Shown: positions 1 to 64,000 of the stretch, piece after piece
Layout of the letters: every line of letters begins with the position of its first letter
How positions within the stretch are numbered: position 1 is the first letter of the stretch
Notes under the pieces: generated by a model
The model's database searches: none
Told to the model about the DNA's origin: nothing
The model's input: the letters and a program-made list of their open reading frames with translations, nothing else
Program-made: the position numbers and the translations under genes
IMG/VR virus record: IMGVR_UViG_3300031911_000001
Span: 101,881 to 165,880 of that record
Source: a virus
Taxonomy: Duplodnaviria; Heunggongvirae; Uroviricota; Caudoviricetes
Length of the DNA stretch: 64,000 nucleotides
Strand: one strand, 5' to 3'

Positions 1-653
1 AAAAGGACGCCTCGCTTGTTCGTATTGACGACCGTCAGCAGGGCATTCTCTGGGAGCAGCATCGGCAGGACACGTACTTCCCACACGTCATCGAAATTCT
101 CTTTGATGCTCTCGGCATTGTAGGCAGACTGCGTGCCCATGATGAAGTCTTTGGCCCCGATCAATCGCCCGTAGTGAGCAATGAAATCTCTCGAGAACGG
201 GGTGAGCCGGTGATCCATCAGTCCAATCGAGAACTCGACGTGGGTGTAGCACACGACCTTGACGAATCGTTGAATCCCGGTCAGGTGTACAGGACTGATG
301 CCCTCGATGCTGTTGATGATGATCGTGTCGTAGATGTTCTCGCTCAGGGCTTGGAACAGGGCGTCACGGAGGTTGATCTCTTTCTCAAGGTTGGCCGAGT
401 CCGAGAAGCTGAACATGCTCACGTGCTTGCTGTACGGCAGGGGGTTCTTGGGGTAGTAGACCGTACCGCTCAGATCGAGAGCCTTGAGGAACTCCATGTC
501 GGCAGGTTCCTTGTCGCATATCAGGTCTACGATGGCACCCTCTGGCTTCAGTACTTGTTCATAGAGTCCCTTGATGAATTGACCTGCACCGCCAAAGGCG
601 ATGAAGTGTGATGCCGTCGAGATGATCCCGACACGGCGGTTAGAAAGTTTCAT
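1..653 (-). CDS. Glycosyltransferase, GT-B/GT4-like, N-terminal part (runs off window edge)
   Basis: Manually translated ORF missing from the track: MKLSNRRVGIISTASHFIAFGGAGQFIKGLYEQVLK...DTIIINSIEG...VVCYTH...RVLPMLLPE...RGVLF. The beta-strand + GG start and the x-T-H / VLP / VLF pattern are typical of GT4 N-terminal Rossmann domains. Start overlaps the HAD gene stop. Confidence 0.7.
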   Translation of the reverse strand, partial: MKLSNRRVGIISTASHFIAFGGAGQFIKGLYEQVLKPEGAIVDLICDKEPADMEFLKALDLSGTVYYPKNPLPYSKHVSMFSFSDSANLEKEINLRDALFQALSENIYDTIIINSIEGISPVHLTGIQRFVKVVCYTHVEFSIGLMDHRLTPFSRDFIAHYGRLIGAKDFIMGTQSAYNAESIKENFDDVWEVRVLPMLLPENALLTVVNTNKRGVL

Positions 654-1044
654 GGCGGACGTTTTCCTTCTCGACGAGGTCGTGTTGCAGAAGTACCACA
701 CTGATGTCTGGGTTCTGCTCTTGGATGATTTTGGCCTGAATCGGATCATCCTCGAAGTGAATGTCGATCTTGGTCAACTGTTGACGCTTGTTGAACATCT
801 TGATCGTGATGGCCTTGTGGTGACCACTACTCTCCCGGGTCTTCAGGTCGAAGATGATCGGGTTGAAGTAGACCTGATTGAAGATGCCTCGCTCACCGAG
901 CATCGCCTTGGTCTCCTTCTCTTCTTCGAAGGACCGACCGGTGATGATCACATCACGTTGACCGGGGTAGACACCTCGACGGCCAGGACCCATGAAGATC
1001 ACGCCATCAATATCGTACGAGTTTATTGTGTGGGGCCAGGGCAT
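640..1044 (-). CDS. Small HAD-superfamily phosphatase
   Basis: HAD motif I YDIDGV, motif II ITGR, conserved K, motif IV FEDD; AGGA RBS. Confidence 0.75.
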   Translation of the reverse strand: MPWPHTINSYDIDGVIFMGPGRRGVYPGQRDVIITGRSFEEEKETKAMLGERGIFNQVYFNPIIFDLKTRESSGHHKAITIKMFNKRQQLTKIDIHFEDDPIQAKIIQEQNPDISVVLLQHDLVEKENVRHETF

Positions 1045-1208
1045 TTTGAATATCCTACGATCTTGCTGATCATGTCGATCTTTTCAGGAGTGTCGGCCTT
1101 GTCGATGAAGTATTTTGAGGCCGCCTCGTCAATCTCATCCTGTAGTTTAGGACTGATCTCTTCACCGGGGCCATGACAACCCGGGGTCTTGATGTTTGCT
1201 TTGGGCAT
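1023..1208 (-). CDS. Hypothetical protein (61 aa)
   Basis: Fills the gap between ino1 and the HAD gene; no motif recognised. Confidence 0.35.
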   Translation of the reverse strand: MPKANIKTPGCHGPGEEISPKLQDEIDEAASKYFIDKADTPEKIDMISKIVGYSKCPGPTQ

Positions 1209-1272
1209 GCACTTCTACCGGTTGGTTCTCATTCGGAGGAACCGACATTTCTGCCGGTTCCGTTACCGGTTC

Positions 1273-2580
1273 TTAGTCTCGAGGCAGCTCGGTGACCGAA
1301 GTGCCACGTTGCTTCGCAGCAGTGTCGAAGATGGACTGGATGACCCGGTCAGCCATCACCGGAGACATATCACCAATGTCGATGAACTGGATCTTGCGAT
1401 CGTCCTTCACTTCACGGTTGCCGGTCGTTTCACGGCGGGTCGTGGTGTATGCATCAGGAATCATGCGCAAGGCCAGCAGCTCACATTCATGCTTGGCTTC
1501 GGCATACGGCATCTGGTAGGGAGGAGTCTTCTGCGTCCATGCCGATGGGCCGAACAGGGGTCCGAAGATGCCCAGTTCATTGGCGACCTTCAGGTGACGA
1601 ATCGCATCGATCACGACGCCTGCCGAGTTCTCCGAGTCCTGCACCGAGAGCTTCACGTCAATGTCGATCTGGGCACCACCGAAGCTCTCGAGCTTCATCG
1701 TGATATAGGCGACCTTGTTGTCCTTGAGATAAGGAATGAAGCTGGAAGGGCCGGCGAAGATGGAGTCGTCATCCACAGGGATGTCACGAATCACGTTCTG
1801 AGCCTTGATCACGTTTTCCTTGCTGATCTTCTTGCTCTTGACGCGGGTGGCGTCCATCATGTTCGCGAAGTCGGTGTTGCCGCCGACGTTCAGCTGTTGG
1901 TGGAACTTGACTACCGCACCACGGTCGAACGCCAGTTCCTGCAGCACTTGGCTCAGGACCGATGCACCGACTTGGCTGCGCATGTCGTCACCGATGATCG
2001 TCACTTGCTCATCGAGGAAACGTTGAGCCCAGACCGGGTCCGAGGCAATGAACACCGGGATGCAGTTCACGACATTGACCTTGGCGGCCAGTGCGCATTC
2101 CATGTAGAACTCGGTGGCCTCTTGGGAGCCGACCGGCAGGTAGTTCAGGATCACGTCGACCTTCTGACCAATCAGCACATCGACCACATCGTTCATGGTG
2201 TCCGGCTTGTGATCTTTGTCTTCCTCGAACTTGATCGTGTGATGGAAGTCGTTCATGTGCGGGGCGATGCCGTCGATGGTAGGGCCACGACGAACGATGA
2301 CGTTGTCGCAGACCCCGGGCATGATCTCTGGCTCGAACACGTTGACGACGTTCGGCTTGGTGTAGATCGCGTTCTTGAGGTAGCTTCCAACCTTGCCTTG
2401 GGTCACGTCCCACGCTGCGACGAACTCGATATCAGTCGGGGCATAGCCACCGATGCTGTCGAACATCACTCCGGGGATTTTGCCGCCTTGTTGACGACGG
2501 GTGTAATAGCTGACACCCTGAATGAGGGCCGACGCGCAGTTACCGACACCGACGACGGCTACTCGAATTTTCTTTGTCAT
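1273..2580 (-). CDS. ino1: myo-inositol-1-phosphate synthase (NAD-dependent, bacterial type)
   Basis: IRVAVVGVGNCASALIQG, NYLPVGSQEA, VNCIPVFIAS, GDDMRSQVGA, QLNVGGNTDF, KSKKISK, KLSVQDSENSAGVVIDAIR. ATG 2580 preferred over GTG 2595. Confidence 0.95.
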   Translation of the reverse strand: MTKKIRVAVVGVGNCASALIQGVSYYTRRQQGGKIPGVMFDSIGGYAPTDIEFVAAWDVTQGKVGSYLKNAIYTKPNVVNVFEPEIMPGVCDNVIVRRGPTIDGIAPHMNDFHHTIKFEEDKDHKPDTMNDVVDVLIGQKVDVILNYLPVGSQEATEFYMECALAAKVNVVNCIPVFIASDPVWAQRFLDEQVTIIGDDMRSQVGASVLSQVLQELAFDRGAVVKFHQQLNVGGNTDFANMMDATRVKSKKISKENVIKAQNVIRDIPVDDDSIFAGPSSFIPYLKDNKVAYITMKLESFGGAQIDIDVKLSVQDSENSAGVVIDAIRHLKVANELGIFGPLFGPSAWTQKTPPYQMPYAEAKHECELLALRMIPDAYTTTRRETTGNREVKDDRKIQFIDIGDMSPVMADRVIQSIFDTAAKQRGTSVTELPRD

Positions 2581-2645
2581 GTGATTAGCTTTCACTATTT
2601 CAGTTTTTCGTCATTGGCTCTTCCCACGAGATTGCAGGTTAGAGA

Positions 2646-2692
2646 GTAGGACGCCACCGGTTTCCCGGTGGACTGAGGCAATTGCTGCCTAC
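2646..2692 (-). promoter_or_regulatory. Structured 5' leader of ino1 operon
   Basis: CCACCGG-GAAA-CCGGTGG hairpin enclosed by GTAGG/CCTAC; TATAAT at 2700-2705. Confidence 0.4.
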
Positions 2693-2719
2693 ATGACTAA
2701 TTATATGACTCGGAATCTA

Positions 2720-3457
2720 TCAACGGCAGTGAGGAGCAACTTCACCGATCTTGTTGACGATGCGATCCACCAGACGCTTACTGTAGGTCACGCCCGGGTG
2801 GACAGTGTCAGGTACGTCATCTGCACCATTGAACTCGACAGTGTCAAGGTCAGCAAAGGGAACCTTGAGTTCCGCAGCGATTTCCTTGACCTTGGCGTTC
2901 CACATCACCCGGTTCATGAGAGACGTGTAGCTAACACCAAATCCCGGCACCTGATGAGAGAAGCCGGTGATGATCGGGGTACGACCTTCGGCTCGCAGCA
3001 CAGTGATCAAGTCACGGTAGTTCTGTTCGATTGGAAGCCCGTACCAAGAGTCGATCACGCCATGTTCGATGACGACGTACTTTTCGGTGCGTTGCTCATT
3101 GTAGGCAACCCCCATGAAATCCTTGAGGCTGCGGCCGGGGACCGACATGTCACGGAACTTCATCTTCGGCAGAGCACGGTTCATCAGGACCACCGGTGAG
3201 TGGTCAGGGTCTGTGGCGTAGGTGGTTGCATTGATCTGTTGCCCACGCATGATTGAATCACCGTAGACCACGATCGTGCATTCCTTCTCATTGACTGGTG
3301 GCTTGGGGGCAGGCTCCTGAGGTGCTGGTTGCACAGGAGGGGCAGCTACAACCGGTGGAAGCATGATGGGGAAACCACCGCTACTTCCACCTCCACCCCC
3401 GCCGCCTCCACAGGCAGTCAATACACTAAGCGCCAATACTGTCAAAACTGTCTTCAT
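2720..3457 (-). CDS. SGNH/GDSL hydrolase lipoprotein
   Basis: Lipobox LTAC then Gly/Pro linker; block I YGDSI, block III HGVIDS, block V DTVHPG. Confidence 0.85.
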   Translation of the reverse strand: MKTVLTVLALSVLTACGGGGGGGGSSGGFPIMLPPVVAAPPVQPAPQEPAPKPPVNEKECTIVVYGDSIMRGQQINATTYATDPDHSPVVLMNRALPKMKFRDMSVPGRSLKDFMGVAYNEQRTEKYVVIEHGVIDSWYGLPIEQNYRDLITVLRAEGRTPIITGFSHQVPGFGVSYTSLMNRVMWNAKVKEIAAELKVPFADLDTVEFNGADDVPDTVHPGVTYSKRLVDRIVNKIGEVAPHCR

Positions 3458-3485
3458 AACGAACTCCCTGATTAATTGATGCCCG

Positions 3486-3515
3486 ATATTAACACTTCAT
3501 TTTCAAAGAAGTCAA
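3486..3515 (-). promoter_or_regulatory. sigma70-like promoter
   Basis: TTGACT-18-TAATAT with TG extended -10, upstream of the SGNH gene. Confidence 0.6.
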
Positions 3516-3523
3516 CAATTATT

Positions 3524-4867
3524 TTAAGTCAATGAGCTCAGAACCAGATTGTCGATCTTGTCAGTGCCGTCTGTGGCATCTTTACGACCCAGCTGCATGG
3601 AAATCTTGTTCATCGGACGTGGGGTATCTGCTGCTTCGCTGATTGCCACTTGATCGCCGACGAAAAGATATTGCTTGCCATCCTTGAATGCCACACGGAT
3701 ATTCACTGGAACATCGGCCGCCGGCTGAGGGATAATGATGATCGATTGTGCGAAGGTGGTGTTCGGGTATGCAGCGAGGTTGAAACTCCAACGGCCATTT
3801 TGCCATGGGTTCCAGCTCAGCTTCGCCAGTTGGATTTGATCCGAACCGTCGATAACGGAGAACATGTTCACCTCGAGGGAATCGTGTTCTCCGCCCGGGG
3901 CAGTATTGTTGGCCCAATCGAATGACAATTCCCAATCCATCAATTCGGCTGGTGGTGTTACTTGACCCACATCACCGAATAGCCATTGGCCGATTTCGAC
4001 AGGAGCGCCATTGCTCGTGTCTTCGTTGACGTACTTGCCGCCAGCGGTCACAGCAGTCGGGAACAATGAAGCCCATTCATCGAACACGCTTACCATCGGA
4101 GTAGTAGGTACGCGGCTTGCCATCTGACCGTCACCGGTGAAGTCGTCGGCAAACTCTGGTGTAGCAGTCCACGTCACTTCTGCAAAGACATTGACCGTAG
4201 CGACCGTCTCAGGAGTACCACCATCCAGAGCCAAGGTCACAGTCTTGGCACCAGCCGTAGTAAAGATGTGCGTCGGGTTCTGCAGCGTCGAAGTGGAGCC
4301 GTCACCGAAGTCCCACAGCCAAGCCGTCGGAGCTTCATTCACCAAAGAGATGTCATAGAATTGAATCACTGTCTCATTGGCGAATGCAACTGCCGAGCTA
4401 ATCTCAGCGGATGGACCGAATGGGCTTGGACCCAGATCTTCAGCGGTAGCAACGTTCAGGGCGTAAGTGCCGGTGCGTCCGGTTCCTACTTCCGTGACGG
4501 AGATGGTGTAGCTGCCATCGTCCGGGTATTCGTGGATCAATTCCAAATAGTTGCTAGTCAGTGTGACGATGTTGCCGTCGCCCCAATCAATGGTCGAGCC
4601 TTCTTGAACAAACTCGGGATCACCGACGATGTAGCAATCGATCAGGAGCGTGTCCGTATAGCGACCGACCGAGAATGTGAAGTCGCCTCCACCCGATCCT
4701 TCGTTGTATTCACGCATCCATGCGGGATTGTTTGGGCGGTAGCCTTCTGTGCCTGCTGCAATAGCAAGGTCTTTTCTCGATACGAGCTGCTCGCCTGTTA
4801 CCTCATGTGCCCATCCGAGCGGGGTAGCAATGGCAGCAGGTCGCCAGTTAGGTGCGGTCAATGGCAT
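3524..4867 (-). CDS. PKD/Ig-like domain protein, probable virion decoration protein
   Basis: PKD signatures IDWGDG...HEYPDDGSYTISVT and WLWDFGDGSTSTLQNPTHIFTTAG; C-terminal lectin-like beta domain; late promoter variant upstream. Confidence 0.75.
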   Translation of the reverse strand: MPLTAPNWRPAAIATPLGWAHEVTGEQLVSRKDLAIAAGTEGYRPNNPAWMREYNEGSGGGDFTFSVGRYTDTLLIDCYIVGDPEFVQEGSTIDWGDGNIVTLTSNYLELIHEYPDDGSYTISVTEVGTGRTGTYALNVATAEDLGPSPFGPSAEISSAVAFANETVIQFYDISLVNEAPTAWLWDFGDGSTSTLQNPTHIFTTAGAKTVTLALDGGTPETVATVNVFAEVTWTATPEFADDFTGDGQMASRVPTTPMVSVFDEWASLFPTAVTAGGKYVNEDTSNGAPVEIGQWLFGDVGQVTPPAELMDWELSFDWANNTAPGGEHDSLEVNMFSVIDGSDQIQLAKLSWNPWQNGRWSFNLAAYPNTTFAQSIIIIPQPAADVPVNIRVAFKDGKQYLFVGDQVAISEAADTPRPMNKISMQLGRKDATDGTDKIDNLVLSSLT

Positions 4868-4891
4868 TCTTTTAACTCCGTGTGTTCCTAA

Positions 4892-4897
4892 TACTTA
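4892..4897 (-). promoter_or_regulatory. Late promoter variant TAAGTA
   Basis: CCTAAGTA about 25 nt upstream of the ATG. Confidence 0.5.
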
Positions 4898-4900
4898 GGT

Positions 4901-5299
4901 TCACATGAAGTCTAGAAGGCTCGGTGGAGGTGTCTGATCGTCAGGATTTACAATGAAGATGTCAACATTGAGGCCTGCCTTGCGGGCACGCTTGATCATG
5001 TCCCGGGTTCCATTGGATTTGCCATCCCAGATAGCTACCAATGCATCGGCATAGTCGGCCATGTCTTGATTGCGTTTGAAGCCTGCTTCAGGGTCGAACC
5101 CTCCATTGGGATTCCAATTGGCAGGCATCTCTTTGCAGGGAATGCCGTGGAACTTGGCCCACTCATATCCGAGGAAGTCGATGCCACGAGCCATTCCACT
5201 GACGACCTCAGTCACCTCTAGATGGGGGCATTTACTCATGATTGAGCCGACCAGCTCAGGGTCGGTCAAAGTGCGGGAGCCAGCAATGATTACTTTCAT
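4901..5299 (-). CDS. SLOG-superfamily (YspA/DUF2493-like) protein
   Basis: MKVIIAGSR, VVSGMARGID, AGFKRNQDM, WDGKSNGTRDMI. Confidence 0.8.
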   Translation of the reverse strand: MKVIIAGSRTLTDPELVGSIMSKCPHLEVTEVVSGMARGIDFLGYEWAKFHGIPCKEMPANWNPNGGFDPEAGFKRNQDMADYADALVAIWDGKSNGTRDMIKRARKAGLNVDIFIVNPDDQTPPPSLLDFM

Positions 5300-5305
5300 T
5301 GCTAT

Positions 5306-5327
5306 AGTCTAAACCAGAGGCCATCAA
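5306..5327 (-). promoter_or_regulatory. Short-spacer promoter (TTGATG-10-TAGACT)
   Basis: Matches the recurring motif; ATG lies 6 nt downstream of the -10. Confidence 0.5.
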
Positions 5328-5338
5328 GGCCTCATGGA

Positions 5339-5779
5339 TTAGGCAGGTACTGCTACGCCGTTTGAAGTTGCTGTGACGATACCAGTCGTGTTCGTGGCAG
5401 TCACCACGCAACGGATCGTCTTGCCTGCATCATCAGCGACCAGCACATAGGTCAGTGCTGTTTGGCCTGCAATGGCAACACCATCACGGGTCCATTGACG
5501 GGTGTAGGTAGGGGCCGGAGTACCGGTCCATGTACCGTTGGTCGTGGTCAGGGTTTGACCCACTGTGGCGGTGCCGGTAACAGCAGGGGCCACCGTGTTC
5601 TTCGGACGATTGACCTGATAGGCAGTCATCCAAGCCTTGTCGTTCGGGACGTAGCCAGCAGAACCGGGTTGGTCTGTCAGGTCACGACGAACGGAAAGCT
5701 GTTCACCGCTCTTCGGGTGAGCCCAGCCGAGAGGGGTGGCGATAGCATCCTTGCGCCAGTTTGGTGCTGATGTTGACAT
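5339..5779 (-). CDS. Ig-like domain protein, probable head decoration protein
   Basis: C-terminal Ig-like domain (PAVTGTATVGQTLT...YTRQWTRDG...YVLVADDAGKTIRCVVTATN); N-terminus shared with 3524-4867. Confidence 0.75.
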   Translation of the reverse strand: MSTSAPNWRKDAIATPLGWAHPKSGEQLSVRRDLTDQPGSAGYVPNDKAWMTAYQVNRPKNTVAPAVTGTATVGQTLTTTNGTWTGTPAPTYTRQWTRDGVAIAGQTALTYVLVADDAGKTIRCVVTATNTTGIVTATSNGVAVPA

Positions 5780-5801
5780 GTTTGAGTCTCCTTAATCCCT
5801 A

Positions 5802-5807
5802 TATTTA
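5802..5807 (-). promoter_or_regulatory. Late promoter TAAATA
   Basis: CCTAAATA upstream of the Ig-like gene. Confidence 0.7.
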
Positions 5808-5810
5808 GGA

Positions 5811-6050
5811 TTACTCATAAACATCAACAATGTTCGGGAAGGGTGGTGCCTGTTCGTCGTTCGTCATCGATGGCAGGTCAGGGCAAGTTCTGACACAGTA
5901 TTGACGTTCCCCGGCCATGATCTGGAACAGGTTTTGCGGGTAGCAAACGAGGTGGGTGGACCCACGGGTGCCACATCGGTCACAGACAAGCGCATTTGTG
6001 CGTAAGAACGCGGCATTGGCACGGTTCTGGTTGCGCTGCTTCTTGCTCAT
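5811..6050 (-). CDS. Hypothetical protein, Cys-containing
   Basis: Tightly packed ORF; CDRC motif. Confidence 0.5.
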   Translation of the reverse strand: MSKKQRNQNRANAAFLRTNALVCDRCGTRGSTHLVCYPQNLFQIMAGERQYCVRTCPDLPSMTNDEQAPPFPNIVDVYE

Positions 6051-6307
6051 ACCGCCGAGAACGAGTAGCTGCCGTACGTCAGGTTCAGGTCATGCAGAGC
6101 ACGGGCCTTCAGGACGTTGTCGGGGATGCGAGGGATCGACGCAGGCGATTGACCATTGTAGTCGAGGGCCGTGCGGGGAATCCAGAACTGGCCGATTGGC
6201 TGCTTGTGGAGGTAGGTCTCGAATTTGACCAGCACGTTCGCAGCATCACCATAGACGTCAGCCGAGATGTGGATGAACGGGTGGTGGTTCGGGGAAGATT
6301 TTGCCAT
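6047..6307 (-). CDS. Hypothetical protein
   Basis: 4-nt overlap with neighbour; RBS present. Confidence 0.55.
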   Translation of the reverse strand: MAKSSPNHHPFIHISADVYGDAANVLVKFETYLHKQPIGQFWIPRTALDYNGQSPASIPRIPDNVLKARALHDLNLTYGSYSFSAV

Positions 6308-6318
6308 TGCTTTTCCTT

Positions 6319-6615
6319 TCAGTCGGTTTTCTTGTGGACGTCGAGGTATGCCTTTGCTACGAGCAGCATCCCCTCAGCCTCTTCAACACTACGGGGCAAT
6401 TGTACATAGCCCGGAGGTATCACTGTTTCTTTCGGCTCCAGCTTCTTGTTGAGGTCGATGTTGTACAGATCGCGCAACATGAAGGCAAAATCTTTTTCCT
6501 CGAACGAGAAGTGATGGCGAATCTGCATAGGCATCGACATCAGGTTCTGAGTCTCTACTCGGCCCTTGTACTTGCGTACGAGCCGGATGAGAGCGTTCTC
6601 TTGTTCGTTAGCCAT
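6319..6615 (-). CDS. Hypothetical protein
   Basis: GAGG RBS, operon packing. Confidence 0.6.
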   Translation of the reverse strand: MANEQENALIRLVRKYKGRVETQNLMSMPMQIRHHFSFEEKDFAFMLRDLYNIDLNKKLEPKETVIPPGYVQLPRSVEEAEGMLLVAKAYLDVHKKTD

Positions 6616-6805
6616 GTCTTGTCCTCAGGTCGAGTTTACGGCCCAGCACGGTCGGGACATTCCGTTCGTACTGGAAGGTTGATCCCTTGGCCGCGCAGTA
6701 TTTCGAGCCCATGCGTTCGGCCATGGCCTTGGCACGCTCTTTGATCTCTGCGTCGGTCAGTTGCGGCTTGGTCGGTGCAGGTGCCTTCTTGAAAATGTTG
6801 AACAT
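6608..6805 (-). CDS. Hypothetical protein
   Basis: GGAGG RBS, operon packing. Confidence 0.6.
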   Translation of the reverse strand: MFNIFKKAPAPTKPQLTDAEIKERAKAMAERMGSKYCAAKGSTFQYERNVPTVLGRKLDLRTRHG

Positions 6806-6818
6806 GATGTATCCTCCC

Positions 6819-7121
6819 TCAGTTGAAAATGCTTTTGATCAAGCGGAGCGCACGGCCCGGTAGGTGGTGGTAATCGAAGTAGTCCATGATGTGGGCAGGG
6901 ATTGCCACCTCATGTTCCTTCAGATCGAGCAGCAGACCTCGCATGTGCAGCCATGTCAGGTTGCCATAGAAGTCTGGGCTGGTCCGAGGCCATCCATTCG
7001 GCTGGATGACACCATCGATGACCGAGAATCGTTTGATCTCGATGCTGTAACGAAAGAAGCCGGCCCGAGTGACGATCACGTCGCTGTCGTCGGTCAATTT
7101 GCAGATGGTGAAAATGCTCAT
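6819..7121 (-). CDS. Hypothetical protein
   Basis: ATGA overlap with the upstream ORF. Confidence 0.55.
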   Translation of the reverse strand: MSIFTICKLTDDSDVIVTRAGFFRYSIEIKRFSVIDGVIQPNGWPRTSPDFYGNLTWLHMRGLLLDLKEHEVAIPAHIMDYFDYHHLPGRALRLIKSIFN

Positions 7122-7315
7122 GGTGCAATCAACTCGATGAGGGTTGCGGTGTATTCGATCTCGTCTTCGATGAGAGAGACCATGTTCTTTTGTTGGGCGA
7201 TCTCCCAGTCAGTGGTTGCCCACGAGTGTGTGGCACGGACCGCCTTGAGACGGCGGCGCAAGAGCTGGTTGCGCCTGACCATCACTTCGACAAGAGCTTT
7301 TGCATTTACTGTCAT
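7118..7315 (-). CDS. Hypothetical protein
   Basis: GGAG RBS directly after a strong sigma70 promoter. Confidence 0.6.
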   Translation of the reverse strand: MTVNAKALVEVMVRRNQLLRRRLKAVRATHSWATTDWEIAQQKNMVSLIEDEIEYTATLIELIAP

Positions 7316-7346
7316 TTCACTTCTCCAAGTGGTTCAAAGTGGTCAC

Positions 7347-7375
7347 AGTATATGTGACCCAGCATGCGGTGTCAA
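7347..7375 (-). promoter_or_regulatory. sigma70 early promoter
   Basis: TTGACA-17-TATACT. Confidence 0.85.
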
Positions 7376-7387
7376 CAACTGATTGAA

Positions 7388-7576
7388 TCAGTCGGTGTAC
7401 GAGCCACGATGAGCAGGAGCAATGACCTCTTCACCCTTCTTAAGGTCGATCTTCGTCTGGTGGCGTGCCGCCCGTTCTTCGGCCTTCATGTTGGTCTTTG
7501 CGGCACCACATGACTTGCCGAAGCGGCACATCTTGCAACCGCAAGACTTTACTGTTTCTTTGGGCGGGTTGCTCAT
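7388..7576 (-). CDS. Small hypothetical protein with CxCxxC
   Basis: CGCKMC motif; 4-nt overlap. Confidence 0.55.
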   Translation of the reverse strand: MSNPPKETVKSCGCKMCRFGKSCGAAKTNMKAEERAARHQTKIDLKKGEEVIAPAHRGSYTD

Positions 7577-8037
7577 GCCTTGCTGCCGTCCGTGAATGAC
7601 AACAGGGCATTGGTGTGAATCTCGGCGTGTTCTTTGATGAGATGCACAAGGCCGCGCTCAAGCACCCGCTTATCCCAAGAAGTGTTCTGCCATGTCGTCG
7701 TTCCGATGTCCCCATACGTGATGTTCGGGATGTAATACAGGGTGCGCATCGCCGGCTCCTTGGTCTCTGGCGCAGGCACATCAAACTCACCGATGCGGAT
7801 CGTCTTCAGCTTGCGACGGTAGATGTAGCCATTGATCCAAGAAGGGTGATTTCCGATATCTTGCCATTCTTTGGTATGCGCGTGCTTGAATTGCCAGCGC
7901 TTCCACGGCTCAACCGTCTCTGCCGCATCCTGCGCATAGAGTGCCATTTCCTTGGCAAAAGGATGTGGTTGATCCTGAGCCGGTTGATCCCTCATGACGA
8001 GGCTATCAAGTCTGAACATTCCTTGGGTGGTTGCCAT
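7573..8037 (-). CDS. Conserved phage hypothetical protein
   Basis: YAQDAAETVEPWKRWQ...YRRKLKTIRIGEFDVPAP resembles a widespread uncharacterised phage family. Confidence 0.65.
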   Translation of the reverse strand: MATTQGMFRLDSLVMRDQPAQDQPHPFAKEMALYAQDAAETVEPWKRWQFKHAHTKEWQDIGNHPSWINGYIYRRKLKTIRIGEFDVPAPETKEPAMRTLYYIPNITYGDIGTTTWQNTSWDKRVLERGLVHLIKEHAEIHTNALLSFTDGSKA

Positions 8038-9302
8038 TAAACAAAGTCCATCAAATTGGTTGGTCGGAGGGCAATCTTCTTGCTACGGAAGACTGACCCA
8101 AACTCTTGGTCCCACTGATTGTACGACACTGCATCAGTACATTCAAGGAATGATTTGAGACGGTCCCATTCCGATGAGTCGACGTAGGTCTTGAAATACT
8201 CATCGAGGTTGCTGTCGCACCGGTGGAGCTCTTCTTGGAAGTTACGCACCGAGGTCATCACGATGGCACAGAAGCTGTCGATGATCCGGTAGTCGGAGCC
8301 GACCTTCAGCTTCATCTTTCCTGCGCTCGTCGTCATGTTCTCATGGAAGTCCTTGAGGCTGTACTGGAATGACGGGTAGTGACGTTGAATGTCGTTCAGG
8401 ATGATCTCGTAGTCCTGATTCAGTTCACGGGTGAAGGTCTTGTTGACGGCACCCTTCATGACGTGGCGGCCCATGTGCGGGGCACTGCTATGGCTCGTTG
8501 AGTCGTAGCTGATAGCCACGTCCTTGAGCCAGCCGTTCTTGCGAAGGCACATCGTAGCGAACATCAATCGAACGGAGCCGATCCCCAAAAAGTGGATGTA
8601 CTGTTCAAGGTGACGATGACGAGAGAGGATGTTCGCAGCAACCGCAGTGCGGAGCACCATCTCCTTCTCAGCCATACCGAATGAGCCACCGCCCATGGCA
8701 ATCCCGCCAAGGTACTTGTGATCCTCAAAGGGGATGATATCCAACATGATATCGGCCCACTCGTTGGCGTTCTGGAAGTTATTCCCATGGATGATCATCA
8801 TGGGCTTGGCCTTCGTCTTCTGCTCCTTGAAGACCCTGATCTGGTCGATCAGATTCTGGGCAGACTCGATGGCCTTGTTCTTGTATCCGTCGATATCAAA
8901 GAACCGGGTGTTCATGTCATTGCGGGCCGACTTACCCCCGACCGTGATCAGGGGAATCTCGTCAAAGCTCATCGCAATGTCGGAATACTTGGCTTGGTTC
9001 AGGTAGATTTTGCGCTTGATCTCGTCATCGACCTGAGCACCCTGCGTGATGATCTGTAGGCCGCCAGAGTCCGCATGGGTCTTGTAGTAACACCCTTTGA
9101 AGTTCTCGAACGCGATGGGGAACTTCTTCTCGCAGTATGCGTTGTACAGGAGTGAAAACCGATGGTCGTCAACCCCGTCAGCCTGCTTAAAGTAGTGATG
9201 GAGACGCTTGGCTTCCTCCGGGAAATCACGGATCGAGGGGTAGGTGATACGGGAGTACGAGACCCCCGACATCACGTATTCAAAGGAGTGTTTTGTTGTC
9301 AT
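8037..9302 (-). CDS. dpdA: DpdA-like (TGT-fold) 7-deazaguanine DNA transglycosylase
   Basis: TGT motifs [33 protein letters not shown]; no tRNA-TGT CxCxxC zinc site; adjacent to folE and queD. Confidence 0.8.
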
Positions 9303-9967
9303 CGAGCAATAGACATGAATTCAGCACGGGTCGTGGCATTGTCCAGGAAGGCGCCACCGAGCTTTGAAGTGATAGTATGTGACCCGTGATCTTCAACTCC
9401 GCGTGATTTCACACAGTAGTGTTCGGCATCAATGTAGACGGCAACGTTCTTTGTACCCAGAATGTAGCAAAGAGCATGCCAGATTTGATCCGTCAGTCGC
9501 TCCTGAATCTGAGGACGGCGAGCAAAGTACTCAACGATTCGATTGAGTTTGCTCAGGCCGAGTACCTTCCCCTCTGGGATGTAGGCAACCGTGGCCTTGC
9601 CGTCGATAGTGACGAAGTGGTGCTCACAGGCAGACATGACGGTGATGTCCTTTTCGACGACCATCGAGTCATAGCCCATCTTGTTTTGCACCGTCGTCGC
9701 CTTCGGAAAGTTCTCGGGATTCAGTCCCCAGAAGAGTTCCTTGACGTACATCTTGGCAACCCGACGTGGAGTGTCGCACAGGCTGTCATCGGTCAGATCG
9801 AGACCCAGAGTCTCCATGATCTCACCGAACAGGCCGGTGATCTTGCGTACCTTCTCGTCATCGCTCAGAGGGGTATTGACAGTCGGGGTATTGACCTTCA
9901 CTGCCTCCAAGTACGATTGAATTTCGAGGCCGAGTTTCGGGTCAGTTTTTGTAGATTGAAAAGACAT
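9299..9967 (-). CDS. folE: GTP cyclohydrolase I
   Basis: [50 protein letters not shown]; ATG 9967 has an AAGGA RBS. Confidence 0.97.
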
Positions 9968-10011
9968 CCAGTTTCCTTGTTTTATATGTCGTGGGATACT
10001 TACCAATCAAA

Positions 10012-10677
10012 TTATTCGGTAAACCCATGATGCATCTGCTGCTTGACTCCTTCAAGCAACTCTGCTGGTGTCTGTGCTTGCCACCGTGGCTCCTTAATCA
10101 GAAGGCTGCTAGCCATGCCGATCAATTCTTCTTCTCGTCCAGCCGTCAGCTGGCGATATGCTTCAACGGTCGGGGCACCGAAGTTTGCCAGAGCAAAGTT
10201 GATGGCTTCCCACTGGTCGGCATGGAATGAACAGGCGTTCTTGTCGTGCTCACGGCATTCGACTTCGGTCAGTACGCAACGGCCATTCGTCACGGCAAAG
10301 ATGTAGTTGTTGACGGCCATGAAGATGAACAGTGCCGACTGCTCCATCGAGACACCAGACGGCATCACACGCAGGTTGAACACCTTATGCACATCGTTGA
10401 ACTTGACCGTCGCTTCGAGGCGTGGATCGTCTGCAGAGATCAAGGACGTGTGATCGAAGTAGTACTCGAGGAACTTGCGGACTTCCTTGAAGTGGCCGAA
10501 TGGGAAGACCCATCCGTGTTCATCGATCTCACCCTCAATCTTGAGAGTTACGCTTCGGTCGTAGCCGTGAAACTTGGCGCACGATCCACTGAACTGCTCG
10601 TTTGATTCGTCCTTGTCGAACCACTGTTGGTGGGCACAGGGTAGATTCGGAAAGGTTTTGGCGGTCGAGAATTTCAT
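10012..10677 (-). CDS. queD: 6-carboxytetrahydropterin synthase (QueD/PTPS-like)
   Basis: CAH...CAKFHGY, GWVFPFG, FDHT, E-H-x-x-N near the C-terminal part of the fold. Confidence 0.85.
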   Translation of the reverse strand: MKFSTAKTFPNLPCAHQQWFDKDESNEQFSGSCAKFHGYDRSVTLKIEGEIDEHGWVFPFGHFKEVRKFLEYYFDHTSLISADDPRLEATVKFNDVHKVFNLRVMPSGVSMEQSALFIFMAVNNYIFAVTNGRCVLTEVECREHDKNACSFHADQWEAINFALANFGAPTVEAYRQLTAGREEELIGMASSLLIKEPRWQAQTPAELLEGVKQQMHHGFTE

Positions 10678-11137
10678 GGGCTTCGATGGTTTGGTCGTTG
10701 AAAGTGATCTGCCACGGGATGTTGTGCTGGCGGATTGCGTGGGCTACCTCGTACGAGTAGTCCTGATAGATGGTGATATCACCATGTTCAGAGAGGTAGT
10801 ATAGCTGGTTGATGATCAACGGATTGATCTCAACGCCGTAGATCTGCCAGTGAATCTTGAAGGGAGCGTCGAAGATTGCCTTGAGCAACTCTCGCTCTAC
10901 CTTGATGTCAATCTTCTGCCCTTCACCGACCTCGATGAAGAGGGTGCCGATGCTGAGGAAGTCGGGTAGACGCCTGACCAGATGGGTCAGGGCACTGTGC
11001 GGGGTGATCGATGGAATCTTGACCAGAACATCGCAGGGCATTGCCCACTGATGATCAGAGTATCGTGTGAGCTCCTTCTCAAGGAAGTGCGCACAGTCAA
11101 GATCGATGGTGATTAGGTCGGGTTTAGGTTGTTCCAT
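10535..11137 (-). CDS. Hypothetical protein overlapping queD
   Basis: 200-aa ORF from ATG 11137, 7 nt after a -10 element; overlaps queD by 143 nt. Confidence 0.55.
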   Translation of the reverse strand: MEQPKPDLITIDLDCAHFLEKELTRYSDHQWAMPCDVLVKIPSITPHSALTHLVRRLPDFLSIGTLFIEVGEGQKIDIKVERELLKAIFDAPFKIHWQIYGVEINPLIINQLYYLSEHGDITIYQDYSYEVAHAIRQHNIPWQITFNDQTIEAHEILDRQNLSESTLCPPTVVRQGRIKRAVQWIVRQVSRLRPKRNSQD

Positions 11138-11144
11138 GCCGGTA

Positions 11145-11166
11145 ATTCTACCGGCCCGACCTTCAA
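11145..11166 (-). promoter_or_regulatory. Short-spacer promoter (TTGAAG-10-TAGAAT)
   Basis: Recurring motif; -10 lies within the GCCGGTA/TACCGGC inverted repeat. Confidence 0.55.
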
Positions 11167-14121
11167 TCAACTGAAGATATCATCGCTCCACTTCGGGTGA
11201 ACCTTCTCGGGTTCGACCTTACCATCGGACACGAACTTGTTGAGTACCAGAGCCTTCTCGGTCTTGTCCTTCAGTTCGTTCTTGGCGTGTTGCTTGGAGA
11301 ATGTCTTTCTCTCCTGCTCCTTCGGTTGATTGCGCTGCGTCATTTCGTTCACCTCATAGGTAATTGCTCCATCACCCGTGATTGTACAGTAAATCAGGAG
11401 AGTCGGGGAACTTTTATATCCTACGAGCTTGATAGGGATATCCGGATCAATTTTCATCCGAGTACCACGGTTGACGACAATTTCACACTCATCTTGGTGG
11501 CCGCCCCAATCACCGGGGATTACGCTCAACGTCTTGTCGAGGCCGGTGATCACCAGCATACACGAGAGCTTACGACCATCATCGGTAACTGCCCCTACAT
11601 CACTCAACTTGATCAGATCGTCGACGCTCTTGATGGTCTGGATGACGCTGGCCGAGGAAGTGACGTGTGCGGCATTGATGGATTCATTCTTGAGGAATCC
11701 ATTTGCCACCATCATGCTCATCGACGTAGAGACATAGCCGTGCATCACGTACTCTTTGCCCTCCATCAACCCTCTGAGCTCGGAGTCTAGGATGGACTGG
11801 CCGCGGAACACGACGAGTGACTTAGGCATAGGCCGGCCATACTGCTTGAAATAGTCGTCGGCCCCCTTGATGAACTGAGGCGTCTTTGTCCAATCGACCT
11901 TATTTCCACGGAGGTAACCGTTCATGGCACTGTAAGCCGAGCCGGTGTATCCAGCGATTTCGGAATTCTCAGGGAAGTAGGCGTTTTGGGCCTCTGAAAG
12001 CTGAGCCTTGATGCTGTACTTGTCATACAGCAGGGCCGCCTCGACCTTGTTCTTTGCAGCACTGAATTCGGCACTACCCGCACCCAGTACCGTCTCGATG
12101 TTACTGAGCTGCTTAAACAGCTTCTCAGGGGTGTCGGTGGAGAACTTAATTGCGAATCCACCAACCTCAATATCGAGTTCATCGAGTGTCGAGAAGATGC
12201 TTTTGTACGTCTTCCATTCAATCGGGGTGCGCTCACCCTTATCTGCAGGAGGGTTCTCACTGAGCCACTTGACCGTCTCTGCAGACAGGGGCATACCCGT
12301 CTTGCCACGCAGACCATTTGCCATGCCCTTGGGAGCCTTCTTGGCAACCACCGGGGTCGTCTCGGTCGGAGTCGTCTTGGTCGCTGTCTTGGTGCCAGCG
12401 TTCACGATGTACTCGGTGTCATTGGCAGCATAGAACTTATAGATGCCATCCAGACCGGTGTTCAGGCCAGAGAGTTCCAAGACAATTGACTCCTCAATTG
12501 CATTCTTGAATTCTTGGACAATGAGGTCTTTCTTCGGAAGACCTTTAGGGACAGACCATCCTTGGATGTCATGGATAGCACCGCCGAGACTCTTCTGTAC
12601 CTTCGCCTTCACAGCGACACGCAAACCCTTGTACCACTCCTGAGACTGCATCCATTTCTCAGCTGAGCTGAAATCCGACTGAGACATGAAGAAATGAGCA
12701 TCGGCAAGGAACTTCAATGGGTCTGCATCTGCAAGATGGAACCCGTTGGCGTCATAGACCTTACCGGTCAGCCCAATGAACATGAAGTTTTGTGCCGTCT
12801 TGAAGCCGGGAACGAAGAAGTATTGGAACTCTGCCTTGACTGGAGCCTTGACCTCTGGCGGCTTGGCTACCGGAGGTGTGACCGGGGCAGGGATATTGCT
12901 ACCCATGGCAAGAGCCAACTTGGAGATGAAAAGAGCAGTCTTCGGGAACTTCTTCTGATTCGTCGGCTTGTTGACGTCATCCAAAGCCTTGATCATCGCT
13001 TTGTAATTACCGGCCAGAGCAGCGGTCTTTGCCTTTGCTGCGTGCGGATTTTTAGGAACAAACCCCGGATCCTTGGGCCAGATACTGGCGGCAATCTTAT
13101 CGACTTCTTCCTTCGTCAATGCCTTGGCTACAGGCTTCGGAGCAGCCTTGGCCTTTGGTGGTTCTTCGTCAGGGAGAATCTTGAACACACCCTTCAGCTT
13201 TGACCCGGCTTCTTTATTCTTAAGATACTGGATCCAATTTGAAATAAGGGCACCCTGACCATCACCGATGACCATGTTCATTTCATAGTTCAGGATGTGA
13301 TAGAAGTCGGCCGTGGCTCCATAGAAGCTATGGCCCCACTTGTTATAGAGATTATCAAACTCTTCGGTATCACCGGCTCCGGCTGCATCCACCATGTCAT
13401 CGGTATTACCTGTGATTGGTGCACCAGTGAAGCCATAAAGAGCATCTATTATTTCATACGACACCTGCTTACCGAGAGGTTGATTCGCTTGGTAAGCAAC
13501 CTTCTTGGTCGGCTCAGGAGCATTGACAGACGTACCGGCAGACATCTTGATGTCGATCTTCTCGCCGGTGAGAACCTGACCGAGATAGCTGTTGAAGACG
13601 TTGGCCGTGCTGGCGGCTTTGCGTTTGATCACGATGACGTCGAAATCGCCATCCTTGGGGAACTTGCCGTTCAATTGCTCTGCCGTCGGGATCACCACAT
13701 TCTGCACGACCTCGAAGTCCGGACGCAGCAGCTTCGTGACGATGGCCTTGAGCGAGCTCATCTTGATGCTGAACTTGTCCTGTTGAATCACGACGATCCA
13801 GCCGTTTTTCTTCTTCGTCATGACGTTGGAGCCAAAGGCGTGCTCATATAGGATTTCACGCAGGGCGCCGAAGAATTCCAGAGGCTTGTCGATACGCTGG
13901 ATCAGGGGCTTGAACTTCTTCTGGTCCGGGGACACTTCACCGATACGCACCACCTGAACGTTCTTGCCGTAGGTGGCAAGGTTGTCGAACTTGGCCTGAT
14001 ACTCGTGGGAGTCGGTTCCGATCTTGTACGTCTGGTACGACCCCGTGACCGTCGGCTCGTCCATGGAGTAGTGCTTGTCGCCGGCGGGTTTGGTATTGAA
14101 AAGTTCGTCTATTCTTAGCAT
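11167..14121 (-). CDS. alt: Alt-like NAD:protein ADP-ribosyltransferase (R-S-E clade)
   Basis: YTGSAYSAMNGYLRG, VVFRG, YVSTS, DECEIVVNRGTRMK; N-terminus MLRIDELF resembles T4 Alt MELITELF; late promoter upstream. Confidence 0.85.
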   Translation of the reverse strand: MLRIDELFNTKPAGDKHYSMDEPTVTGSYQTYKIGTDSHEYQAKFDNLATYGKNVQVVRIGEVSPDQKKFKPLIQRIDKPLEFFGALREILYEHAFGSNVMTKKKNGWIVVIQQDKFSIKMSSLKAIVTKLLRPDFEVVQNVVIPTAEQLNGKFPKDGDFDVIVIKRKAASTANVFNSYLGQVLTGEKIDIKMSAGTSVNAPEPTKKVAYQANQPLGKQVSYEIIDALYGFTGAPITGNTDDMVDAAGAGDTEEFDNLYNKWGHSFYGATADFYHILNYEMNMVIGDGQGALISNWIQYLKNKEAGSKLKGVFKILPDEEPPKAKAAPKPVAKALTKEEVDKIAASIWPKDPGFVPKNPHAAKAKTAALAGNYKAMIKALDDVNKPTNQKKFPKTALFISKLALAMGSNIPAPVTPPVAKPPEVKAPVKAEFQYFFVPGFKTAQNFMFIGLTGKVYDANGFHLADADPLKFLADAHFFMSQSDFSSAEKWMQSQEWYKGLRVAVKAKVQKSLGGAIHDIQGWSVPKGLPKKDLIVQEFKNAIEESIVLELSGLNTGLDGIYKFYAANDTEYIVNAGTKTATKTTPTETTPVVAKKAPKGMANGLRGKTGMPLSAETVKWLSENPPADKGERTPIEWKTYKSIFSTLDELDIEVGGFAIKFSTDTPEKLFKQLSNIETVLGAGSAEFSAAKNKVEAALLYDKYSIKAQLSEAQNAYFPENSEIAGYTGSAYSAMNGYLRGNKVDWTKTPQFIKGADDYFKQYGRPMPKSLVVFRGQSILDSELRGLMEGKEYVMHGYVSTSMSMMVANGFLKNESINAAHVTSSASVIQTIKSVDDLIKLSDVGAVTDDGRKLSCMLVITGLDKTLSVIPGDWGGHQDECEIVVNRGTRMKIDPDIPIKLVGYKSSPTLLIYCTITGDGAITYEVNEMTQRNQPKEQERKTFSKQHAKNELKDKTEKALVLNKFVSDGKVEPEKVHPKWSDDIFS

Positions 14122-14139
14122 TATTCACCTCATTCTCGT

Positions 14140-14145
14140 TATTTA
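14140..14145 (-). promoter_or_regulatory. Late promoter TAAATA for alt
   Basis: GGTAAATA 18 nt upstream of the alt ATG; GAGG RBS. Confidence 0.7.
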
Positions 14146-14147
14146 CC

Positions 14148-14176
14148 TTGACACATCCATCAACCGCATGTACATT
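14148..14176 (+). promoter_or_regulatory. sigma70 early promoter for ADP-ribosylhydrolase
   Basis: TTGACA-17-TACATT. Confidence 0.75.
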
Positions 14177-14205
14177 AACCCCATTGAAACCTGCTGGAGA
14201 GCACC

Positions 14206-15105
14206 ATGAAGTACAATGTAATTTTTGAATCGATGAAGGCACAGGCCCTTGCAGACGCAGTCGGTCGTCCCTTGGAGTTCAATCCGAACCCCACACCGGC
14301 CCAGGTCCGTCAGTCCCTGTCCAGCCCTTTCCTACGGATCAGCGATGACACCCAGATGGCGATGTTCACCATGGAGGCCATGCGCGAGATTATGGTTGAC
14401 TGGCTGCACCACGTCAATCGCAAGGCCGAACACATCTACGCCAAGCACATGGTCGAATGGCTCAACACACAGCACAAGGACGACTTCCCGCAGAACAACA
14501 CATGGCTCGGCACCCACCGGCGCATGCAATACTCGGCGGCCCCGGGTCATACCTGCATCAATGCCATCGACGACCTCAAGTACGGTGCCGTCCCCAAGAA
14601 CACTTCGCTGGGCAGTGGAATCGTGATGAAGGCCCTGCCGTTTGCGCTGTCGCTGATTGCCATCGAAAGTGGTGAACTGGAAGACATTGCGAAGCGCCTC
14701 TCGGTACTGACCCACAAGTCTAGCCTGACCAACGGCGTCGTCACTGACTACCTGTACGCTGCGTCTCGGTTCATGGCCGACGGTACTTCCGAATACGCAA
14801 GGAATGTTGCGAGCAAGGGCACCACCATCGAAAACCACGGCAAGGGCTGGAACGCTCGCGAATGCCTGCAGATGGCCCTGTGGGCTGTCGGTAACGCCGA
14901 GTCCTATGAAGAGCTACTCGAACTGAGCATCTGCCACGGTGGTGACTCCGACACAGTCGCGGCCGTTGCCGGTGGCCTGTGGGGTCTGGCCGGTCTACCG
15001 ATTGGCGACGAAGCCGAAACGGCCTTCAAGCAGGTCTTCGAAGGAGAACTGGTCCGTGAGACCTGCGAGCGTTTCGACCATATCGTTACCCTTGCAAATG
15101 CATAG
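14206..15105 (+). CDS. ADP-ribosylglycohydrolase (DraG/ARH family)
   Basis: LADAVGRPLEF, SDDTQM, GSGIVMKALP, LTH, GGDSDTVAAVAGGLWG; GGAG RBS. Confidence 0.9.
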   Translation: MKYNVIFESMKAQALADAVGRPLEFNPNPTPAQVRQSLSSPFLRISDDTQMAMFTMEAMREIMVDWLHHVNRKAEHIYAKHMVEWLNTQHKDDFPQNNTWLGTHRRMQYSAAPGHTCINAIDDLKYGAVPKNTSLGSGIVMKALPFALSLIAIESGELEDIAKRLSVLTHKSSLTNGVVTDYLYAASRFMADGTSEYARNVASKGTTIENHGKGWNARECLQMALWAVGNAESYEELLELSICHGGDSDTVAAVAGGLWGLAGLPIGDEAETAFKQVFEGELVRETCERFDHIVTLANA

Positions 15106-15673
15106 CATTCAAAATACGTCGGTGATCCATAGCTGAGTCGTGCAGGGGGTGATGATGAATCGCCCCCTCAAACGTTGAGGCCGGGGCATTGCCGTACCGA
15201 TCAAGGCCACCCCATCGCAGGGCGGTCGCAACCTCGTAACGGTTCTGGTAGTTCCAGAAGACTTCCTCCCCGAGCGATTCCTCGAAGATATGTTGGAGCT
15301 TGGTCGCATCAAAACAGTTGCGATCGTAGATATCGAATTCCTTGAAGGGTACGCCCATCTTGGTGAGGTACTCCTTCATCAGGCTGGGCAGGTCACGAAT
15401 CGAGGCACGAGGACGGTTTGTGCCCCATGCAGCCTCACGGGCCTCGGGGGTGACCTTGTCGCTTTTCCACCACTCCAGGACCGACTTCTGGGTCTTGCGC
15501 CCCATCTTCAGTTGCTCGACAAAATCGAACTCAATGTAGAGCCCGGTGTCTACGAGCTCCTTGAAAGTGATGTCTTTGGCGTCGTATCGGCTCACGGTCA
15601 TTCCGAAGCTGAGACAGACGGCATCGTCGTACAGTCCACCAGTCTCGAAGTCGATTGCAGTAAGGAAGTTCAT
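15086..15673 (-). CDS. dexA: DexA-like 3'-5' exonuclease (DEDDh)
   Basis: AIDFETGG, FDATKL, HHPLHDSAMD. Confidence 0.8.
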   Translation of the reverse strand: MNFLTAIDFETGGLYDDAVCLSFGMTVSRYDAKDITFKELVDTGLYIEFDFVEQLKMGRKTQKSVLEWWKSDKVTPEAREAAWGTNRPRASIRDLPSLMKEYLTKMGVPFKEFDIYDRNCFDATKLQHIFEESLGEEVFWNYQNRYEVATALRWGGLDRYGNAPASTFEGAIHHHPLHDSAMDHRRILNAMHLQG

Positions 15674-15746
15674 GCTGGAAAGGGGCCTCTGAGGCGTTTT
15701 CTGTGTTCAGGAAGGTGTTGGTACGTTGGGAACGATTGTGGGGCTT

Positions 15747-16214
15747 CTAGGGCTTCACACTCGCGTCACTGTGGTTACGATACTTGACCCGTGGAAAGGT
15801 CTGCGCAAGGAGTACCAAGTCCTTGGCGAAGGCATCGACCTTGATAATCTTGATCTTGCTGTAGCGGTCAATGTTGTAGATGGCAACAAACCGATGGGAG
15901 CCGTCGATGACGAACCCGTCCTTTGAGACGATGACCGGAGCCCACTTGGCAACCTGACCTGCCCGGTACATGGTCATCAGCTTGAAGACCTTGGCTTTGT
16001 TGATCTCGTTCTGGGTCAGCATCAGGCGATCAACCTGAGTCTGCGTGTGCTTGCTCTCGATTCCTTTGGTAGCCAGCCAGTTAACGAACTCGGCCTGATG
16101 GGGTCCGTCGATCTGTGGCATCTGGCTTCTCATGATTCCGAGGTTGCCCGTAGGCAACTGCACGTTGTTGATCATCGAGAAGGCATCAAAAAATGTTTGG
16201 AATGAGGGGAGCAT
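15747..16214 (-). CDS. ParB/Srx-like domain protein
   Basis: LMLTQNEIN...PVIVSKDGFVIDGSHRF. Confidence 0.7.
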   Translation of the reverse strand: MLPSFQTFFDAFSMINNVQLPTGNLGIMRSQMPQIDGPHQAEFVNWLATKGIESKHTQTQVDRLMLTQNEINKAKVFKLMTMYRAGQVAKWAPVIVSKDGFVIDGSHRFVAIYNIDRYSKIKIIKVDAFAKDLVLLAQTFPRVKYRNHSDASVKP

Positions 16215-16731
16215 CTTCGTCTTCTTCTACAGGAAGGTGGGGGCGGTTGCAGAGAATCGCCTCTGCATTCATGTAGTTAGTCCAGCCCATGCCATCGTAT
16301 TGGTCCGTCTTCACGTAGTGCGTGTAGAGGTCCTCATCCTTGTCATAGCCGGGTGGATGTAGACGGTCGTCATCCAAGATGACATATGCTTCAAGCATCT
16401 CATCGTGTGCGGACTCATACCAGTCGATCCACTTCCGAATCTCCAGCTGACGGTTCGTGTAGACATCGGGAGTTTTCCAGTAGTGCTCATGACTGAACAG
16501 CAACTGGCCGAACTCAGGAACTACGGCACTCAGGACGTCACCGATCCAGTCCCTGCTACGTCCGTATCTCCACGTCGAACTGACGACGATCTTGGCCCCG
16601 GTAGTCAGGGCCAATTTCTTGACAAGGCCACCAGCGGCCGGATCGATCAACGATGACGACCGGTCTCCCATAGCAATGAGGTGTCTCGGGTTGCAAATCA
16701 CCCCGTCAAAGTCAAGAAAGATGATCTTCAT
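16186..16731 (-). CDS. HAD phosphatase (Swiss-army-knife RNA-repair type)
   Basis: IFLDFDGVI, IVVSSTWR, YVILDDD. Confidence 0.85.
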   Translation of the reverse strand: MKIIFLDFDGVICNPRHLIAMGDRSSSLIDPAAGGLVKKLALTTGAKIVVSSTWRYGRSRDWIGDVLSAVVPEFGQLLFSHEHYWKTPDVYTNRQLEIRKWIDWYESAHDEMLEAYVILDDDRLHPPGYDKDEDLYTHYVKTDQYDGMGWTNYMNAEAILCNRPHLPVEEDEDAPLIPNIF

Positions 16732-17223
16732 TTAGACCGCCGGGAAGACTGGCTTCTTGTAGTTGACGCTCTTCAGGAACTTGCCCTTGACGTACTCTTC
16801 GCCGTCCTTGCCGATCACAGTTTCCTTGACCTTGACGGCAACCATCGGGAACACCCCTTCACTGTAGGTCTCGACCCCGAGGGCTTGGTACTTGTTGAGG
16901 GTATGGGCCAGCTCCTCTGTGTTCTTGCACAGGCGACTGAACAGGGAGTCGGTGACGGCCTTCAGGTCTGCATCACCATCGACGCCGAGGTAGAACTGGC
17001 CGCCATGGGCGAAGACGATGATGTCGCACAGGGCATCACGGGCCTCTTCGACGTTGTTCTCGGCAATGGCCTTGTAGAGCTCCTTGACCTCACCCTGCAG
17101 ACCGTTCGATCCGTCACCGGCGATGTTACGGACCAGATTCACGAACCGTTCACTGATGACCGGGGTTCCCTTGGGGTTGCCGAAAGCTGTGTTGACCGTT
17201 GCTACGTCTTGAAAAGCACTCAT
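16732..17223 (-). CDS. MazG-like nucleoside triphosphate pyrophosphohydrolase
   Basis: All-alpha ExxE...ExxD pattern: GEVKEL...EEARDALCDIIVF; C-terminal GKFLKSVNYKKP. Confidence 0.75.
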   Translation of the reverse strand: MSAFQDVATVNTAFGNPKGTPVISERFVNLVRNIAGDGSNGLQGEVKELYKAIAENNVEEARDALCDIIVFAHGGQFYLGVDGDADLKAVTDSLFSRLCKNTEELAHTLNKYQALGVETYSEGVFPMVAVKVKETVIGKDGEEYVKGKFLKSVNYKKPVFPAV

Positions 17224-17246
17224 TAGAAATCCTCAGTAAAACCGTA

Positions 17247-17268
17247 ATTCTACTGAGGATCGGTTCAA
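17247..17268 (-). promoter_or_regulatory. Short-spacer promoter (TTGAAC-10-TAGAAT)
   Basis: Recurring motif; overlaps the 10-bp inverted repeat 17229-17260. Confidence 0.55.
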
Positions 17269-17278
17269 CGAGACGAGA

Positions 17279-17638
17279 TCAATACTCGGCAGGTGCCTTG
17301 AGGTTCTCGTCGTAATCCAAGATGAAGGGTTCCTTCTCGATCAGGCCAAGCATGAACTTGAGGCTGTCGGCATCGTACCGGGCACGGTCGTAGTATTCCG
17401 AGCGATGGACTTGGAAGCCCTTCTCGAACAGATCGAATCCGGTGGCATCTGCAGGATGGAGGACGACGGTCCAGTTCCGTTTGCCGTTGCTTTCCGGCAT
17501 GGAGTCGAACCACACGGCCAAGGGCTGTTGCCCTGTGACCTTGATTGCCAAGAGGGTCTCGTCGCCGCGCTCCTGCCGGAACACGACTTTGGCCTGACGC
17601 TTGTCGCCTTCTGGCAGTTCAAGAACAATGGTTTTCAT
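17279..17638 (-). CDS. Hypothetical protein
   Basis: Start MKTIVLELP couples to the macrodomain gene stop (ATGA-type overlap). Confidence 0.6.
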   Translation of the reverse strand: MKTIVLELPEGDKRQAKVVFRQERGDETLLAIKVTGQQPLAVWFDSMPESNGKRNWTVVLHPADATGFDLFEKGFQVHRSEYYDRARYDADSLKFMLGLIEKEPFILDYDENLKAPAEY

Positions 17639-18120
17639 GGTTGGTATTCGACGAGAGTGATGTTGATGTCCGGGGTCGCCTTGTTGATAAGGCGGGAGAT
17701 GTGTTGCCAGTTGCCTCCGGCAATCCCTGCACCGATCATCGGGATGCCGATGTGCGGCGTCTCGGACCAACCCTCGATCTTCTCGGCCAGTTCCTTCAGG
17801 TCATCGTTCAGTTCCTGGAAGGCTGCCTCGATGTTCTTGTTCAGCTTGACCGAGTCCTCGCGGCCGGGTAGGAGCTGCGTGTACAGGTTGAAGATGATCC
17901 CGTGGGCCACTTCGGCCGCCGAGTACTGACCCGTGACGTTGGCACCGGCGATGTGGTGTTTGATGTCGGCTTCGAGTGCTTCGGGGAACTCGGACGAGAC
18001 ACCGGCTGCAATACCGGCCCCCATCGTATGGCAGCAGTTGCAGCCGTGGGCGATTCCATCGAACCTGCCCTCTTTGAACATCGAAAGCAGGTTACCTTTG
18101 ACCGTTTGACGAATTGGCAT
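17635..18120 (-). CDS. Macrodomain protein (ADP-ribose binding/hydrolase; T4 Tk.4-like)
   Basis: KGNLL, IAHGCNC...MGAGIA, IFNLYTQ, IGIPMIGAGIAGGNW. Confidence 0.9.
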   Translation of the reverse strand: MPIRQTVKGNLLSMFKEGRFDGIAHGCNCCHTMGAGIAAGVSSEFPEALEADIKHHIAGANVTGQYSAAEVAHGIIFNLYTQLLPGREDSVKLNKNIEAAFQELNDDLKELAEKIEGWSETPHIGIPMIGAGIAGGNWQHISRLINKATPDINITLVEYQP

Positions 18121-18352
18121 CTTTACTCTCCAGTGTTGACGGCGACATGCAGTCAGGTTGTTGACGTCCACAGTATAACTGTGTTGCGATGGCTTTCAAC
18201 CTCTTTTCGTCGACGGTCGTAATTGTTTTGTACGCAAAGACGCCTGCGGTGATCCAGATACCAAGAATCAGGACGATCGTACCGACGAACATGCACCAGA
18301 AGATTCTGGTGAAGAGACGCATCTGCTTGTGGTGTTGCTCCAGCGATTTCAT
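18092..18352 (-). CDS. Small membrane protein
   Basis: One hydrophobic helix (IFWCMFVGTIVLILGIWITAGVFAY); start coupled to the upstream stop. Confidence 0.5.
   Translation of the reverse strand: MKSLEQHHKQMRLFTRIFWCMFVGTIVLILGIWITAGVFAYKTITTVDEKRLKAIATQLYCGRQQPDCMSPSTLESKDANSSNGQR
18172..18199 (-). promoter_or_regulatory. sigma70-like promoter for macrodomain gene
   Basis: TTGAAA-16-TATACT. Confidence 0.6.
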
Positions 18353-18924
18353 AGGATTGTCTTTCCGTGGTGTGGTTGCGTTGGCTTGTTGATGAGCAGG
18401 GCATGGATTTCCTTCCATGTGTAAGGGGTCATCCCGGGCCGGGTGTCGATGCCGACGTCCATGCTCCGGAACGGCTGGTTCGGCAGATCGCCATGCACAT
18501 GACCAAACAGGTGGAAGGAGCCACGCTGTGCGTTACGCCATTCCTGAATCGGGTAGTGGAACAGGTAGACGTTGATCCCGTCGATCTGAATCTCCTTGTA
18601 GTCCTGCACGCTCTCGAAGTACGGAGTGAACAAGTCCTTCCACTTCTTGATGAACTGGCAGTGATTGCCGGTGATCAGGTGGATCTTCCCCTTGAGCCTC
18701 TCGAGAATGGCGACGATCTTGTCGGGATCACGATGGAAGGTGAAGTCGCCAAGACAGTAGACGGTGCTCGTGTCCTTGATGACGGCATTCCACCGCTCGA
18801 TCATGATCTCATCCATCTCATCTGTGTTGGAGCCCTCTCGGGTCTTGGGACAGAAGTTGAGGATGCCCTTGTGCCCGAAGTGGTTGTCGGACGTGAAGAA
18901 GATGTTTTCTGCGAGTGTTGTCAT
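18349..18924 (-). CDS. Calcineurin-like metallophosphoesterase
   Basis: SDNHFGH, LGDF, GNH, FHYP, LFGHVH. Confidence 0.9.
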   Translation of the reverse strand: MTTLAENIFFTSDNHFGHKGILNFCPKTREGSNTDEMDEIMIERWNAVIKDTSTVYCLGDFTFHRDPDKIVAILERLKGKIHLITGNHCQFIKKWKDLFTPYFESVQDYKEIQIDGINVYLFHYPIQEWRNAQRGSFHLFGHVHGDLPNQPFRSMDVGIDTRPGMTPYTWKEIHALLINKPTQPHHGKTIL

Positions 18925-19901
18925 TGTGTGATCATCCGATTTTCAAACCAATTGCGGACGAAGTGTACACGAGCCTGCTCGTCCATTGCCATGAATCCAT
19001 CAACATTTTGGCGCAGGTGCTCGATCAGGTCGTAGTATTCTTCTTCAACCTTGACGTGACCAAGGTCTTTCCAGTCTGGCTTTGTGAGCAAGTCCTGGAG
19101 CTTGGCCTCCGTCTTCCGGGCAAAGAACTTGGTGATCAGGTACTGAGGCGACTTGATCTTGAGGGCCTTATTGTCCCATCCGTAACGTTGCGTGTAGACG
19201 ACATACCCCTCATGGTCCGCGACCCGGGCCTTCTCGACTACTTCTTTGAACTTACCGATTTCACAAGGCACGTGGAAGACACCAAGTTTACGACACATGT
19301 CACTCGGAAGCTCTGGGAAGAACATCGAGTTGAGGTCTTGCTTGTTCCATCCGTCTGGACGCAGGTGAAGAGCTAGACCGTAGGCACCAAACTCTTCTTT
19401 GATGATGTGAGGATCGGCCGGGTGGCAAATCTCAAACAGCATCGTCATGTGGCCCATGCCGGTGCCACCTACGTTCTTTAGGTACTCGACCCACTGTGGA
19501 CCAGCTTTGTTCTTGTAAAGCATATCGGCTGCCAACTTGACATAGTCAGAGTCGGTGGAGCCTGTCGTTGAAACTATCAGATCATCACGTCCGGGGATGT
19601 AGGTCACTGCGGCCATGAAGCCGTTGACCTTGCGATAGTAGAGAACGTCCTCTTCAAGGTCGTAGTCGGTGCCTCGTTCGAACCTGTTGTAGATTTTCTT
19701 GAACGGTTGAACCACTAGATTCCAATTGGCGTCGACGATCAGGCCACGACACCATTCCAGCTCAGGCGTCCACAGATTGTTGAAGAACACCTTCCGGTGA
19801 TACTTGAGGACGAACAGTCCCGGATGTGTGGTCGATTCCTTGCGGTATATCAGGCCGGGATTGGCTTCCATGAAAGCCTTGATGTCGAGTGTTGTGATCA
19901 T
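18921..19901 (-). CDS. RNA ligase 1-like (RnlA family)
   Basis: LKY...ECRG-like WCRGL, PFKKIYN, KVNG adenylation motif, FEI, EGYVV, KIKS. Confidence 0.85.
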   Translation of the reverse strand: MITTLDIKAFMEANPGLIYRKESTTHPGLFVLKYHRKVFFNNLWTPELEWCRGLIVDANWNLVVQPFKKIYNRFERGTDYDLEEDVLYYRKVNGFMAAVTYIPGRDDLIVSTTGSTDSDYVKLAADMLYKNKAGPQWVEYLKNVGGTGMGHMTMLFEICHPADPHIIKEEFGAYGLALHLRPDGWNKQDLNSMFFPELPSDMCRKLGVFHVPCEIGKFKEVVEKARVADHEGYVVYTQRYGWDNKALKIKSPQYLITKFFARKTEAKLQDLLTKPDWKDLGHVKVEEEYYDLIEHLRQNVDGFMAMDEQARVHFVRNWFENRMITQ

Positions 19902-20356
19902 TTATGAAAGATGTATGTGATGGTTTCAACGGGGGCAATGCGTTCAGCGTAGAACTCAAGAAATTGCTCAGAGCTCATACGTCGTTCCTTCATCATCGTC
20001 AATTTGTACTCCGGAACATCATGGATACTACCATAATCGCCGGTACATTCGATGACAATCAGTTCGACGTCAAAGTCTTTGGCAAGCTGGCAGTACACCT
20101 TCATGTCACGCCAGAACAGGTTAGTGTCAGAGACCACGACGTTGAAGCCATGTGCAAGTGCGCTCTCGGTGCTGGAGAAACATTTCCCGTGGGCAGCAGA
20201 CAGCTTCTCGCCTTCCCACTTGTACTCACCGTTCTCGTACAGGAACTGGTCGGCCTCAAAGTGGTAGTGGAACTTGCCTTCCTCGACAAGCGAACGTGCA
20301 AGGGTGGACTTGCCAGACCCAGGCAAGCCTCGGATCAAGCAGAGGGCGTTCCTCAT
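19898..20356 (-). CDS. P-loop polynucleotide kinase-like protein (AAA_33)
   Basis: RGLPGSGKST, EADQF, VVVSDTN; ATG 20356 overlaps the upstream TGA. Confidence 0.8.
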   Translation of the reverse strand: MRNALCLIRGLPGSGKSTLARSLVEEGKFHYHFEADQFLYENGEYKWEGEKLSAAHGKCFSSTESALAHGFNVVVSDTNLFWRDMKVYCQLAKDFDVELIVIECTGDYGSIHDVPEYKLTMMKERRMSSEQFLEFYAERIAPVETITYIFHK

Positions 20357-20646
20357 TTGTTTTTCCAAGCGTTCAAGAATTGATGGTAGATGACGTCTTC
20401 GACGTATGCGAATTTGCTTGGCCTAATTCCGGACGCATCCATCACGGTGGCGAAGCGAATAGTCTCACCGGCATTCTCAACCATGTCCCGTGGCTGATCC
20501 CACCAGTAGAAGCAATTGTTGTCTTGAAAGGCGAGTCGCCAATGCAAGGCGACCTTCCACTCACCTTCCATGGTCGGCGGATAGATCATTTGGACCGAAT
20601 CAAGATCAATCCAAGGACCGCCGGGGCAAAGCTGATATGCTCTCAT
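20353..20646 (-). CDS. Hypothetical protein
   Basis: First ORF after a promoter-like site; coupled to the kinase gene. Confidence 0.55.
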   Translation of the reverse strand: MRAYQLCPGGPWIDLDSVQMIYPPTMEGEWKVALHWRLAFQDNNCFYWWDQPRDMVENAGETIRFATVMDASGIRPSKFAYVEDVIYHQFLNAWKNK

Positions 20647-20673
20647 GATGTGTCAATAGTTCAAGTAGTCACA

Positions 20674-20695
20674 AATATACCCGGCAACCCTTCAC
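20674..20695 (-). promoter_or_regulatory. Short-spacer promoter variant (GTGAAG-10-TATATT)
   Basis: Motif variant inside the inverted repeat 20677-20710. Confidence 0.4.
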
Positions 20696-20716
20696 AGGAC
20701 GGCCGGGTATCTGGGT

Positions 20717-21604
20717 TTACTTCTTGGCGTTGATCTCGCCGCTCAGGACTCGCAGTTCAATGTCTGCACGATACTGGATCCATTCACGGAAGTTCGCAAA
20801 CTTTGTGTCCGGGTCACCACTGGGCCATGCTTGATGTTCTGCAGGACTGGCGTGGATCGGCACCGATGAGACCAGAGCATCATGCAATGCAATGTCCTTC
20901 TCGACGTCGGGTGCCTTCTTGTCGTGGGTCAGGTAAGACACACGGGCGCAACGGGCAACCGAGATGGCGATGAGCTTTTCGAGTTGAAGCTCTTCCAGCT
21001 CGGCGTCAGTCACATAAGGCAGGTGCCAGCCAGAGGTCGGACGCGGAACGCTCACGAGGTAGGACATGCGCATCATGCGGGCCAGTTCCTGGAACTCTGG
21101 TTGAGCATCAGGGTGGCAACGCAAGGTGAAGAAGTTCTCGAACTCCGTAGCACTGACGATGGTGTGCATGTGTTGCCAGGGCTCGAGGATTCGGTTGGCA
21201 ACCTGCTTGTGGAGGCCTACCTTGGTCATACCCCATGCGACGACGCAAGCCACCTTAGCGGCCGTTCTCCATAGGCTCTTGGCAGCCCTCGCCTTGCGGC
21301 CTTCGAGTTCCTGACGTGCCTTCATGCCGGGTTGGTTGGCACCCCAGTGAACCGGCATCGCAGGGTTGTGCCAGACCTGTGCAATCATCTTCTGGACCGG
21401 GATGGCTCGGCTCGAAGATGCATTGCGGCTGAAGTCCCGGTGCGTCATCAGTTCACCGTGGATGAACCGTGGGTACTTGAGTTGGAACGTCGTTAGTCGG
21501 GTGCCGGCTCCACTGATGCTGTCGGCGATGATCTTGACTTCAAAGTTCGGACTCTTTTCATAGTTGGCGAACCAGTTCCAGGTATCCTTGATATATTTGA
21601 TCAT
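20717..21604 (-). CDS. thyX: Flavin-dependent thymidylate synthase
   Basis: ELMTHRDFSRNASSSRAIP, NRILEP, LRCHPDAQPEFQ, ARCARVSY, HASPAEHQA. Confidence 0.93.
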   Translation of the reverse strand: MIKYIKDTWNWFANYEKSPNFEVKIIADSISGAGTRLTTFQLKYPRFIHGELMTHRDFSRNASSSRAIPVQKMIAQVWHNPAMPVHWGANQPGMKARQELEGRKARAAKSLWRTAAKVACVVAWGMTKVGLHKQVANRILEPWQHMHTIVSATEFENFFTLRCHPDAQPEFQELARMMRMSYLVSVPRPTSGWHLPYVTDAELEELQLEKLIAISVARCARVSYLTHDKKAPDVEKDIALHDALVSSVPIHASPAEHQAWPSGDPDTKFANFREWIQYRADIELRVLSGEINAKK

Positions 21605-22074
21605 TTGTTGAATTCCTCTTTGGCCTTACGGCCCAATGCGTACTTTGATTTGAATGTCCACGAGGCCTTTTCGCCATGCTTGACGATACGGATGTTCGCC
21701 AACGAGCAGACCGGCTCATTGATCTGCTCTGGACTGATGACCTTGATCAGACCCCACTCTTCGAGCAGCGCAATGATCTTGTTCTGTCGAGCCACGTCCC
21801 CATTGGTCAACGTGTTCTCTTTCCCATCAAGAATAAATAGATTCTTGAAATGGCAGATGTAGAACAGGCCACGCTTCTGCAGGATGTGGCAGGTCTGGTA
21901 CAAGACGTTCTCTTGCTGTCGTGAGCTGATTCCAATACGGGTCAGGGTCTCACGTACCTTCAAGAATGTGTCTTGCTCAGTACCGATCAACTTCACTTCC
22001 ACCAAGTACGGAATGATCTCGTTCTTGGACAACTTTGAGCCGACCAACTCAATTGCTTTTCTTGCTTCTGCCAT
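21601..22074 (-). CDS. regA: Translational repressor RegA
   Basis: FLKVRETLTRIGI, LYQTCHILQKRG..YICHFKNLFILDG. Confidence 0.97.
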   Translation of the reverse strand: MAEARKAIELVGSKLSKNEIIPYLVEVKLIGTEQDTFLKVRETLTRIGISSRQQENVLYQTCHILQKRGLFYICHFKNLFILDGKENTLTNGDVARQNKIIALLEEWGLIKVISPEQINEPVCSLANIRIVKHGEKASWTFKSKYALGRKAKEEFNK

Positions 22075-22462
22075 TTTTCACACCGCCTATATCTTGCTTC
22101 AAACGAATTTCTTTCAACTGCTCTTTTGAGAGGATTCTCAAGGCTGACAGGGCCTTCTCGGTCGAAATCTGAAAGTGCTCTTTGACCAACTCAAGGTCTT
22201 CGAGCTTATCATCCGTCTTTTTGACCCATTTACCGTATCGCTTCTTTTTCTTTACAGAGTTCAGAAGGAAGGCATAGTGCATACGACCTTTGATACCCGG
22301 TCGTTTGTTTAGCTCAGCCGCAAACATCACAGTGTCGATGTTTTGTGATAGTCCACGGTTGATGGCGAATTCAGGGTATTCCTTCGCCGTCACATTGGGA
22401 TCGGGCATCAAATCCACCCCCGTCGAGAGGATGGATTCAACCCATTGGATCATGTCAGGCAC
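22049..22462 (-). CDS. gp62: Clamp loader small subunit
   Basis: Y..F.INRGLSQ..DT...A.E.N; LLNSVKKKKRYGKW; lies between gp44 and regA. Confidence 0.92.
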   Translation of the reverse strand: MPDMIQWVESILSTGVDLMPDPNVTAKEYPEFAINRGLSQNIDTVMFAAELNKRPGIKGRMHYAFLLNSVKKKKRYGKWVKKTDDKLEDLELVKEHFQISTEKALSALRILSKEQLKEIRLKQDIGGVKNGRSKKSN

Positions 22463-23411
22463 TGAACTGCACCCTCATCATGATGTGCGTACACATCGCC
22501 AAGAAGTGGATGAAGCGGTCAGGCACTTCTCGGTGCTTCGTCTGCCATTCGTCCAGGATCATCACCAGTTCTGGGACCGATGGCTTCTCGCACAACGGCT
22601 CAGCCTTGAGGAAGAGCTTCTGGTAGAACTCATCCGTCAATCGGTCTTGGTTGTCGAAGCACCACTGCTTGACCTGATCGAATCGCTTCTCTTTCATCGA
22701 GCCGATCACGGCGTCAAGGCTCGCCGATGCCATCTGGGCCAAGATGCCCTCGTCGATGATCCGGTGAGCGACAGCGTACTCCTGGAGCTTCTCGATCAGG
22801 CCACGGTTGTCCGGTTGATACTTCTTGACCATCTGGGCGATCACAGGCTTGCTGTAATTGATGCCTTGGTCATCGAGAATCTCACATGCTCGCTTGAACA
22901 TCTGGGCGCCGATCATCTTCAACTCATCCTGTGAGAATGCGTATTCGATGTTCGTACAACGGGATTGGAGCGGGTCTGTGATCCGGCTCTTCGTATTGGC
23001 TGTCAGAATGAACCGGCAGTTCTTTGATACCGTCTCGATCAATCCCTTCAACGAGTCCTGAGCGGCTGGGGTCAGTCGGTCGGCTTCGTCGAGAATAACG
23101 ATCTTGATCCCAGTTCCCAACAGGCTCACGGTGGTGGCGTATTGGAGAACGTTGGATCGAATTTCGTCAATCGAATTGTTCAGAGAGGCATTGATGAACA
23201 GGGGACGAATTCCAAGCTCATTGCAAAGGGCAAAGGCCGTGGTTGTCTTTCCTGTTCCGGGGGAGGCACTTGTTAGGAGCAGGTTTTGAATCTGTCCATC
23301 ACGCACATATCCTTTGAAACGATCCTTGATCGACGCCGGAATGATGACGTCATCAAGTTTGCTTGGTCGGTACATTTGCGACCAAAGGTATTCACCAACA
23401 TTTTTTTCCAT
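22455..23411 (-). CDS. gp44: Clamp loader AAA+ subunit
   Basis: LWSQMYRP, SPGTGKTT, ILDEAD, NCRFILTAN, LQSRC; ATG 23411 chosen from RBS spacing. Confidence 0.96.
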   Translation of the reverse strand: MEKNVGEYLWSQMYRPSKLDDVIIPASIKDRFKGYVRDGQIQNLLLTSASPGTGKTTTAFALCNELGIRPLFINASLNNSIDEIRSNVLQYATTVSLLGTGIKIVILDEADRLTPAAQDSLKGLIETVSKNCRFILTANTKSRITDPLQSRCTNIEYAFSQDELKMIGAQMFKRACEILDDQGINYSKPVIAQMVKKYQPDNRGLIEKLQEYAVAHRIIDEGILAQMASASLDAVIGSMKEKRFDQVKQWCFDNQDRLTDEFYQKLFLKAEPLCEKPSVPELVMILDEWQTKHREVPDRFIHFLAMCTHIMMRVQFSA

Positions 23412-23429
23412 CATGATCCTCAAAAACCA

Positions 23430-23450
23430 ATTATGGCAGGGCTATTTCAA
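23430..23450 (-). promoter_or_regulatory. Short-spacer promoter (TTGAAA-9-CATAAT)
   Basis: Recurring motif upstream of gp44. Confidence 0.5.
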
Positions 23451-23573
23451 CCCGACCAAAAACAACTCTGCTTCCAATTGATCATTGAAGGGGCCGTAAA
23501 TGTCTTTTGAACAGACCCCTTCATCAATCGATATCCAATGTGACATCTTGTTGATGTCATACCGGATGTACAT
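23442..23573 (-). CDS. Small hypothetical protein (43 aa, below track cutoff)
   Basis: MYIRYDINKMSHWISIDEGVCSKDIYGPFNDQLEAELFLVGLK starts 1 nt after the gp45 stop. Confidence 0.45.
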   Translation of the reverse strand: MYIRYDINKMSHWISIDEGVCSKDIYGPFNDQLEAELFLVGLK

Positions 23574-23574
23574 G

Positions 23575-24267
23575 TCAGGCACGTTCGAGGCCGAGGTAGT
23601 AGGTGATCTTGCGGGTCGTGTGGCTCAGCTTCATGATGCCTTGCACGCACACCTCGAAGCGATAGTCGCCGGGGAGAATCTTCAGGTTCTCGACCTTCAG
23701 CTTGTAGTAGCCGTCAGCAGCGATTGCGCCATCGCCGTCCACTGCATCGCCCAGATCAACGACGTAATCGTTGGAGGTGTCGATTTCTGGGGTCGTGGCC
23801 ACGAGGCTTGCCTTACCGGCGTCCACACGGAAGGCCAGAATCTTGTGACCCAGTGCCGAGGCAGCCTTCTCGAAACCGTCGAGTGCTTCACCGGTGATGG
23901 TCACGGCGAGGTCAACGCTCGGCAGCTTCAGGGTCTTGTTCGGGTGGGTGGTGAAGCTCTGGTCGGTGAAGTAGTACTGCACACGGCTGCTTCCACCGTC
24001 GATGGTCACCTTCTTGTCGTCATCGAACACCAGAGCGGCGTCCTTCAGGGTCGGCAAGGTCAGTACGTTCAGGAACTTGCTCAGTTCGTAGATGCTGAAC
24101 TCTTGTGGGAAGGAGCTGTCGATCACGGCTTCCATCAGGATAGCTTGATCGGGGGACATGGTTTTGATTTCGTTGCCGGCAACAAACTTCAGGGAGTTGT
24201 TGATGGAGGCAACGTTACGGAGGACTTCAATCTCTTCCTTGGTCAAATTCACACGGGTAGCTGTCAT
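23575..24267 (-). CDS. gp45: Sliding clamp
   Basis: IEVLRNVASINNSL...FSIYELSKFLN...KVENLKILPGDY; T4 order gp45-44-62-regA. Confidence 0.95.
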   Translation of the reverse strand: MTATRVNLTKEEIEVLRNVASINNSLKFVAGNEIKTMSPDQAILMEAVIDSSFPQEFSIYELSKFLNVLTLPTLKDAALVFDDDKKVTIDGGSSRVQYYFTDQSFTTHPNKTLKLPSVDLAVTITGEALDGFEKAASALGHKILAFRVDAGKASLVATTPEIDTSNDYVVDLGDAVDGDGAIAADGYYKLKVENLKILPGDYRFEVCVQGIMKLSHTTRKITYYLGLERA

Positions 24268-24419
24268 AGATGTCTTTCTTCAATTCGGGAAATAAAAATG
24301 AACGGTCCCTTGCTGGGCACCGTTCATGTCACTTAGGTTGTTTTCAGTCACTTGCGCATTAGGGTTTCTCCGGTTGACTTTGTCTGCGAGGTGTTGCTTA
24401 ACGTACATGAGCCCCTAGT

Positions 24420-24794
24420 TTAAGGGGCCGGCTTATCAACGTCGGCGTCACTCTTTTGACCGAAAACCTTTTGAAGAACGAACTTATTGAGTGCTTCGAA
24501 GAACTGCTTTGAGAACAGAACTGCTACACCGCCAACGAGGCAGGTCCAGAAGAAGTCCCAGTTCATAGAGGCGGCCATCATGAGCGTGAACACAAAAGCC
24601 AGGAAGCCCGACAGAAATGTCTTCATGTATGCGAATACGTGTTCCTTGAAAGTGCGGTCAGCGTCGGCCTTAACGTCGTAGCTTTGGAAGTACGCCACTG
24701 TTGAAGCAATCAGTACCAATCCGAAGAAGAAGGCTGCTTGAATGAGCTCACTCGCGCTCGTAAAGAACTTGAGTAGTTTGATGTTTGTTTCCAT
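24420..24794 (-). CDS. Holin-like membrane protein
   Basis: About three hydrophobic helices, charged C-terminus. Confidence 0.5.
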   Translation of the reverse strand: METNIKLLKFFTSASELIQAAFFFGLVLIASTVAYFQSYDVKADADRTFKEHVFAYMKTFLSGFLAFVFTLMMAASMNWDFFWTCLVGGVAVLFSKQFFEALNKFVLQKVFGQKSDADVDKPAP

Positions 24795-24810
24795 TTTGTT
24801 CTCGCAACCC

Positions 24811-25245
24811 TTATGCTGTGTTGATCTTCCGATCTCCCCATCCCTCGTCTAGTACAGCAAGAACTACATTGATGATTGACAATGCGAAGAGCCCAAAGGC
24901 TAGTGCATTTTCATCGGTCGTACTCAGCAAGATGAACGCTGATGCTCCCCATGCAAGTGAATTTATGAACTGCGACGTAGACGTTACGTGGTATTTACCA
25001 AAGCTATTGATGCCTCTGGTCAGAATCCCGAGGATGCCACCAAAGGAACCAATCAGAATTGCGATCTGCCAGTGACTGTACGCTTTGACGTCAATCAATA
25101 GCTGTCGTAGCTTGTTGTCAGGGATCGTGAAGACGATCAGGAGCACCAGCAACTCAAAAGCAGCAAAAAACAGGAATGGAATACGCATTGCGTTGTGCCA
25201 TTGTAGACCTGAGTGCTCCTTCATGTATTTTTCTACGATTGTCAT
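24811..25245 (-). CDS. Multi-pass membrane protein (lysis-associated candidate)
   Basis: About four hydrophobic segments; TAAGTA at 25288-25293 upstream. Confidence 0.55.
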   Translation of the reverse strand: MTIVEKYMKEHSGLQWHNAMRIPFLFFAAFELLVLLIVFTIPDNKLRQLLIDVKAYSHWQIAILIGSFGGILGILTRGINSFGKYHVTSTSQFINSLAWGASAFILLSTTDENALAFGLFALSIINVVLAVLDEGWGDRKINTA

Positions 25246-25355
25246 GGGCAGTCTCGTTGATTACGTTGTAAGGGTTTTTATATGTCTTACTTACCCGGAA
25301 GCATTACAGGCTCTGGATAGTCATAGGTTTCCTACTTTCCATTCTCGTGGTATCA

Positions 25356-25672
25356 GTTTCTACAACAATTAATTGTAGAACGGAGGAACCTGAGATGACC
25401 CAAGATTGTCAAACCGGGTTCTCCCCGGTCATGTACTCGCTAACTCAAGCCTAACTGGGTCCTGTCCCATGCGGCTTCAGGCCATTTGAAGTAGTGATGT
25501 GCGGCCTGCCATTCGAAGACACCTCTTTATTTTCCGGACTGGTCTTCACGTTAATGGAGGACTCTTGGTTCATCACCGCCCTCCAGACGCTCGTCTGGTC
25601 CGTGTTGTTTCACCCATTGAAGGGTGCCACTGATCGCCCCTCTCGCAATCAGGATCAGCATAGGGGCACTTG
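25356..25672 (-). ncRNA. Candidate structured non-coding RNA (family unrecognised)
   Basis: No long ORF in ~480 bp; several hairpins by eye; promoter-like motif upstream and terminal hairpin at 25358-25380. Confidence 0.4.
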
Positions 25673-25678
25673 ACTATG

Positions 25679-25699
25679 AGTATATAGTGGAAAAGTCAA
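25679..25699 (-). promoter_or_regulatory. Short-spacer promoter (TTGACT-9-TATACT)
   Basis: Recurring motif pointing into the structured intergenic region. Confidence 0.5.
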
Positions 25700-25711
25700 A
25701 AGGGACGTGGA

Positions 25712-25717
25712 TAAGTA
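25712..25717 (+). promoter_or_regulatory. Late promoter variant TAAGTA
   Basis: 15 nt upstream of gp6. Confidence 0.5.
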
Positions 25718-25732
25718 TTCCGAGGACTTGAA

Positions 25733-27508
25733 ATGACCACAATCCAAACGACACCCGCCAGCTACGATTTTGATGACCTGATGCAATCGCTCAAGGTCTT
25801 CATGCAATCGCAAACCGAATTCAAAGATTACAACTTTGAGGGCTCTGGTATTCGAGAGCTTATGCGCCTGCTGGCCTATGATGCACAGCAACGGGCTCTG
25901 CAAAACCAGTTTGCGTTTAGTGAGCTCAACCTAGATTCTGCTCAACTCCGCCAAAACGTCGTCACTCATGCAGCCAACCTCGGGTATTTCTCACGTGGGA
26001 ATACTGCTGCCAGTGTACCTGCGGATATCGTGGTCACCCCAAAGGACAACCCGGACGAAGGGACTCAACTGATCCTGCGTAAGGACGTTCGCTTCTTCGC
26101 TAATCGTGATGGTGGCGCCGTCTTCTTCAGTCCCGACAAGGAATACGTGACGACGCTGGTGGATGGCGTCTACACCTTCTCAAACGTCAGGCTCGTACAG
26201 GGCACGTGGAACTTCACTTCGTTCCTGTCCTCTGCCGATGATGCCGTCGAAGCGTTCGTCATCTCTGACCGAAACATCGACGTTGACACCATGCTCGTTC
26301 AGGTTCGTGAGAACGAGACGACGAGCGCCTACACGATCTTCAACAAATTCAAAACTGCTTACGATCTTGGCTCTACCCAGACGACCTACTTCGTCAAGGA
26401 GAACCGTGACGGCCTGTTCGAGATTGAATTCGGTGACGGCAAGGTGGCGCGCAAGCTCAGCTTCGGTAACGTCATCATCGTTGAGTACCTCTCGACACTG
26501 GGCGCGGTAGGCAACGGTATCGGAATCCTGACCCCAGCCAACGGCATCGGCAACTACTTTGACATTCAGGTTGATCTGAAGGGCGAGAAGTCGTTCGGTG
26601 GCTCGGACTTCGAGGACATCAACACCATCAAGAAGGCCGCCCCTACGAGCTATGCGGCTCAGGGTAACGCAGTGACGGCTGGCGATTATGCTGCCATCGT
26701 CAAGGAAATCATGCCGTCGGCAAAGTCGATCATCGCATGGGGCGGAGAAAATAACAAGCCACTCAAGATCGGCTACACCTTTGTGTCGGTCGTGCTCGAG
26801 AACGGCGGCGTCTTGAGTGGCCCACAGAAGACATCATTGAAGAATGATTTGGAAAAATACAACGTCGGTCCTATTGACGTGATCGTCGTTGATCCTGAGT
26901 ATGTCTATCTCGTCGTGGATACGACCATCGGCTACAACCCGCGCGAGACGGCTCTGGCGGAGGTGCCTTTCACCTCCAAGGTTACGGACTTCATCAAGCG
27001 CTTCTCCAAGTCGAAGCTGGAAGCCTTCGATGCCTACTTCAACAAGTCCAAGCTGATCGAGTTCATCAACCGAATCGACCGATCTATCAAGGGCAACAAG
27101 ACGACTGTCCAATATGAGAAGCGTTTCCTACCGGCTATCAATTTCGTCGGGACGTACAGTTTCGACTTCGATCGTTCGTTGATGAGTGGAACGTTGTTGA
27201 TCGAGAACTTCATTGTTACCGACACCGACTCGACCAACTTCGTCTACTTCATCAACGACGTCAACGGCATCCTGAAGCTGCAGAAGCGCAACACCGAGAC
27301 CGACAACGTCGTGTTCATCAAGGATATCGGACAGATCGATTACGAGAACGGCCGGGTTGATATCGTCGGGTTTACCCCCATCACCATCCTGAATGGTTAT
27401 GTGCGCCTGCGCGTCCGTCCTCAGGGTGATGAATCGTTGCAGGTGTTCGGCAAGGATATTCCAACCATTGAAACTGTGAACGTGAAGCTGGAAGCCGCAT
27501 ATGCCTAA
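25733..27508 (+). CDS. gp6: Baseplate wedge subunit
   Basis: DFDDLMQSLKVFMQSQTEFKDYNFEGS, FSELNLDSAQLRQNVV, EIEFGDG, AQGNAVTAGDY, AWGGE. Confidence 0.95.
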   Translation: MTTIQTTPASYDFDDLMQSLKVFMQSQTEFKDYNFEGSGIRELMRLLAYDAQQRALQNQFAFSELNLDSAQLRQNVVTHAANLGYFSRGNTAASVPADIVVTPKDNPDEGTQLILRKDVRFFANRDGGAVFFSPDKEYVTTLVDGVYTFSNVRLVQGTWNFTSFLSSADDAVEAFVISDRNIDVDTMLVQVRENETTSAYTIFNKFKTAYDLGSTQTTYFVKENRDGLFEIEFGDGKVARKLSFGNVIIVEYLSTLGAVGNGIGILTPANGIGNYFDIQVDLKGEKSFGGSDFEDINTIKKAAPTSYAAQGNAVTAGDYAAIVKEIMPSAKSIIAWGGENNKPLKIGYTFVSVVLENGGVLSGPQKTSLKNDLEKYNVGPIDVIVVDPEYVYLVVDTTIGYNPRETALAEVPFTSKVTDFIKRFSKSKLEAFDAYFNKSKLIEFINRIDRSIKGNKTTVQYEKRFLPAINFVGTYSFDFDRSLMSGTLLIENFIVTDTDSTNFVYFINDVNGILKLQKRNTETDNVVFIKDIGQIDYENGRVDIVGFTPITILNGYVRLRVRPQGDESLQVFGKDIPTIETVNVKLEAAYA

Positions 27509-28880
27509 TTTCTCCGACCAGATCAAGTTCCACGTTCCGGGTCACTACCTGACGGACTACCCGAAGTTCGTCCTTTTCATTGAAAAATATTACGAGTGGC
27601 TGTACCGTCAGGGTGGCTTCACTGCGGCCGAAAAGAGCCTGTTGATCGAGGAACGTGACTGGCTCCAAGCCAACATCGACAAGTTCATTGAAACTGGTCT
27701 GATCACCGACATTGCCAACTCGGATGATGAAGTAGAGCAGGCGATCCAGCTCATGTCATCGATGAAGAATCCGGGTTCGGTCAGCCAGGACCTGATCAAG
27801 GACTTCATTTTGGAGCGCTCCTTCTCGGTGTTCGACACCAGTGAGGAAGAAGTCTTCGAGACTGCCGACGGCCATGCTCTGGAAGCCAAGGAACTCAATC
27901 AGTCAATGATTGACATGTGGATCAATACGCAGGGATTCTTCATTCCCGCTACCGGCTCTGAGGTCGGGCGACTGGATCAGATTTTGCTGGTGCGGTTGAT
28001 CAAGCACATCAGCCTCGTCAAGGGAACCCAGAAGGCGGCTGAGCTGTTCTTCAGCATGTTCTTCGATGAGGACATCTCGGCAAACAACGGCGGCAACGGT
28101 GCCTTCTACAAGCCGAAGTATGACATTTTCACCATCGATGAGATCACGTCACTGATCGATGACAAGAATTCGGTCATCCGCGATGACTATTACTACAATG
28201 AGTTCAGCTATGTCATCAAGGTGAAGAACCCTCCTGAGTTCTACAAGCTGGCATTCGAGAGCGTCTATCTCAAGTACATCCATCCCGCTGGATTTATGGT
28301 GTTCCTACAACAGGCTGATCCGGATGAGATCGTCCGTGAGCGCCACGAGTTCTACCGTGCGTCTCAAGCCACGTTCATCAACAACCAAGGATTCATGGAA
28401 TTGGTCGGCTTCGACGTCGCCCGTTTCGAGAAGAACGTCCTGTTGCTGGAACAGGGTGCCGTGAACCTCGCAATCAAGTCAATTGAAGTCGATACGAACG
28501 ATGGCTGGGTTCTGGGTACGGATACGACGCGGGTGGGTAAGACAACATCCCCCTTCGGCACACAGAACGCAACGCAGTACGCCGCAATTTCAGAAGGAGT
28601 GGTAACGGTACGTCAGACCATTTCGGTCGAACAGAACACCGATTACTGCTTCTCGTACTTCATCAACACAGGCTCCGGTTGGTCACGTCTCAATTCGACG
28701 TTCAACACTGGATCGTCGGACATGAAGACTATTGAAATCGTCTATGAAGTCTTGGCTGGTGAGCAGGTCTCATTCAGTTGCGCCCAGCTGGAAAAGGGAA
28801 CCATCCCGACAAGCTATATCCCAACCTTCATTTCTGGTGCCGCAAGAGCTCCTGACATCTTGGTTGATGAAGTATCTTGA
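27501..28880 (+). CDS. Baseplate wedge protein, gp7-like
   Basis: YPKFVLFIEKYYEWL, KGTQKA..LFF, DDYYYNEFSYVIK, HPAGF; follows gp6. Confidence 0.75.
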   Translation: MPNFSDQIKFHVPGHYLTDYPKFVLFIEKYYEWLYRQGGFTAAEKSLLIEERDWLQANIDKFIETGLITDIANSDDEVEQAIQLMSSMKNPGSVSQDLIKDFILERSFSVFDTSEEEVFETADGHALEAKELNQSMIDMWINTQGFFIPATGSEVGRLDQILLVRLIKHISLVKGTQKAAELFFSMFFDEDISANNGGNGAFYKPKYDIFTIDEITSLIDDKNSVIRDDYYYNEFSYVIKVKNPPEFYKLAFESVYLKYIHPAGFMVFLQQADPDEIVRERHEFYRASQATFINNQGFMELVGFDVARFEKNVLLLEQGAVNLAIKSIEVDTNDGWVLGTDTTRVGKTTSPFGTQNATQYAAISEGVVTVRQTISVEQNTDYCFSYFINTGSGWSRLNSTFNTGSSDMKTIEIVYEVLAGEQVSFSCAQLEKGTIPTSYIPTFISGAARAPDILVDEVS

Positions 28881-28883
28881 TGA

Positions 28884-28889
28884 TAAATA
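28884..28889 (+). promoter_or_regulatory. Late promoter TAAATA
   Basis: Upstream of the first fibre gene. Confidence 0.7.
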
Positions 28890-28909
28890 AGAAGAATTAG
28901 GAAACATCA

Positions 28910-29848
28910 ATGGCACATTACTCACAATCATTTGTCGCGAAGTACGGTCTGTCTGTATCGGCAGCCGAAGACTCGACCACAAATGCCAACTACTTCCCGC
29001 TTTTCGGTACGCAGTCGGTCGGTGTGCTGGCGATCAAGGCCAGTTCAACGAAGCTGAGCTTCAACCCTTCATCTGGTCTGTTGTCGGCTACCGCCTTTGC
29101 CGGTAACGGTGCGGCCCTGACGAACCTGAACATCTCCAACATCACTGCCGGTGTGCTGCCTATTGCTCGCGGCGGCTCTGGTACGAACCTTGCCACCGGT
29201 ACAGGCAACAACGTGCTTGCGACTGGCCCTGTGCTGGAATCGACGACACTGAACGTTGCGACTGTTGTCAACGGAGCTTTCTCGGTCAACAACGGCTTCA
29301 CCGTCAATGGTGGCTCTGTGGTCTTCAACGTCGGCCTCTTGATCCCTGCTGGTGCCATTGAAATTGGACGACAAGATGGCACGGCTCAAGGCGCACTGAT
29401 CGACTTCCACAGCAGTGGCAATGCCAACGACTATGATTCCCGCATCATCGGTACGGGTGGTTCGGCTGCATCTCAGAACGGTTCGTTGAGCTACTTCGCT
29501 AACAGCGGTCACAACTTCACCGGGGCGATCTACTCGACCGGCGACATCACTGCGTTCTCCGACATTACCCTCAAGACAGATATTGAACAGATCAGCAATG
29601 CTCTGGCTCGCGTCCTGTCTTGGCAGGGCGTCACGTACCGTCTCAAAGAGAGCGGTGAGTTTCGCCGTGGGGTGATTGCTCAACAAATCCAAGAACAGAC
29701 GCCAGATCTGGTCATCAAGAACCCGGACAACGGTCTCCTGGCTGTGATGTACCAGAACATGGCTGCCGACTTCATCGAAGCATTCCGTGAACTGAATGCC
29801 AAGGTCGAGAAGATGGAAGCTCGGATCAAGGAGCTGGAGGCACGATAA
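28910..29848 (+). CDS. Short tail fibre with C-terminal peptidase-S74 chaperone
   Basis: SDITLKTDI...GVIAQQI...VMYQNM plus C-terminal coiled coil; IDFHSSG..NDYDSRII segment. Confidence 0.85.
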   Translation: MAHYSQSFVAKYGLSVSAAEDSTTNANYFPLFGTQSVGVLAIKASSTKLSFNPSSGLLSATAFAGNGAALTNLNISNITAGVLPIARGGSGTNLATGTGNNVLATGPVLESTTLNVATVVNGAFSVNNGFTVNGGSVVFNVGLLIPAGAIEIGRQDGTAQGALIDFHSSGNANDYDSRIIGTGGSAASQNGSLSYFANSGHNFTGAIYSTGDITAFSDITLKTDIEQISNALARVLSWQGVTYRLKESGEFRRGVIAQQIQEQTPDLVIKNPDNGLLAVMYQNMAADFIEAFRELNAKVEKMEARIKELEAR

Positions 29849-31029
29849 TGGCAACCCCCACAACTGGCGCAATCTCGATGAGCCAAGTCAGGGCCGAAGC
29901 TGGCCTGACCGGGCAAATCAGCATGAGCAATGCCACTGTTCGTCGGATGGCCGCCACCGCCTATGTTGGAAACACATGGGCCACGGCTCCCATTTCGTTG
30001 GGCTCGGCCCGTGCTACCAAAGTCTTCCGCGGAGACAACGTCAACATCACGCTCTCGGATCATTACAACAAGAGTGCGGTGACTACCTACAAGTGCATTG
30101 TTGAGCCCGGAGCCCGGATTCTCAATCAATACAACTCTACCGGATGGGCTTTGAACACTGGGGCTTTCCCGGGTGCGTCACAGATCATCATCATGAACTT
30201 TGGTCAGTTCCTCGGATTCGGTGGACGCGCCAATGGTGGTGAAGGTGGTCACTGTATTCATGCAAACTTTGCCAACCAATGGACCTCTATCTTCAACAAA
30301 TCAGGAGGCCTGATTTACGCCGGTGGTGGTGCTGGTGGTTACGGTGGACAGGGTGGTACGGGTGGTCGTGGCGGTGGTGGCTATTACGTGGCTACGCAAC
30401 AAGAAGGCCCATCGTCTGAGGCGACGACGCACGGTGTCTACCGATACACGACGGGTACGACCTATTGGAAGTGGCATGCAGACGGATGGCCGTACAACAA
30501 TTACTTCTCAACTGCGGGTGACGGCAACAATCAGGTCAACCACGGGCCTCATCGCTACTATCGTGGCGGTCAAGCAGCCACGCTGTACGATCCGGTCTTC
30601 GGCTATTACAACGTCTACGAAATCTATCGTCAATGGGACTACAACGTCTACACTGAAGGCGGATGGGGTGGTGGCGGTGGTGGCGGAGGCACAGGCGGCA
30701 ATGGTCAAGGTTGGGACATCGGGCAGAATGCTCCGAGTGGTGGTCTTGGCGGTGGCGGTGGAACTCAAGGCGGCGTCAATGCTGGCTGGGGCGGCACAGG
30801 CGGCTCGGGTGGTCCCGGTGGCTGGGGTGGTGGCTGGGGCGCATATGGCCAGACTGGCGGTCAGGGCAACACTGGCTTCACGGGTGGCAACGGCAACAAC
30901 GGTGGTGGCGGTGGTGGATCACCGGGCGCAGGTGGTGGCGGTGGTGGAGCTCCTGGATTTGCTTACTATATAAATGGTCGTGGTGGTGTTAACAATGAAG
31001 GCGCCATCCTAGGAAGAGTTCTAAATTAA
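29848..31029 (+). CDS. Glycine-rich adhesin, gp38-like
   Basis: Many GG/GGG runs separated by aromatic-rich variable loops; follows a chaperone-bearing fibre. Confidence 0.7.
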   Translation: MATPTTGAISMSQVRAEAGLTGQISMSNATVRRMAATAYVGNTWATAPISLGSARATKVFRGDNVNITLSDHYNKSAVTTYKCIVEPGARILNQYNSTGWALNTGAFPGASQIIIMNFGQFLGFGGRANGGEGGHCIHANFANQWTSIFNKSGGLIYAGGGAGGYGGQGGTGGRGGGGYYVATQQEGPSSEATTHGVYRYTTGTTYWKWHADGWPYNNYFSTAGDGNNQVNHGPHRYYRGGQAATLYDPVFGYYNVYEIYRQWDYNVYTEGGWGGGGGGGGTGGNGQGWDIGQNAPSGGLGGGGGTQGGVNAGWGGTGGSGGPGGWGGGWGAYGQTGGQGNTGFTGGNGNNGGGGGGSPGAGGGGGGAPGFAYYINGRGGVNNEGAILGRVLN

Positions 31030-31040
31030 GGAAATATTGA

Positions 31041-31388
31041 ATGAGTGACCTGAAGGTATTTGAGTATCAAATCACTGAATTCAATGAAGAGGAAAAAGTC
31101 CTCAAAGTCCAATTCAATGATGGGGCATGGGCACAGATTCCCCTGATGATGCCATTCCCTGATACTCCTGAAAAGATCGATGCGATCGTCAGGACCTGGA
31201 CGTTGCCACTTGAATTGATGGAAGCAAAAGCGGCCAAGGCCGATCTGAGCTTCGTCAAAGACATGGTCGGCAAAACCAGACGGGCTGAACGCTTTAGCTT
31301 CAAGCAAGCGGCAGTCGATATTGCAAAAGAGCATGAAATCAAAAACGCGGCATTGGGACTTGTTCCTATCGACGCACCACTGGAGTAA
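31041..31388 (+). CDS. Hypothetical protein (fibre-associated)
   Basis: AAGGA RBS; position in the fibre cluster. Confidence 0.65.
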   Translation: MSDLKVFEYQITEFNEEEKVLKVQFNDGAWAQIPLMMPFPDTPEKIDAIVRTWTLPLELMEAKAAKADLSFVKDMVGKTRRAERFSFKQAAVDIAKEHEIKNAALGLVPIDAPLE

Positions 31389-31763
31389 ATGAAAATGGGA
31401 TACTTTGTAAAAGCAACAGAAAACGCTCTCGACATCACCTATGTCGGTGACGACGGCAAGCACATCACCAAGACTGTGAAACGTGGTGACACCTTCGAGT
31501 TCGAGGGTCAGTTCATCAGCTCAGTCAATACGCCGGGTGAGGCTCTACCCGCAGAAGGTGGCAGTGCAGGTGCTGGTTACGTTCAGCCTCCTGTAGAGGT
31601 CGAAATTCCCGGCGAGCCGGTGGTTACAGACGAACCTGCACATGGACCAGAGCCGGAAGAAGGCAAGAAGGAAGACGTGAAGCCAGCCGAAGAGCCGGTC
31701 AAGACTCCTGCCAAGCGTGGTCCGAAGCCAAAGCCGAAGGCACAAGACGACACGACTAAATAA
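31389..31763 (+). CDS. Hypothetical protein with Pro/Glu/Lys-rich tail
   Basis: Contiguous ORF. Confidence 0.6.
   Translation: MKMGYFVKATENALDITYVGDDGKHITKTVKRGDTFEFEGQFISSVNTPGEALPAEGGSAGAGYVQPPVEVEIPGEPVVTDEPAHGPEPEEGKKEDVKPAEEPVKTPAKRGPKPKPKAQDDTTK
31757..31762 (+). promoter_or_regulatory. Late promoter TAAATA
   Basis: ACTAAATA just before 31767. Confidence 0.6.
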
Positions 31764-31766
31764 ACC

Positions 31767-32102
31767 ATGACAGACCAAATCATCCGAGTTAAAGCAGGCA
31801 CAACAATCGACTGGCAATTGAGCTGGCTCGTAGGTGGGAAGCCGCAAGACTTGGATGATTTTGACATCTTTTGTCAGATCAAAGACACAGCCGGCGTATT
31901 GAAGTTGACGATGAGCGTGACCAAAGCAGATCAGGCAATCCGCAAGGGTTCCTTCAGTCTGCATGCCAACGCTTCTGCGACGAGCCTCAGGCCCGGTGTC
32001 TATGATTGTGACGTGGTTTATCGGAACATTGCAAGTGGACAGGTTGAGTCCACCGAGACGTTCTACGTAGAATTTTTGAAGAAAGTGTCTGGTGTCACGT
32101 AA
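31767..32102 (+). CDS. BppU-like baseplate/fibre attachment domain protein
   Basis: G.T..W.L.W....PQDL....I..QIKD...Y..DV pattern. Confidence 0.6.
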   Translation: MTDQIIRVKAGTTIDWQLSWLVGGKPQDLDDFDIFCQIKDTAGVLKLTMSVTKADQAIRKGSFSLHANASATSLRPGVYDCDVVYRNIASGQVESTETFYVEFLKKVSGVT

Positions 32103-32497
32103 TGGGAGCTAGAACAAACGTCGTGAATACGCAGCCGTATTCAGTCACTGACCTGTCAGATGCACAGCACATGGTCACGGTGATTGGGGTCGGCTCCAAT
32201 TCCGTCACGACGATCGAGGACTCCGAGAACAAAATCACCGTCATCGGTATTGGGATCAAGGGCGATAAGGGTGAGGCCGGAGACGCTGGTGGTTCTGGTG
32301 GTGACAAGAATTATGAACACATCCAAGCAATCCCTGCTTCGACGTGGAATATCATTCACAATCTGGGGAAGTACCCATCGGTGAATGTGATCGACTCTAC
32401 GGGATCACTCGTAGACGGCGACGTTCTTTATCTTGACATAAACACGGTTCAGGTCGGGTTTGGTGCTGGGTTCTCCGGCAAGGCATTTCTGAACTAA
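32102..32497 (+). CDS. Structural protein with short collagen-like segment
   Basis: GIKGDKGEAGDAG; W.I.HNLGKYPSV.V.D domain. Confidence 0.65.
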   Translation: MGARTNVVNTQPYSVTDLSDAQHMVTVIGVGSNSVTTIEDSENKITVIGIGIKGDKGEAGDAGGSGGDKNYEHIQAIPASTWNIIHNLGKYPSVNVIDSTGSLVDGDVLYLDINTVQVGFGAGFSGKAFLN

Positions 32498-32509
32498 AGG
32501 AAAACAAAA

Positions 32510-33493
32510 ATGACACGTAAGTTTCTAGTCTCAATTGACCACACGAACCTTGAATCGCTCAACTTCAAGTTTCAAAACCTGACCAGTGACCCATCGTCTG
32601 GTGTCGGTGCAGGTAGCGCATACTTCAACTCCACTGCCGGTAAGCTCCGTATTCACAACGGCACGTCCTACGTGGAGCCCACGGATCGTGCTCAGCACAC
32701 CGGGACTCAACTCGCTGCCACGATCTCGAATCTGGCAACGACCGTCAAGGCATACCGTCTCGATGAATTCGCATCGCCGATTGCCGACGTCAACTTCAAT
32801 AACCAGAAGCTGACCGGTGTCGCTCCGGGTGTTGCTGGCACAGACGCCGTCAACCGGAACCAGCTCGACGCACTGCAAAACGGTACGGATTGGAAGGACT
32901 CGGTACGTGCTGCGACTTTGGTCAACATCGCACTGACCGGACTCCAGACGATTGATGGCATCAGCCTCTCGGCCGGTCAACGCGTCCTGGTCAAGAACCA
33001 GACCACACAGTCTGAGAACGGCATTTATGTCGTAGCCTCTGGTGCATGGACCCGTGCTGCCGATGCAGGTCAGGGTGAACTGACTGCCGCCACTTCGGTA
33101 ATGATCGAAGAAGGCTCGGATCAGGCATCGACTCAGTGGCGCATTACGACGACCGGAACGATCACCGTTGGAACCACTGCGATCGCGTGGGGCCAGATTG
33201 GTGCCGGTACGACGTACACAAGCGGCACAGGTATCGACATCCAAGGCAATGTCATCAACATTGACACTGCCGTCGTTCCCCGCAAATATGCGGCGACGAT
33301 TGGTACGGGCGCAGCCACCTCTATCCCCGTGACTCACAATCTCGGATCGAGTGATGTGACCTACAGCATCCGTCAGGTGTCTGACAACGTGATCGTCGAT
33401 TGCGACGTGACCGTGACTTCGGCCAACGTGGTGACCTTTGGGTTCGCAGTCGCTCCTGCCAGCAACTCTCTGCGCGTCGTGATCCTTGCTTAA
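32510..33493 (+). CDS. Tail fibre/structural protein
   Basis: DWKDSVRAAT..NI.L.GLQTIDG.....QRVLVKNQT...ENGIYV...AWTRA.D. Confidence 0.8.
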   Translation: MTRKFLVSIDHTNLESLNFKFQNLTSDPSSGVGAGSAYFNSTAGKLRIHNGTSYVEPTDRAQHTGTQLAATISNLATTVKAYRLDEFASPIADVNFNNQKLTGVAPGVAGTDAVNRNQLDALQNGTDWKDSVRAATLVNIALTGLQTIDGISLSAGQRVLVKNQTTQSENGIYVVASGAWTRAADAGQGELTAATSVMIEEGSDQASTQWRITTTGTITVGTTAIAWGQIGAGTTYTSGTGIDIQGNVINIDTAVVPRKYAATIGTGAATSIPVTHNLGSSDVTYSIRQVSDNVIVDCDVTVTSANVVTFGFAVAPASNSLRVVILA

Positions 33494-33535
33494 GTAGATG
33501 GAGGGTAATGCCCTCTGTCTATTGGAGATTGATTA

Positions 33536-35518
33536 ATGGCACGTACATATCTTGGGTCAGTTCCCGTCTCGGCGAATGCCCTTGTTCAGAAGCAGCAACT
33601 TGACGCTGCCGCTTTCGTCATCACGTTTGACGATGCCGAGCCGACTCCGCTCAAATATGGACATTGGTGGGTCCAACCATCCTCTGGACTAGCCTCCCTG
33701 TGGGTTCCTACCTCGACGGGTGATCTTGGAACATGGTTCTCTCCCGTAGGACTCGCAGGAGACCTGAGCGACTACCTCAAGAATACGACCGATACATTCA
33801 CCGGCACCCTGACGATGGCCGGTCACGTCATTCCTGACGCCGACGTTACCTATGACCTCGGCAGTCCTACGAAGATGTGGCGTGACCTGTATGTGGGTCC
33901 GGGCTCGATCTACCTGAACGGTAAGAAAATTCTTGAGGATAACAGTGACACGGTCACTTTCTCCACCGACACCGATCAGAATCTGCGGGTTGAAACATCC
34001 GGCAGTGGCAACATCGAACTGAAGGCCACTGGCTCTGGGGCCATCTTGGCTCAGGGCACGGTGATGGTCTCAAGTGGCAAGAAGATCCTGGACTCGGCTG
34101 GCATCAAAGTTGAGTTCGGGGATGACATCGACGTGGGTGTCAACAAGGTAACGAGCTCTGCGGTTCCATCCGGAGCAAACGACCTCGTCAACAAAGCATT
34201 CCTCGATAGCGTCACCGTCAACGATGCAACCATCGTCCGCACCACTGGAGCCCAGACGGTTGCCGGCGCCAAGACGTTCTCGAATGACGTGGTTGTCAAT
34301 GGCAACCTGACAGTGACGGGTACGACCACTACGGTCAACAGCGAGACCATTGCTCTTGCTGACAACATCATCGAACTGAACTCGAACTTCACGACCGGTA
34401 CGCCGACTGAGAATTCTGGCTTCTTGGTTCGTCGTGGTGATCTCGGAACGGTGCAATGGATTTGGGATGAGGCGAACGACCGTTTTACGGCCATTAGCGG
34501 GGGTTCTGTACTCCAGAACATCTACGTAGGGGCGATCACGGCAACTGCCTATAATGGCCTAACGAAGGCGTCGGTGGGCCTCCCTAACGTGGATGACACG
34601 TCTGACCTTGCAAAGCCCATCAGTACGGCAACTGCTTCTGCGCTGGCTGGTAAGCAGGCCTCATTGGGCTACACTCCTGTTCAGCAAGGCACGGGTGTAG
34701 GCCAGACTGGTAATATCATCAAAATCGGCTGGAGTGCAGGCTCACGACTCAAGGCCACTGTAGACTCGACTGACCTCGGCAATCTTGTCTTTGATGGTCA
34801 CTTGAGCAATTACGTCCACAAGGCGGGCGCGACAATGACGGGTGGTCTGATCGCCACCTACTTGCAAAGCACTGGGACGTCAAGTTTTGTTGGGACGATG
34901 ACTGCTGCCCTGATTAATGCCTCTCAGGTCGTCTCTTCCACAAGCATCAGTGCCTCTGCCAATAGCGGCTATTACATCAGTGGCTCATTCGCCGAAGGTG
35001 GCAACATCGCCGCCAGAGGAATTGAGATTAATCCATCTTGGGAAGTGTGTAGCTTGCAGGCTTACCACGTCCCTGGCAATTGGGCTGGTCTGAGATTCGT
35101 TGTCGGTAGCTCGGCAGCCGTGGTGTTTGAGTTCCGCAACAATGGTGTCGGTTATTCAAATGGATGGGGCACACATAGCGATATCCGTCTGAAATATGAT
35201 CTGGTCAAGGTTTCCGATGCTCTGGAAAGAACAAGGAAGCTCACCGCATTTACGTATCTGCGCAATGACTTCAAGGATGTATTCAAACAAGTCCAGCCAC
35301 GTCAGTTGGGCCTTATTGCTCAGGATGTTAAGAAGGGCGCACCGGAAGCTGTCAGCGGGGATGATATTTTGTCTGTTGATTATGGCTCTATAAGTGCCCT
35401 TAACACACAAGCCATCAACGACCTCCATGATATCGTTATTGCTCAGGCCAAAGAAATTGCTTACCTGAAGGACGTAGTCGCCAATCTCATTGGTCGTGTT
35501 GACTCGATTGTTGATTAA
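33536..35518 (+). CDS. Tail fibre with C-terminal peptidase-S74 chaperone
   Basis: PDADVTYDLGSPTKMWRDLY, TISLADNIIELNS-like segment, SDIRLKYD...GLIAQDV...VDY. Confidence 0.85.
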   Translation: MARTYLGSVPVSANALVQKQQLDAAAFVITFDDAEPTPLKYGHWWVQPSSGLASLWVPTSTGDLGTWFSPVGLAGDLSDYLKNTTDTFTGTLTMAGHVIPDADVTYDLGSPTKMWRDLYVGPGSIYLNGKKILEDNSDTVTFSTDTDQNLRVETSGSGNIELKATGSGAILAQGTVMVSSGKKILDSAGIKVEFGDDIDVGVNKVTSSAVPSGANDLVNKAFLDSVTVNDATIVRTTGAQTVAGAKTFSNDVVVNGNLTVTGTTTTVNSETIALADNIIELNSNFTTGTPTENSGFLVRRGDLGTVQWIWDEANDRFTAISGGSVLQNIYVGAITATAYNGLTKASVGLPNVDDTSDLAKPISTATASALAGKQASLGYTPVQQGTGVGQTGNIIKIGWSAGSRLKATVDSTDLGNLVFDGHLSNYVHKAGATMTGGLIATYLQSTGTSSFVGTMTAALINASQVVSSTSISASANSGYYISGSFAEGGNIAARGIEINPSWEVCSLQAYHVPGNWAGLRFVVGSSAAVVFEFRNNGVGYSNGWGTHSDIRLKYDLVKVSDALERTRKLTAFTYLRNDFKDVFKQVQPRQLGLIAQDVKKGAPEAVSGDDILSVDYGSISALNTQAINDLHDIVIAQAKEIAYLKDVVANLIGRVDSIVD

Positions 35519-36039
35519 TGCCAAGCCCTATGACGAAATACTACAGCCCCTCCACAGGTACTTTCTATCCTACGGCTCATGGGGCAGCCCATGACAGCGT
35601 CCCGATTAGCGATGAACTCTATGCCAGCCTCATGGGCAAGCCCTGTGAGAATGATGTAAACGGCATGCCACAACTCAAGCTGTCTTGGCGACGTGAGAAT
35701 ATGTGGACCAAGATCAAGGATGAACGTGATCGTCGTAAAGACGGTGGCGTCAAGGTCGGTAATTCGTGGTTCCACAGTGATGCAGACAGTCGCATTCAGC
35801 AACTGGCTCTGGTCATGATGGGCGCCAACGTTCCGCCCGTCCAATGGAAGACTTTGTCTGGCTCATATGAAACAATGAGTCCGACATTGGCGATGGGGAT
35901 TTTCACAGCAATGGCCACCCTAGATATGGTCCTGTTCGCAAGAGCAGAACAATTGAGGGCTCAGGTCTACGCCAGTAGCAATCCCGAGTTGATTAACATA
36001 AAAACGGGGTGGCCTCAGAGCTACGAAGACACACTATGA
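35518..36039 (+). CDS. Tail fibre assembly protein (DUF4376-like)
   Basis: YYSPSTGTFY; IKDERDRR..GGV.VG..WFHSD..SR...; WKT. Confidence 0.75.
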   Translation: MPSPMTKYYSPSTGTFYPTAHGAAHDSVPISDELYASLMGKPCENDVNGMPQLKLSWRRENMWTKIKDERDRRKDGGVKVGNSWFHSDADSRIQQLALVMMGANVPPVQWKTLSGSYETMSPTLAMGIFTAMATLDMVLFARAEQLRAQVYASSNPELINIKTGWPQSYEDTL

Positions 36040-36491
36040 TCAAACTGGCAATGTACAAGGGCAAGGGGATGATCGGCAATGCCATCATCCGTTTCTGGAC
36101 ACGTTCACAATACTCCCATTGTGAATTGATCAGCACCAAAGAGGGTGCCAATTACGGGATGTCATCGAGCCTGATGGACGGTGGCGTACGCACCAAAGAG
36201 ATTGATTTCGCCAGCGGGAACTGGGACATCATTGATCTGCCGTGGGCCGATGAAGACGACGTCAAGCAATACCTCTTCGAGACGATTGACGAGAAGTACA
36301 GCTGGCTCGATCTGATCCGGGGTCAATTCTTCAATCGCCCGTACAACGAAGAAGGAGCCTCGTTCTGCTCTGACTGGTGTGCCACGGCACTCGGTATCCC
36401 GAACGGTACGATGTACAGCCCACGCAGCCTCTATGAGCAGTGCGTCTTCCTCAACATGATGGACAAGGCCGGGATAAATAACCCTTACTGA
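36036..36491 (+). CDS. Permuted papain-like (NlpC/P60, YiiX-type) peptidase/amidase
   Basis: His first (YSHCEL), Cys later (SFCSDW), Y-S/D-W motif, ends SP..L; ATGA overlap. Confidence 0.75.
   Translation: MIKLAMYKGKGMIGNAIIRFWTRSQYSHCELISTKEGANYGMSSSLMDGGVRTKEIDFASGNWDIIDLPWADEDDVKQYLFETIDEKYSWLDLIRGQFFNRPYNEEGASFCSDWCATALGIPNGTMYSPRSLYEQCVFLNMMDKAGINNPY
36475..36480 (+). promoter_or_regulatory. Late promoter TAAATA
   Basis: Upstream of 36501. Confidence 0.6.
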
Positions 36492-36500
36492 GGATAACGA

Positions 36501-37625
36501 ATGGCAACCAGTTTCAACCTTCCAGCGAACCCGACCGTAGGTCAGGAAGAGACACTCTCGAACGGGGTGCGCGTCGTCTGGAATGGTACAGGCTGGATTG
36601 CCGACGCAACAGCAGATGAGGACATCCTCGCTAGGCTGCTGCCCGTAGGAGGCACGGCCAATCAACTGCTTCGCAAACTGTCCAGCGGTTATGAATGGTT
36701 CACACAAGTCATCACCAAAGCAACGGTCGGCCTATCCAACGTAGACGACACCTCTGACCTTGCGAAGCCTGTCAGTGACGCTACCCAGTCGGCTCTTGAT
36801 TTGAAGGTGCCTACAAGCGCTCTGGGGGTGTCGGTGGCCACCCTAGAATCGGGTAAGGTTCCGTCCTCACAACTCCCGGCCTATGTCGACGACATTGTTG
36901 AGTACGCCAACCTAGCCGCCTTCCCTGCCACTGGCGCAAGAGGTATCATCTACGTTGCCCTTGACACGAACCGTCAATATCGTTGGACCGACACGGTCTA
37001 CGTTCAGATGGTGTCGTCTCCCGGTACGACCGATGACGTGACGGAAGGTACGACCAATCTGTACTTCACTGCTGCGAGAGTCCTATCATCGGTCATCGCT
37101 GGTCTGTCTACTGCCACAAGCACAGTCATCACTGCTGCAGACACGGTGCTGGTCGCCCTTGGGAAATTGCAGGCCCAGATCACTCTTCGTGCTACGCTGG
37201 CCTCCCCGACCTTCACCGGTACGCCACAGGCTCCTACTGCGGCAGTCAACACCTCCACAGACCAGATCGCGACAACGGGTTTTGTCCAAGGCCGTCATGC
37301 ATTCACTGGAGTACAGAGCGTCAACAACTCTGTACTGACAAACAGCGGTGGAACCATTGCTTTTGATGCCTCGTTGTCAAACCATTTCACTCTGAGCCTG
37401 ACTGCCAATGGGACGCTTCAGAACCCGACCAATGCGATAGCGGGCACATCATACGTCGTTTCCATCATACAATCAACCGGGAATACGAGCCTCTCGTTCG
37501 GGTCTAATTACAGATTCCCCGGTGGCGTGATACCTACTGTCTCTCAAGGTGTTGGTCAAAGGGACTTGCTCTGTATGTATTACGACGGAACCGTCTTTTA
37601 TTGCACCTACGGTAAGGCGTTCTAA
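36501..37625 (+). CDS. Tail fibre protein
   Basis: FNLPANPTVG, VGLSNVDDTSD, SPTFTGTPQAPT...IATT.FV motifs. Confidence 0.8.
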   Translation: MATSFNLPANPTVGQEETLSNGVRVVWNGTGWIADATADEDILARLLPVGGTANQLLRKLSSGYEWFTQVITKATVGLSNVDDTSDLAKPVSDATQSALDLKVPTSALGVSVATLESGKVPSSQLPAYVDDIVEYANLAAFPATGARGIIYVALDTNRQYRWTDTVYVQMVSSPGTTDDVTEGTTNLYFTAARVLSSVIAGLSTATSTVITAADTVLVALGKLQAQITLRATLASPTFTGTPQAPTAAVNTSTDQIATTGFVQGRHAFTGVQSVNNSVLTNSGGTIAFDASLSNHFTLSLTANGTLQNPTNAIAGTSYVVSIIQSTGNTSLSFGSNYRFPGGVIPTVSQGVGQRDLLCMYYDGTVFYCTYGKAF

Positions 37626-38365
37626 TGTTTCCTGGTCCGCTGATTCAGATCATGTCTGTCCCTGAGGTCGATCCTCATTGGGCAAGCGTGAGTGCTATTC
37701 TTGGATTCGATGAAGAACAATATTCCATCACCGATCCAAAGGGAGTAACATGGGGAATGACCGGGCCTAGCACAAATGCTACGACCACTGGCGCGATGTA
37801 CGGATCAAGAGCATTGAGCATCACCAGTGCCGGCGACAGGGTCACTACACTTGAAAATCAAACGACTGGCGATTTTGAGAATGGCGACTTCACCGTTGAA
37901 TTGGCCTTCAAGTTCAGCAGCCCATCATCACAATTCCCGGTGCTCATCGAAGCATATGCGCACGCGAATTATCCGTATGCAGACACCGCCATCGCATGGC
38001 AAATCTACCTGAACAATTATGCGGGTGGCGGAGACGACATCTATTGGTACTCTGGTGCGAATACGGAATGGATTGGCGGCAACAATGGTGGAACCATTCA
38101 TCCTTATGATGGCAACTGGCACACGGTAGCATACAGTAGAGGCGGAAGTATTGGTCGACTGTATTTCGATGGCGTGAATATCGCCACGAATAATGAGGAT
38201 TATGCGTACTACTTTGATGCGACTCGAATCAACATCGGCTCCAGTGACAACGGTGACAATAGCGCCCGATCTGTTCTGATTGACGAGGTCCGGATCACCA
38301 AGGGTGTTGCCCGCTACACCGACTCCAGCTACACGCCAAGAACCATCCCATTCCCACGCGCATAA
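37625..38365 (+). CDS. LamG/concanavalin A-like lectin domain protein
   Basis: GDFTVE..F, WHTVAYSR......LYFDG, IDEVRITKGVARY. Confidence 0.85.
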   Translation: MFPGPLIQIMSVPEVDPHWASVSAILGFDEEQYSITDPKGVTWGMTGPSTNATTTGAMYGSRALSITSAGDRVTTLENQTTGDFENGDFTVELAFKFSSPSSQFPVLIEAYAHANYPYADTAIAWQIYLNNYAGGGDDIYWYSGANTEWIGGNNGGTIHPYDGNWHTVAYSRGGSIGRLYFDGVNIATNNEDYAYYFDATRINIGSSDNGDNSARSVLIDEVRITKGVARYTDSSYTPRTIPFPRA

Positions 38366-38368
38366 ATA
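38363..38368 (+). promoter_or_regulatory. Late promoter TAAATA
   Basis: Upstream of the Ntn-protease-like gene. Confidence 0.65.
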
Positions 38369-38388
38369 CTCCGTTCATAGGAGTGTTC

Positions 38389-38808
38389 ATGACAACAGTT
38401 GCGGCCGACCTCAAGTCAATGTCTTGCGACTCCCTCGTATCGTGGGGAGAGCGGTCCTTCTATGTCAAGAAGATCATCAAATACAAGGGCAAAATCTACG
38501 GGTTTGCGGGTGACTACGATTCAGTCGTGAAGATGATCGACTGGCTCAAAGGCAACAAGAAGCGCAGACCCAAGGACGTCAAGTGGGGCGATGAGTTTGA
38601 AGGGTTGGTTCTGTCCAAGCAGGGACTGTTCTACATCAACCCAGACTTCAAAGAGCATCCCTTCAACCGTGACTGTTTTGCCATTGGTTCTGGCTCTGGT
38701 CCTGCCATGGGAGCAATGATGGCGGGTGCAGATTCAGCCAGCGCAGTGTCCATTGCCTGTGAGATTGATCCTAACTCAGGCGGAGAAATCCATACCGAGT
38801 TCCTTTGA
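38389..38808 (+). CDS. Proteasome-beta/HslV-like Ntn hydrolase
   Basis: MTTVAAD (Thr exposed after Met removal), DS, KI, GFAGD, AIGSG..A.GAM, A...D..SGG; GGAG RBS. Confidence 0.75.
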   Translation: MTTVAADLKSMSCDSLVSWGERSFYVKKIIKYKGKIYGFAGDYDSVVKMIDWLKGNKKRRPKDVKWGDEFEGLVLSKQGLFYINPDFKEHPFNRDCFAIGSGSGPAMGAMMAGADSASAVSIACEIDPNSGGEIHTEFL

Positions 38809-38813
38809 ACAGT

Positions 38814-38819
38814 TAAATA
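38814..38819 (+). promoter_or_regulatory. Late promoter TAAATA
   Basis: Upstream of the VrlC-like gene. Confidence 0.7.
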
Positions 38820-38843
38820 CACCGAATTAAGAAGGTTTTGATA

Positions 38844-41800
38844 ATGACGCTTCAGAAAACAAACGTAAACGTTGCTCCGTTTTTCGACGATTACGATCCA
38901 GCAAAGAATTTCCACCGGATCATGTTCCGTCCACGCCCTGTACAGGCCCGTGAACTGAACCAGCTCCAGTCGATCCTCCAAGATCAAATCTCGAGGTTCG
39001 GTCAGCACATCTTTAAAGAAGGCTCGATGGTCATCCCGGGTGGTTTCCGTGCCATCCTGGATCAAGACGCAGTCTCGATCACTTCCCTGACGACCGGTAC
39101 GATCTTTGACATTACGAACCACGTAGGTCAAGTGATGGTCCGCTCGGTGTCGTCCAACCTGATCGCCAAGGTCCAGAAGGTCATCCCTGCTGTCGATACT
39201 GATCCGATCGTCCTGTTCGTTGAATACCAGAACTCTGGCTCAGACAACGAGACACGCACCTTCACTGCAACTGAAAACCTCGTCATCTACTTCGAAGACG
39301 GCGTCGATCAAGTGACTCTGGCTACTGCCTCCTCTGCTTCGGTGAGCAAAGGCATCTGGGTCAAGTCTCTGGCTGGTGTCTACTTCGTGCGTGGTCACTT
39401 CGTGCAGACCACCGATCAAGACTTCGTGGTGTCCAAGCTCACTACGAACAAGAACCTGCGCGTCGGTTTCAAGGTTGTCGAAGACATCATCGACGAACTG
39501 ACTGACCCGACCCTGAACTCCAATGCTCTGGGTTACTCGAACTTCATGGGTCCGGGTGCATCCCGCCTCCGTATCCGCCTGCAAATGGCTGGTAAGGAGC
39601 TTGCTGATGACGCTCCTGACTCCAGCTTCGTGGAAGTGATCCGCATCCGCGACAACCAAGTTCAAAATCAAGTAGACACCTCGGAATATGCCGAGTTGAT
39701 GAAGACACTCGCAAAGCGCACCTACGAAGAGTCCGGTGACTACACGGTCACACCTTTCGGACTCGATGTACGTGAGCATCTGAAGACCGGTAACGACGGC
39801 GTTTTCCCTCCGGAAGAAGGAGGCGACGAGTCGAAGTTCGTGGCTGTTGTGAAGCCCGGTATCGGATACGTGCAAGGCTACCGTACCGAGAACGTAGGCA
39901 ACCAAAATGTCGTGATCGACAAGGCTCGTGGTTCCACGTTGTCAAACAATGCTGTTACGTCCGCGGACTACGGTAGCTATTTCATCGTCAACACGCTGTC
40001 TTCTGCGCCGGATATCGACATCACCAAGGCCGTGCAACTCCGTGACAACACGAACGCACAGGTCGGCACGGTGAGCGTCCGTGGCATCATCAAGGAGAGC
40101 GCAACGACTTGGCGCATCTACGTGTTCAACATGGTGTTCAACGCCGGTAAGACACTCAACAACGTTGCCAAGCTCTATTACAACGACGCATCGAACCTGT
40201 GGAGCTGCAACCTCGTGTCGTCAGTGCTCTACGAAGGTGCCAAGAACAACCTCGTGTTCCGCCTGCCGGTTGACGTGGTCAAGTCCCTGAAGCCGTCCGG
40301 TGTCTCTGACACGACCTACTCGGTACTGCGTTCATTCAATGTGACGACCAATGCCTCGGGCGTTGCATCGATCTCACTGAACGCCAACGAAGTGTTTGAC
40401 AGTCTCAACGACTGGGAATGGACCATTGCCTACACGGGTGCTGCAAACACTGGTGTCGTGATCGCGAGCCCGTCTGGTGCAATCACCTTCGGTGGTACTC
40501 CGGTCGGCAAGAGCATCACGATCAACCTGACTGCGACACACGCAAACAAGGCGATCAAGGTCATCGCTCCTGTCATCAAGTCAACCTTCATCGAGAAGAC
40601 GAAGACTCTGACGACGAACACCGAATCGCTGGTCCTGTCTGGTGTGAACGGTAAGGTGCTCGCCAAGGCAGACATCTACAAGATCGTCTCGATCATTGAT
40701 ACGAACAACGGTGCAAACCTGTTGAACTACTTCAAGCTCGACAACGGTCAACGTGACTCGTGGTACGAATCTGGCGTCATCTCCACTGTGGACGGTGCTA
40801 CGATCACCCGCAACCTGACGATCGTCTATCAATACTTCGCCCACTCGACAGGTGACTACTTCAGCGTTGATTCCTACGGTGGTCTCGGACGTAAGAACAT
40901 TCCGAAGTACCCTGTCGGCGGCAAGCTGATGAACCTCGCAGACTGCGTTGACTTCCGTCCTCTGAAGGATGCGGCCGGCGCGTTCACGTCCCTGACGGTG
41001 ACTGGTGAAATCGCAAAGCCGGGTGTTGCCATCCGTGCCGACATTGAGTACTACCTGCCGCGTATCGCCTCCGTGTACCTCGACCAGAACAGTGAGTTCG
41101 GCGTGGTCAACGGAGTGTCTTCATCGAATCCTGCGATCCCTGAAGTACCGGCAGGCTCAATGCGCCTGTACAACCTGAGCATCCCGGCCTACACCGAGGA
41201 CATCTCGAAGATCGTTGTTCAGATGATTGACAACCGCCGTTACACGATGCGTGATATCGGCAAGATCGATCAGCGCGTGTCGAACCTTGAGTACTACACG
41301 TCCCTGAACATGCTGGAGCAGGCGACCAATCAAGAGCAGATCATTGACCCCGTGACTGGCAACAGCCGTTACAAGAATGGTTTCGCAGTCGATGGCTTCA
41401 CTGACTTCTCGCTGGGTGACAACGGCAACCTCGAATGGATTGCTGCCCTCGACCCGCTGGCAAAGGTGCTGCGTCCTTCGTTCATCCAGAACGTGATGGA
41501 CTTGAGCCAAAACAGCCTGACGAACACACAGCGCAAGAAGGACCTCTACACGATCGCATACACCGAAGTGGCTGCGACCGAGCAAATGCTCGCAACGAAG
41601 TTCGTCAACATCAACCCTTACGCCGTGTTCACATGGGTGGGGAAGACGACCCTGACTCCTGCGTTCGACTACTGGAAGGACGTTGTCTACAGTGAGCCTC
41701 TGATCCTGAATCAGACCATTGACAACACCGGCGGTGCCCAAGCAGGTACGGTCTACGACTACGTCTACAAGTCATGGGACTCGACACAACAGACTGCCAT

Positions 41801-43772
41801 CTTCGCCGTGATCGGACGTTGGGCTGCAGCTGCTGTTCGTACCGATACGACTACGACGACCGAAACGACGACTACGACGACTACGACCTCCATCAACGAG
41901 AGTCTGAACTCATCACAGCGCGACAACTTCGTGTCCAGCGCAGTGATCCCGTTCATGCGAGCCATCGACATCACGTTCAGTGTCGAGAAGATGAAGCCTT
42001 TCACCCGCATCTACCCGTTCTTCGACGGTGTGGCTGTTGGCAGCCAGTGCAAGCAAACCGGCAAGAACTACAACGACCCGATCATCACGGACGCTGCTGG
42101 TGCCGCAACCGGTATCTTCACTGTGCCGAGCTCTGCATCCTTCCGCTTCAAGACGGGTACGAGCCTGTTCCGCTTCACTGACTCTGCGACCGATGGCCGT
42201 GGAACCGGTGACTTCGAGTCGGCTTCCCAGACCCTGTTCTACTCGGGCGGTACGCTGGAATCGCGTCAGATCGAGGTGACCAACACACGTACACTGACTG
42301 CCAGCGTCGACGTTCAAAGCTCGGTATCGTCTTCACAGACTTCCAGCTCAACACTGGCACTTGCACAGGTGCGTCTGCCAGCCGACCCTATTGCTCAGAC
42401 CTTCCGTCTGGCTGAAGCCGGTGGCGCGTTTGTGACCAAGGTGGACATCGCCTTCAAGAGCAAGGCTGCTGCTATCCCTGTGATGCTGCAAATCCGTACC
42501 GTGATCGCAGGCTTCCCGTCTACCGATGTATTGCCACAGGCCGAGAAGGTGCTCAACCCTGCTGACATCACCACAAGCGATGACGGTTCGGTGATGACGT
42601 CCTTCGTGTTCGATGACCCGATCTACCTGCGTGAAAACGTTGAGTACGCGGTCGTCCTGCTCGCAGACACTCAAGAGTACAACGTGTTCGTTGCCCAGAT
42701 GGGTCAACCGACACTGGTCGGCGAACAAGCGGTGAGCAAGCAACCTCACATCGGTACATTCTTCCAGTCGGCCAACGGTTCGACATGGACAGAGTCACAA
42801 GACATTGACATGAAGTTCAAAGTCTGGCGTGCTCAGTTCAACACCGGTACAGCATCGCAACTGGTCCTGCAAGGTAGCACCCCAGTGTTCCTGCCGATCA
42901 AGTTCAATGCCTTCTCGGTGACGTCTGCATCGACGACTGTCGTGATGGAAATGCGCAGCCACGGTCTCAGAGTCGGTGACACGTTCACTGTGTCTGGTGC
43001 TACCGGTGGCAACAACATCACTGCCGATGATCTGAACAAGACCCACACGGTTACTGCGGTGACCGGTGACCAAGTCAGCTTCGTCGTTGCGACCCCTGCC
43101 AATGCGACTCATTACATCGGTGGCGAGAACATCTCGGTCAAGGCAAACAACCCGTTCGGTCTGTTCTACTCGAACCAGACGACGATGGTTCAGCCGGGTA
43201 CGAGCATCGTGTGGGAGTACTCATACAAGCAACAAAGCAACCGTGCGTTCACACCATGGACCAAGTTCGACCCGAACAATGACACTGCTCTGACCTCTGA
43301 GGGTGTTGTTCAGGCCGGTACTGACTTCCTGATCCGTGCGACTCTGGCTTCTTCGGTCTCCAACCTGAGCCCGGTGATCGATTCGGCTGGTATGCAAACC
43401 ATCCTGATCCATCCGCGCCTGCTGCCTGCTACGAGCCTGTCGGTGTTCAAGTACGTGACGAAGCAGATCAAGTTCAACAACCCATCGACGCAAGCCAAGT
43501 TCTTCCTGGCTGCGAAGCTGCCGAACTCTTCGTCAATGAAGTTCTTCTACAAGCTGATCGTGACGGCCGACGAGAACGTTGATGCCAAGCCATGGGTCCA
43601 ACTGGAACCTCTGACGCCTTACGTGAATGACTCGACTAGATACCTCGAGTACGAATACGCTCTGTCTGGTGTCGGCACCTTCATCGGATACCAACTTCGT
43701 GTCGCCTTCTACGGACCCGATGTGACAGATTGCCCTTCGATGAAGAACATCAGAACCATTGCCCTTGCATGA
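38844..43772 (+). CDS. VrlC-like (DUF4815) large baseplate/tail structural protein
   Basis: NVAPFFDDYD..KNFHRIMFRP.PVQARELNQLQSILQ, RTYEESGDY, RYKNGFAVDGF, INPYAVF, SANGSTW. Confidence 0.88.
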   Translation: MTLQKTNVNVAPFFDDYDPAKNFHRIMFRPRPVQARELNQLQSILQDQISRFGQHIFKEGSMVIPGGFRAILDQDAVSITSLTTGTIFDITNHVGQVMVRSVSSNLIAKVQKVIPAVDTDPIVLFVEYQNSGSDNETRTFTATENLVIYFEDGVDQVTLATASSASVSKGIWVKSLAGVYFVRGHFVQTTDQDFVVSKLTTNKNLRVGFKVVEDIIDELTDPTLNSNALGYSNFMGPGASRLRIRLQMAGKELADDAPDSSFVEVIRIRDNQVQNQVDTSEYAELMKTLAKRTYEESGDYTVTPFGLDVREHLKTGNDGVFPPEEGGDESKFVAVVKPGIGYVQGYRTENVGNQNVVIDKARGSTLSNNAVTSADYGSYFIVNTLSSAPDIDITKAVQLRDNTNAQVGTVSVRGIIKESATTWRIYVFNMVFNAGKTLNNVAKLYYNDASNLWSCNLVSSVLYEGAKNNLVFRLPVDVVKSLKPSGVSDTTYSVLRSFNVTTNASGVASISLNANEVFDSLNDWEWTIAYTGAANTGVVIASPSGAITFGGTPVGKSITINLTATHANKAIKVIAPVIKSTFIEKTKTLTTNTESLVLSGVNGKVLAKADIYKIVSIIDTNNGANLLNYFKLDNGQRDSWYESGVISTVDGATITRNLTIVYQYFAHSTGDYFSVDSYGGLGRKNIPKYPVGGKLMNLADCVDFRPLKDAAGAFTSLTVTGEIAKPGVAIRADIEYYLPRIASVYLDQNSEFGVVNGVSSSNPAIPEVPAGSMRLYNLSIPAYTEDISKIVVQMIDNRRYTMRDIGKIDQRVSNLEYYTSLNMLEQATNQEQIIDPVTGNSRYKNGFAVDGFTDFSLGDNGNLEWIAALDPLAKVLRPSFIQNVMDLSQNSLTNTQRKKDLYTIAYTEVAATEQMLATKFVNINPYAVFTWVGKTTLTPAFDYWKDVVYSEPLILNQTIDNTGGAQAGTVYDYVYKSWDSTQQTAIFAVIGRWAAAAVRTDTTTTTETTTTTTTTSINESLNSSQRDNFVSSAVIPFMRAIDITFSVEKMKPFTRIYPFFDGVAVGSQCKQTGKNYNDPIITDAAGAATGIFTVPSSASFRFKTGTSLFRFTDSATDGRGTGDFESASQTLFYSGGTLESRQIEVTNTRTLTASVDVQSSVSSSQTSSSTLALAQVRLPADPIAQTFRLAEAGGAFVTKVDIAFKSKAAAIPVMLQIRTVIAGFPSTDVLPQAEKVLNPADITTSDDGSVMTSFVFDDPIYLRENVEYAVVLLADTQEYNVFVAQMGQPTLVGEQAVSKQPHIGTFFQSANGSTWTESQDIDMKFKVWRAQFNTGTASQLVLQGSTPVFLPIKFNAFSVTSASTTVVMEMRSHGLRVGDTFTVSGATGGNNITADDLNKTHTVTAVTGDQVSFVVATPANATHYIGGENISVKANNPFGLFYSNQTTMVQPGTSIVWEYSYKQQSNRAFTPWTKFDPNNDTALTSEGVVQAGTDFLIRATLASSVSNLSPVIDSAGMQTILIHPRLLPATSLSVFKYVTKQIKFNNPSTQAKFFLAAKLPNSSSMKFFYKLIVTADENVDAKPWVQLEPLTPYVNDSTRYLEYEYALSGVGTFIGYQLRVAFYGPDVTDCPSMKNIRTIALA

Positions 43773-43966
43773 TTGAAGTAGCAAAAGTAGCAGATCACCC
43801 CAATCTCGTGCGAGACATGAGAACCGGGGTGATCATCAACACAGACAATGAAGGCTTCAAGGCCTACATTGCCAGTCGTCAACGACGTGAATCTCTTGAG
43901 CAACGGGTCGATGCCATGGAAAAGAACGTGGAATTGATCCTCAAGCTCCTACAGGAACGCAAATGA
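43769..43966 (+). CDS. Small coiled-coil protein upstream of gp13
   Basis: HPNLVRD..TG.IINTD; ATGA overlap; typical position in VrlC-type phages. Confidence 0.7.
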   Translation: MIEVAKVADHPNLVRDMRTGVIINTDNEGFKAYIASRQRRESLEQRVDAMEKNVELILKLLQERK

Positions 43967-44865
43967 GCAACATCTTTGAACTACCAGACGATCCGGCAGA
44001 AATGATGTCGGGGCTGAAGAAGAACCGCAACCGTGACGACCTTAAGGCTGACATCCTCGTCGGCCTTGGTGCTCCTACGATCCGGGTCGAACTGACCGAT
44101 GAGCAACTGGATCAGGCCATCAACTCGGCCTTGCGTCAGTTCTGGACGAACCACCGGGACGGCTCCTTCGAGAACTTCTACTTCGTGGAACTGACGGAGC
44201 AGCAAGTCGCACAGGGTTGGATTCAAATCCCAGAGAACATCGATGCAATCATTGAAGTCCTGCCCAAGGGCTTTGGTCGTGGGGATGAAGGATTCGCCAA
44301 CTGGGAATGGCAAATGGCTGCAGCTGCCCTCCCGGGCGCAAGTGGCTCGTCCGTAGTCGCAGGCTCTTCATATAGCGTTGCTACCCCCGGCACCTCTGGT
44401 GGTGTTGCTGGCTCATTCGGTGGCGTACAGAAGCTGAACACCGGGATGCTCAACCAGTTCGGATTCGCTGACTACATGCTCGCCAAACAGGCCATGGACA
44501 CGGTGCGCTACATGACCGGATCGGATGTGAACTACTTCAACTTCGTCCGCTATCAACGCCGTATGTACCCACGGTTCCCAGTTCGCCCGGGTGAGTTCAT
44601 CGCATTTCGTTGCTACGAGAACGTTGACCCGGACAAGAACCCTGAGCTCTTCGGTGAACTGTTCGATGACGAGATGTTGAAGAACCTTGCCACCGCCAAT
44701 GCCAAGATCATCTGGGGCTCAGTGCTCCGCAAGTTCGGTGGCATCCAGCTCCCGGGTGGCGTGACACTGGAAGGTGACTCTCTGATCGCCGAGGGCCGTG
44801 AAGACTCGGAGCAGTTGATCAAGGAAATGCAGGACATGGTCCCTGCCGACTTCTTCATCGGGTAA
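43963..44865 (+). CDS. gp13: Neck protein
   Basis: LGAPTIRVELTDEQLDQAI...AL; WGSVLRKFGGIQLPGGVTL.G. Confidence 0.93.
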   Translation: MSNIFELPDDPAEMMSGLKKNRNRDDLKADILVGLGAPTIRVELTDEQLDQAINSALRQFWTNHRDGSFENFYFVELTEQQVAQGWIQIPENIDAIIEVLPKGFGRGDEGFANWEWQMAAAALPGASGSSVVAGSSYSVATPGTSGGVAGSFGGVQKLNTGMLNQFGFADYMLAKQAMDTVRYMTGSDVNYFNFVRYQRRMYPRFPVRPGEFIAFRCYENVDPDKNPELFGELFDDEMLKNLATANAKIIWGSVLRKFGGIQLPGGVTLEGDSLIAEGREDSEQLIKEMQDMVPADFFIG

Positions 44866-44888
44866 GTAGAACCCATTCGGAGAACTTG

Positions 44889-45188
44889 ATGATCAACGCA
44901 ACAAAAGATACCTTTTCAACTGAAGTTTTGGACGCCACGGCACCGGTGCTTGTGGACTTCTGGGCTCCTTGGTGTGGACCATGCAAGATGATGGCCCCTG
45001 CACTGGAAAGTGATCTTGGCGTCAAGGTCGTGAAGGTCAACATCGATGAAGAGCCCGGTCTCTCGCAGGAATTCAAAGTCCGTGGTTTGCCGACCCTGAT
45101 GATGTTCAAGGAAGGCAAACCCGTAGCAATGCGCACAGGTGGTGCTACGAAGACTCAGATCCAATCGTTCGTGGACGGACACCTCTAA
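44889..45188 (+). CDS. Thioredoxin (TrxA type)
   Basis: VDFWAPWCGPCK, KVNIDE, VRGLPTL. Confidence 0.95.
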   Translation: MINATKDTFSTEVLDATAPVLVDFWAPWCGPCKMMAPALESDLGVKVVKVNIDEEPGLSQEFKVRGLPTLMMFKEGKPVAMRTGGATKTQIQSFVDGHL

Positions 45189-45222
45189 GTACCTGCTTTG
45201 CGGTTCGGGGCCTCGTAGGGCC

Positions 45223-45228
45223 TAAATA
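45223..45228 (+). promoter_or_regulatory. Late promoter TAAATA
   Basis: CCTAAATAC upstream of gp14. Confidence 0.75.
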
Positions 45229-45249
45229 CTGCGTAGAAAGGTACTTTCC

Positions 45250-45915
45250 ATGACAGTAAATCGACTCCTAAACCAGCAGCACTCCCCACGGGAGCAAGAA
45301 ATGGTGGAAAGCCTCGTCATTGAGGCCATCCAAGCCAAAGGTGCTGACGTGAAGTACATGGTCCGTGAGCTGGTCAATCGAGACCCCCTTTTCGGTGAGG
45401 CCACGCTCAGTTCCTTTGAGGAATATGCGGAGGTCGAGATGTACCTCGCAGACATCCAGAACTTCAACGGAGACGGTGACATGTTCGGTAAGTTCGGCTT
45501 CACGATGACGGACAGTGCGAACTTCGAGGTCTCGGTCAAACGATTCCAGCAAGAGCTCGGCCGCTACGGACTTGATCGCCCACGTGAGGGTGACCTGATC
45601 TACTACGGGCTCAACGACTCCCTCTACGAAATTCGCAAAGTGAGCAAAGACTCTCAGTTCAACAAGCTGGGCCGCAATTACGTTCATCGACTCCAGTGCT
45701 CCCTGTTCCAGTGGTCCCACGAGAAGCTGCCGAAGCACCCGGACATGGACACCTTCAATGACAAGGAAGATATCGTGCTCTCGTCAGAGGACATGATCGA
45801 CATTGGCAAGACATTGGGTATCTCTCCGAACTCGCAGAAGGATGAGCGTCCGTCCATCAAGGAAGAAGGCTCCAAGTACATGACCTTCGATCCTGCAAAC
45901 CCTTTCAAGGTCTGA
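45250..45915 (+). CDS. gp14: Neck protein
   Basis: EQEMVESLVIEAIQ..G..V.Y..RE, D.FGKFG, RPREGDLIY. Confidence 0.93.
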   Translation: MTVNRLLNQQHSPREQEMVESLVIEAIQAKGADVKYMVRELVNRDPLFGEATLSSFEEYAEVEMYLADIQNFNGDGDMFGKFGFTMTDSANFEVSVKRFQQELGRYGLDRPREGDLIYYGLNDSLYEIRKVSKDSQFNKLGRNYVHRLQCSLFQWSHEKLPKHPDMDTFNDKEDIVLSSEDMIDIGKTLGISPNSQKDERPSIKEEGSKYMTFDPANPFKV

Positions 45916-45916
45916 T

Positions 45917-46729
45917 ATGCTGTTTGGAAAATCTGGCTATGCCTACAATGCATCGGTGAGGGGCTACGTGTCCCTGTTCGGTACGCTGTTCTCCGACATC
46001 GTCCTCCAACGTAATGGCGATGACAACTGGATTTCAGTACCACTGCGCTTCGGGTCGGGCAATCTCTACGAGAAGGCACCTCAGAATGCGGCCGAACGTG
46101 ACAATTCCCGTGTTCGTGAGCTCGTACCATCGGCATCGTTCTACATCGTTGACCTTCAACGAGATGGAACCCGACAGACCAATCGCCACCAGCCAATGGA
46201 CGTCGGCCTCGGTCAGGTCGTCACCTCTCGCGTCCCGTACAACATCACCTTTGAGCTGGCGGTACGAAACAAGAACTATGACGACCATCTCCAGATTCTG
46301 GAGCAGATCAGCACCACCTTTGATCCTACGATCACGGTGAAGTTCAAGCCTTGGTCAAACGCCTCGGCGACCGAGAACGTCGTGATCCTGTTGGATGCCT
46401 TCTCAGTCGATGACAACTTTGATTCTCAGGTCGAAGACGAAGAACGTCGCATTGAGACGACCTACACCTTCACGCTCAAGGGTTATCTGAACAGGGGTGT
46501 CAAAACTGTTGATCCCATCGAGGAAGTCGTGTTCGGTACTGGAACCGGTCCAGATGACAGCAACCTGACGGTCTTCGTGTCAGACAAGGGAACGTTGAAA
46601 GTGCTGCAGGATCACACTGCTCTGAGCGAAATGATTGAGAACGGATTGTTTGAAACAGTGTTGGTAAATCCTGACACAATTTCAAAAGTTACTAAATCTC
46701 AGAGACGCAAGAAAAAGTTGAACAATTGA
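45917..46729 (+). CDS. gp15: Tail sheath stabiliser/terminator
   Basis: FGTLFSDI, VPL.FG, VPYNI.FEL, QILEQI...FDP. Confidence 0.9.
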   Translation: MLFGKSGYAYNASVRGYVSLFGTLFSDIVLQRNGDDNWISVPLRFGSGNLYEKAPQNAAERDNSRVRELVPSASFYIVDLQRDGTRQTNRHQPMDVGLGQVVTSRVPYNITFELAVRNKNYDDHLQILEQISTTFDPTITVKFKPWSNASATENVVILLDAFSVDDNFDSQVEDEERRIETTYTFTLKGYLNRGVKTVDPIEEVVFGTGTGPDDSNLTVFVSDKGTLKVLQDHTALSEMIENGLFETVLVNPDTISKVTKSQRRKKKLNN

Positions 46730-46730
46730 T

Positions 46731-47309
46731 ATGAGCAAAGCAGTAGACAATCTAAGAGCAACATTGGGCATGTCCCCAATCCCATCCATCGACAATCCTC
46801 CCCCAGAGGATGACGCGGATGATCTGCCGCCACGCCCCCCTGCCAAACTGGTCGTACTTGACAAGCCAACGGTCCTGGACCCGGAGCTGAGCAAGAACAG
46901 TGACCTTGCGCAGGACTACATCTACGCACGTAACCTGAACCACACGCTTCTGCAACTGGTCGGGGATCAATTGGCTGGTGCTGCGACCATGGCCGCCGAG
47001 ACGGAACACCCCCGTGCCTATGGTGTATTCAATGAACTCGCCGGTACGATGCGTGAGCTAATCAAGGACATGCTCGATCTGCAGAAGGTCTTCAAGGACG
47101 TCAAGCGCGACGACAAGGTACTGGATGTGCCTGCTGCTCCTGCGGCCGGTATCGGTACTCAGAACAACTTCTTCAACGGCTCTACGGCTGATGTCGTCCG
47201 CCTGATGGAACAGCATCAACTCCCGGCTATCCTTGACATCGGTGAAGCCGAAGTCGATGAGGTTACCGTGAAGAACGAAAAGAAGGCGGAAGATGGCCAA
47301 GGCGGTTAA
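46731..47309 (+). CDS. gp16: Terminase small subunit
   Basis: DY.YAR, A.ETEHPRAY.VF, NNFFNGST; lies between gp15 and gp17. Confidence 0.85.
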   Translation: MSKAVDNLRATLGMSPIPSIDNPPPEDDADDLPPRPPAKLVVLDKPTVLDPELSKNSDLAQDYIYARNLNHTLLQLVGDQLAGAATMAAETEHPRAYGVFNELAGTMRELIKDMLDLQKVFKDVKRDDKVLDVPAAPAAGIGTQNNFFNGSTADVVRLMEQHQLPAILDIGEAEVDEVTVKNEKKAEDGQGG

Positions 47310-49038
47310 GGGAACACGATTCGCTCAGCTTAAGGACGGTGGCGGCTATCCGTTCCCCGTCGCTGACGATCTGTTTCCACTTGCCTATACGTATCCCAGT
47401 GCGGCTCTGGTCAAGAACGGTCATGTCAAGATGGACATGCGCCCGGAGCATCTGATCGAACTGGTGAAGTGTCGTCAAAACCCGATCTACTTCGCCGAGA
47501 ACTATTGCCGAATCATCTCTGTGGACGATGGTATCGTCCCGTTCAAATTGTACCCGTTCCAGAAGCGGATGATCAAGCAGTATTTCGAGAACCGATTCTC
47601 GTTGACTGTTACGGCCCGCCAGATGGGGAAGACCACCTGCGTGGCAACCTTCATCCTCTGGTTCGCGATGTTCACAGCCGACAAGGAATGTGCGGTGCTG
47701 GCGAACAAGGGTGCTCAGGCTCAGGAAGTCGTGTCTCGTATTCGGATGATGTACGAGTATCTGCCGTTCTTCCTTCAGGTCGGTGCTGTAGTCTACAACA
47801 AGACGTCCTTGGAATTTGACAACCGTTCAAAAATCTTCTCTGCCGCTACCTCCAGCGACTCCATCCGGGGTCACTCTGTAGCGTTGCTGTACATTGACGA
47901 AGCGGCCTTCATCGAGAACGACGCCACCTTCTACGAATCGACATACCCTGTGGTTACCTCGGGTGAAAAGTCCCGCGTGATCATGACGTCTACGCCGAAG
48001 GGCAAGCGGGGGATGTTCTACAAGCTCTACTCCGAAGGGGTCGAGAAGATCAACGAATACAAGGTTCTCACGGTCAAGTGGGACCATCACCCGAAGCGTG
48101 ACGAGAAGTGGAAGGACACGACCATCCGTAACACCAGCAAGCAGCAGTTTGCTCAGGAGTTCGAGTGCTCGTTCATCGGTTCGTCAGGAACACTGATCGA
48201 CTCAGAGACGTTGATGAATCTGTCCTTCATCAACCCCATCAATGAGCCGAAGGAAGGTGAAGAGCAACATCTCTTTATCTACAAGGAGTACGACCCGAAA
48301 CGGAAGTACGTCGCCATTGCCGATCCAAGCGAGGGCTTGGGGCAAGACTATTCAGTCATCACAGTCGTGGATGTCACAGAAACTCCATATCAAGTGGCGG
48401 CTGTATATCGCAACAGCTATATCAGTCCGATCCTGTTCCCTCATACGATTGTCTCGATGGGTGAAGCCTACGGCACCTGTCCTGTGCTGGTCGAAACGAA
48501 CAACGCATGCGGTGGTCAGGTGAGCTACATCCTCTACTATGACCTCGAATACGAGAACTGCATCATGACGAAGCCCGATCCGAAGGGTCGCGGTATGCGT
48601 GAAGGTGGTAAGGCTGCTCAACCGGGTGTGCGTACAACCTCTCGCGTCAAGTCCATCGGATGCGCCAACCTCAAGACGCTTCTCGAGAACGGCACCCTGA
48701 TGCCAAACAACCATCACATCATCGAAGAGCTCGGCACCTTTATTCAAAAGGGTAAGTCATATGAGGCAGACGAGGATTGCCACGATGACACGACGATGAC
48801 ATTGGTGCTCTTCTCATGGCTCATCAAACAGGACTTCTTCAAAGATTACACGGATTCGGACATTGGACGATTCCTCTTTGATAAGAACCGGATGGAGATG
48901 GAGGCCGATCTTGGACCGTTTGGCTTCATCAACAACACCGGCAATCCTGTGGATGAAGAAGCACCTCCAATGTATGAGGGTGGAATTCCATTGAAAGTGG
49001 GTTCTCCGAATGAGTTCGAGAGTTGGATGAACAGTTGA
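47293..49038 (+). CDS. gp17: Terminase large subunit
   Basis: KC..NP.YFA.NY, ARQMGKTT, LYIDEAAF, TSTPKG, ADPSEG.GQDYS, HDD..M. Confidence 0.97.
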   Translation: MAKAVKGTRFAQLKDGGGYPFPVADDLFPLAYTYPSAALVKNGHVKMDMRPEHLIELVKCRQNPIYFAENYCRIISVDDGIVPFKLYPFQKRMIKQYFENRFSLTVTARQMGKTTCVATFILWFAMFTADKECAVLANKGAQAQEVVSRIRMMYEYLPFFLQVGAVVYNKTSLEFDNRSKIFSAATSSDSIRGHSVALLYIDEAAFIENDATFYESTYPVVTSGEKSRVIMTSTPKGKRGMFYKLYSEGVEKINEYKVLTVKWDHHPKRDEKWKDTTIRNTSKQQFAQEFECSFIGSSGTLIDSETLMNLSFINPINEPKEGEEQHLFIYKEYDPKRKYVAIADPSEGLGQDYSVITVVDVTETPYQVAAVYRNSYISPILFPHTIVSMGEAYGTCPVLVETNNACGGQVSYILYYDLEYENCIMTKPDPKGRGMREGGKAAQPGVRTTSRVKSIGCANLKTLLENGTLMPNNHHIIEELGTFIQKGKSYEADEDCHDDTTMTLVLFSWLIKQDFFKDYTDSDIGRFLFDKNRMEMEADLGPFGFINNTGNPVDEEAPPMYEGGIPLKVGSPNEFESWMNS

Positions 49039-49059
49039 TGGCCTAAAAGGCGCAAACCC

Positions 49060-49065
49060 TAAATA
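49060..49065 (+). promoter_or_regulatory. Late promoter TAAATA
   Basis: CCTAAATAC upstream of gp18. Confidence 0.75.
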
Positions 49066-49101
49066 CCTCGTACAAAAATCAATTGTGAAGGATCATTCAA
49101 C

Positions 49102-51552
49102 ATGGCACAGTTTTCATTGAGCCCAGCTGTAACGGTTGTCGAAATCGACAATACGTTGACGGCCGATCAAATTGGTGACTACATTGGCGGTCTCGCTGGA
49201 ACGTTCAACTGGGGTCCTGTTGCGGCGCCTAAGCTGATCACCGGCGGAGAATCTGAGTTGGTGCGAGTGTTCGGTAAGCCTACGAATGACAACTACCTGT
49301 CGTTCCTGGTCTCTGCGGACTTCCTGTCTTACTCTCCAAAAATGTGGGTCTACCGCGACGTAGGTCTGTCTGCTCGTAATGCAGTTCCAGACGGTCAAAC
49401 CGCAGTTCTGGTCAAGAACGAAACCGAAGCTGAAGCCGGCAACTTTGCTGGTATTGACTTCATCGCCAAGTACCCGGGCACCAAGGGCAACGGCATCATC
49501 GTTGACATCGTTGACAACATCGGTTTCAACACATGGGAATTCGCAAACAGCTTCGACTACAAGCCGAAGTCAGGTGAGTTCGCAATCGCCGTGATCGACT
49601 CTTCGGGTGTCTGGTCTGCCGCTGGTGCCCAGAACCAAGCTGAAAAGCTCGTGGTGAACGGTCAAGCCGCTGGTGGTGTGCGTCAAATCCAAACCGTGAC
49701 GGTGTCGGGCACTGCTTCCGGTGGTATCAAGCAAGTTGAAGAACTCACGTTCTCAGGCACTGCTACCGGTACGACCGTGACTGTCGATGGCGTGAACGTG
49801 ACTGTGGTTGCTGGTGACAGTGCTGCTACCGTTGCTGCCAAGGTTGCCGCTGCTCTCGAAGCAGACGCTGACTACGAAAGCGCCGTGTCTATCGTGAACC
49901 GCGTGGTCGTGACGTTTGCCGTTCCGGGCTCACGTACCAAGATTTTCGACGTCAACATGGCAGGTATCGCAGCAACGTCTACGATCCAAACTGCTGGTAA
50001 CTCGACGTTCGCGATCCAATTCCAAGGCGAAACCATCGGTCTCACGACTGGTGATACTGCTGCCATCGTCACCGACAAGATCTATGCTGTGCTCAACGCA
50101 AAGCAAAGCCTCTACATGACGGTGAGCAAGCCGACGACGACTTCGGTCCGTTGGACTTACGTTGACTACGGTCCTCAAACGACTGTGCCGACTCAGACTC
50201 TTGAAGGCGTGACACTGGCTACTGCCGTCGGCACACCGGGTGACGCTGCCATCAGCATCACTGTCTTCGGTACACCGGTTGCTATCCTGCACAAGGACAG
50301 CGCAACAGTCGTTGCTTCGAAGATCGCTACGGCTCTGAACGCTCTGGGTACGCCTCCGTTCAACAGCATCGTGGCTGACAAGAACTCGGTTGACTACCGT
50401 ATCAAGACTGCTGGTAAGAAGGCTGCTCAAGTTACCCCTGCTGCTCAGAACGCTCTGACGTTCGAAGTGGACGTGGTGTCGGTGGGTCGTCTCGGTTCCG
50501 TGCTCGAGAAGTACGAACTGATGTCCATGGACAAGGCAGCGAAGCTGGCTGACGGTTCGACTCAATACTTCGCCGATGCGATGAAGTCTTCTGCCTACGT
50601 GTTTGTCGGTGATCCGACGATGCCGTTGAACACCCGTACCATCACCCTCACGGGCGGTGTGGATGACAACTCGGGCGTGAACCTCACCGATGGCTTCCAA
50701 GAACTCGGAAACGCCGAACAGTACCAAATCAACTACCTCATCGCAGGTGCCGTTGATCCTACGGTGCAAAAGGCTGTGTACGACGTTGCTGATACCCGCA
50801 AGGACTGTATCGCTTACGCTTCGCCTCAGTTCGAAGACGTGGTGAACAACCGCGGTAGCGAAATGGAAGACGTGCTCGACTGGCGCAACATTGAAGTGAA
50901 CCGTGAAACCTCTTACGGCTTCAATGACGACAACTGGGCTCTGATCTACGACGCTTACAACGACGTGAACCGCTGGATTCCGTGCTGCGGTGGTACTGCT
51001 GGCCTCAAGGCTCGTACTGACCGTGAACAGAACCCATGGGACAGCCCGGCAGGTCACGAGAATGGTCGCTACAAGAACTACATCCGTCTGGCATGGTCTG
51101 CGAACAAGTCACAACGTGACGAGCTCTACAAGGCCAGCGTGAACAGCGTGGTGAGCTTCCCGGGCGAAGGCATTCTGCTGTACGGTGACAAGACTTCGCT
51201 GACTCGTCCAAGCGCATTCCGCCACGTCAATGTTCGCTCTGCGTTCATCGTGGCTGAAGTGAGCCTGGCAAGACTGGCGAAATACTTCCTGTTCAAGAAC
51301 AACACGCCCTACACACGTGCCCAGTTCCTGAACGCCACACGTCCGTTGATCCGTAACATGGTCGCGGCTGGTGCGTTCGAGGACGGCAAGGTGGTAGCGG
51401 ACGGCCGTAACAACGGACCGGATGTGCGTCGTGCAAATCAGTTGGTTGGCAACATCTACCTGATCCCGAACTACTCGATCAACAACGTGATCCTGTACTT
51501 CGAAGCAACGGCTGCTGGCATCTCGTTCGATGAAGTCGAGAACTTCGCCTAA
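49102..51552 (+). CDS. gp18: Tail sheath protein with ~290-aa insertion
   Basis: SPAV.V.EID, FNWGPV, PWDSPAG, LYKASVN.V, GDKT.....SAFRHVNVR. Confidence 0.95.
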   Translation: MAQFSLSPAVTVVEIDNTLTADQIGDYIGGLAGTFNWGPVAAPKLITGGESELVRVFGKPTNDNYLSFLVSADFLSYSPKMWVYRDVGLSARNAVPDGQTAVLVKNETEAEAGNFAGIDFIAKYPGTKGNGIIVDIVDNIGFNTWEFANSFDYKPKSGEFAIAVIDSSGVWSAAGAQNQAEKLVVNGQAAGGVRQIQTVTVSGTASGGIKQVEELTFSGTATGTTVTVDGVNVTVVAGDSAATVAAKVAAALEADADYESAVSIVNRVVVTFAVPGSRTKIFDVNMAGIAATSTIQTAGNSTFAIQFQGETIGLTTGDTAAIVTDKIYAVLNAKQSLYMTVSKPTTTSVRWTYVDYGPQTTVPTQTLEGVTLATAVGTPGDAAISITVFGTPVAILHKDSATVVASKIATALNALGTPPFNSIVADKNSVDYRIKTAGKKAAQVTPAAQNALTFEVDVVSVGRLGSVLEKYELMSMDKAAKLADGSTQYFADAMKSSAYVFVGDPTMPLNTRTITLTGGVDDNSGVNLTDGFQELGNAEQYQINYLIAGAVDPTVQKAVYDVADTRKDCIAYASPQFEDVVNNRGSEMEDVLDWRNIEVNRETSYGFNDDNWALIYDAYNDVNRWIPCCGGTAGLKARTDREQNPWDSPAGHENGRYKNYIRLAWSANKSQRDELYKASVNSVVSFPGEGILLYGDKTSLTRPSAFRHVNVRSAFIVAEVSLARLAKYFLFKNNTPYTRAQFLNATRPLIRNMVAAGAFEDGKVVADGRNNGPDVRRANQLVGNIYLIPNYSINNVILYFEATAAGISFDEVENFA

Positions 51553-51582
51553 TTGACGAAGGGGAGGGTTGATTCCCTCCCC

Positions 51583-51588
51583 TAAGTA
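51583..51588 (+). promoter_or_regulatory. Late promoter variant TAAGTA after hairpin
   Basis: GGGGAGGG/CCCTCCCC hairpin (51561-51582) then TAAGTA, upstream of gp19. Confidence 0.5.
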
Positions 51589-51607
51589 ATACGACACGGA
51601 GCAAACA

Positions 51608-52135
51608 ATGCCAAATATCACAGAATTCAGAACAGCCATTCGCTCAGGCCTCGTACGCCAGCACAAGTGGCGAGTCATCTTCAACTTCCCTGCTTTTGCA
51701 TCGACAAGTGAAGTGGCTCGTCAGGCTTCCCTTCAAGCGCGTACCGCCAACATTCCGAGCTCAACACTCGGTGTGATGGAAGTGCCTTACGGTGGCCGTG
51801 TGCTGCCACTACCGGGTGACCGCCAGTATGAAGAGTTCACCACGAACTTCATTGCTGTAAACGATCACAAGGTGCGTGACGCTCTCGAACGTTGGTCTGA
51901 GAACATCAACGGTTCGGAAAGCAACATCGGTCTTGCAAACCTCGAAGACTACATGCGTGACGTGGTTCTCGAAATGCTCGACAACAACGACAATGTGACC
52001 AAGACATACGTCCTCAAGGATGCATGGCCTGTGATCATTGGTCAATCCGATCTCGATCAAGGTTCACAAGACTCCTTCGTGGAGTTCCCGGTGACGTGGC
52101 GCTTCATCAACTACGAATCGAACACGACCCTCTAA
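51608..52135 (+). CDS. gp19: Tail tube protein
   Basis: EVPYGGR...LPGDRQY, W...IN, AWP..IG...LD. Confidence 0.93.
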   Translation: MPNITEFRTAIRSGLVRQHKWRVIFNFPAFASTSEVARQASLQARTANIPSSTLGVMEVPYGGRVLPLPGDRQYEEFTTNFIAVNDHKVRDALERWSENINGSESNIGLANLEDYMRDVVLEMLDNNDNVTKTYVLKDAWPVIIGQSDLDQGSQDSFVEFPVTWRFINYESNTTL

Positions 52136-52168
52136 GAAGAACACGACAAGAAGAATAACGGGTCTTTC

Positions 52169-52197
52169 AAAGGTGCTTTCGGGCACCTTTCTTTTTT
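52169..52197 (+). terminator. Rho-independent terminator with UUCG loop
   Basis: AAAGGTGCT-TTCG-GGCACCTTT-CTTTTT. Confidence 0.85.
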
Positions 52198-52199
52198 GG

Positions 52200-52205
52200 T
52201 AAATA
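52200..52205 (+). promoter_or_regulatory. Late promoter TAAATA
   Basis: Upstream of the portal gene. Confidence 0.7.
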
Positions 52206-52231
52206 CAGGGAATGTGAAGGATTGAAAGAAT

Positions 52232-53923
52232 ATGGCTAATCAGAGATTGAACCAATTCGCTCAGGTATTTCAAGGCTGGTCCCTTGATCGTCTGAACGTC
52301 AAGAAAACCGAAGAAGACAAGCTCCTCAAAGCGACGGACTTCCTTGACATCGATAACCCAGATGGTGCCGAGGTACTTGACGCATCCTTCTTCATGTCTT
52401 CGAGTTATCAGACTCAGGACTCACTCAAAGACCAAGCCGACAAGATCAATGAATATCGATCAATGGCCTACTACCCGGAAGTGGAGTGGGCAATCGATGA
52501 CATCATTAATGCGGTGGTGTCCTGCGACAGCGATGAGATTCCGGTACAGGTGTCATTGGACAAGGTCGAACTGACGAAGGCCACCAAGGACAAGATCAAC
52601 AACGAATTCAATCACCTGCTCGGCGTATTGGACTTCAACAACGTCGCCTACGAATTGCTCAAAGAGTGGTACATCGATGGTCGCCTGATCTTCCAAGTCA
52701 TCGTCGATCCGAACAAGCCGAAAGAAGGAATTCAGAAGCTGATCCCTCTCGATCCACGGGCCATCAAGAAGGTCATCCAGATCAAGAAGGAACCTAACCG
52801 TGATCGCGTCGAGACCGTCAAGTCGATTGATCGTTTCTACATCTACGATCAATCCTTTGCGGTCGAGAACAACCCAGGCAAGCTCAAGAACACGGTGACC
52901 TCCTTTGGCCGCCAGTCACAGAAGCTGCGCATCGAGGAAGACTCCATCGTTGCCGTATCAAGTGGTCTGGTTGATGCTAATACCGGGTCCTCACTGTCTT
53001 ACCTCGAGTACGCTCGTAAGGCGGTAAACAACCTTCGTACCATGGAAGACGCGATGGTGATCTACCGATTCACCCGTGCTCCTGAACGTCGTGCCTTCTA
53101 CGTCGATACCGGCTCATTGCCTACGAAGTCGGCTGAAGAGTACCTGCAAAAGATCATGAACCGCTTCAAGACGAAGATCAGCTATGATGCTACGTCCGGC
53201 AAGGTCCAGACCAATGCCCATCAAATGACGATGATGGAAGACTACTGGCTGCCCCGTAAGGAAGGCACCCGTGGAACTGAAATCTCTACGATCCCCGGTG
53301 GTCAAAATCTGAATGACATCGAGGACGTGCTGTACTTCCTGAAGAAGCTCTACAAGTCATTGAAGGTTCCTGAGTCTCGTCTCAACCCTGACCAAGGCAT
53401 CCTCTTGGGTGGACGTGGTGCGGAAGTGAGCCGTGACGAGTGGAAGTTCGACAAGTTCATTCAACGCCTGCGCCGCCGTTTCGCTGGGTTGTTCATCAGT
53501 ATCCTCGGCAAGCAATTGGTCCTCAAGAACATTTGCACCGAAGATGATTGGAAGAACATCATCAAGCCGAACCTCCAATTCATGTATGCCTCCGATGGCT
53601 ATATGAAAGAGCAGCAGGAACTCGACACCTTTGCAAACCGTGTTGCCATCCTGTCATCGGTTGACAATTACGTCGGCAAATACTTCTCCAAGGAGACGAT
53701 TGAACGTGTTGTCCTGCGCCGCTCTGATGAAGAGATCGAGAAAGAACGCAAGAAGATCGTCGAAGAATTGAAGGCCGGCATCATCACTATCTCTCCACCC
53801 GAAGAAGAATTGGGCGGTGGTGAAGATGCAGGGCTCGGGGCCGCACCCCAAGGACCAAACTTCGGTAATTCCGCCGTCCCTGCTGCGGATGACGATGCCG
53901 ATGAAGAGTTTGTTCAAACCTAA
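52232..53923 (+). CDS. gp20: Portal protein
   Basis: YR.MA.YPEV..AIDDI.N, WYIDGR, MEDAMVIYR..RAPERR.FY.DTG.LP, EDYWLPR.EG.RGTEI.T.PGG. Confidence 0.97.
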   Translation: MANQRLNQFAQVFQGWSLDRLNVKKTEEDKLLKATDFLDIDNPDGAEVLDASFFMSSSYQTQDSLKDQADKINEYRSMAYYPEVEWAIDDIINAVVSCDSDEIPVQVSLDKVELTKATKDKINNEFNHLLGVLDFNNVAYELLKEWYIDGRLIFQVIVDPNKPKEGIQKLIPLDPRAIKKVIQIKKEPNRDRVETVKSIDRFYIYDQSFAVENNPGKLKNTVTSFGRQSQKLRIEEDSIVAVSSGLVDANTGSSLSYLEYARKAVNNLRTMEDAMVIYRFTRAPERRAFYVDTGSLPTKSAEEYLQKIMNRFKTKISYDATSGKVQTNAHQMTMMEDYWLPRKEGTRGTEISTIPGGQNLNDIEDVLYFLKKLYKSLKVPESRLNPDQGILLGGRGAEVSRDEWKFDKFIQRLRRRFAGLFISILGKQLVLKNICTEDDWKNIIKPNLQFMYASDGYMKEQQELDTFANRVAILSSVDNYVGKYFSKETIERVVLRRSDEEIEKERKKIVEELKAGIITISPPEEELGGGEDAGLGAAPQGPNFGNSAVPAADDDADEEFVQT

Positions 53924-53926
53924 ATA
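53921..53926 (+). promoter_or_regulatory. Late promoter TAAATA
   Basis: Overlaps the gp20 stop. Confidence 0.55.
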
Positions 53927-53943
53927 GATAGAAGGATTAAGAA

Positions 53944-54093
53944 ATGAACGACACCATCATTGCACTTGCCCGTGAAGGCAAAAAGGAAGAATTCAAGGCT
54001 GCTATCAAAGAGCAGCTGAATCAACGTCGTGATACCACCCTCACGAACCTCCGCACAGCAATGGCTGCAAGCATCGGACAAAAGAAGAAGTAA
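53944..54093 (+). CDS. Small prohead core protein, gp67-like (49 aa, below track cutoff)
   Basis: MNDTIIALAREGKKEEFKAAIKEQLNQRR...; lies between gp20 and gp68-like; AAGGA RBS. Confidence 0.65.
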   Translation: MNDTIIALAREGKKEEFKAAIKEQLNQRRDTTLTNLRTAMAASIGQKKK

Positions 54094-54096
54094 GAC

Positions 54097-54414
54097 ATGA
54101 AGAGCCTACAAGAAATCATCGAAGAAGCGCAAAGCACTGACGACGGTGAAGGCTTTGCTCTTGTTTCGGAAAAGTTCGTCTACAAGGTCAATTCCAAGGG
54201 CAAGAAGCGTAAGAAGCTCCGCTGCCCCAAGGGGATGAAGCCGAACCCACATGGCACTTCCTGCATCCCAATGCGTGGAGCAGAGAAGCGCAACCACAAG
54301 GTCGGTGCCCGTCATGCTGTGCGTACGGTCAAGGCCAAGGGTAATGCCCTGAAGCAACGCAAGGTTCGTAAGACCCGCAAGGCGATGCGCTACCGTAAAA
54401 ACCTCGGACTCTAA
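54097..54414 (+). CDS. Prohead core protein, gp68-like
   Basis: Basic; acidic N-terminus LQE/ISE; ends RKTRKAMRYRKNLGL; precedes gp21. Confidence 0.8.
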   Translation: MKSLQEIIEEAQSTDDGEGFALVSEKFVYKVNSKGKKRKKLRCPKGMKPNPHGTSCIPMRGAEKRNHKVGARHAVRTVKAKGNALKQRKVRKTRKAMRYRKNLGL

Positions 54415-54426
54415 AAGAAGAACAAC

Positions 54427-55050
54427 ATGAGATTCATTACAGAACAACTCGATGAGGGTCTCGTACCTCTCGTTGAATGGACAAAGACAGACGGCGTCCT
54501 GTACATCGAGGGTCCATTCCTCATGGCAGAAGCCAAGAACCGCAACGGCCGCTTCTACCCGAAGCAGTTGATGGAACAGTGTGTGGACCGCTACACCAAG
54601 GACTACATCAATGAGCGTCGTGCCATCGGTGAACTGAATCATCCTGAGCGTCCGTTCGCCGACCCGATGCATGCTGCCATCATCGTTGAGTCCCTGTCAT
54701 GGGAAAAGAACAACGTGATCGGCAAGGCGCGCGTCATCGATTCTATCGAAGGACGTCAAGTCAAAGCCCTGATGGAAGCTAACTTCCGTATGGGCGTCTC
54801 GTCACGTGGTCTGGGCAAGCTCAAGCAGCTCCGTGAACACGTACTGGTCGAGAAATACGTCCTCAATGCTATTGACGCCGTAGATCGTCCGAGCGGCCAA
54901 ACCTGCTATGTAGATGCAGTAAATGAATCTACGGTCAACGAGTGGGTCGAGGAAAACGGTATCTGGGTTGAAAAGAAGCGCTTTGACGAGCAGGCCTTCC
55001 TGAACAACTTGGATCGCATGGTTGAGATTCTGAAAAAGAATCGTCAATAA
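54427..55050 (+). CDS. gp21: Prohead protease
   Basis: LYIEGPF..AE.KNRNGR.YP, GEL.HP, GVSSRG.G, D.V..PS. Confidence 0.95.
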   Translation: MRFITEQLDEGLVPLVEWTKTDGVLYIEGPFLMAEAKNRNGRFYPKQLMEQCVDRYTKDYINERRAIGELNHPERPFADPMHAAIIVESLSWEKNNVIGKARVIDSIEGRQVKALMEANFRMGVSSRGLGKLKQLREHVLVEKYVLNAIDAVDRPSGQTCYVDAVNESTVNEWVEENGIWVEKKRFDEQAFLNNLDRMVEILKKNRQ

Positions 55051-55061
55051 ATCGAGTTCAC

Positions 55062-55067
55062 TAAATA
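55062..55067 (+). promoter_or_regulatory. Late promoter TAAATA
   Basis: ACTAAATAC upstream of gp22. Confidence 0.75.
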
Positions 55068-55094
55068 CCACTGTACACATCAAAGGAAACGAGA

Positions 55095-55895
55095 ATGTCA
55101 AACAAACAAATTGAACAACTCTTGGAAGGCATCGAAGGTCTGACTCCAGAGTTCAAGGAAAAGGCCACGGTGATTTTCGACGCTGCTGTTCAAGAAGCTG
55201 CTGACGCACACATTGCGGAACAGACAGTTGCTTTGTCAGAAGCCTCGGACCAACGTGTCGAACAAGCAATCGCTGAAGCCACCGAGAAGTTCAAGGCCAC
55301 CCTTGATGTCTTCCTCGACGAAGCAGTCACCGAATGGGTCACCGAGAACGCAGTCCCTCTGGACGGCCAGCTCAAGGGCCAGATCGCAGAATCTTTCATC
55401 AATGGCCTGGCTGCGATCTATGAATCGCACAACGTCAAGTTCGATGACCAGACAGCCGAAAAGGTTGCTGACCTCGAAAAGCGTCTGACCGAAGCTACGG
55501 AACAACTCGCTGCCGCTCAGTCCACACTGAACGAAGCTGCCGTTGCCGCCGCTGAAGTCGAAAAGACCAGCGTGTTCGAAGCAGCAGTCAAGGACCTCGC
55601 GGATACGCAGAAGGATCGCGTCAAGCGCCTGATCGAATCCATCGAAGTCAAGGACCCTGCCGACTACGCCAAGAAGCTCTCCTTCATCGTTGAAGCCGTG
55701 ACCGGTGTCGATGGTGCCAAGAAGGACGGCGAAGAAGGCAAGGAAGGCGAGAAGGACGGCGACAAGGGTGCTAAGCCCAATGAAGCTCCTGGCAAGGAAG
55801 AAAAGATCGTAGAGCAACACGTGGAAGAACCGAAGATGGTTGAGCCTGTGATCTCGGCTACCCTCGCATTCATGCGTAAGGGTCGCAAGCAGTAA
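55095..55895 (+). CDS. gp22: Prohead scaffold protein
   Basis: L..EFKEKA.VIF.AAV, YL/FLDE.V.EW..EN, L.DTQK; coiled coil. Confidence 0.92.
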   Translation: MSNKQIEQLLEGIEGLTPEFKEKATVIFDAAVQEAADAHIAEQTVALSEASDQRVEQAIAEATEKFKATLDVFLDEAVTEWVTENAVPLDGQLKGQIAESFINGLAAIYESHNVKFDDQTAEKVADLEKRLTEATEQLAAAQSTLNEAAVAAAEVEKTSVFEAAVKDLADTQKDRVKRLIESIEVKDPADYAKKLSFIVEAVTGVDGAKKDGEEGKEGEKDGDKGAKPNEAPGKEEKIVEQHVEEPKMVEPVISATLAFMRKGRKQ

Positions 55896-55932
55896 TTGGA
55901 ATTGGTGAGTTGGAAGTAAAATTCCAATTCAC

Positions 55933-55938
55933 TAAATA
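55933..55938 (+). promoter_or_regulatory. Late promoter TAAATA
   Basis: Upstream of the major capsid gene. Confidence 0.75.
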
Positions 55939-55978
55939 AGTTTGTTGATATTGTGATTATCAAAACGTAACAAGGAAA

Positions 55979-57283
55979 ATGAAAATGACTCAACTGGTCA
56001 CTGAAGCAATGAAGGGTAAGTGGGCCGAAGTTCTTAATGAGGACGTCAGTGGCCCAGCTGGTTTGACACGCGAAGACATCATGGTTCGCCTGATGGAAAA
56101 TCAGGAACAATGGTGTGACAAGAACCCCGCAATGGTTCGCATGGATGAAACCGCTGCATCGACAAACGGTGTTGCTGGTATCGCCACATGGACCCCGGTT
56201 CTGATCAAGATGGTTCGCCGTCTGGTTCCGAATCTGGTCGCAACTGACTTCTTCGGTACACAGCCTCTGGCTACACCTGACGGTCTGATCTTTGCGATGC
56301 GCGCTCGCTACACGTCGCAAACCGGCACTGAAGCCTTCTACAACGAACCGAACACTGCATTCAGCGGTACTGGCACTCACAGTGCTGACCCGTTTGAAGG
56401 TGCGTCGGCTGGTACGGTTCCTACGACCGGCACCGGTATGGCTACTTCGGCAGCTGAACTGCTCGGCGCGTCCGGTGGTACTGCTTGGGGCAAGATGGCT
56501 GTTAGCATCGAAAAGTCCAGCGTGACTGCAAAGTCGCGTGGTCTGTATGCTGACTACACACACGAACTGCGTCAGGACATGATGGCTGTTCACGGCGAAG
56601 ACGTGGATGCGATCCTGAGCGACGTGCTCGTGACGGAAATCCAAGCGGAAATGAACCGTGAGTTCATCCGTACCATGAACATCGCTGGTAAGTGGTCTAC
56701 CCTGCCTGCGACGACTGCCAAGGTGTTCGACCTCGTGGCCGATACCGATGGTCGTTGGTTCCTGGAACGCCTGAAGAGCTTCATGTTCCGTATCGAACTG
56801 GAAGCCAACACCATTGCCAAGGACACACGTCGCGGCAAGGGTAACCGTATGCTGTGCTCCGCAAACGTGGCCTCCGCTCTGGCGATGGCTGGTCTGCTGG
56901 ACTACAACATCAGCAACCTCGACGGTCAGAAGAACCTGAGCGTGGACGTGACGGGTCAAACCTTCGCAGGTGTCCTGTCCAACGGTATGCGCGTCTACAT
57001 TGACCCGTATGCTGGCGTTGACTACTACAACATCGGCTACAAGGGTCCGACGGAACTGGATGCGGGTATCTTCTTCGCTCCTTACACTCCGCTGGAAATG
57101 TACCGCACCGTTGGTGAAGACAACATGAACCCACGTATGGCGTTCAAGACGCGCTACGGTCTGGCTGCCAACCCGTTCTACTACCAAGACGCGGCTGGTA
57201 CTGTTGCAACGGGCAAGGGTCTGGGCGACAACGAAAACGGATACTTCCGTAAGGCCAAGGTGGTCAACCTGATCGGTGGTTAA
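55979..57283 (+). CDS. gp23: Major capsid protein
   Basis: PVLI.MVRR..PNL.A....G.QP...P.GLIFAMR.RY, V.AKSR.L.A.YT.EL.QD..AVHG.D, AFKTRYG...NP; the start may be ATG 55985. Confidence 0.98.
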   Translation: MKMTQLVTEAMKGKWAEVLNEDVSGPAGLTREDIMVRLMENQEQWCDKNPAMVRMDETAASTNGVAGIATWTPVLIKMVRRLVPNLVATDFFGTQPLATPDGLIFAMRARYTSQTGTEAFYNEPNTAFSGTGTHSADPFEGASAGTVPTTGTGMATSAAELLGASGGTAWGKMAVSIEKSSVTAKSRGLYADYTHELRQDMMAVHGEDVDAILSDVLVTEIQAEMNREFIRTMNIAGKWSTLPATTAKVFDLVADTDGRWFLERLKSFMFRIELEANTIAKDTRRGKGNRMLCSANVASALAMAGLLDYNISNLDGQKNLSVDVTGQTFAGVLSNGMRVYIDPYAGVDYYNIGYKGPTELDAGIFFAPYTPLEMYRTVGEDNMNPRMAFKTRYGLAANPFYYQDAAGTVATGKGLGDNENGYFRKAKVVNLIGG

Positions 57284-57306
57284 TCCCCACTAGGTCGGTA
57301 AACAAA

Positions 57307-57333
57307 GAAAGGGGCTTCGGCCCTTTTCTTTTG
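57307..57333 (+). terminator. Rho-independent terminator, cUUCGg loop
   Basis: GAAAGGGGC-TTCG-GCCCTTTTC-TTTT. Confidence 0.9.
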
Positions 57334-57364
57334 CGTGGAAACAGCACGTAGATGCACGCAATAG

Positions 57365-57392
57365 AAAACCCGGTACACAGACACCGGGTTTT
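57365..57392 (-). terminator. Hairpin, probable terminator of convergent minus-strand genes
   Basis: AAAACCCGGT/ACCGGGTTTT 10-bp stem. Confidence 0.6.
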
Positions 57393-57413
57393 GTTCTAGG
57401 GCCTCTAATCGCC

Positions 57414-57758
57414 TCAGAGCCTGTCAGTGATCCTGCTCTCTGACTTCTTCGCTGGGAACACCTTACGCCAGACATCACTGAGACTGGTGTTGAACATCTC
57501 CGATCCACCGATGAACATGTAGAACTTGACGAACAAGCTACACGCGATCACGATCAACATGATGCTAGTTGCCGCAAGGTTCATCATCGGAATGCAGGAG
57601 AAGAGCAAGAGTGTCAAGAAGGTCCCGACACTCATGTCCCATGGCTTCTTCTCATCCAGCGTCTTACGGAGGTACGCCCAGCCACTAACCAACACGCACA
57701 GGGCCACTGGAACGAACTGGTTTGACAGGAGGAACGACAGGAGCTGGTCTTTTTGCAT
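57414..57758 (-). CDS. Membrane protein
   Basis: From MQKDQLL; three hydrophobic segments. Confidence 0.6.
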   Translation of the reverse strand: MQKDQLLSFLLSNQFVPVALCVLVSGWAYLRKTLDEKKPWDMSVGTFLTLLLFSCIPMMNLAATSIMLIVIACSLFVKFYMFIGGSEMFNTSLSDVWRKVFPAKKSESRITDRL

Positions 57759-58188
57759 CTTGTTCTTTCTTGAAATGACGAAGTAGTGAGGCGAGATCGT
57801 TGAACTCCTTGGTATCTGGATTCCAGCCGACTGTGAACGTTTCTTTGTGGTTGTATCCTTGGCCGGCAGGATACCACCGGGCCTTGAATCCGAAGGACTC
57901 TTTCCATTTGATGGCAGTCTCATCGTCATCCAACATGATGACCGCATTCTCTGGACAGACCCAGTAGAGATCGGGTCGTGGATCCCATGTGTCGTCTTCA
58001 TAGGCGGCATAGCTGCGTTGATATCGGTATTTCACGAGTCGGACCAGATCACCGATCTTGTGAGTCTTGCCACACTGGCAAGGGCGCTTGTAGTTGGCAC
58101 GGAAGACAGCCATCTGTTCTTCGATTTTCTTGACCTCCAGCTGCTTCTCAGCTAGGCTCTTTTCGAGCATGGTGTAGATACGGCTCAT
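57685..58188 (-). CDS. Hypothetical protein with CxC/C motifs
   Basis: From MSRIYTM with GGAG RBS. Confidence 0.55.
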   Translation of the reverse strand: MSRIYTMLEKSLAEKQLEVKKIEEQMAVFRANYKRPCQCGKTHKIGDLVRLVKYRYQRSYAAYEDDTWDPRPDLYWVCPENAVIMLDDDETAIKWKESFGFKARWYPAGQGYNHKETFTVGWNPDTKEFNDLASLLRHFKKEQDAKRPAPVVPPVKPVRSSGPVRVG

Positions 58189-58376
58189 GGGAGTTCTCCG
58201 ACGGGTAGCACTTTGCTGGTGATGTAGACGCCAATGGCAATCGACAAGAGGATGCCGATGATTGCCGTCGGTCGGCTCTTGCTGGTGAACAGGTAGAACG
58301 CTGTCAGCAGCCCGATGATGATGTTGTGATATTGGTCTTCGGTGATCAAAACTTGATCCTCCATCCAAAGGTCCAC
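58185..58376 (-). CDS. Small membrane protein
   Basis: Two hydrophobic helices; start uncertain. Confidence 0.45.
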   Translation of the reverse strand: MDLWMEDQVLITEDQYHNIIIGLLTAFYLFTSKSRPTAIIGILLSIAIGVYITSKVLPVGELP

Positions 58377-58471
58377 AGGTCAATCCTGAAGAACCAGTTC
58401 CCGTCGTGCTTCCCGAACCCGATTCGAAGCATTCGGTTTTGCTTGTCGAGCGGTAGTCTTTCTTGTTGCAT
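58346..58471 (-). CDS. Small hypothetical protein
   Basis: MQQERLPLDKQNRMLRIGFGKHDGNWFFRIDLW; overlaps the HNH C-terminus. Confidence 0.35.
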   Translation of the reverse strand: MQQERLPLDKQNRMLRIGFGKHDGNWFFRIDLWTFGWRIKF

Positions 58472-58784
58472 TTCGTCGCTTCTCTCTGAGTTGCATGTTG
58501 GTCTTCGGGGTGCAGACTTTGAGGTGCTCAAACCTGATGCACTTTCGATTCACGCACTTGTGATCGACGTGCATGTCCTTGCGAACCTTGCGTCCTCGCA
58601 TGACTTCAACCATCAGGCGATGACCCTTCTTTTTCTTGACCTTGCCGTCTTCCCGGACTGACACCTTGGAGTAGCCATCACGACCACATGCTGCAGTCCA
58701 CTGGTAGCAGGGACCGAGCTTAGGATTGACGATGACTTCTTCGGTATTGGCGATGAGCCGGGAGAACAGGTCTGGGTATTTCAT
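58380..58784 (-). CDS. HNH endonuclease (HNH_3 / His-Cys type)
   Basis: C..W......GY, HR, VDHKCVNRKC....HL...T...N. Confidence 0.85.
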   Translation of the reverse strand: MKYPDLFSRLIANTEEVIVNPKLGPCYQWTAACGRDGYSKVSVREDGKVKKKKGHRLMVEVMRGRKVRKDMHVDHKCVNRKCIRFEHLKVCTPKTNMQLREKRRNATRKTTARQAKPNASNRVREARRELVLQD

Positions 58785-58808
58785 GATGAATAAAGGTCAA
58801 GTTCACGC

Positions 58809-58829
58809 AGTGTACCCCGAAACCTTCAA
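58809..58829 (-). promoter_or_regulatory. Short-spacer promoter (TTGAAG-9-TACACT)
   Basis: Recurring motif upstream of the HNH gene. Confidence 0.5.
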
Positions 58830-59285
58830 TCAACTCTGAGTTAGTTGCTTCCATTGCAGCATGTTGCGAATGTCATACGTGCGACCCTTGGCAACCTTGA
58901 TGGAATCTTCGACGAACTTGACGCGCATGTCGGCATCTGCTACTGCACCCTTGACAGTACGAATCTTCTCGTCGATGTTGAGGTACTGGTCCATCTCGGT
59001 CTTAAGGACCGTGACGTTGAGAGGCTCTGCCCGGTACTCGGCCCCGGTGGCCTTGCCACTGTAGTAGCGCTTGCGATCGTGGACCACCTTGTCGTGTAGG
59101 CCCATGATGTCCCGTAGGCGTCGGCTCTCGACCTGAAGCAGGCGGTAGAGGTCCACGAAGATGCGAGAGGTCTTGGCCTGCTCACGATCAAGGTTCGTGG
59201 TGTCGATGTTGAGCATCTCGTTGACGTACTCGGTCAACTGCTCAAAGGTAGGGTCAGCCAGAGCGGCGTATTCGGTTGAGTTCAT
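58830..59285 (-). CDS. uvsY: Recombination mediator UvsY
   Basis: ID...LD.E..KT, RYYSGKA...EY...P....VLKTE...YL..D, I...R.Y.IRN...W. Confidence 0.88.
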   Translation of the reverse strand: MNSTEYAALADPTFEQLTEYVNEMLNIDTTNLDREQAKTSRIFVDLYRLLQVESRRLRDIMGLHDKVVHDRKRYYSGKATGAEYRAEPLNVTVLKTEMDQYLNIDEKIRTVKGAVADADMRVKFVEDSIKVAKGRTYDIRNMLQWKQLTQS

Positions 59286-59291
59286 GACTAA

Positions 59292-59314
59292 ATTCTAACG
59301 TTAGGCAAGTTCAA
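59292..59314 (-). promoter_or_regulatory. Short-spacer promoter (TTGAAC-11-TAGAAT)
   Basis: ATG of uvsY lies 6 nt after the -10. Confidence 0.5.
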
Positions 59315-59774
59315 CATCACTGCGAGCAAACTTCATTCTTTCATATTTGATTTGGACGCTGCTCTGCAAATCAGATGTCAAATTCTCGATATCAAAAAGG
59401 AAGCCCGTCAATACAACCGGCCAAGCATTTGTGAAATCGATCCTGAGCCCGCGAAGGTTACCATTGGTGTCCAGCAGGTGGATTGAAAGGTCTCTTAGAG
59501 TAGGTTCATTCTCTGTGGTGCATGCAAGGAGCCATTCATAAAGCTCTTCGTAGTTCCTGAAATCCTCATCGATGAGAAAGTCGAAGCTGAGGTCGTCCAA
59601 CACCACATGATCGCCGGGAACAACCAATGAAACGTTCTCCGAACCCCCGAGCTCTGACACCCCGGCTGAGGCTGATGGGATCACAGCACTGATGATCTTG
59701 AACGTGAGGCCTTCCATACCTTGGAAGACGGCCATCCATTTGTTGCCATGAGCATTGTTCAAATTTGTAGTCAT
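59301..59774 (-). CDS. gp3: Tail tube terminator/completion protein
   Basis: IP....G.S...G......PGDH...DDL...FLIDE...NY.E.Y.W, F..AWP..L; ATG 59774. Confidence 0.85.
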   Translation of the reverse strand: MTTNLNNAHGNKWMAVFQGMEGLTFKIISAVIPSASAGVSELGGSENVSLVVPGDHVVLDDLSFDFLIDEDFRNYEELYEWLLACTTENEPTLRDLSIHLLDTNGNLRGLRIDFTNAWPVVLTGFLFDIENLTSDLQSSVQIKYERMKFARSDVELA

Positions 59775-59799
59775 TGGTAATCCATTAGAATAATCACGG

Positions 59800-59805
59800 T
59801 ATTTA
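59800..59805 (-). promoter_or_regulatory. Late promoter TAAATA for gp3
   Basis: 25 nt upstream of the ATG. Confidence 0.65.
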
Positions 59806-59815
59806 AAGGAAGTGA

Positions 59816-62503
59816 ATGACACGGTTCTACACAAACGTCGAGCGTAGAGGGCAAAAGATCTACCTCAAGTATGCCGACAAGGCAACGGGTAAGCGAGGCA
59901 AGACAGAGTCCTCCTTCAAGCCCAATCTCTTCATCCAGACGCGTAACGCCGAGAAGGCTGTAGCGAAGGACTTCTGGGATCGTGACCTCGAAAAGATCGA
60001 GTTCGAGAACATGAAGGAAATGAGCGAGTTCATCGAACGGTACAAGGGTATCGGCGGCTATCGCATCTACGGTCAACGTGATCCCTCCTTCCAGTTCATC
60101 GACCGGTACTTCCCGGGCAAGATCGACTTCGACCCGAACATGATCCACGGGGGCATCGTCGACATTGAAGTCTTCTCGGGTGACATTGAGGTCAAGGAAG
60201 ACGGCAGCTATGGGGTGATCCGGGGGCCATTCCCAGATGCGACGAATGCGGACTACCCGATCTCGATGCTGACGATCCGTCACCAGCACACGGGGCTGTA
60301 TCATGTTTGGGGGCTCGAGACGTTCAAGGGTCACAAGATCGGCACCTACGTTCACAACCCAGACCATGATCGGGTCGGTAAGCTGTCTGTCATCTACAAG
60401 GGGTTTGACGACGAGAAGGACATGCTCGCCGACATGGTGATGTGGTGGCAAGAGCAGGACTTTGACTACACCTCTGGTTGGTACTACGAGGAGTTCGACG
60501 TCCCCTACTTGGTGAACCGGACGAAGAAGATGCTCGGTGCGACCATGTCCACCAAGTTCAGCCCTTGGGGTGTCATCAAGGAACGGACGATCAACAGCCC
60601 ACGCGGTGAGGTTCCGACCTACGAGTTCATGGGCTCATCGATCTTGGACATGCTGAACCTGTTCAAGAAGCACGCGTTTATGCAACCACCGAACTGGAAG
60701 CTGAACACTGTCGCCATGCTGGTCTTGGGCGAGGAGAAGATCAGTTACGACGATGAGGGTAGCCTCAACAACCTGTACGTGCTGAACTACCAGAAGTCGG
60801 TCGAGTACAACATCATCGACGTTGACCTCGTCTACCGTCTCGACAAGAAGATGCAATTCTTCTTGCTTACCTACATCCTGGCCTACCTGACGAAGAGCAA
60901 CTACGCTGACACCCTAGGGACCGTGAAGCCATGGTCTGCACTAGCGACCAGCAAGCTCAACGAGAGGGGGATTCAACCTGAACTGCGTGGTGTGAGCCAA
61001 GCGGCCAAGGACATCGTAGGCGGCTTCGTCAAGGAAGTCGTACCGGGCTTCTACCGTTGGGTCGTGAGCGGGGACTTGAACAGCCTCTATCCTCACCTGA
61101 TGCAGCAGTACAACCTCGGCGTCGATACGATCCTTGAGCCACATGAGGTGCCCCAAGAAGTCCAGGACTCGATCCCGAACAACTTCACTATCGATGACCT
61201 TGTCGAGAAGAGGATTGACCTGAGTGTGTTGAAAAAATACAACATCACCATGACGGCCAATCGCCAGTTCTTCCGCAAGGATCGAATGGCCATCTTCAAT
61301 GAACTGACCCGTGAAATCTACACCGGTCGAGCCACGGTGAAGAAGGACATGAAGAAGGATGAACAGGAGCTGGTCAACCTGTTGGACTACCTGAAGAAGA
61401 ACGATGCAGACGCCAAGGATCACCCCGATGTGTTGGCCCTTGAGACTGCGATTGCCACCAAGAACAACACCCAGCAGGCCTACAAGATTCTGATGAACGG
61501 CTTGTACGGTGCGATGGCAAACAAATACTTCACAGAGTACTTTGACACCCGGATCGCCGAGGGCATCACGACCAGCGGCCAGCTCTCGATCAAGTGGATC
61601 AGCCGCAAGGCCAATGAGTACTTCAACAAGGTGCTCGGGACTACGAACGTCGACTATGTGGTTGCCAACGACACTGACTCGATGTACCTGACATTGGCTC
61701 CGTTGATCGACAAACTCTTCCCGGGTGAGAAGCAGCAGGGCAACGAGAACTGGCACAAGGTTGCCAACTTCATCGACAAGCTCTTCAAGGAGAAGATTGA
61801 GCCCTACATCGACGAGTGCTATGCAGAGCTCGCCGAGTACATGAATGCCCATGACCAGCGAATGTTCATGAAGCGTGAGACCATTGCTGTGTCTGCCATC
61901 TGGGCGGCCAAGAAGCGCTACGTGATGTATGCCATCGACGTCGAGGGTGTGCGCTACCCGACTCCGAAGGTCAAGTACACGGGCGTCGATGCCAAGCGGT
62001 CTACCTTCCCAGAGAAGTGCCGTGAGTGGATGGTCGAATGCTATGAGATCGCCCTCTCGGGAACTGAGAAAGAGCTGCAGGCCCGGGTGAAGGAGATCAA
62101 GGCAGAGTACATGAAGCAGACGATCATGGACATTGCTGGGGTGACCGGGGTCAACAACCTCGAACAGTTCGCCGATGCAAACACCGTCTTCGTCAAGGGC
62201 TCACCGAGACACGTCAAGGCCAGCTTGTTCCATAACAAGCTGATCAAAGACTTGGGGATCACCCGGCTCAAGGAGATTCAGTCAGGAGACAAAATCCTGC
62301 TGGTCAACCTCAAGAAGGGTGCCCCTCAGGGTATCGAAGCCATCGCCTTCCAAGGTGACCTGCCAGTCGAGTTCGGCCTCCACAAGTACGTTGATTACCA
62401 ATCGACCTACGAAAAGACCTTCCTCGAACCGGTGATGAACCTGATGCACGCGATCAACTGGTCGGCTGAGCCACGGGCCAACGTGATGGACTTCTTCTCA
62501 TGA
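59816..62503 (+). CDS. gp43: Family B DNA polymerase
   Basis: DIEV exonuclease, YNIIDV, GDLNSLYP, KILMNGLYG, NDTDS, KKRY; no intein or intron evident. Confidence 0.98.
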   Translation: MTRFYTNVERRGQKIYLKYADKATGKRGKTESSFKPNLFIQTRNAEKAVAKDFWDRDLEKIEFENMKEMSEFIERYKGIGGYRIYGQRDPSFQFIDRYFPGKIDFDPNMIHGGIVDIEVFSGDIEVKEDGSYGVIRGPFPDATNADYPISMLTIRHQHTGLYHVWGLETFKGHKIGTYVHNPDHDRVGKLSVIYKGFDDEKDMLADMVMWWQEQDFDYTSGWYYEEFDVPYLVNRTKKMLGATMSTKFSPWGVIKERTINSPRGEVPTYEFMGSSILDMLNLFKKHAFMQPPNWKLNTVAMLVLGEEKISYDDEGSLNNLYVLNYQKSVEYNIIDVDLVYRLDKKMQFFLLTYILAYLTKSNYADTLGTVKPWSALATSKLNERGIQPELRGVSQAAKDIVGGFVKEVVPGFYRWVVSGDLNSLYPHLMQQYNLGVDTILEPHEVPQEVQDSIPNNFTIDDLVEKRIDLSVLKKYNITMTANRQFFRKDRMAIFNELTREIYTGRATVKKDMKKDEQELVNLLDYLKKNDADAKDHPDVLALETAIATKNNTQQAYKILMNGLYGAMANKYFTEYFDTRIAEGITTSGQLSIKWISRKANEYFNKVLGTTNVDYVVANDTDSMYLTLAPLIDKLFPGEKQQGNENWHKVANFIDKLFKEKIEPYIDECYAELAEYMNAHDQRMFMKRETIAVSAIWAAKKRYVMYAIDVEGVRYPTPKVKYTGVDAKRSTFPEKCREWMVECYEIALSGTEKELQARVKEIKAEYMKQTIMDIAGVTGVNNLEQFADANTVFVKGSPRHVKASLFHNKLIKDLGITRLKEIQSGDKILLVNLKKGAPQGIEAIAFQGDLPVEFGLHKYVDYQSTYEKTFLEPVMNLMHAINWSAEPRANVMDFFS

Positions 62504-62757
62504 GCCAATGGCGAATCCTCTCCTCTGCCTTGATCCACGAGAGCCCCTCGGCTCAACATTTCGTCGCATTGATGAATGAGCAGGCTCAACCGTTTGACTA
62601 TTCTATGATTGGCCTTCAGCGTATCATGATGTACGCTCGTGGGATGATCAGTCCTCACGGAAACCCGAGCTTGGCCATTGCCCCCGATGGGTCTATCCAC
62701 ACAAGCCTCATGTCAGTTTGTTTGTGGATAGACAGAAATGCTCGGGGAGCTATGTAG
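62500..62757 (+). CDS. Hypothetical protein
   Basis: ATGA overlap with gp43. Confidence 0.5.
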   Translation: MSQWRILSSALIHESPSAQHFVALMNEQAQPFDYSMIGLQRIMMYARGMISPHGNPSLAIAPDGSIHTSLMSVCLWIDRNARGAM

Positions 62758-62760
62758 CCC

Positions 62761-62781
62761 TTGAGTCAGTCACGGTATACT
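62761..62781 (+). promoter_or_regulatory. Short-spacer promoter (TTGAGT-9-TATACT)
   Basis: Upstream of denV; overlaps a hairpin covering the RBS. Confidence 0.5.
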
Positions 62782-62813
62782 CCTGGATGTGGAAACATGT
62801 CCAGGAGTAGACT

Positions 62814-63311
62814 ATGACCAGAATCAACCTAATCAATCCGTCTATGTTGACGGATCAACATTTGATGGCCGAGTACCGTGAGATCAAGATGATCAATGCG
62901 GCCCTCGGCCGTTCCAAACAGACCAAGACGACCGAAGAGATTCTCTGTTCGATCCCCCACACGTTCTGCCTCGGAGCCGGCCACGTCAAGTTCTTTTATG
63001 ACAAGGGCCGATATCTTTTCAACCGGTATCTGAAGATCAGGGCCGAGTTGCTGTATCGAAACTACAAGATTGATGGGCTTGCCTCCGTCTACCCATGGTC
63101 CAACCACTTCCCAGAGGACATCTACTTCAAGGACTGGTCTCCTGCAGAGGCTGATCTTGGCCTCATCAAGGCTCGTATCCAAGAGCGTATCGACATGAAG
63201 CCTGAGTGGTATCGCTACCATGGCAAAAAGTTGAACCCGATCACACTGGAACTGTTGACCTTCAGAAACGGCAGTGTTAACATTGCAGCTTCAATTACCG
63301 GATGGGAATGA
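62814..63311 (+). CDS. denV: Pyrimidine-dimer DNA glycosylase (endonuclease V)
   Basis: MTRINL..P..LTDQHLMAEYREI, F.LG.GHVKFFYDK. Confidence 0.95.
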   Translation: MTRINLINPSMLTDQHLMAEYREIKMINAALGRSKQTKTTEEILCSIPHTFCLGAGHVKFFYDKGRYLFNRYLKIRAELLYRNYKIDGLASVYPWSNHFPEDIYFKDWSPAEADLGLIKARIQERIDMKPEWYRYHGKKLNPITLELLTFRNGSVNIAASITGWE

Positions 63312-64000
63312 ATATGACCAGAATCGTTTACAACATTAGCAATGAGTATGGCAACCTGACAGTGACGCCGGTGGAGAACGAACCGGTTGCCAGACTCATT
63401 GACGACTGTGATCCTATGAATTGGCTGTTGGAGTCCACCCCGCCACCAGTCGAAAAGCCGAGGGGCAACCTACAACCGTTCGGCATCGAAAAGACCTTTG
63501 TCACCCACAGCTGGGCACAGGGCACCAATGATCGGGTGGAGGAGCGGATTGAAGACAAACATGAAGCCATTGCAGAAAAGATCAGCGCGGTGCTGGGTGA
63601 CAAGGTCTGGGACACTGGGACAGACCCCGGATGCGTAGAGATCGCCAGTAAGCCGATGACATCAATCGAAGAGGCAAAGGAATTCTTCGATATGACAGCC
63701 GAGCTAGCCGTCAAGAAGTTCCGGCTGCGTCACGTCTCGCCATCGATTGTCGGCCCCGGTGGTCATATCCACGTCGAGAGACCCGATGACGTGGAACATC
63801 GGGTGGCCATCCGCAATTTTGCCATGCTGTTCCCTTACATGAACGCCTTCGGTCATCCGCTGGACCAAATGAACCTGCCGTCCCCGGGCTTCGGCTTCCT
63901 CTATGATCTCATCAGGGGAGCCAACGACCTCAGGTATCGCAATGGCTACTACAGGGAAGCATTTGAAAGCAAGAGCATCCTCAAGGTATGCGAACAGCTG
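63308..64000 (+). CDS. Putative amidoligase (COOH-NH2 ligase, GCS/GS fold), truncated by window edge
   Basis: Manually translated: PFGIEKTF...TDPGCVEIASKPM...GPGGHIHV; open to the end of the window. Confidence 0.7.
   Translation, partial: MNMTRIVYNISNEYGNLTVTPVENEPVARLIDDCDPMNWLLESTPPPVEKPRGNLQPFGIEKTFVTHSWAQGTNDRVEERIEDKHEAIAEKISAVLGDKVWDTGTDPGCVEIASKPMTSIEEAKEFFDMTAELAVKKFRLRHVSPSIVGPGGHIHVERPDDVEHRVAIRNFAMLFPYMNAFGHPLDQMNLPSPGFGFLYDLIRGANDLRYRNGYYREAFESKSILKVCEQL

Follow-up and report, generated by a model that had tools for sequence, protein, structure and literature searches.

Phage DNA hypermodifications determine which restriction, CRISPR and other nuclease defences can be evaded, and are a source of DNA-labelling enzymes. 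The known substituents are, to our knowledge, all amines, amino acids or sugars. Phage 7-deazaguanine DNA systems combine FolE, QueD, QueE and QueC with DpdA and give dPreQ0, dADG, dG+, dCDG and others (Hutinet et al., 2019, as cited in PMC9025141). An earlier study interpreted the cluster of the Stenotrophomonas Menderavirus phages as one for queuosine/deazaguanine (PMC9025141). The phage studied here resembles these systems in having a full base-synthesis set and a TGT/DpdA-like enzyme, but none of the systems in these accounts is described with an inositol-phosphate synthase, a HAD phosphatase or a GT4 glycosyltransferase. The literature searched contained no description of a polyol- or sugar-bearing deazaguanine in DNA and nothing that connects inositol with the modification of phage DNA.

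The 5-hydroxymethylpyrimidine systems (PF18723/PF18724; TET/JBP with a P-loop kinase) share a logic with the scheme considered below: a base substituent is activated with ATP and then attacked by a supplied nucleophile. Indeed, a cassette of Ino1 and a HAD phosphatase lies within such systems in 69 of 85 loci. In contrast to them, the phage studied here has no ADDT or 5-HMUDK, and its activator would be a PP-loop QueC-like protein acting on a purine analogue. The QueC-like protein Cap9 uses ATP to ligate carboxy-deazaguanine to a non-ammonia nucleophile (bioRxiv 10.1101/2025.04.06.647259; PMC13082051). Cap9 (type IV CBASS) and QatC, both PP-loop QueC-like ligases of this kind, modify proteins in defence, whereas the phage enzyme keeps the QueC zinc site and may simply make preQ0.

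Phage GT-B enzymes glycosylate DNA bases and give fold matches to BshA, MshA and SPS (PMC13326640); their known products include arabinosyl-5-hydroxycytosine in RB69/DLP3 (PMC13326640) and glycans on 5hmC (bioRxiv 10.1101/2023.12.21.572611). In the DLP3 cluster, too, a small HAD phosphatase is paired with sugar-supply enzymes (PMC13326640). The glycosyltransferase described here shares their fold class and their BshA/MshA/SPS/BH4-glucosyltransferase matches. However, they act on pyrimidine hydroxyls, whereas its family is tied to QueE, FolE, QueD and DpdA.

The early steps of mycothiol synthesis use Ino1, the GT4 enzyme MshA and the MshA2 phosphatase. The same three enzyme classes meet at the present locus, whose glycosyltransferase has MshA among its best fold matches; mycothiol synthesis differs in that the phage glycosyltransferase is unlinked to ino1 across phages, shares 13–17% identity with MshA, is accompanied by no MshB-like gene and stands in a DNA-modification context.

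Gene layout and the deazaguanine genes

The window is a stretch of 64,000 nt (record positions 101,881–165,880) from the 168-kb genome of an uncultured T4-like phage; a search of GenBank phages for near-identical DNA found none. At its left end, on the minus strand, lie ino1 (1273–2580, 435 aa; myo-inositol-1(3)-phosphate synthase homologue), the gene of a capless (C0-type) HAD phosphatase (640–1044, 134 aa) and that of a GT4-like GT-B glycosyltransferase (GT; 1–653, the 5′ 217 codons of 451 aa). The GT gene starts at the ATG at 653 and extends 702 nt to the left of the window (genome C1:101178–102533).

An initial annotation, silent as to the strand, had described genes for Ino1, a HAD phosphatase and a GT-B glycosyltransferase as co-oriented, the last two overlapping, in an operon that runs past the window edge. 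This description is borne out. All three are real genes, more than chance ORFs, and their identities hold (see below). The HAD stop codon (640–642) and the GT start codon (651–653) give an overlap of 14 nt. Directly after GT, past the left edge, the operon continues with genes for a QueC-like protein, a MazG-like pyrophosphatase and a dCMP deaminase; these occupy the place where a nucleotidyltransferase or CDP-alcohol transferase had been sought.

The minus-strand order is QueD, FolE, DpdA-like, about nine other genes, ino1, HAD, GT, QueC-like, MazG-like, dCMP deaminase. The first three genes, 5.5–8 kb upstream of the trio, encode a QueD-like protein of the PTPS family (10012–10677, minus strand; Pfam PF01242, E 1.4e-15; phrog_2389), FolE (GTP cyclohydrolase I; 9299–10006, minus strand; Pfam PF01227, E 3e-61) and a DpdA/TGT-like transglycosylase (8037–9302, minus strand, 421 aa). 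The latter has no Pfam match, and sequence and profile searches of the PDB gave nothing significant; its structure and features match TGT and DpdA clusters of the Atlas, its DSGGLQ motif is invariant among homologues, and it is 35% identical to the Mendera homologue, a queuine tRNA-ribosyltransferase according to PMC9025141. A QueE homologue is encoded elsewhere in the genome, so that homologues of FolE, QueD, QueE and QueC, the full base-synthesis set, are all present. The single QueC-like gene encodes a divergent protein that scores 48 bits with TIGR00364 (cut-off 150). It retains the four-cysteine zinc site of QueC (C183, C191, C194, C197) and weakly matches the Cap9 structure 9NTO in the PDB (E 0.02). 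The sole QueF match in the genome falls within FolE, reflects T-fold similarity and was discarded.

A search of the 168-kb genome gave no match to PF18723 or PF18724 (5-hmdU DNA kinase, ADDT); the control genomes do not carry these families and so gave no positive control. The genome search likewise gave no sugar-1-P nucleotidyltransferase, CDP-alcohol transferase, PIG-L deacetylase/MshB-like gene or epimerase. A CDP-inositol or phosphatidylinositol route was rejected because the CDP-alcohol transferase and the sugar nucleotidyltransferase are missing.

With the QueC-like gene past the edge and the QueD, FolE and DpdA-like genes upstream, the trio thus sits within a 7-deazaguanine DNA-modification island. 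The earlier suggestion that the operon serves a DNA hypermodification tied to the deazaguanine genes gains support from the position of the QueC-like gene after GT and from 14 viral loci in which Ino1-HAD lies immediately 5′ of a QueC-like gene. We hold with middling confidence that the trio belongs to a DNA-hypermodification island rather than forming a glycoconjugate operon of its own.

The Ino1-HAD cassette across phages

Relatives of Ino1 are encoded in at least 538 IMG/VR contigs. The HAD gene accompanies ino1 in 71 of the 85 loci analysed (the remainder are mostly truncated), and DNA-hypermodification genes lie within 6 kb of Ino1 in 83 of these 85 viral loci. By Pfam labels the 83 split into 69 of pyrimidine type and 14 of deazaguanine type, with none of both. 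The sets found near Ino1-HAD are TET/ADDT/kinase, 5-hmdU DNA kinase, or QueC-like/DpdA. ADDT is the upstream neighbour of Ino1/HAD in 32 of 80 loci, and the first gene of at least 100 aa past Ino1/HAD encodes an ATP-using activator in 40 of 75 (21 P-loop kinases, 10 QueC-like proteins and nine 5-hmdU DNA kinases). Locus L170 encodes Ino1, a methyltransferase, a fusion of a HAD domain with a QueC-like protein and a TGT-like protein; its 187-aa gene after ino1, considered as the HAD, is the methyltransferase. The three operon types mix on the Ino1 tree (quick method), where each type requires at least six label changes, and the association of Ino1 with hypermodification has thus arisen repeatedly. 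Judged by these gene neighbourhoods, Ino1 and HAD form a portable cassette.

Cultured phages that carry ino1 are the Stenotrophomonas phages Mendera, IME-SM1, Moby and YB07, Caulobacter phage Cr30 and Ralstonia phage RP13, and all three lineages fit the pattern of a hypermodification operon. The order is FolE-ino1-HAD-QueC-DpdA-QueE in Menderavirus and ADDT, an unannotated 308-aa gene, ino1, HAD in Cr30; in RP13 a member of the same ADDT-like cluster lies ∼ 4 kb upstream.

Two unrelated functions could nevertheless lie side by side, Ino1 and HAD being an auxiliary module for free myo-inositol (as membrane lipid, osmolyte or diversion of glucose-6-phosphate) and only GT serving the deazaguanine genes, their adjacency a result of the way T4-like phages generally cluster their early and plastic-region genes. 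Such phages group nucleotide-metabolism and DNA-modification genes anyway, and some adjacency is expected. Indeed, the Ino1 loci also contain replication genes such as gp44/45/46/47, RegA and UvsW, 8 of 17 close viral loci of the QueC-like subfamily have no ino1, and Ino1-HAD and GT are distributed independently (see below). However, this explanation fits poorly with hypermodification genes at 83 of 85 loci, with immediate neighbours that are activating or transferring enzymes, with a link that recurs over three chemistries and switches repeatedly on the Ino1 tree, and with the HAD::QueC-like fusion. The genome also has no CDP-alcohol phosphatidyltransferase for an inositol lipid. We consider two separate functions unlikely.

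The glycosyltransferase

The AlphaFold model of GT (pLDDT 90.8) has a predicted GT-B (two-Rossmann) fold. At E ≤ 0.001 it matches at least 500 PDB entries, nearly all of the top 50 being GT-B glycosyltransferases; Foldseek matches in the PDB include BshA, SPS, MshA, GlgM and BH4-GT (E ∼ 1e-10). The phosphate-binding GRxxxxK motif and the EX7E motif define GT4. Both are present in GT (G220, R221, K226; E294, E302) and are invariant in 47 sequences. The Pfam model Glycos_transf_1 scores 23.3 bits, under its cut-off of 26.4, and reaches 30.7 bits with the homologue at L143.

Relatives of GT are encoded in 488 viral contigs. Among the best 80 of these loci, QueE is found in 74, usually upstream of GT with at most one small gene between them, an epimerase-like gene in 64, mostly directly downstream, FolE in 60, QueD in 57 and a DpdA-like gene in 23 to 24; in most of the 80 no QueC-like gene is detectable. 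A GP88-family protein of the GT loci, considered as a homologue of the DpdA-like protein, shows no similarity to it. For the GT family, ino1 is absent from all of the best 80 loci and from each of 20 whole records, and Ino1-HAD occurs without GT in 80 of 85 loci, including those of the Menderavirus phages, Cr30 and RP13. Comparative genomics, as read from these gene contents, splits the trio into two units, the Ino1 and HAD cassette and the GT family. The synteny of GT and ino1 in relatives, set beforehand as a test, is thus largely absent.

These distributions bear on the pathway initially proposed for the trio, in which GT glycosylates an inositol acceptor and HAD trims the intermediate in the manner of MshA or PimA. 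Ino1 would make inositol phosphate, the GT4 enzyme would glycosylate it and HAD would dephosphorylate the product, as in the first three steps of mycothiol synthesis or with sucrose-phosphate synthase and its phosphatase, to yield a free glycosyl-inositol or a glycan of the virion or host surface. The three genes are contiguous here, HAD and GT overlap, the best Swiss-Prot fold matches of GT are almost all MshA (E ∼ 1e-12, TM 0.55–0.62), and the PDB fold list is headed by MshA, BshA and SPS. The MshA matches are generic, however, since published phage DNA glycosyltransferases return the same list (PMC13326640). At the level of sequence, phmmer aligns GT and MshA over a 60-residue stretch only (E 0.12), and a profile search gave no match of GT to MshA and nothing significant in the PDB. 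Where ino1 and GT do co-occur, the gene order varies (ino1-HAD-QueC-GT in L006, DpdA-GT-ino1-HAD-QueC in L112). Together with the separate distributions of GT and ino1 and a genome that holds no PIG-L/MshB-like gene, this makes an MshA-like pathway improbable.

Ino1 and the HAD phosphatase

Ino1 matches the full Pfam model Inos-1-P_synth (PF01658, 1–107) with 82.1 bits (cut-off 27), phrog_33138 with E 7e-158 and M. tuberculosis Ino1 (PDB 1GR0) with E 1.4e-91. Its segments VGVGNCAS, NVGGNTDF, SKKISK, DNK, QDS and QKTPP align with 1GR0, and the NAD motif, SKKISK, DNK, QDS and QKTPP are invariant among 11 phage homologues. Presumably, the conserved motifs have the catalytic roles assigned from the yeast and M. 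tuberculosis structures. TIGR03450 (mycothiol_INO1) gives 329 bits, below its equivalog cut-off of 638; by these scores the phage protein is a diverged member of the family and not the actinobacterial equivalog. A C-terminal tail of ∼ 60 aa is absent from relatives.

In HAD, motifs I–IV (D11, D13, G14; T35/G36; K77; D99, D100) are invariant or nearly so among 37 homologues. The protein has no Pfam or NCBIfam match, and sequence and profile searches of the PDB gave nothing significant. It matches phrog_415 (PNK phosphatase; E 1.6e-7) and is 48% identical to Mendera gp040. Structural matches in the Atlas are to HAD_PNKP/Acid_phosphat_B clusters (TM 0.65–0.73); the nearest structural families include DNA 3′-phosphatases and dNMP phosphatases, and the neighbours include the T5 5′-deoxynucleotidase and NT5C clusters. 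Such neighbours, the missed TIGR03450 cut-off and the second-best PDB match of Ino1, the five-membered cyclitol phosphate synthase 6K96 (E 4.7e-48), would suit a product other than inositol, with Ino1 making a different cyclitol in the manner of Ari2 or HAD acting as a dNMP phosphatase that depletes canonical dGMP, but this is very improbable given that Ino1 is far closer to genuine Ino1 than to Ari2 and keeps all motifs common to 1GR0, and that HAD is tied to ino1 at one locus after another regardless of the base chemistry, as would suit a shared substrate.

Proposed modification

The best reading of the locus, in our estimate an even call, is a DNA base that carries inositol; in this phage the base would be 7-deazaguanine, perhaps with a sugar in addition. 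Judged by family membership and conserved residues, Ino1 would convert glucose-6-phosphate to inositol phosphate, from which HAD would strip the phosphate, either on the free compound or after attachment of the cyclitol to DNA. The pair would supply a polyol nucleophile to the base-activating chemistry of whichever phage carries it. In other phages this would be the 5-hydroxymethylpyrimidine route (TET, P-loop kinase or 5-hmdU DNA kinase, amino acid:DNA transferase), and in the phage studied here the 7-deazaguanine route (FolE, QueD, QueE, QueC-like, DpdA-like). The QueC-like PP-loop ATPase, which adjoins the cassette, may activate the 7-carboxyl or amide group of the deazaguanine, to which an inositol hydroxyl would then be joined; the DpdA-like enzyme would put the base into DNA before or after this step. 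GT, whose family is a regular companion of phage deazaguanine genes even in the absence of ino1, would most likely transfer a sugar from a host nucleotide-sugar onto the deazaguanine derivative; in this phage the sugar might instead go onto the inositol. In the resulting virion DNA, a bulky 7-deazaguanine bearing a polyol or sugar would stand in for part of the G and block host nucleases.

The linkage, the acceptor atom and the arrival of inositol in DNA are all inferred from the gene neighbourhood. The QueC-like protein may be an ordinary preQ0 synthase, which would leave no obvious electrophile for inositol, and we know of no precedent in DNA for an ester or imidate linkage to deazaguanine. 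We therefore put forward only tentatively the full proposal that the virion DNA of this phage and its relatives, including Menderavirus, carries 7-deazaguanine with myo-inositol on the side chain derived from the 7-carboxyl, further glycosylated here by the GT4 enzyme, by means of a portable Ino1-HAD cassette that elsewhere also serves pyrimidine hypermodification.

If the proposal holds, a nucleobase bearing a cyclitol would be the first of its kind, as would a purine analogue in DNA hypermodified with a polyol or a sugar, and the cyclitol substituent would be a new chemical class. The occurrence of one two-gene cassette in three base-activating chemistries suggests a modular rule (activator, transferase and nucleophile supply) that could predict unknown modifications from sequence. 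The GT family, beside QueE, FolE and DpdA in viral contigs, predicts a glycosylated deazaguanine, so far undescribed. Since cultured carriers exist, the idea of an inositol-bearing base is directly testable.

Other open reading frames at the locus

A plus-strand reading of the region (ORFs 3–611, 601–1176 and 1189–2649) was rejected; these are antisense shadows with low-complexity-like translations and no family matches. Between ino1 and HAD, a 61-aa ORF (1023–1208, minus strand) of uncertain coding status has no Pfam or PHROG match and no homologues, and was a singleton when 86 loci were clustered. Directly upstream of ino1 lies a GDSL/SGNH hydrolase-like gene (2720–3457, minus strand; Pfam Lipase_GDSL_2, 45.9 bits), whose membership in the system is uncertain; a homologue is present in the corresponding region of the nearest relative, L006.

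Gene organization and protein identities

The window (bases 101881–165880) belongs to one viral contig of 167,950 bp, rated complete by CheckV. The gene set proposed in the initial annotation was confirmed, with ino1 (1273–2580, 435 aa), the HAD-like phosphatase gene (640–1044, 134 aa) and the glycosyltransferase (GT) gene, which starts at 653 and runs past the window's left edge, all on the minus strand. The GT and HAD genes overlap by 14 nt at the HAD stop codon. The same strand also holds a 61-aa ORF (1023–1208) whose coding status is doubtful. Retrieval of the DNA left of position 1 completed the GT at 451 aa and placed beyond it, in order on the minus strand, genes for a QueC-like PP-loop protein (264 aa), a MazG-like pyrophosphatase, a dCMP deaminase, a PD-(D/E)XK nuclease and the UvsW helicase. 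Upstream of ino1, also on the minus strand, are a GDSL-like hydrolase, PKD/Ig proteins and a SLOG protein, and farther upstream a DpdA-like gene (TGT-fold transglycosylase, 8037–9302), FolE (9299–10006) and QueD (10012–10677). QueE is distant from the trio, at ∼ 9.4–10.3 kb of the genome. The genome has one QueC-like gene, and a search of the whole genome found no QueF.

A plus-strand reading of the trio region was rejected: its translated ORFs are compositionally odd and have no family matches. Antisense ORFs (1189–2649, 3–611 and 601–1176, plus strand, up to 486 aa) shadow the true minus-strand genes and may mislead gene callers. The early region also encodes, on the minus strand, a 984-aa protein with an ADP-ribosyltransferase exoenzyme domain (Alt-like, 11167–14121) and a small YAcAr/SLOG-family protein (4901–5299).

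All three proteins can be placed at the family level. Ino1 matches Pfam Inos-1-P_synth (82 bits) and, over residues 6–371, Mycobacterium tuberculosis Ino1 (1GR0, E 1.4e-91), whereas 6K96, a five-membered cyclitol-phosphate synthase, matches far less well (E 4.7e-48); the motifs that Ino1 has in common with 1GR0 do not vary among phage homologues. At its C terminus the Ino1 of the window extends by ∼ 60 aa (1273–1460, minus strand), a tail missing in 1GR0 and in relatives of ∼ 374 aa. The HAD protein has no Pfam match and no cap domain; all four HAD motifs are present and invariant in 37 homologues, it matches the PHROG polynucleotide-kinase phosphatase family, and its Atlas model matches the HAD_PNKP/Acid_phosphat_B clusters. 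The GT is predicted to adopt a GT-B fold (pLDDT 90.8) and retains the GRxxxxK and EX7E motifs, which are kept in 47 of 47 aligned relatives.

The Ino1–HAD cassette across phages

Ino1 and the HAD phosphatase form a cassette that recurs beside DNA-hypermodification genes. An alignment-based scan found Ino1 in at least 538 viral contigs. Among GenBank phages it is carried by Stenotrophomonas Menderavirus phages, Caulobacter phage Cr30 and Ralstonia phage RP13, and in all of these the HAD gene lies close downstream. Across 85 non-redundant Ino1 loci with Pfam-labelled genes, the HAD gene accompanies ino1 in 71, and most of the others stop just past ino1. DNA-hypermodification genes lie within 6 kb in 83 of the 85. 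The interpretation given in the initial annotation holds in part: a role in DNA hypermodification, one of several that it envisaged for the operon, is likely.

Three architectures were distinguished. Type A, which includes Cr30, consists of TET/JBP, sometimes an FkbM methyltransferase, an amino acid:DNA transferase (ADDT, PF18724), INO1, HAD and P-loop nucleotide kinase 3. Type B has a thymidylate-synthase-like protein, dCMP deaminase, INO1, HAD, a 5-hmdU DNA kinase (PF18723), a weak T4-Bgt-like protein and a C5-methylase-like protein. Type C has FolE/DpdA, INO1, HAD, a QueC-like protein, sometimes the GT, and QueE; its 14 loci include the window, the Menderavirus phages and L006, which is the window's closest relative. 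Among sizeable genes, the nearest one downstream of INO1/HAD encodes an activator that uses ATP in 40 of 75 loci, and the nearest one upstream of INO1 encodes ADDT in 32 of 80. On a quick maximum-likelihood Ino1 tree the types are scattered among one another, and six or more label changes are forced for each, so the association of the cassette with hypermodification is not a single inherited accident.

In pyrimidine-type operons, FkbM-type methyltransferase genes often interrupt or adjoin the ino1–HAD pair (INO1–FkbM–HAD in loci L159, L160, L163, L164 and L167; FkbM–ADDT–INO1 in L131, L136 and L138), a hint that the cyclitol of some phages is O-methylated. In L006 ino1 and the HAD gene are separated by a NUMOD3 homing-endonuclease gene (6247–6972, minus strand of that locus) that runs opposite to both.

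The literature search found no paper linking inositol synthesis to phage DNA modification; ino1 of phage Ps15 is listed only as a bacterial-like gene beside queuosine genes (PMC9025141). Cultured phages that carry the cassette exist.

A proposed model for inositol attachment

We suggest that Ino1 and the HAD phosphatase would supply inositol, and that this polyol would be joined to an ATP-activated base substituent. Alternatively, inositol phosphate may be attached first and the phosphate trimmed later; a capless HAD resembling PNK phosphatases would be suited to a substrate bound to DNA. O-linked substituents are known in 5-hydroxymethylpyrimidine hypermodification, for example in phage ViI, and in types A and B the joining step would follow the published logic of that chemistry. 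A search of the whole genome studied here detected no pyrimidine-type hypermodification enzymes. In type C the QueC-like enzyme would be the only ATP-dependent activator.

The model is least secure at the linkage. Cap9 and QatC show that ammonia is not the only nucleophile to which QueC-family enzymes can join carboxy-deazaguanine. One locus (L170:10004–14091) has, in order, Ino1, a SAM methyltransferase (187 aa), a 401-aa protein in which LNS2-type HAD and QueC-like domains are fused, and a TGT-like gene; at this single locus the fusion ties phosphatase to QueC-like function. Of 17 close loci with the phage QueC-like subfamily, 8 lack ino1, and the enzyme may be an ordinary preQ0 synthase.

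Directly upstream of ino1 is the GDSL/SGNH hydrolase-like gene (2720–3457, minus strand), which has a homologue in L006. Were the modification ester-linked, an esterase or acyltransferase could be relevant.

The glycosyltransferase as a separate unit

An MshA-type glycosyl-inositol pathway, an analogy drawn on in the initial annotation, is unlikely. MshA entries make up most of the top 30 Swiss-Prot model matches of the GT, and its best PDB matches (∼ E 1e-10, 12–17% identity) are BshA, sucrose-phosphate synthase, MshA, GlgM, HepE and tetrahydrobiopterin glucosyltransferase. Phage GTs acting on DNA bases give the same match list (PMC13326640; bioRxiv 10.1101/2023.12.21.572611), so the likeness means 'GT4-like' and is silent on an inositol acceptor. 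GT relatives are encoded in 488 IMG/VR contigs. The best 80 loci (32–39% identity) contain no ino1, HAD gene or detectable QueC-like gene; Ino1 is likewise nowhere in 20 large records with the GT (including four complete genomes), and the GT occurs in none of the GenBank Ino1 phages. The expected synteny of ino1 and GT thus largely breaks down in relatives. Genes indicating CDP-inositol, inositol lipid or mycothiol-type chemistry are absent from the whole genome.

In the same 80 loci tblastn detected FolE in 61, QueD in 59, QueE in 56 and a DpdA-like gene directly downstream in 24; by clustering, QueE (74 loci) and an NAD-dependent epimerase/dehydratase-like gene (64 loci) usually flank the GT. 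Because of this constant company of QueE, FolE, QueD, DpdA and epimerase, the GT most likely glycosylates a deazaguanine derivative; in this phage inositol might instead be its acceptor.

In these GT clusters (L013–L092; L007:4433–13486), FolE, QueD and QueE are joined by a sugar epimerase and by either a DpdA-like or a GP88-family protein; no QueC was detectable. Some clusters also contain genes for a phosphoribosyltransferase, an IMPDH/GMP-reductase-like protein and a small protein resembling cytidylyltransferases. This set is reminiscent of the toyocamycin and tubercidin nucleoside pathways and suggests either a route at the nucleotide level or a glycosylated carboxy-deazaguanine not yet described.

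NAD is required by Ino1. Genes for NAD salvage (NadR-like adenylyltransferase/Nudix and NAMPT) adjoin ino1 in L006 (2447–4853) and the GT homologue in Xanthomonas phage X1 (L012:4477–7488).

Follow-up and report, generated by a model that had tools for sequence, protein, structure and literature searches.

Results

The alt and hydrolase genes

Within the window (the whole stretch of 64,000 nucleotides that was analysed), an alt-like ADP-ribosyltransferase (ART) gene and an ADP-ribosylhydrolase gene of the ARH/DraG family diverge from a spacer of 84 bp (14122-14205), as the earlier sequence-only reading had it. The pair comes from an uncultured T4-like soil phage. The locus comprises the following features:

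10535..11137, minus strand: conserved 200-aa gene directly downstream of alt, assigned to no family
11167..14121, minus strand: alt-like ADP-ribosyltransferase gene (ORF, 984 aa)
11167..14121, minus strand: layout of the Alt-like protein, with an N-terminal module, Ala/Lys/Pro-rich linkers and a C-terminal R-S-ExE ADP-ribosyltransferase domain
11446..11970, minus strand: ART catalytic domain (Pfam envelope), aa 718-892, with R773, S798-T-S800 and E878-x-E880
13552..14121, minus strand: N-terminal module of ~190 aa, starting MLRIDELF, a candidate capsid-targeting and protease-processing module
14140..14145, minus strand: TAAATA element of the late promoter type, GGTAAATAA when read on the alt strand, 24 nt upstream of the ATG of alt
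14148..14176, plus strand: sigma70-type promoter TTGACA-17-TACATT facing the hydrolase gene, with the -10 ending 30 nt before the ATG
14196..14199, plus strand: ribosome-binding site GGAG of the hydrolase gene, read from the sequence
14206..15105, plus strand: ARH/DraG-family ADP-ribosylhydrolase gene (ORF, 299 aa) with E24, D47-D48-T49 and D247-S-D249

The genome encodes exactly one ART, which is of the PF03496 type, and one ARH. A megablast search of GenBank phages with the 3.9-kb region gave no match, and tblastn of the hydrolase against the same phages returned a single weak match in an unannotated faecal phage. Among the sequencing runs matching the locus there was no RNA dataset; the only full match was a rhizosphere metagenome, possibly the one from which the sequence derives.

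The product of alt matches PF03496 (ADPrib_exo_Tox) over aa 718-892 with an E-value of 4.3e-13 and 49.5 bits (Pfam cut-off 23.4 bits) and the PHROG of Alt-like RNA polymerase ADP-ribosyltransferases (phrog_802, E 5.6e-33), and it is 26% identical to T4 Alt across the ART domain (E 4e-11). The R-S-ExE signature claimed for it was recovered in the alignment with T4 Alt: the motifs VVFRGQS (R773), YVSTSMS (S798-T-S800) and QDECEIVV (E878, E880) line up with the R, STS and E-x-E of that enzyme, and in the ART alignment (A4) the signature residues are invariant or nearly so, with S111, E189 and E191 invariant. An AlphaFold model of the domain, of medium confidence (pLDDT 69), matches Certhrax, Vis, C3 and iota/CDTa with TM scores, normalised by target, of ~0.6, and also 8ZA7_B, the ART of a Listeria ART-ARH pair; a PDB sequence search with the domain yielded nothing but a spurious match to phage Gp14. 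Judged by its motifs, the Alt-like ExE transferase belongs to the arginine-directed class.

Homology to T4 Alt covers the ART domain and the C-terminal region, whereas the protein is 300 aa longer than T4 Alt and its N-terminal 700 aa are unrelated to it, being common to RSP15 proteins. The N-terminal module recurs in two large proteins of RSP15, the nearest cultured relative, only one of which carries an ART domain. T4 Alt (MELITELF), the Alt-like protein and all relatives share an L/I-x-E-L/V-F start pattern, and a gp21-type prohead protease is encoded at 54427-55050. The MuF head-protein domain PF04233, present in other ARH-linked ARTs (MuF polymorphic toxins of the Bxa type), had no Pfam match in the 984-aa protein. 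By analogy with T4 Alt, we infer that the Alt-like protein may be packaged into the head. No relative was found when IMG/VR was searched with the full-length Alt alignment.

The 200-aa gene directly follows alt in two related contigs, L004 and L005 (27-30% identity), and a gene of similar size does so in the P0005 contig; in L095 no called gene lies directly after alt. Its product has no Pfam or PHROG match, and the gene is possibly an accessory of the alt/hydrolase pair.

The divergently encoded hydrolase matches PF03747 (ADP_ribosyl_GH) with an E-value of 6.7e-32 and 111.7 bits (Pfam cut-off 26.2 bits) and is annotated as ADP-ribosylglycohydrolase by PHROG. Its metal sites are kept, as had been proposed: ISDDTQ (D47, D48, T49), GGDSDT (D247, D249) and E24 are invariant in 22 relatives, and these two-metal and catalytic residues line up with the motifs EF, DDT and GDxDS in Tri1, Lmo0067 and ARH1. 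The structural model (pLDDT 94.9) has the all-helical ARH fold; Foldseek matched it with a probability of 1.00 and TM ~0.7 to MJ1187, DraG, Tri1, ARH3 and ARH1, and these fold scores do not separate arginine-type from serine-type ARHs. The best PDB profile matches are Lmo0067 (2e-21) and Tri1 (9e-18), and the E-values for Lmo0067, Tri1, ARH1 and DraG range from 1e-21 to 1e-15 versus 5e-10 for ARH3, which places the profile of the hydrolase closer to the arginine-specific and immunity-type ARHs than to the serine-specific ARH3. This proximity, together with the ExE motif of the partner, suggests that the hydrolase may be specific for arginine. The position equivalent to DraG D97 is variable within the clade of the hydrolase, and its mapping is not confident. 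The N-terminal extension of Tri1 is not present, as E24 lies 23 residues from the start and Tri1 aligns only from residue 73. Neither T4 nor RSP15 has a PF03747 gene, in line with the earlier remark that no such hydrolase is known in T4. No convincing intrinsic terminator was found 3' of the hydrolase gene.

A conserved two-way promoter region

Both promoter elements described in the earlier reading are present in the spacer. The late element TAAATA (14145..14140, minus strand) faces alt, and the -35 hexamer of the hydrolase promoter (TTGACA, 14148-14153, followed after 17 nt by TACATT, 14171-14176, plus strand) abuts it. The canonical T4 late box TATAAATA is absent from the whole genome, and the shorter TAA[AG]TA is the element predicted to be in use for late promoters: TAAATA and TAAGTA together occur 49 times in the 168-kb genome; at 24 of these sites a start codon on the same strand follows within 60 nt, in most cases that of a structural gene. 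The motif is enriched ahead of structural genes, most of which it precedes. A gp55 homologue is encoded at G000:38139-38672.

The spacer was compared with those of six related contigs (L004, L005, L095, L096, L097 and the P0005 contig), whose hydrolases are 42-49% identical to that of the window. A GTAAATA-type late element precedes alt by ~24-28 nt in these contigs (in L005 the distance is 43 nt, and in L096 it is ~24 nt if translation begins at the second Met), and a TTGAC(A/G)-17-TAnAnT promoter, whose -35 abuts the late element, faces the hydrolase gene and ends ~30 nt before it. In five of the six spacers the sigma70-type site has 10-11 of 12 matches, while that of L004 is weak (7 of 12). 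The late and the sigma70-type elements both exceed chance, both turn up at matching positions in the spacers of five related contigs, and the two-way promoter is conserved although the remaining spacer has diverged. Within the hydrolase gene, a further sigma70-like match (14417..14389, minus strand) was considered as a potential early promoter of alt, but it has no counterpart in L004 or L005 and was treated as chance.

Linkage of transferase and hydrolase genes across phages

All four contigs in which both genes are whole (L004, L005, L095 and the P0005 contig) keep the divergent arrangement, and the truncated contigs L096 and L097 carry a cut divergent gene with the Alt N-terminal motif at the same place. 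More distant T4-like contigs, where the surrounding genes differ, have the hydrolase gene co-directional with an adjoining short PF03496 transferase gene; in many other phages it comes after a MuF or polyvalent ART fusion. Altogether, a PF03496 transferase lies beside the hydrolase, in several different layouts, in 37 of 57 fully flanked phage loci, and 49 of the 57 ART ORFs in 1.3 Mb of flanks are located at most 1.5 kb from the hydrolase. The hydrolase of the window falls into a well-supported clade of 19 rows with five different ART layouts, and one complete genome with an unlinked hydrolase still has one ART. For a sizeable group of phage ARHs, no ART lies close by. The linkage thus proved to be conserved and goes beyond local synteny, and by sequence criteria alt and the hydrolase gene are a genuine, evolutionarily maintained transferase/hydrolase pair. 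Of the opposite temporal control proposed for the two genes, the predicted late/early promoter split is conserved; however, since hydrolase and short transferase genes are co-directional in the more distant T4-like relatives, the predicted opposite timing is a trait of the window's clade and not of ART-ARH pairing in general.

Discussion

The hydrolase probably serves as the cognate eraser, or immunity enzyme, of the Alt-like, arginine-directed transferase that the phage itself encodes. In the manner of T4 Alt, transcription of alt from the gp55-type TAAATA promoter would take place late; the gp21-type prohead protease would then trim the N-terminus of the protein, which would be packed in the head and injected at the next infection. 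The start motif and the gp55 and gp21 homologues fit such a course. Host RNA polymerase would read the sigma70-type promoter in the spacer straight after injection, leading to the early build-up of hydrolase suggested by the conserved promoter. The two-metal enzyme would then cleave ADP-ribose off arginine side chains and so limit or reverse both the marks of injected Alt once their job is done and those that newly made Alt would otherwise put on phage proteins and on the machinery of transcription and translation late in infection. The data are equally compatible with resetting the marks of injected Alt and with protecting the cell during late Alt synthesis. Because the hydrolase is devoid of an N-terminal extension of the Tri1 kind, it probably acts purely by catalysis, like BAH, and would not plug the transferase. 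The profile of the hydrolase is nearest to ARHs known as immunity partners of ARTs, which supports its proposed role as an eraser. On the other side, T4, RSP15 and hundreds of cultured Alt-bearing phages have no ARH, so that an eraser is not needed for Alt function generally; phage ARHs without an ART nearby, the weak sigma70 match of L004 and a specificity deduced indirectly also count against this role.

An early hydrolase might instead serve mainly in counter-defence or competition, removing the marks of foreign ARTs such as host ART defences, contact-dependent toxins or the Alt of superinfecting phages. Ting and colleagues reportedly found in 2018 that ARHs of the Tri1 type can protect against non-cognate ARTs, which counts in favour of this possibility, as do the predicted early expression from a conserved promoter, which would suit an anti-defence role, and the phage ARHs that have no linked ART. 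In the window's clade, however, the hydrolase is as a rule linked to a phage ART or co-occurs with one even after repeated rearrangement, which selection against foreign ARTs alone would not produce, and we regard such a main role as unlikely. Accidental adjacency, with an accessory hydrolase gene having landed beside alt in an ancestor and been retained by genome collinearity, would explain the collinearity, across close relatives, of the entire neighbourhood (folE, queD, alt, hydrolase, exonuclease, HAD). It appears highly improbable, as the ART-ARH pairing recurs in unrelated contexts and layouts and the compact two-way promoter has outlasted the sequence around it.

The substrate could also be something other than protein arginine, for example RNA-linked or other nucleic-acid ADP-ribose, O-acetyl-ADP-ribose or a small derivative, the hydrolase then being part of the neighbouring RNA-repair and NAD-related module. 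A Macro-like phosphatase (phrog_335), a HAD_SAK_2 protein, a metallophosphatase and an RNA ligase are encoded nearby, substrates vary within the ARH family, and a contextual study suggests a wider range (PMC9503650); the same study argues, however, that phage ARGs prefer macromolecular conjugates. Moreover, the hydrolase gene stands alone on the plus strand, has a promoter of its own in the spacer that it shares with alt and lies outside the minus-strand repair operon, and the partner that recurs across phages is a protein-modifying ART of the PF03496 type. We therefore judge a substrate of this kind to be improbable. A weak Macro-domain match at 17635-18171 was weighed as a possible second eraser of protein marks but goes better with the RNA-repair genes next to it.

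With the hydrolase taken as eraser of the phage's own Alt, the reversible switch envisaged in the sequence-only reading is partly supported, by the maintained pair, the arginine-class transferase, the ARH profile and the conserved promoter split. The neutralisation of foreign toxins, also put forward there, is less likely to be the main role, given how tightly the hydrolase is linked to the transferase of the phage itself. More tentatively, and with some doubt, it might be speculated that the pair works as a write-then-erase timer, in which injected Alt marks host targets such as RNA polymerase, early hydrolase strips these marks within minutes and thereby ends the immediate-early state, and new Alt is kept harmless until packed. 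If so, this would be the first virus with a complete reversible ADP-ribosylation cycle on host machinery, and the cycle would be hard-wired in a back-to-back early/late promoter.

ART/ARH writer/eraser pairs as such are already known from Tre1-Tri1, Bxa-BAH, Lmo0067 and the predicted ART-ARG pairs of Aeromonas phages. Toxin-immunity pairs of this type are established for Tre1-Tri1 (PMC8120803) of the Serratia proteamaculans T6SS (PDB 6DRH); this system and the Lmo0066/Lmo0067-type pair (8ZA7), both partners of which are among the structural matches of our two proteins, combine an R-S-E arginine transferase with a DraG-like reversing hydrolase, as is predicted for the present pair. Unlike the present pair, they are bacterial secreted effectors with the immunity gene in the same operon, and Tri1 additionally blocks Tre1 via an N-terminal extension of ~70 residues. 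Also established is the Bxa/BAH/Bsi system of a Bacteroides stercoris prophage (Alexei et al. 2024, PMC11699363), in which a phage-encoded PF03496-class transferase likewise has a hydrolase gene beside it. Bxa makes N-linked ADP-ribose marks, and the adjacent ARH1-like BAH, whose catalytic Glu is similarly close to the N-terminus and which also lacks a plug-like extension, reverses them without co-purifying with Bxa, neutralising it by catalysis alone and providing an experimental precedent for catalytic-only immunity (PMC11699363). Bxa is, however, a polymorphic toxin of a temperate prophage with a different N-terminal domain and immunity genes beside it, whereas in the present pair Bxa's place is taken by an Alt of the T4 type, encoded in a genome of the lytic T4-like type, and the genes diverge under separate promoter classes; a small inhibitor resembling the structural immunity protein Bsi was not identified. 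DraT-DraG, which regulates nitrogenase, is a reversible arginine ADP-ribosylation cycle with an ARH-family eraser, as is predicted here, but the transferase of the window is PF03496 and not DraT, and neither nitrogenase context nor PII regulation applies.

Iyer et al. 2022 (PMC9503650) predict ART-ARG pairs in certain Aeromonas phages as well as ARG-centric systems. As proposed here, ART-coupled phage ARGs are expected there to deconjugate macromolecular ADP-ribose and are likened to DraT-DraG; the Aeromonas-phage pairs were read as toxin-antitoxin, and the sections considered here describe neither a link to a head-packaged Alt nor a temporal promoter split. ARG was reported there to be rare in phages, whereas many ART-linked cases were found in the metagenomic contigs studied here. 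The idea of a phage writer/eraser pair was therefore preceded by PMC8120803, PMC11699363 and PMC9503650; what is new is that the partner is an Alt of the T4 type and that the promoter pair, early for the eraser and late for the writer, is conserved, a timing layout not known to have been described before in a T4-like phage of the lytic type.

Among uncultured phages, transferase-linked ARH genes are much commoner than the ~5% of jumbo phages given for sequenced isolates in PMC9503650, and they partner at least three transferase architectures; the survey should help with annotation and with the search for arginine-specific hydrolases to be used as tools.

The textbook example of how a phage rewires its host's transcription and translation is the ADP-ribosylation carried out by Alt, ModA and ModB of T4, and we know of no ADP-ribose hydrolase encoded by that phage. 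A T4-like lineage that carries its own eraser, placed under a conserved early promoter opposite the late one of its writer, suggests that the marks are deliberately removable or confinable, and this natural system makes it possible to ask which of Alt's targets are important, and when.

Results

The window phage is an uncultured, distant T4-like myovirus. The window spans bases 101881-165880 of an IMG/VR virus record of 167,950 bp, rated complete by CheckV and with a G+C content of about 53%. This genome encodes a tail sheath and a baseplate wedge of the gp6 type, a DNA polymerase of the gp43 type, a gp44-type clamp loader, a gp55-type late sigma factor (34% identity to T4 gp55, E 2.5e-19) and a prohead protease of the gp21 type (PF03420, E 2.1e-39). 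Only one sequencing run, from a rhizosphere metagenome, contains the window in full. The two genes studied here diverge from an 84-bp spacer, exactly at the coordinates at which a sequence-only reading had placed them:

11167-14121, minus strand: Alt-like transferase, 984 aa (PF03496 and an Alt-like PHROG family)
14206-15105, plus strand: ARH-family hydrolase, 299 aa (PF03747, E 6.7e-32)

The metal sites of the hydrolase are intact, as had been proposed: the metal-binding residues D47, D48, T49, D247 and D249 are, together with the catalytic E24, invariant among 22 relatives. A structural model of very high confidence (pLDDT 94.9) shows the ARH fold, but since it resembles MJ1187, DraG, Tri1, ARH3 and ARH1 alike (TM about 0.7 to each), the fold does not give the subtype. 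The family profile appears to separate ARH subtypes better, with matches to Lmo0067 (the hydrolase of an effector-immunity pair of the ART-ARH kind) at 2e-21, to Tri1 at 9e-18, to ARH1 at 4e-15, to DraG at 7e-15 and to ARH3 at only 5e-10; no confident counterpart of DraG D97 was found in the hydrolase.

In the transferase, PF03496 (ADPrib_exo_Tox) covers residues 718-892, and the PHROG match is to the family named Alt-like RNA polymerase ADP-ribosyltransferase. Residues 722-892 align with T4 Alt by BLASTP (26% identity, E 4e-11), and the R-S-ExE signature claimed for the protein is borne out by the pairs FRG/YRS, STS/STS and E-C-E/E-M-E (window Alt/T4 Alt), the STS serine and both glutamates being invariant when eleven other hydrolase-linked transferases are aligned with the protein. 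The model of this domain, of medium confidence (pLDDT 69), matches C3, iota/CDTa, Certhrax and Vis, and also the transferase chain of a Listeria ART-ARH pair. Residues 1-700 are unrelated to T4 Alt. The protein starts with MLRIDELF, an L/I-x-E-L/V-F pattern that T4 Alt (MELITELF) and every relative share; since the T4 prohead protease cleaves at L/I-x-E, packaging of window Alt into the head is plausible. The module at residues 1 to about 180 also starts two large proteins of Ralstonia phage RSP15, the nearest cultured relative (4622-11943 of the RSP15 locus), the adjacent ORF128 (1047 aa, with an ART domain) and ORF127 (1373 aa, without one), about 170 aa being common to all three proteins. 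This sharing suggests that the module is portable and directs different cargos to the head.

The canonical T4 late box TATAAATA does not occur in the 168-kb genome, despite the gp55 homologue. Of the 49 TAAATA and TAAGTA sites in total, 24 lie at most 60 nt, mostly 20-32 nt, upstream of a same-strand start codon. Such sites precede, among others, the sheath and baseplate wedge genes, a fibre gene and further genes close to these in the structural block, as well as alt, at 24 nt; examples from the whole-genome scan are the following.

Gene starts in the window preceded by TAA[AG]TA (examples)
25733, 28910, 36501, 38383, 38838, 45250, 49102, 52232

The predicted late-promoter element of this phage is TAA[AG]TA, some 20-32 nt before start codons. 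On the plus strand of the spacer, TTGACA-17-TACATT resembles a set of strong sigma70-like sites whose ends lie 20-40 nt ahead of non-structural genes. The best evidence for both putative promoters comes from comparison across related contigs, six including the window (the others being L004, L005, L095, L096 and L097), whose hydrolases are 42-49% identical to that of the window. The late TAAATA and the sigma70-type site, which had been described as facing alt and the hydrolase, respectively, recur throughout this set. Ahead of alt, and on the same strand as the gene, GTAAATA or TTAAATA stands 24-28 nt from the start codon, except in L005 (43 nt) and in L096, for which a spacing of about 24 nt applies if the gene begins at the second methionine. 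Adjacent to it, the -35 hexamer of TTGAC(A/G)-17-TA(C/G)A(T/A/G)T abuts the late element, and the promoter ends 28-32 nt before the hydrolase start; this site scores 10-11 of 12 matches in five of the six contigs and is weak in L004. Outside both elements the spacer has diverged. The spacer carries a conserved, compact back-to-back pair of predicted early and late promoters.

The linkage of the two genes, likewise part of the sequence-only reading, is conserved. The divergent pair is present in every close-clade contig long enough to show it, which alone proves little because the whole neighbourhood is collinear there. More telling are other T4-like contigs, in which hydrolases of about 33-36% identity, near rIIB, topoisomerase or NAMPT genes, directly adjoin PF03496 transferases that are short (267-291 aa) and point the same way. 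IMG/VR was scanned with the hydrolase alignment, giving 80 loci, and the flanks were searched with an iterated transferase HMM. Together with six loci found earlier, 57 had at least 3 kb on both sides; a transferase gene lies next to the hydrolase in 37 of them (35 judged by the distance of the domain, and in addition L004 and L005, in which the neighbouring gene carries the domain at its distal end). Among the transferase ORFs in the 1.3 Mb of flanks, 49 of 57 are no more than 1.5 kb from the hydrolase, and 4 of 57 more than 3 kb away. Large proteins, head-associated or polyvalent, are frequent among the partners (MuF-ART, Zeta-toxin-ART, ART-PolyVal-ART). In a tree of 66 hydrolases, the window protein falls into a well-supported clade of 19, whose layouts comprise divergent-Alt, short co-directional, large co-directional and opposite-strand arrangements; five members have no nearby transferase, one of them a complete genome with a single transferase 34 kb from the hydrolase. 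Because another, distinct group of some 25 phage hydrolases (L028-L063 in the tree) shows no ADP-ribosyltransferase within 1.7 kb, the association is clade-specific, kept through rearrangements and partner swaps. The unlinked genes may serve counter-defence or something else.

Some of the linked transferases deserve separate mention. The short ones of three T4-like contigs (L006:8899-9726, L007:10311-11186, L013:10815-11672) keep STS and ExE but carry Thr or Ser (VYTG, VYSG) at the expected R of the R-S-E triad. In three very large polyvalent proteins of 1380-1695 aa (L026:5248-9666, L050:5380-9519, L086:3805-8889), the PF03496 domain is C-terminal and is joined to either a Zeta-toxin kinase domain or a second ART-PolyVal domain.

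Some of the genes on either side of the pair are listed below.

10535-11137, minus strand: 200-aa protein of no known family, directly after alt
16186-16731, minus strand: HAD_SAK_2
16732-17223, minus strand: MazG-like protein
17635-18120, minus strand: Macro-like protein (phrog_335 'phosphatase' match; Pfam Macro below cut-off)
18349-18924, minus strand: metallophosphatase
18921-19901, minus strand: RnlA-type RNA ligase

The 200-aa protein, conserved at this place in the clade and 27-30% identical in L004 and L005, could be an Alt accessory or a member of the deazaguanine operon; the 3' end of its gene overlaps the queD start by 143 nt. The genes at 16186-19901 are likely an RNA-repair module. 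The hydrolase gene and a convergent Rv2179c-like exonuclease gene share a 20-nt 3' overlap (15086-15105), with no terminator between them, so that early hydrolase transcripts would enter the exonuclease operon in antisense. Every relative (L004, L005, L095-L097) has this tail-to-tail overlap too.

Discussion

Transferase-hydrolase pairs such as DraT-DraG and Tre1-Tri1 are established (summarised in PMC8120803), and viral NAD/ADP-ribose systems have been surveyed by Iyer and colleagues (PMC9503650). In the prophage system Bxa-BAH-Bsi, BAH strips the N-linked marks of Bxa, for which its catalytic Glu is needed, and does not bind the toxin (PMC11699363). Against this background, the window pair is a variant and not a new kind. 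In contrast to the MuF fusion of the Bxa type, its transferase is a T4-type Alt, and the pair sits in a lytic-type T4-like genome and has no recognisable small inhibitor. Unlike in the known pairs, the genes are divergent with a conserved pair of predicted early and late promoters. The hydrolase is without the N-terminal extension of Tri1, which in the profile comparison aligns only from residue 73 onward. An ARH gene is absent from the genomes of T4, in agreement with the earlier claim, and of RSP15.

Since the linkage has been kept through rearrangements and partner swaps, it argues for a catalytic rather than a lock-and-key relationship between hydrolase and transferase. We consider it reasonably probable, if well short of certain, that the hydrolase erases the marks set by the Alt-like transferase of the same phage. 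This reading has its observed basis in the intactness of the catalytic residues, in the folds, in the conserved coupling and in the conserved promoter elements. It would further entail that the hydrolase is expressed early, that Alt is expressed late, processed, packaged and injected, that the specificity is for arginine, and that the marks are actually reversed.

Such an eraser might be used in two ways, which are not exclusive and both fit. The hydrolase could reset the marks of injected Alt after the immediate-early phase, or it could shield phage proteins and the machineries of transcription and translation while Alt is synthesised in large amounts late for packaging. The apparently exclusively early promoter slightly favours the reset, although early proteins persist. 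In the distant relatives, the transferase and hydrolase genes look co-transcribed, a layout that would fit simple self-protection.
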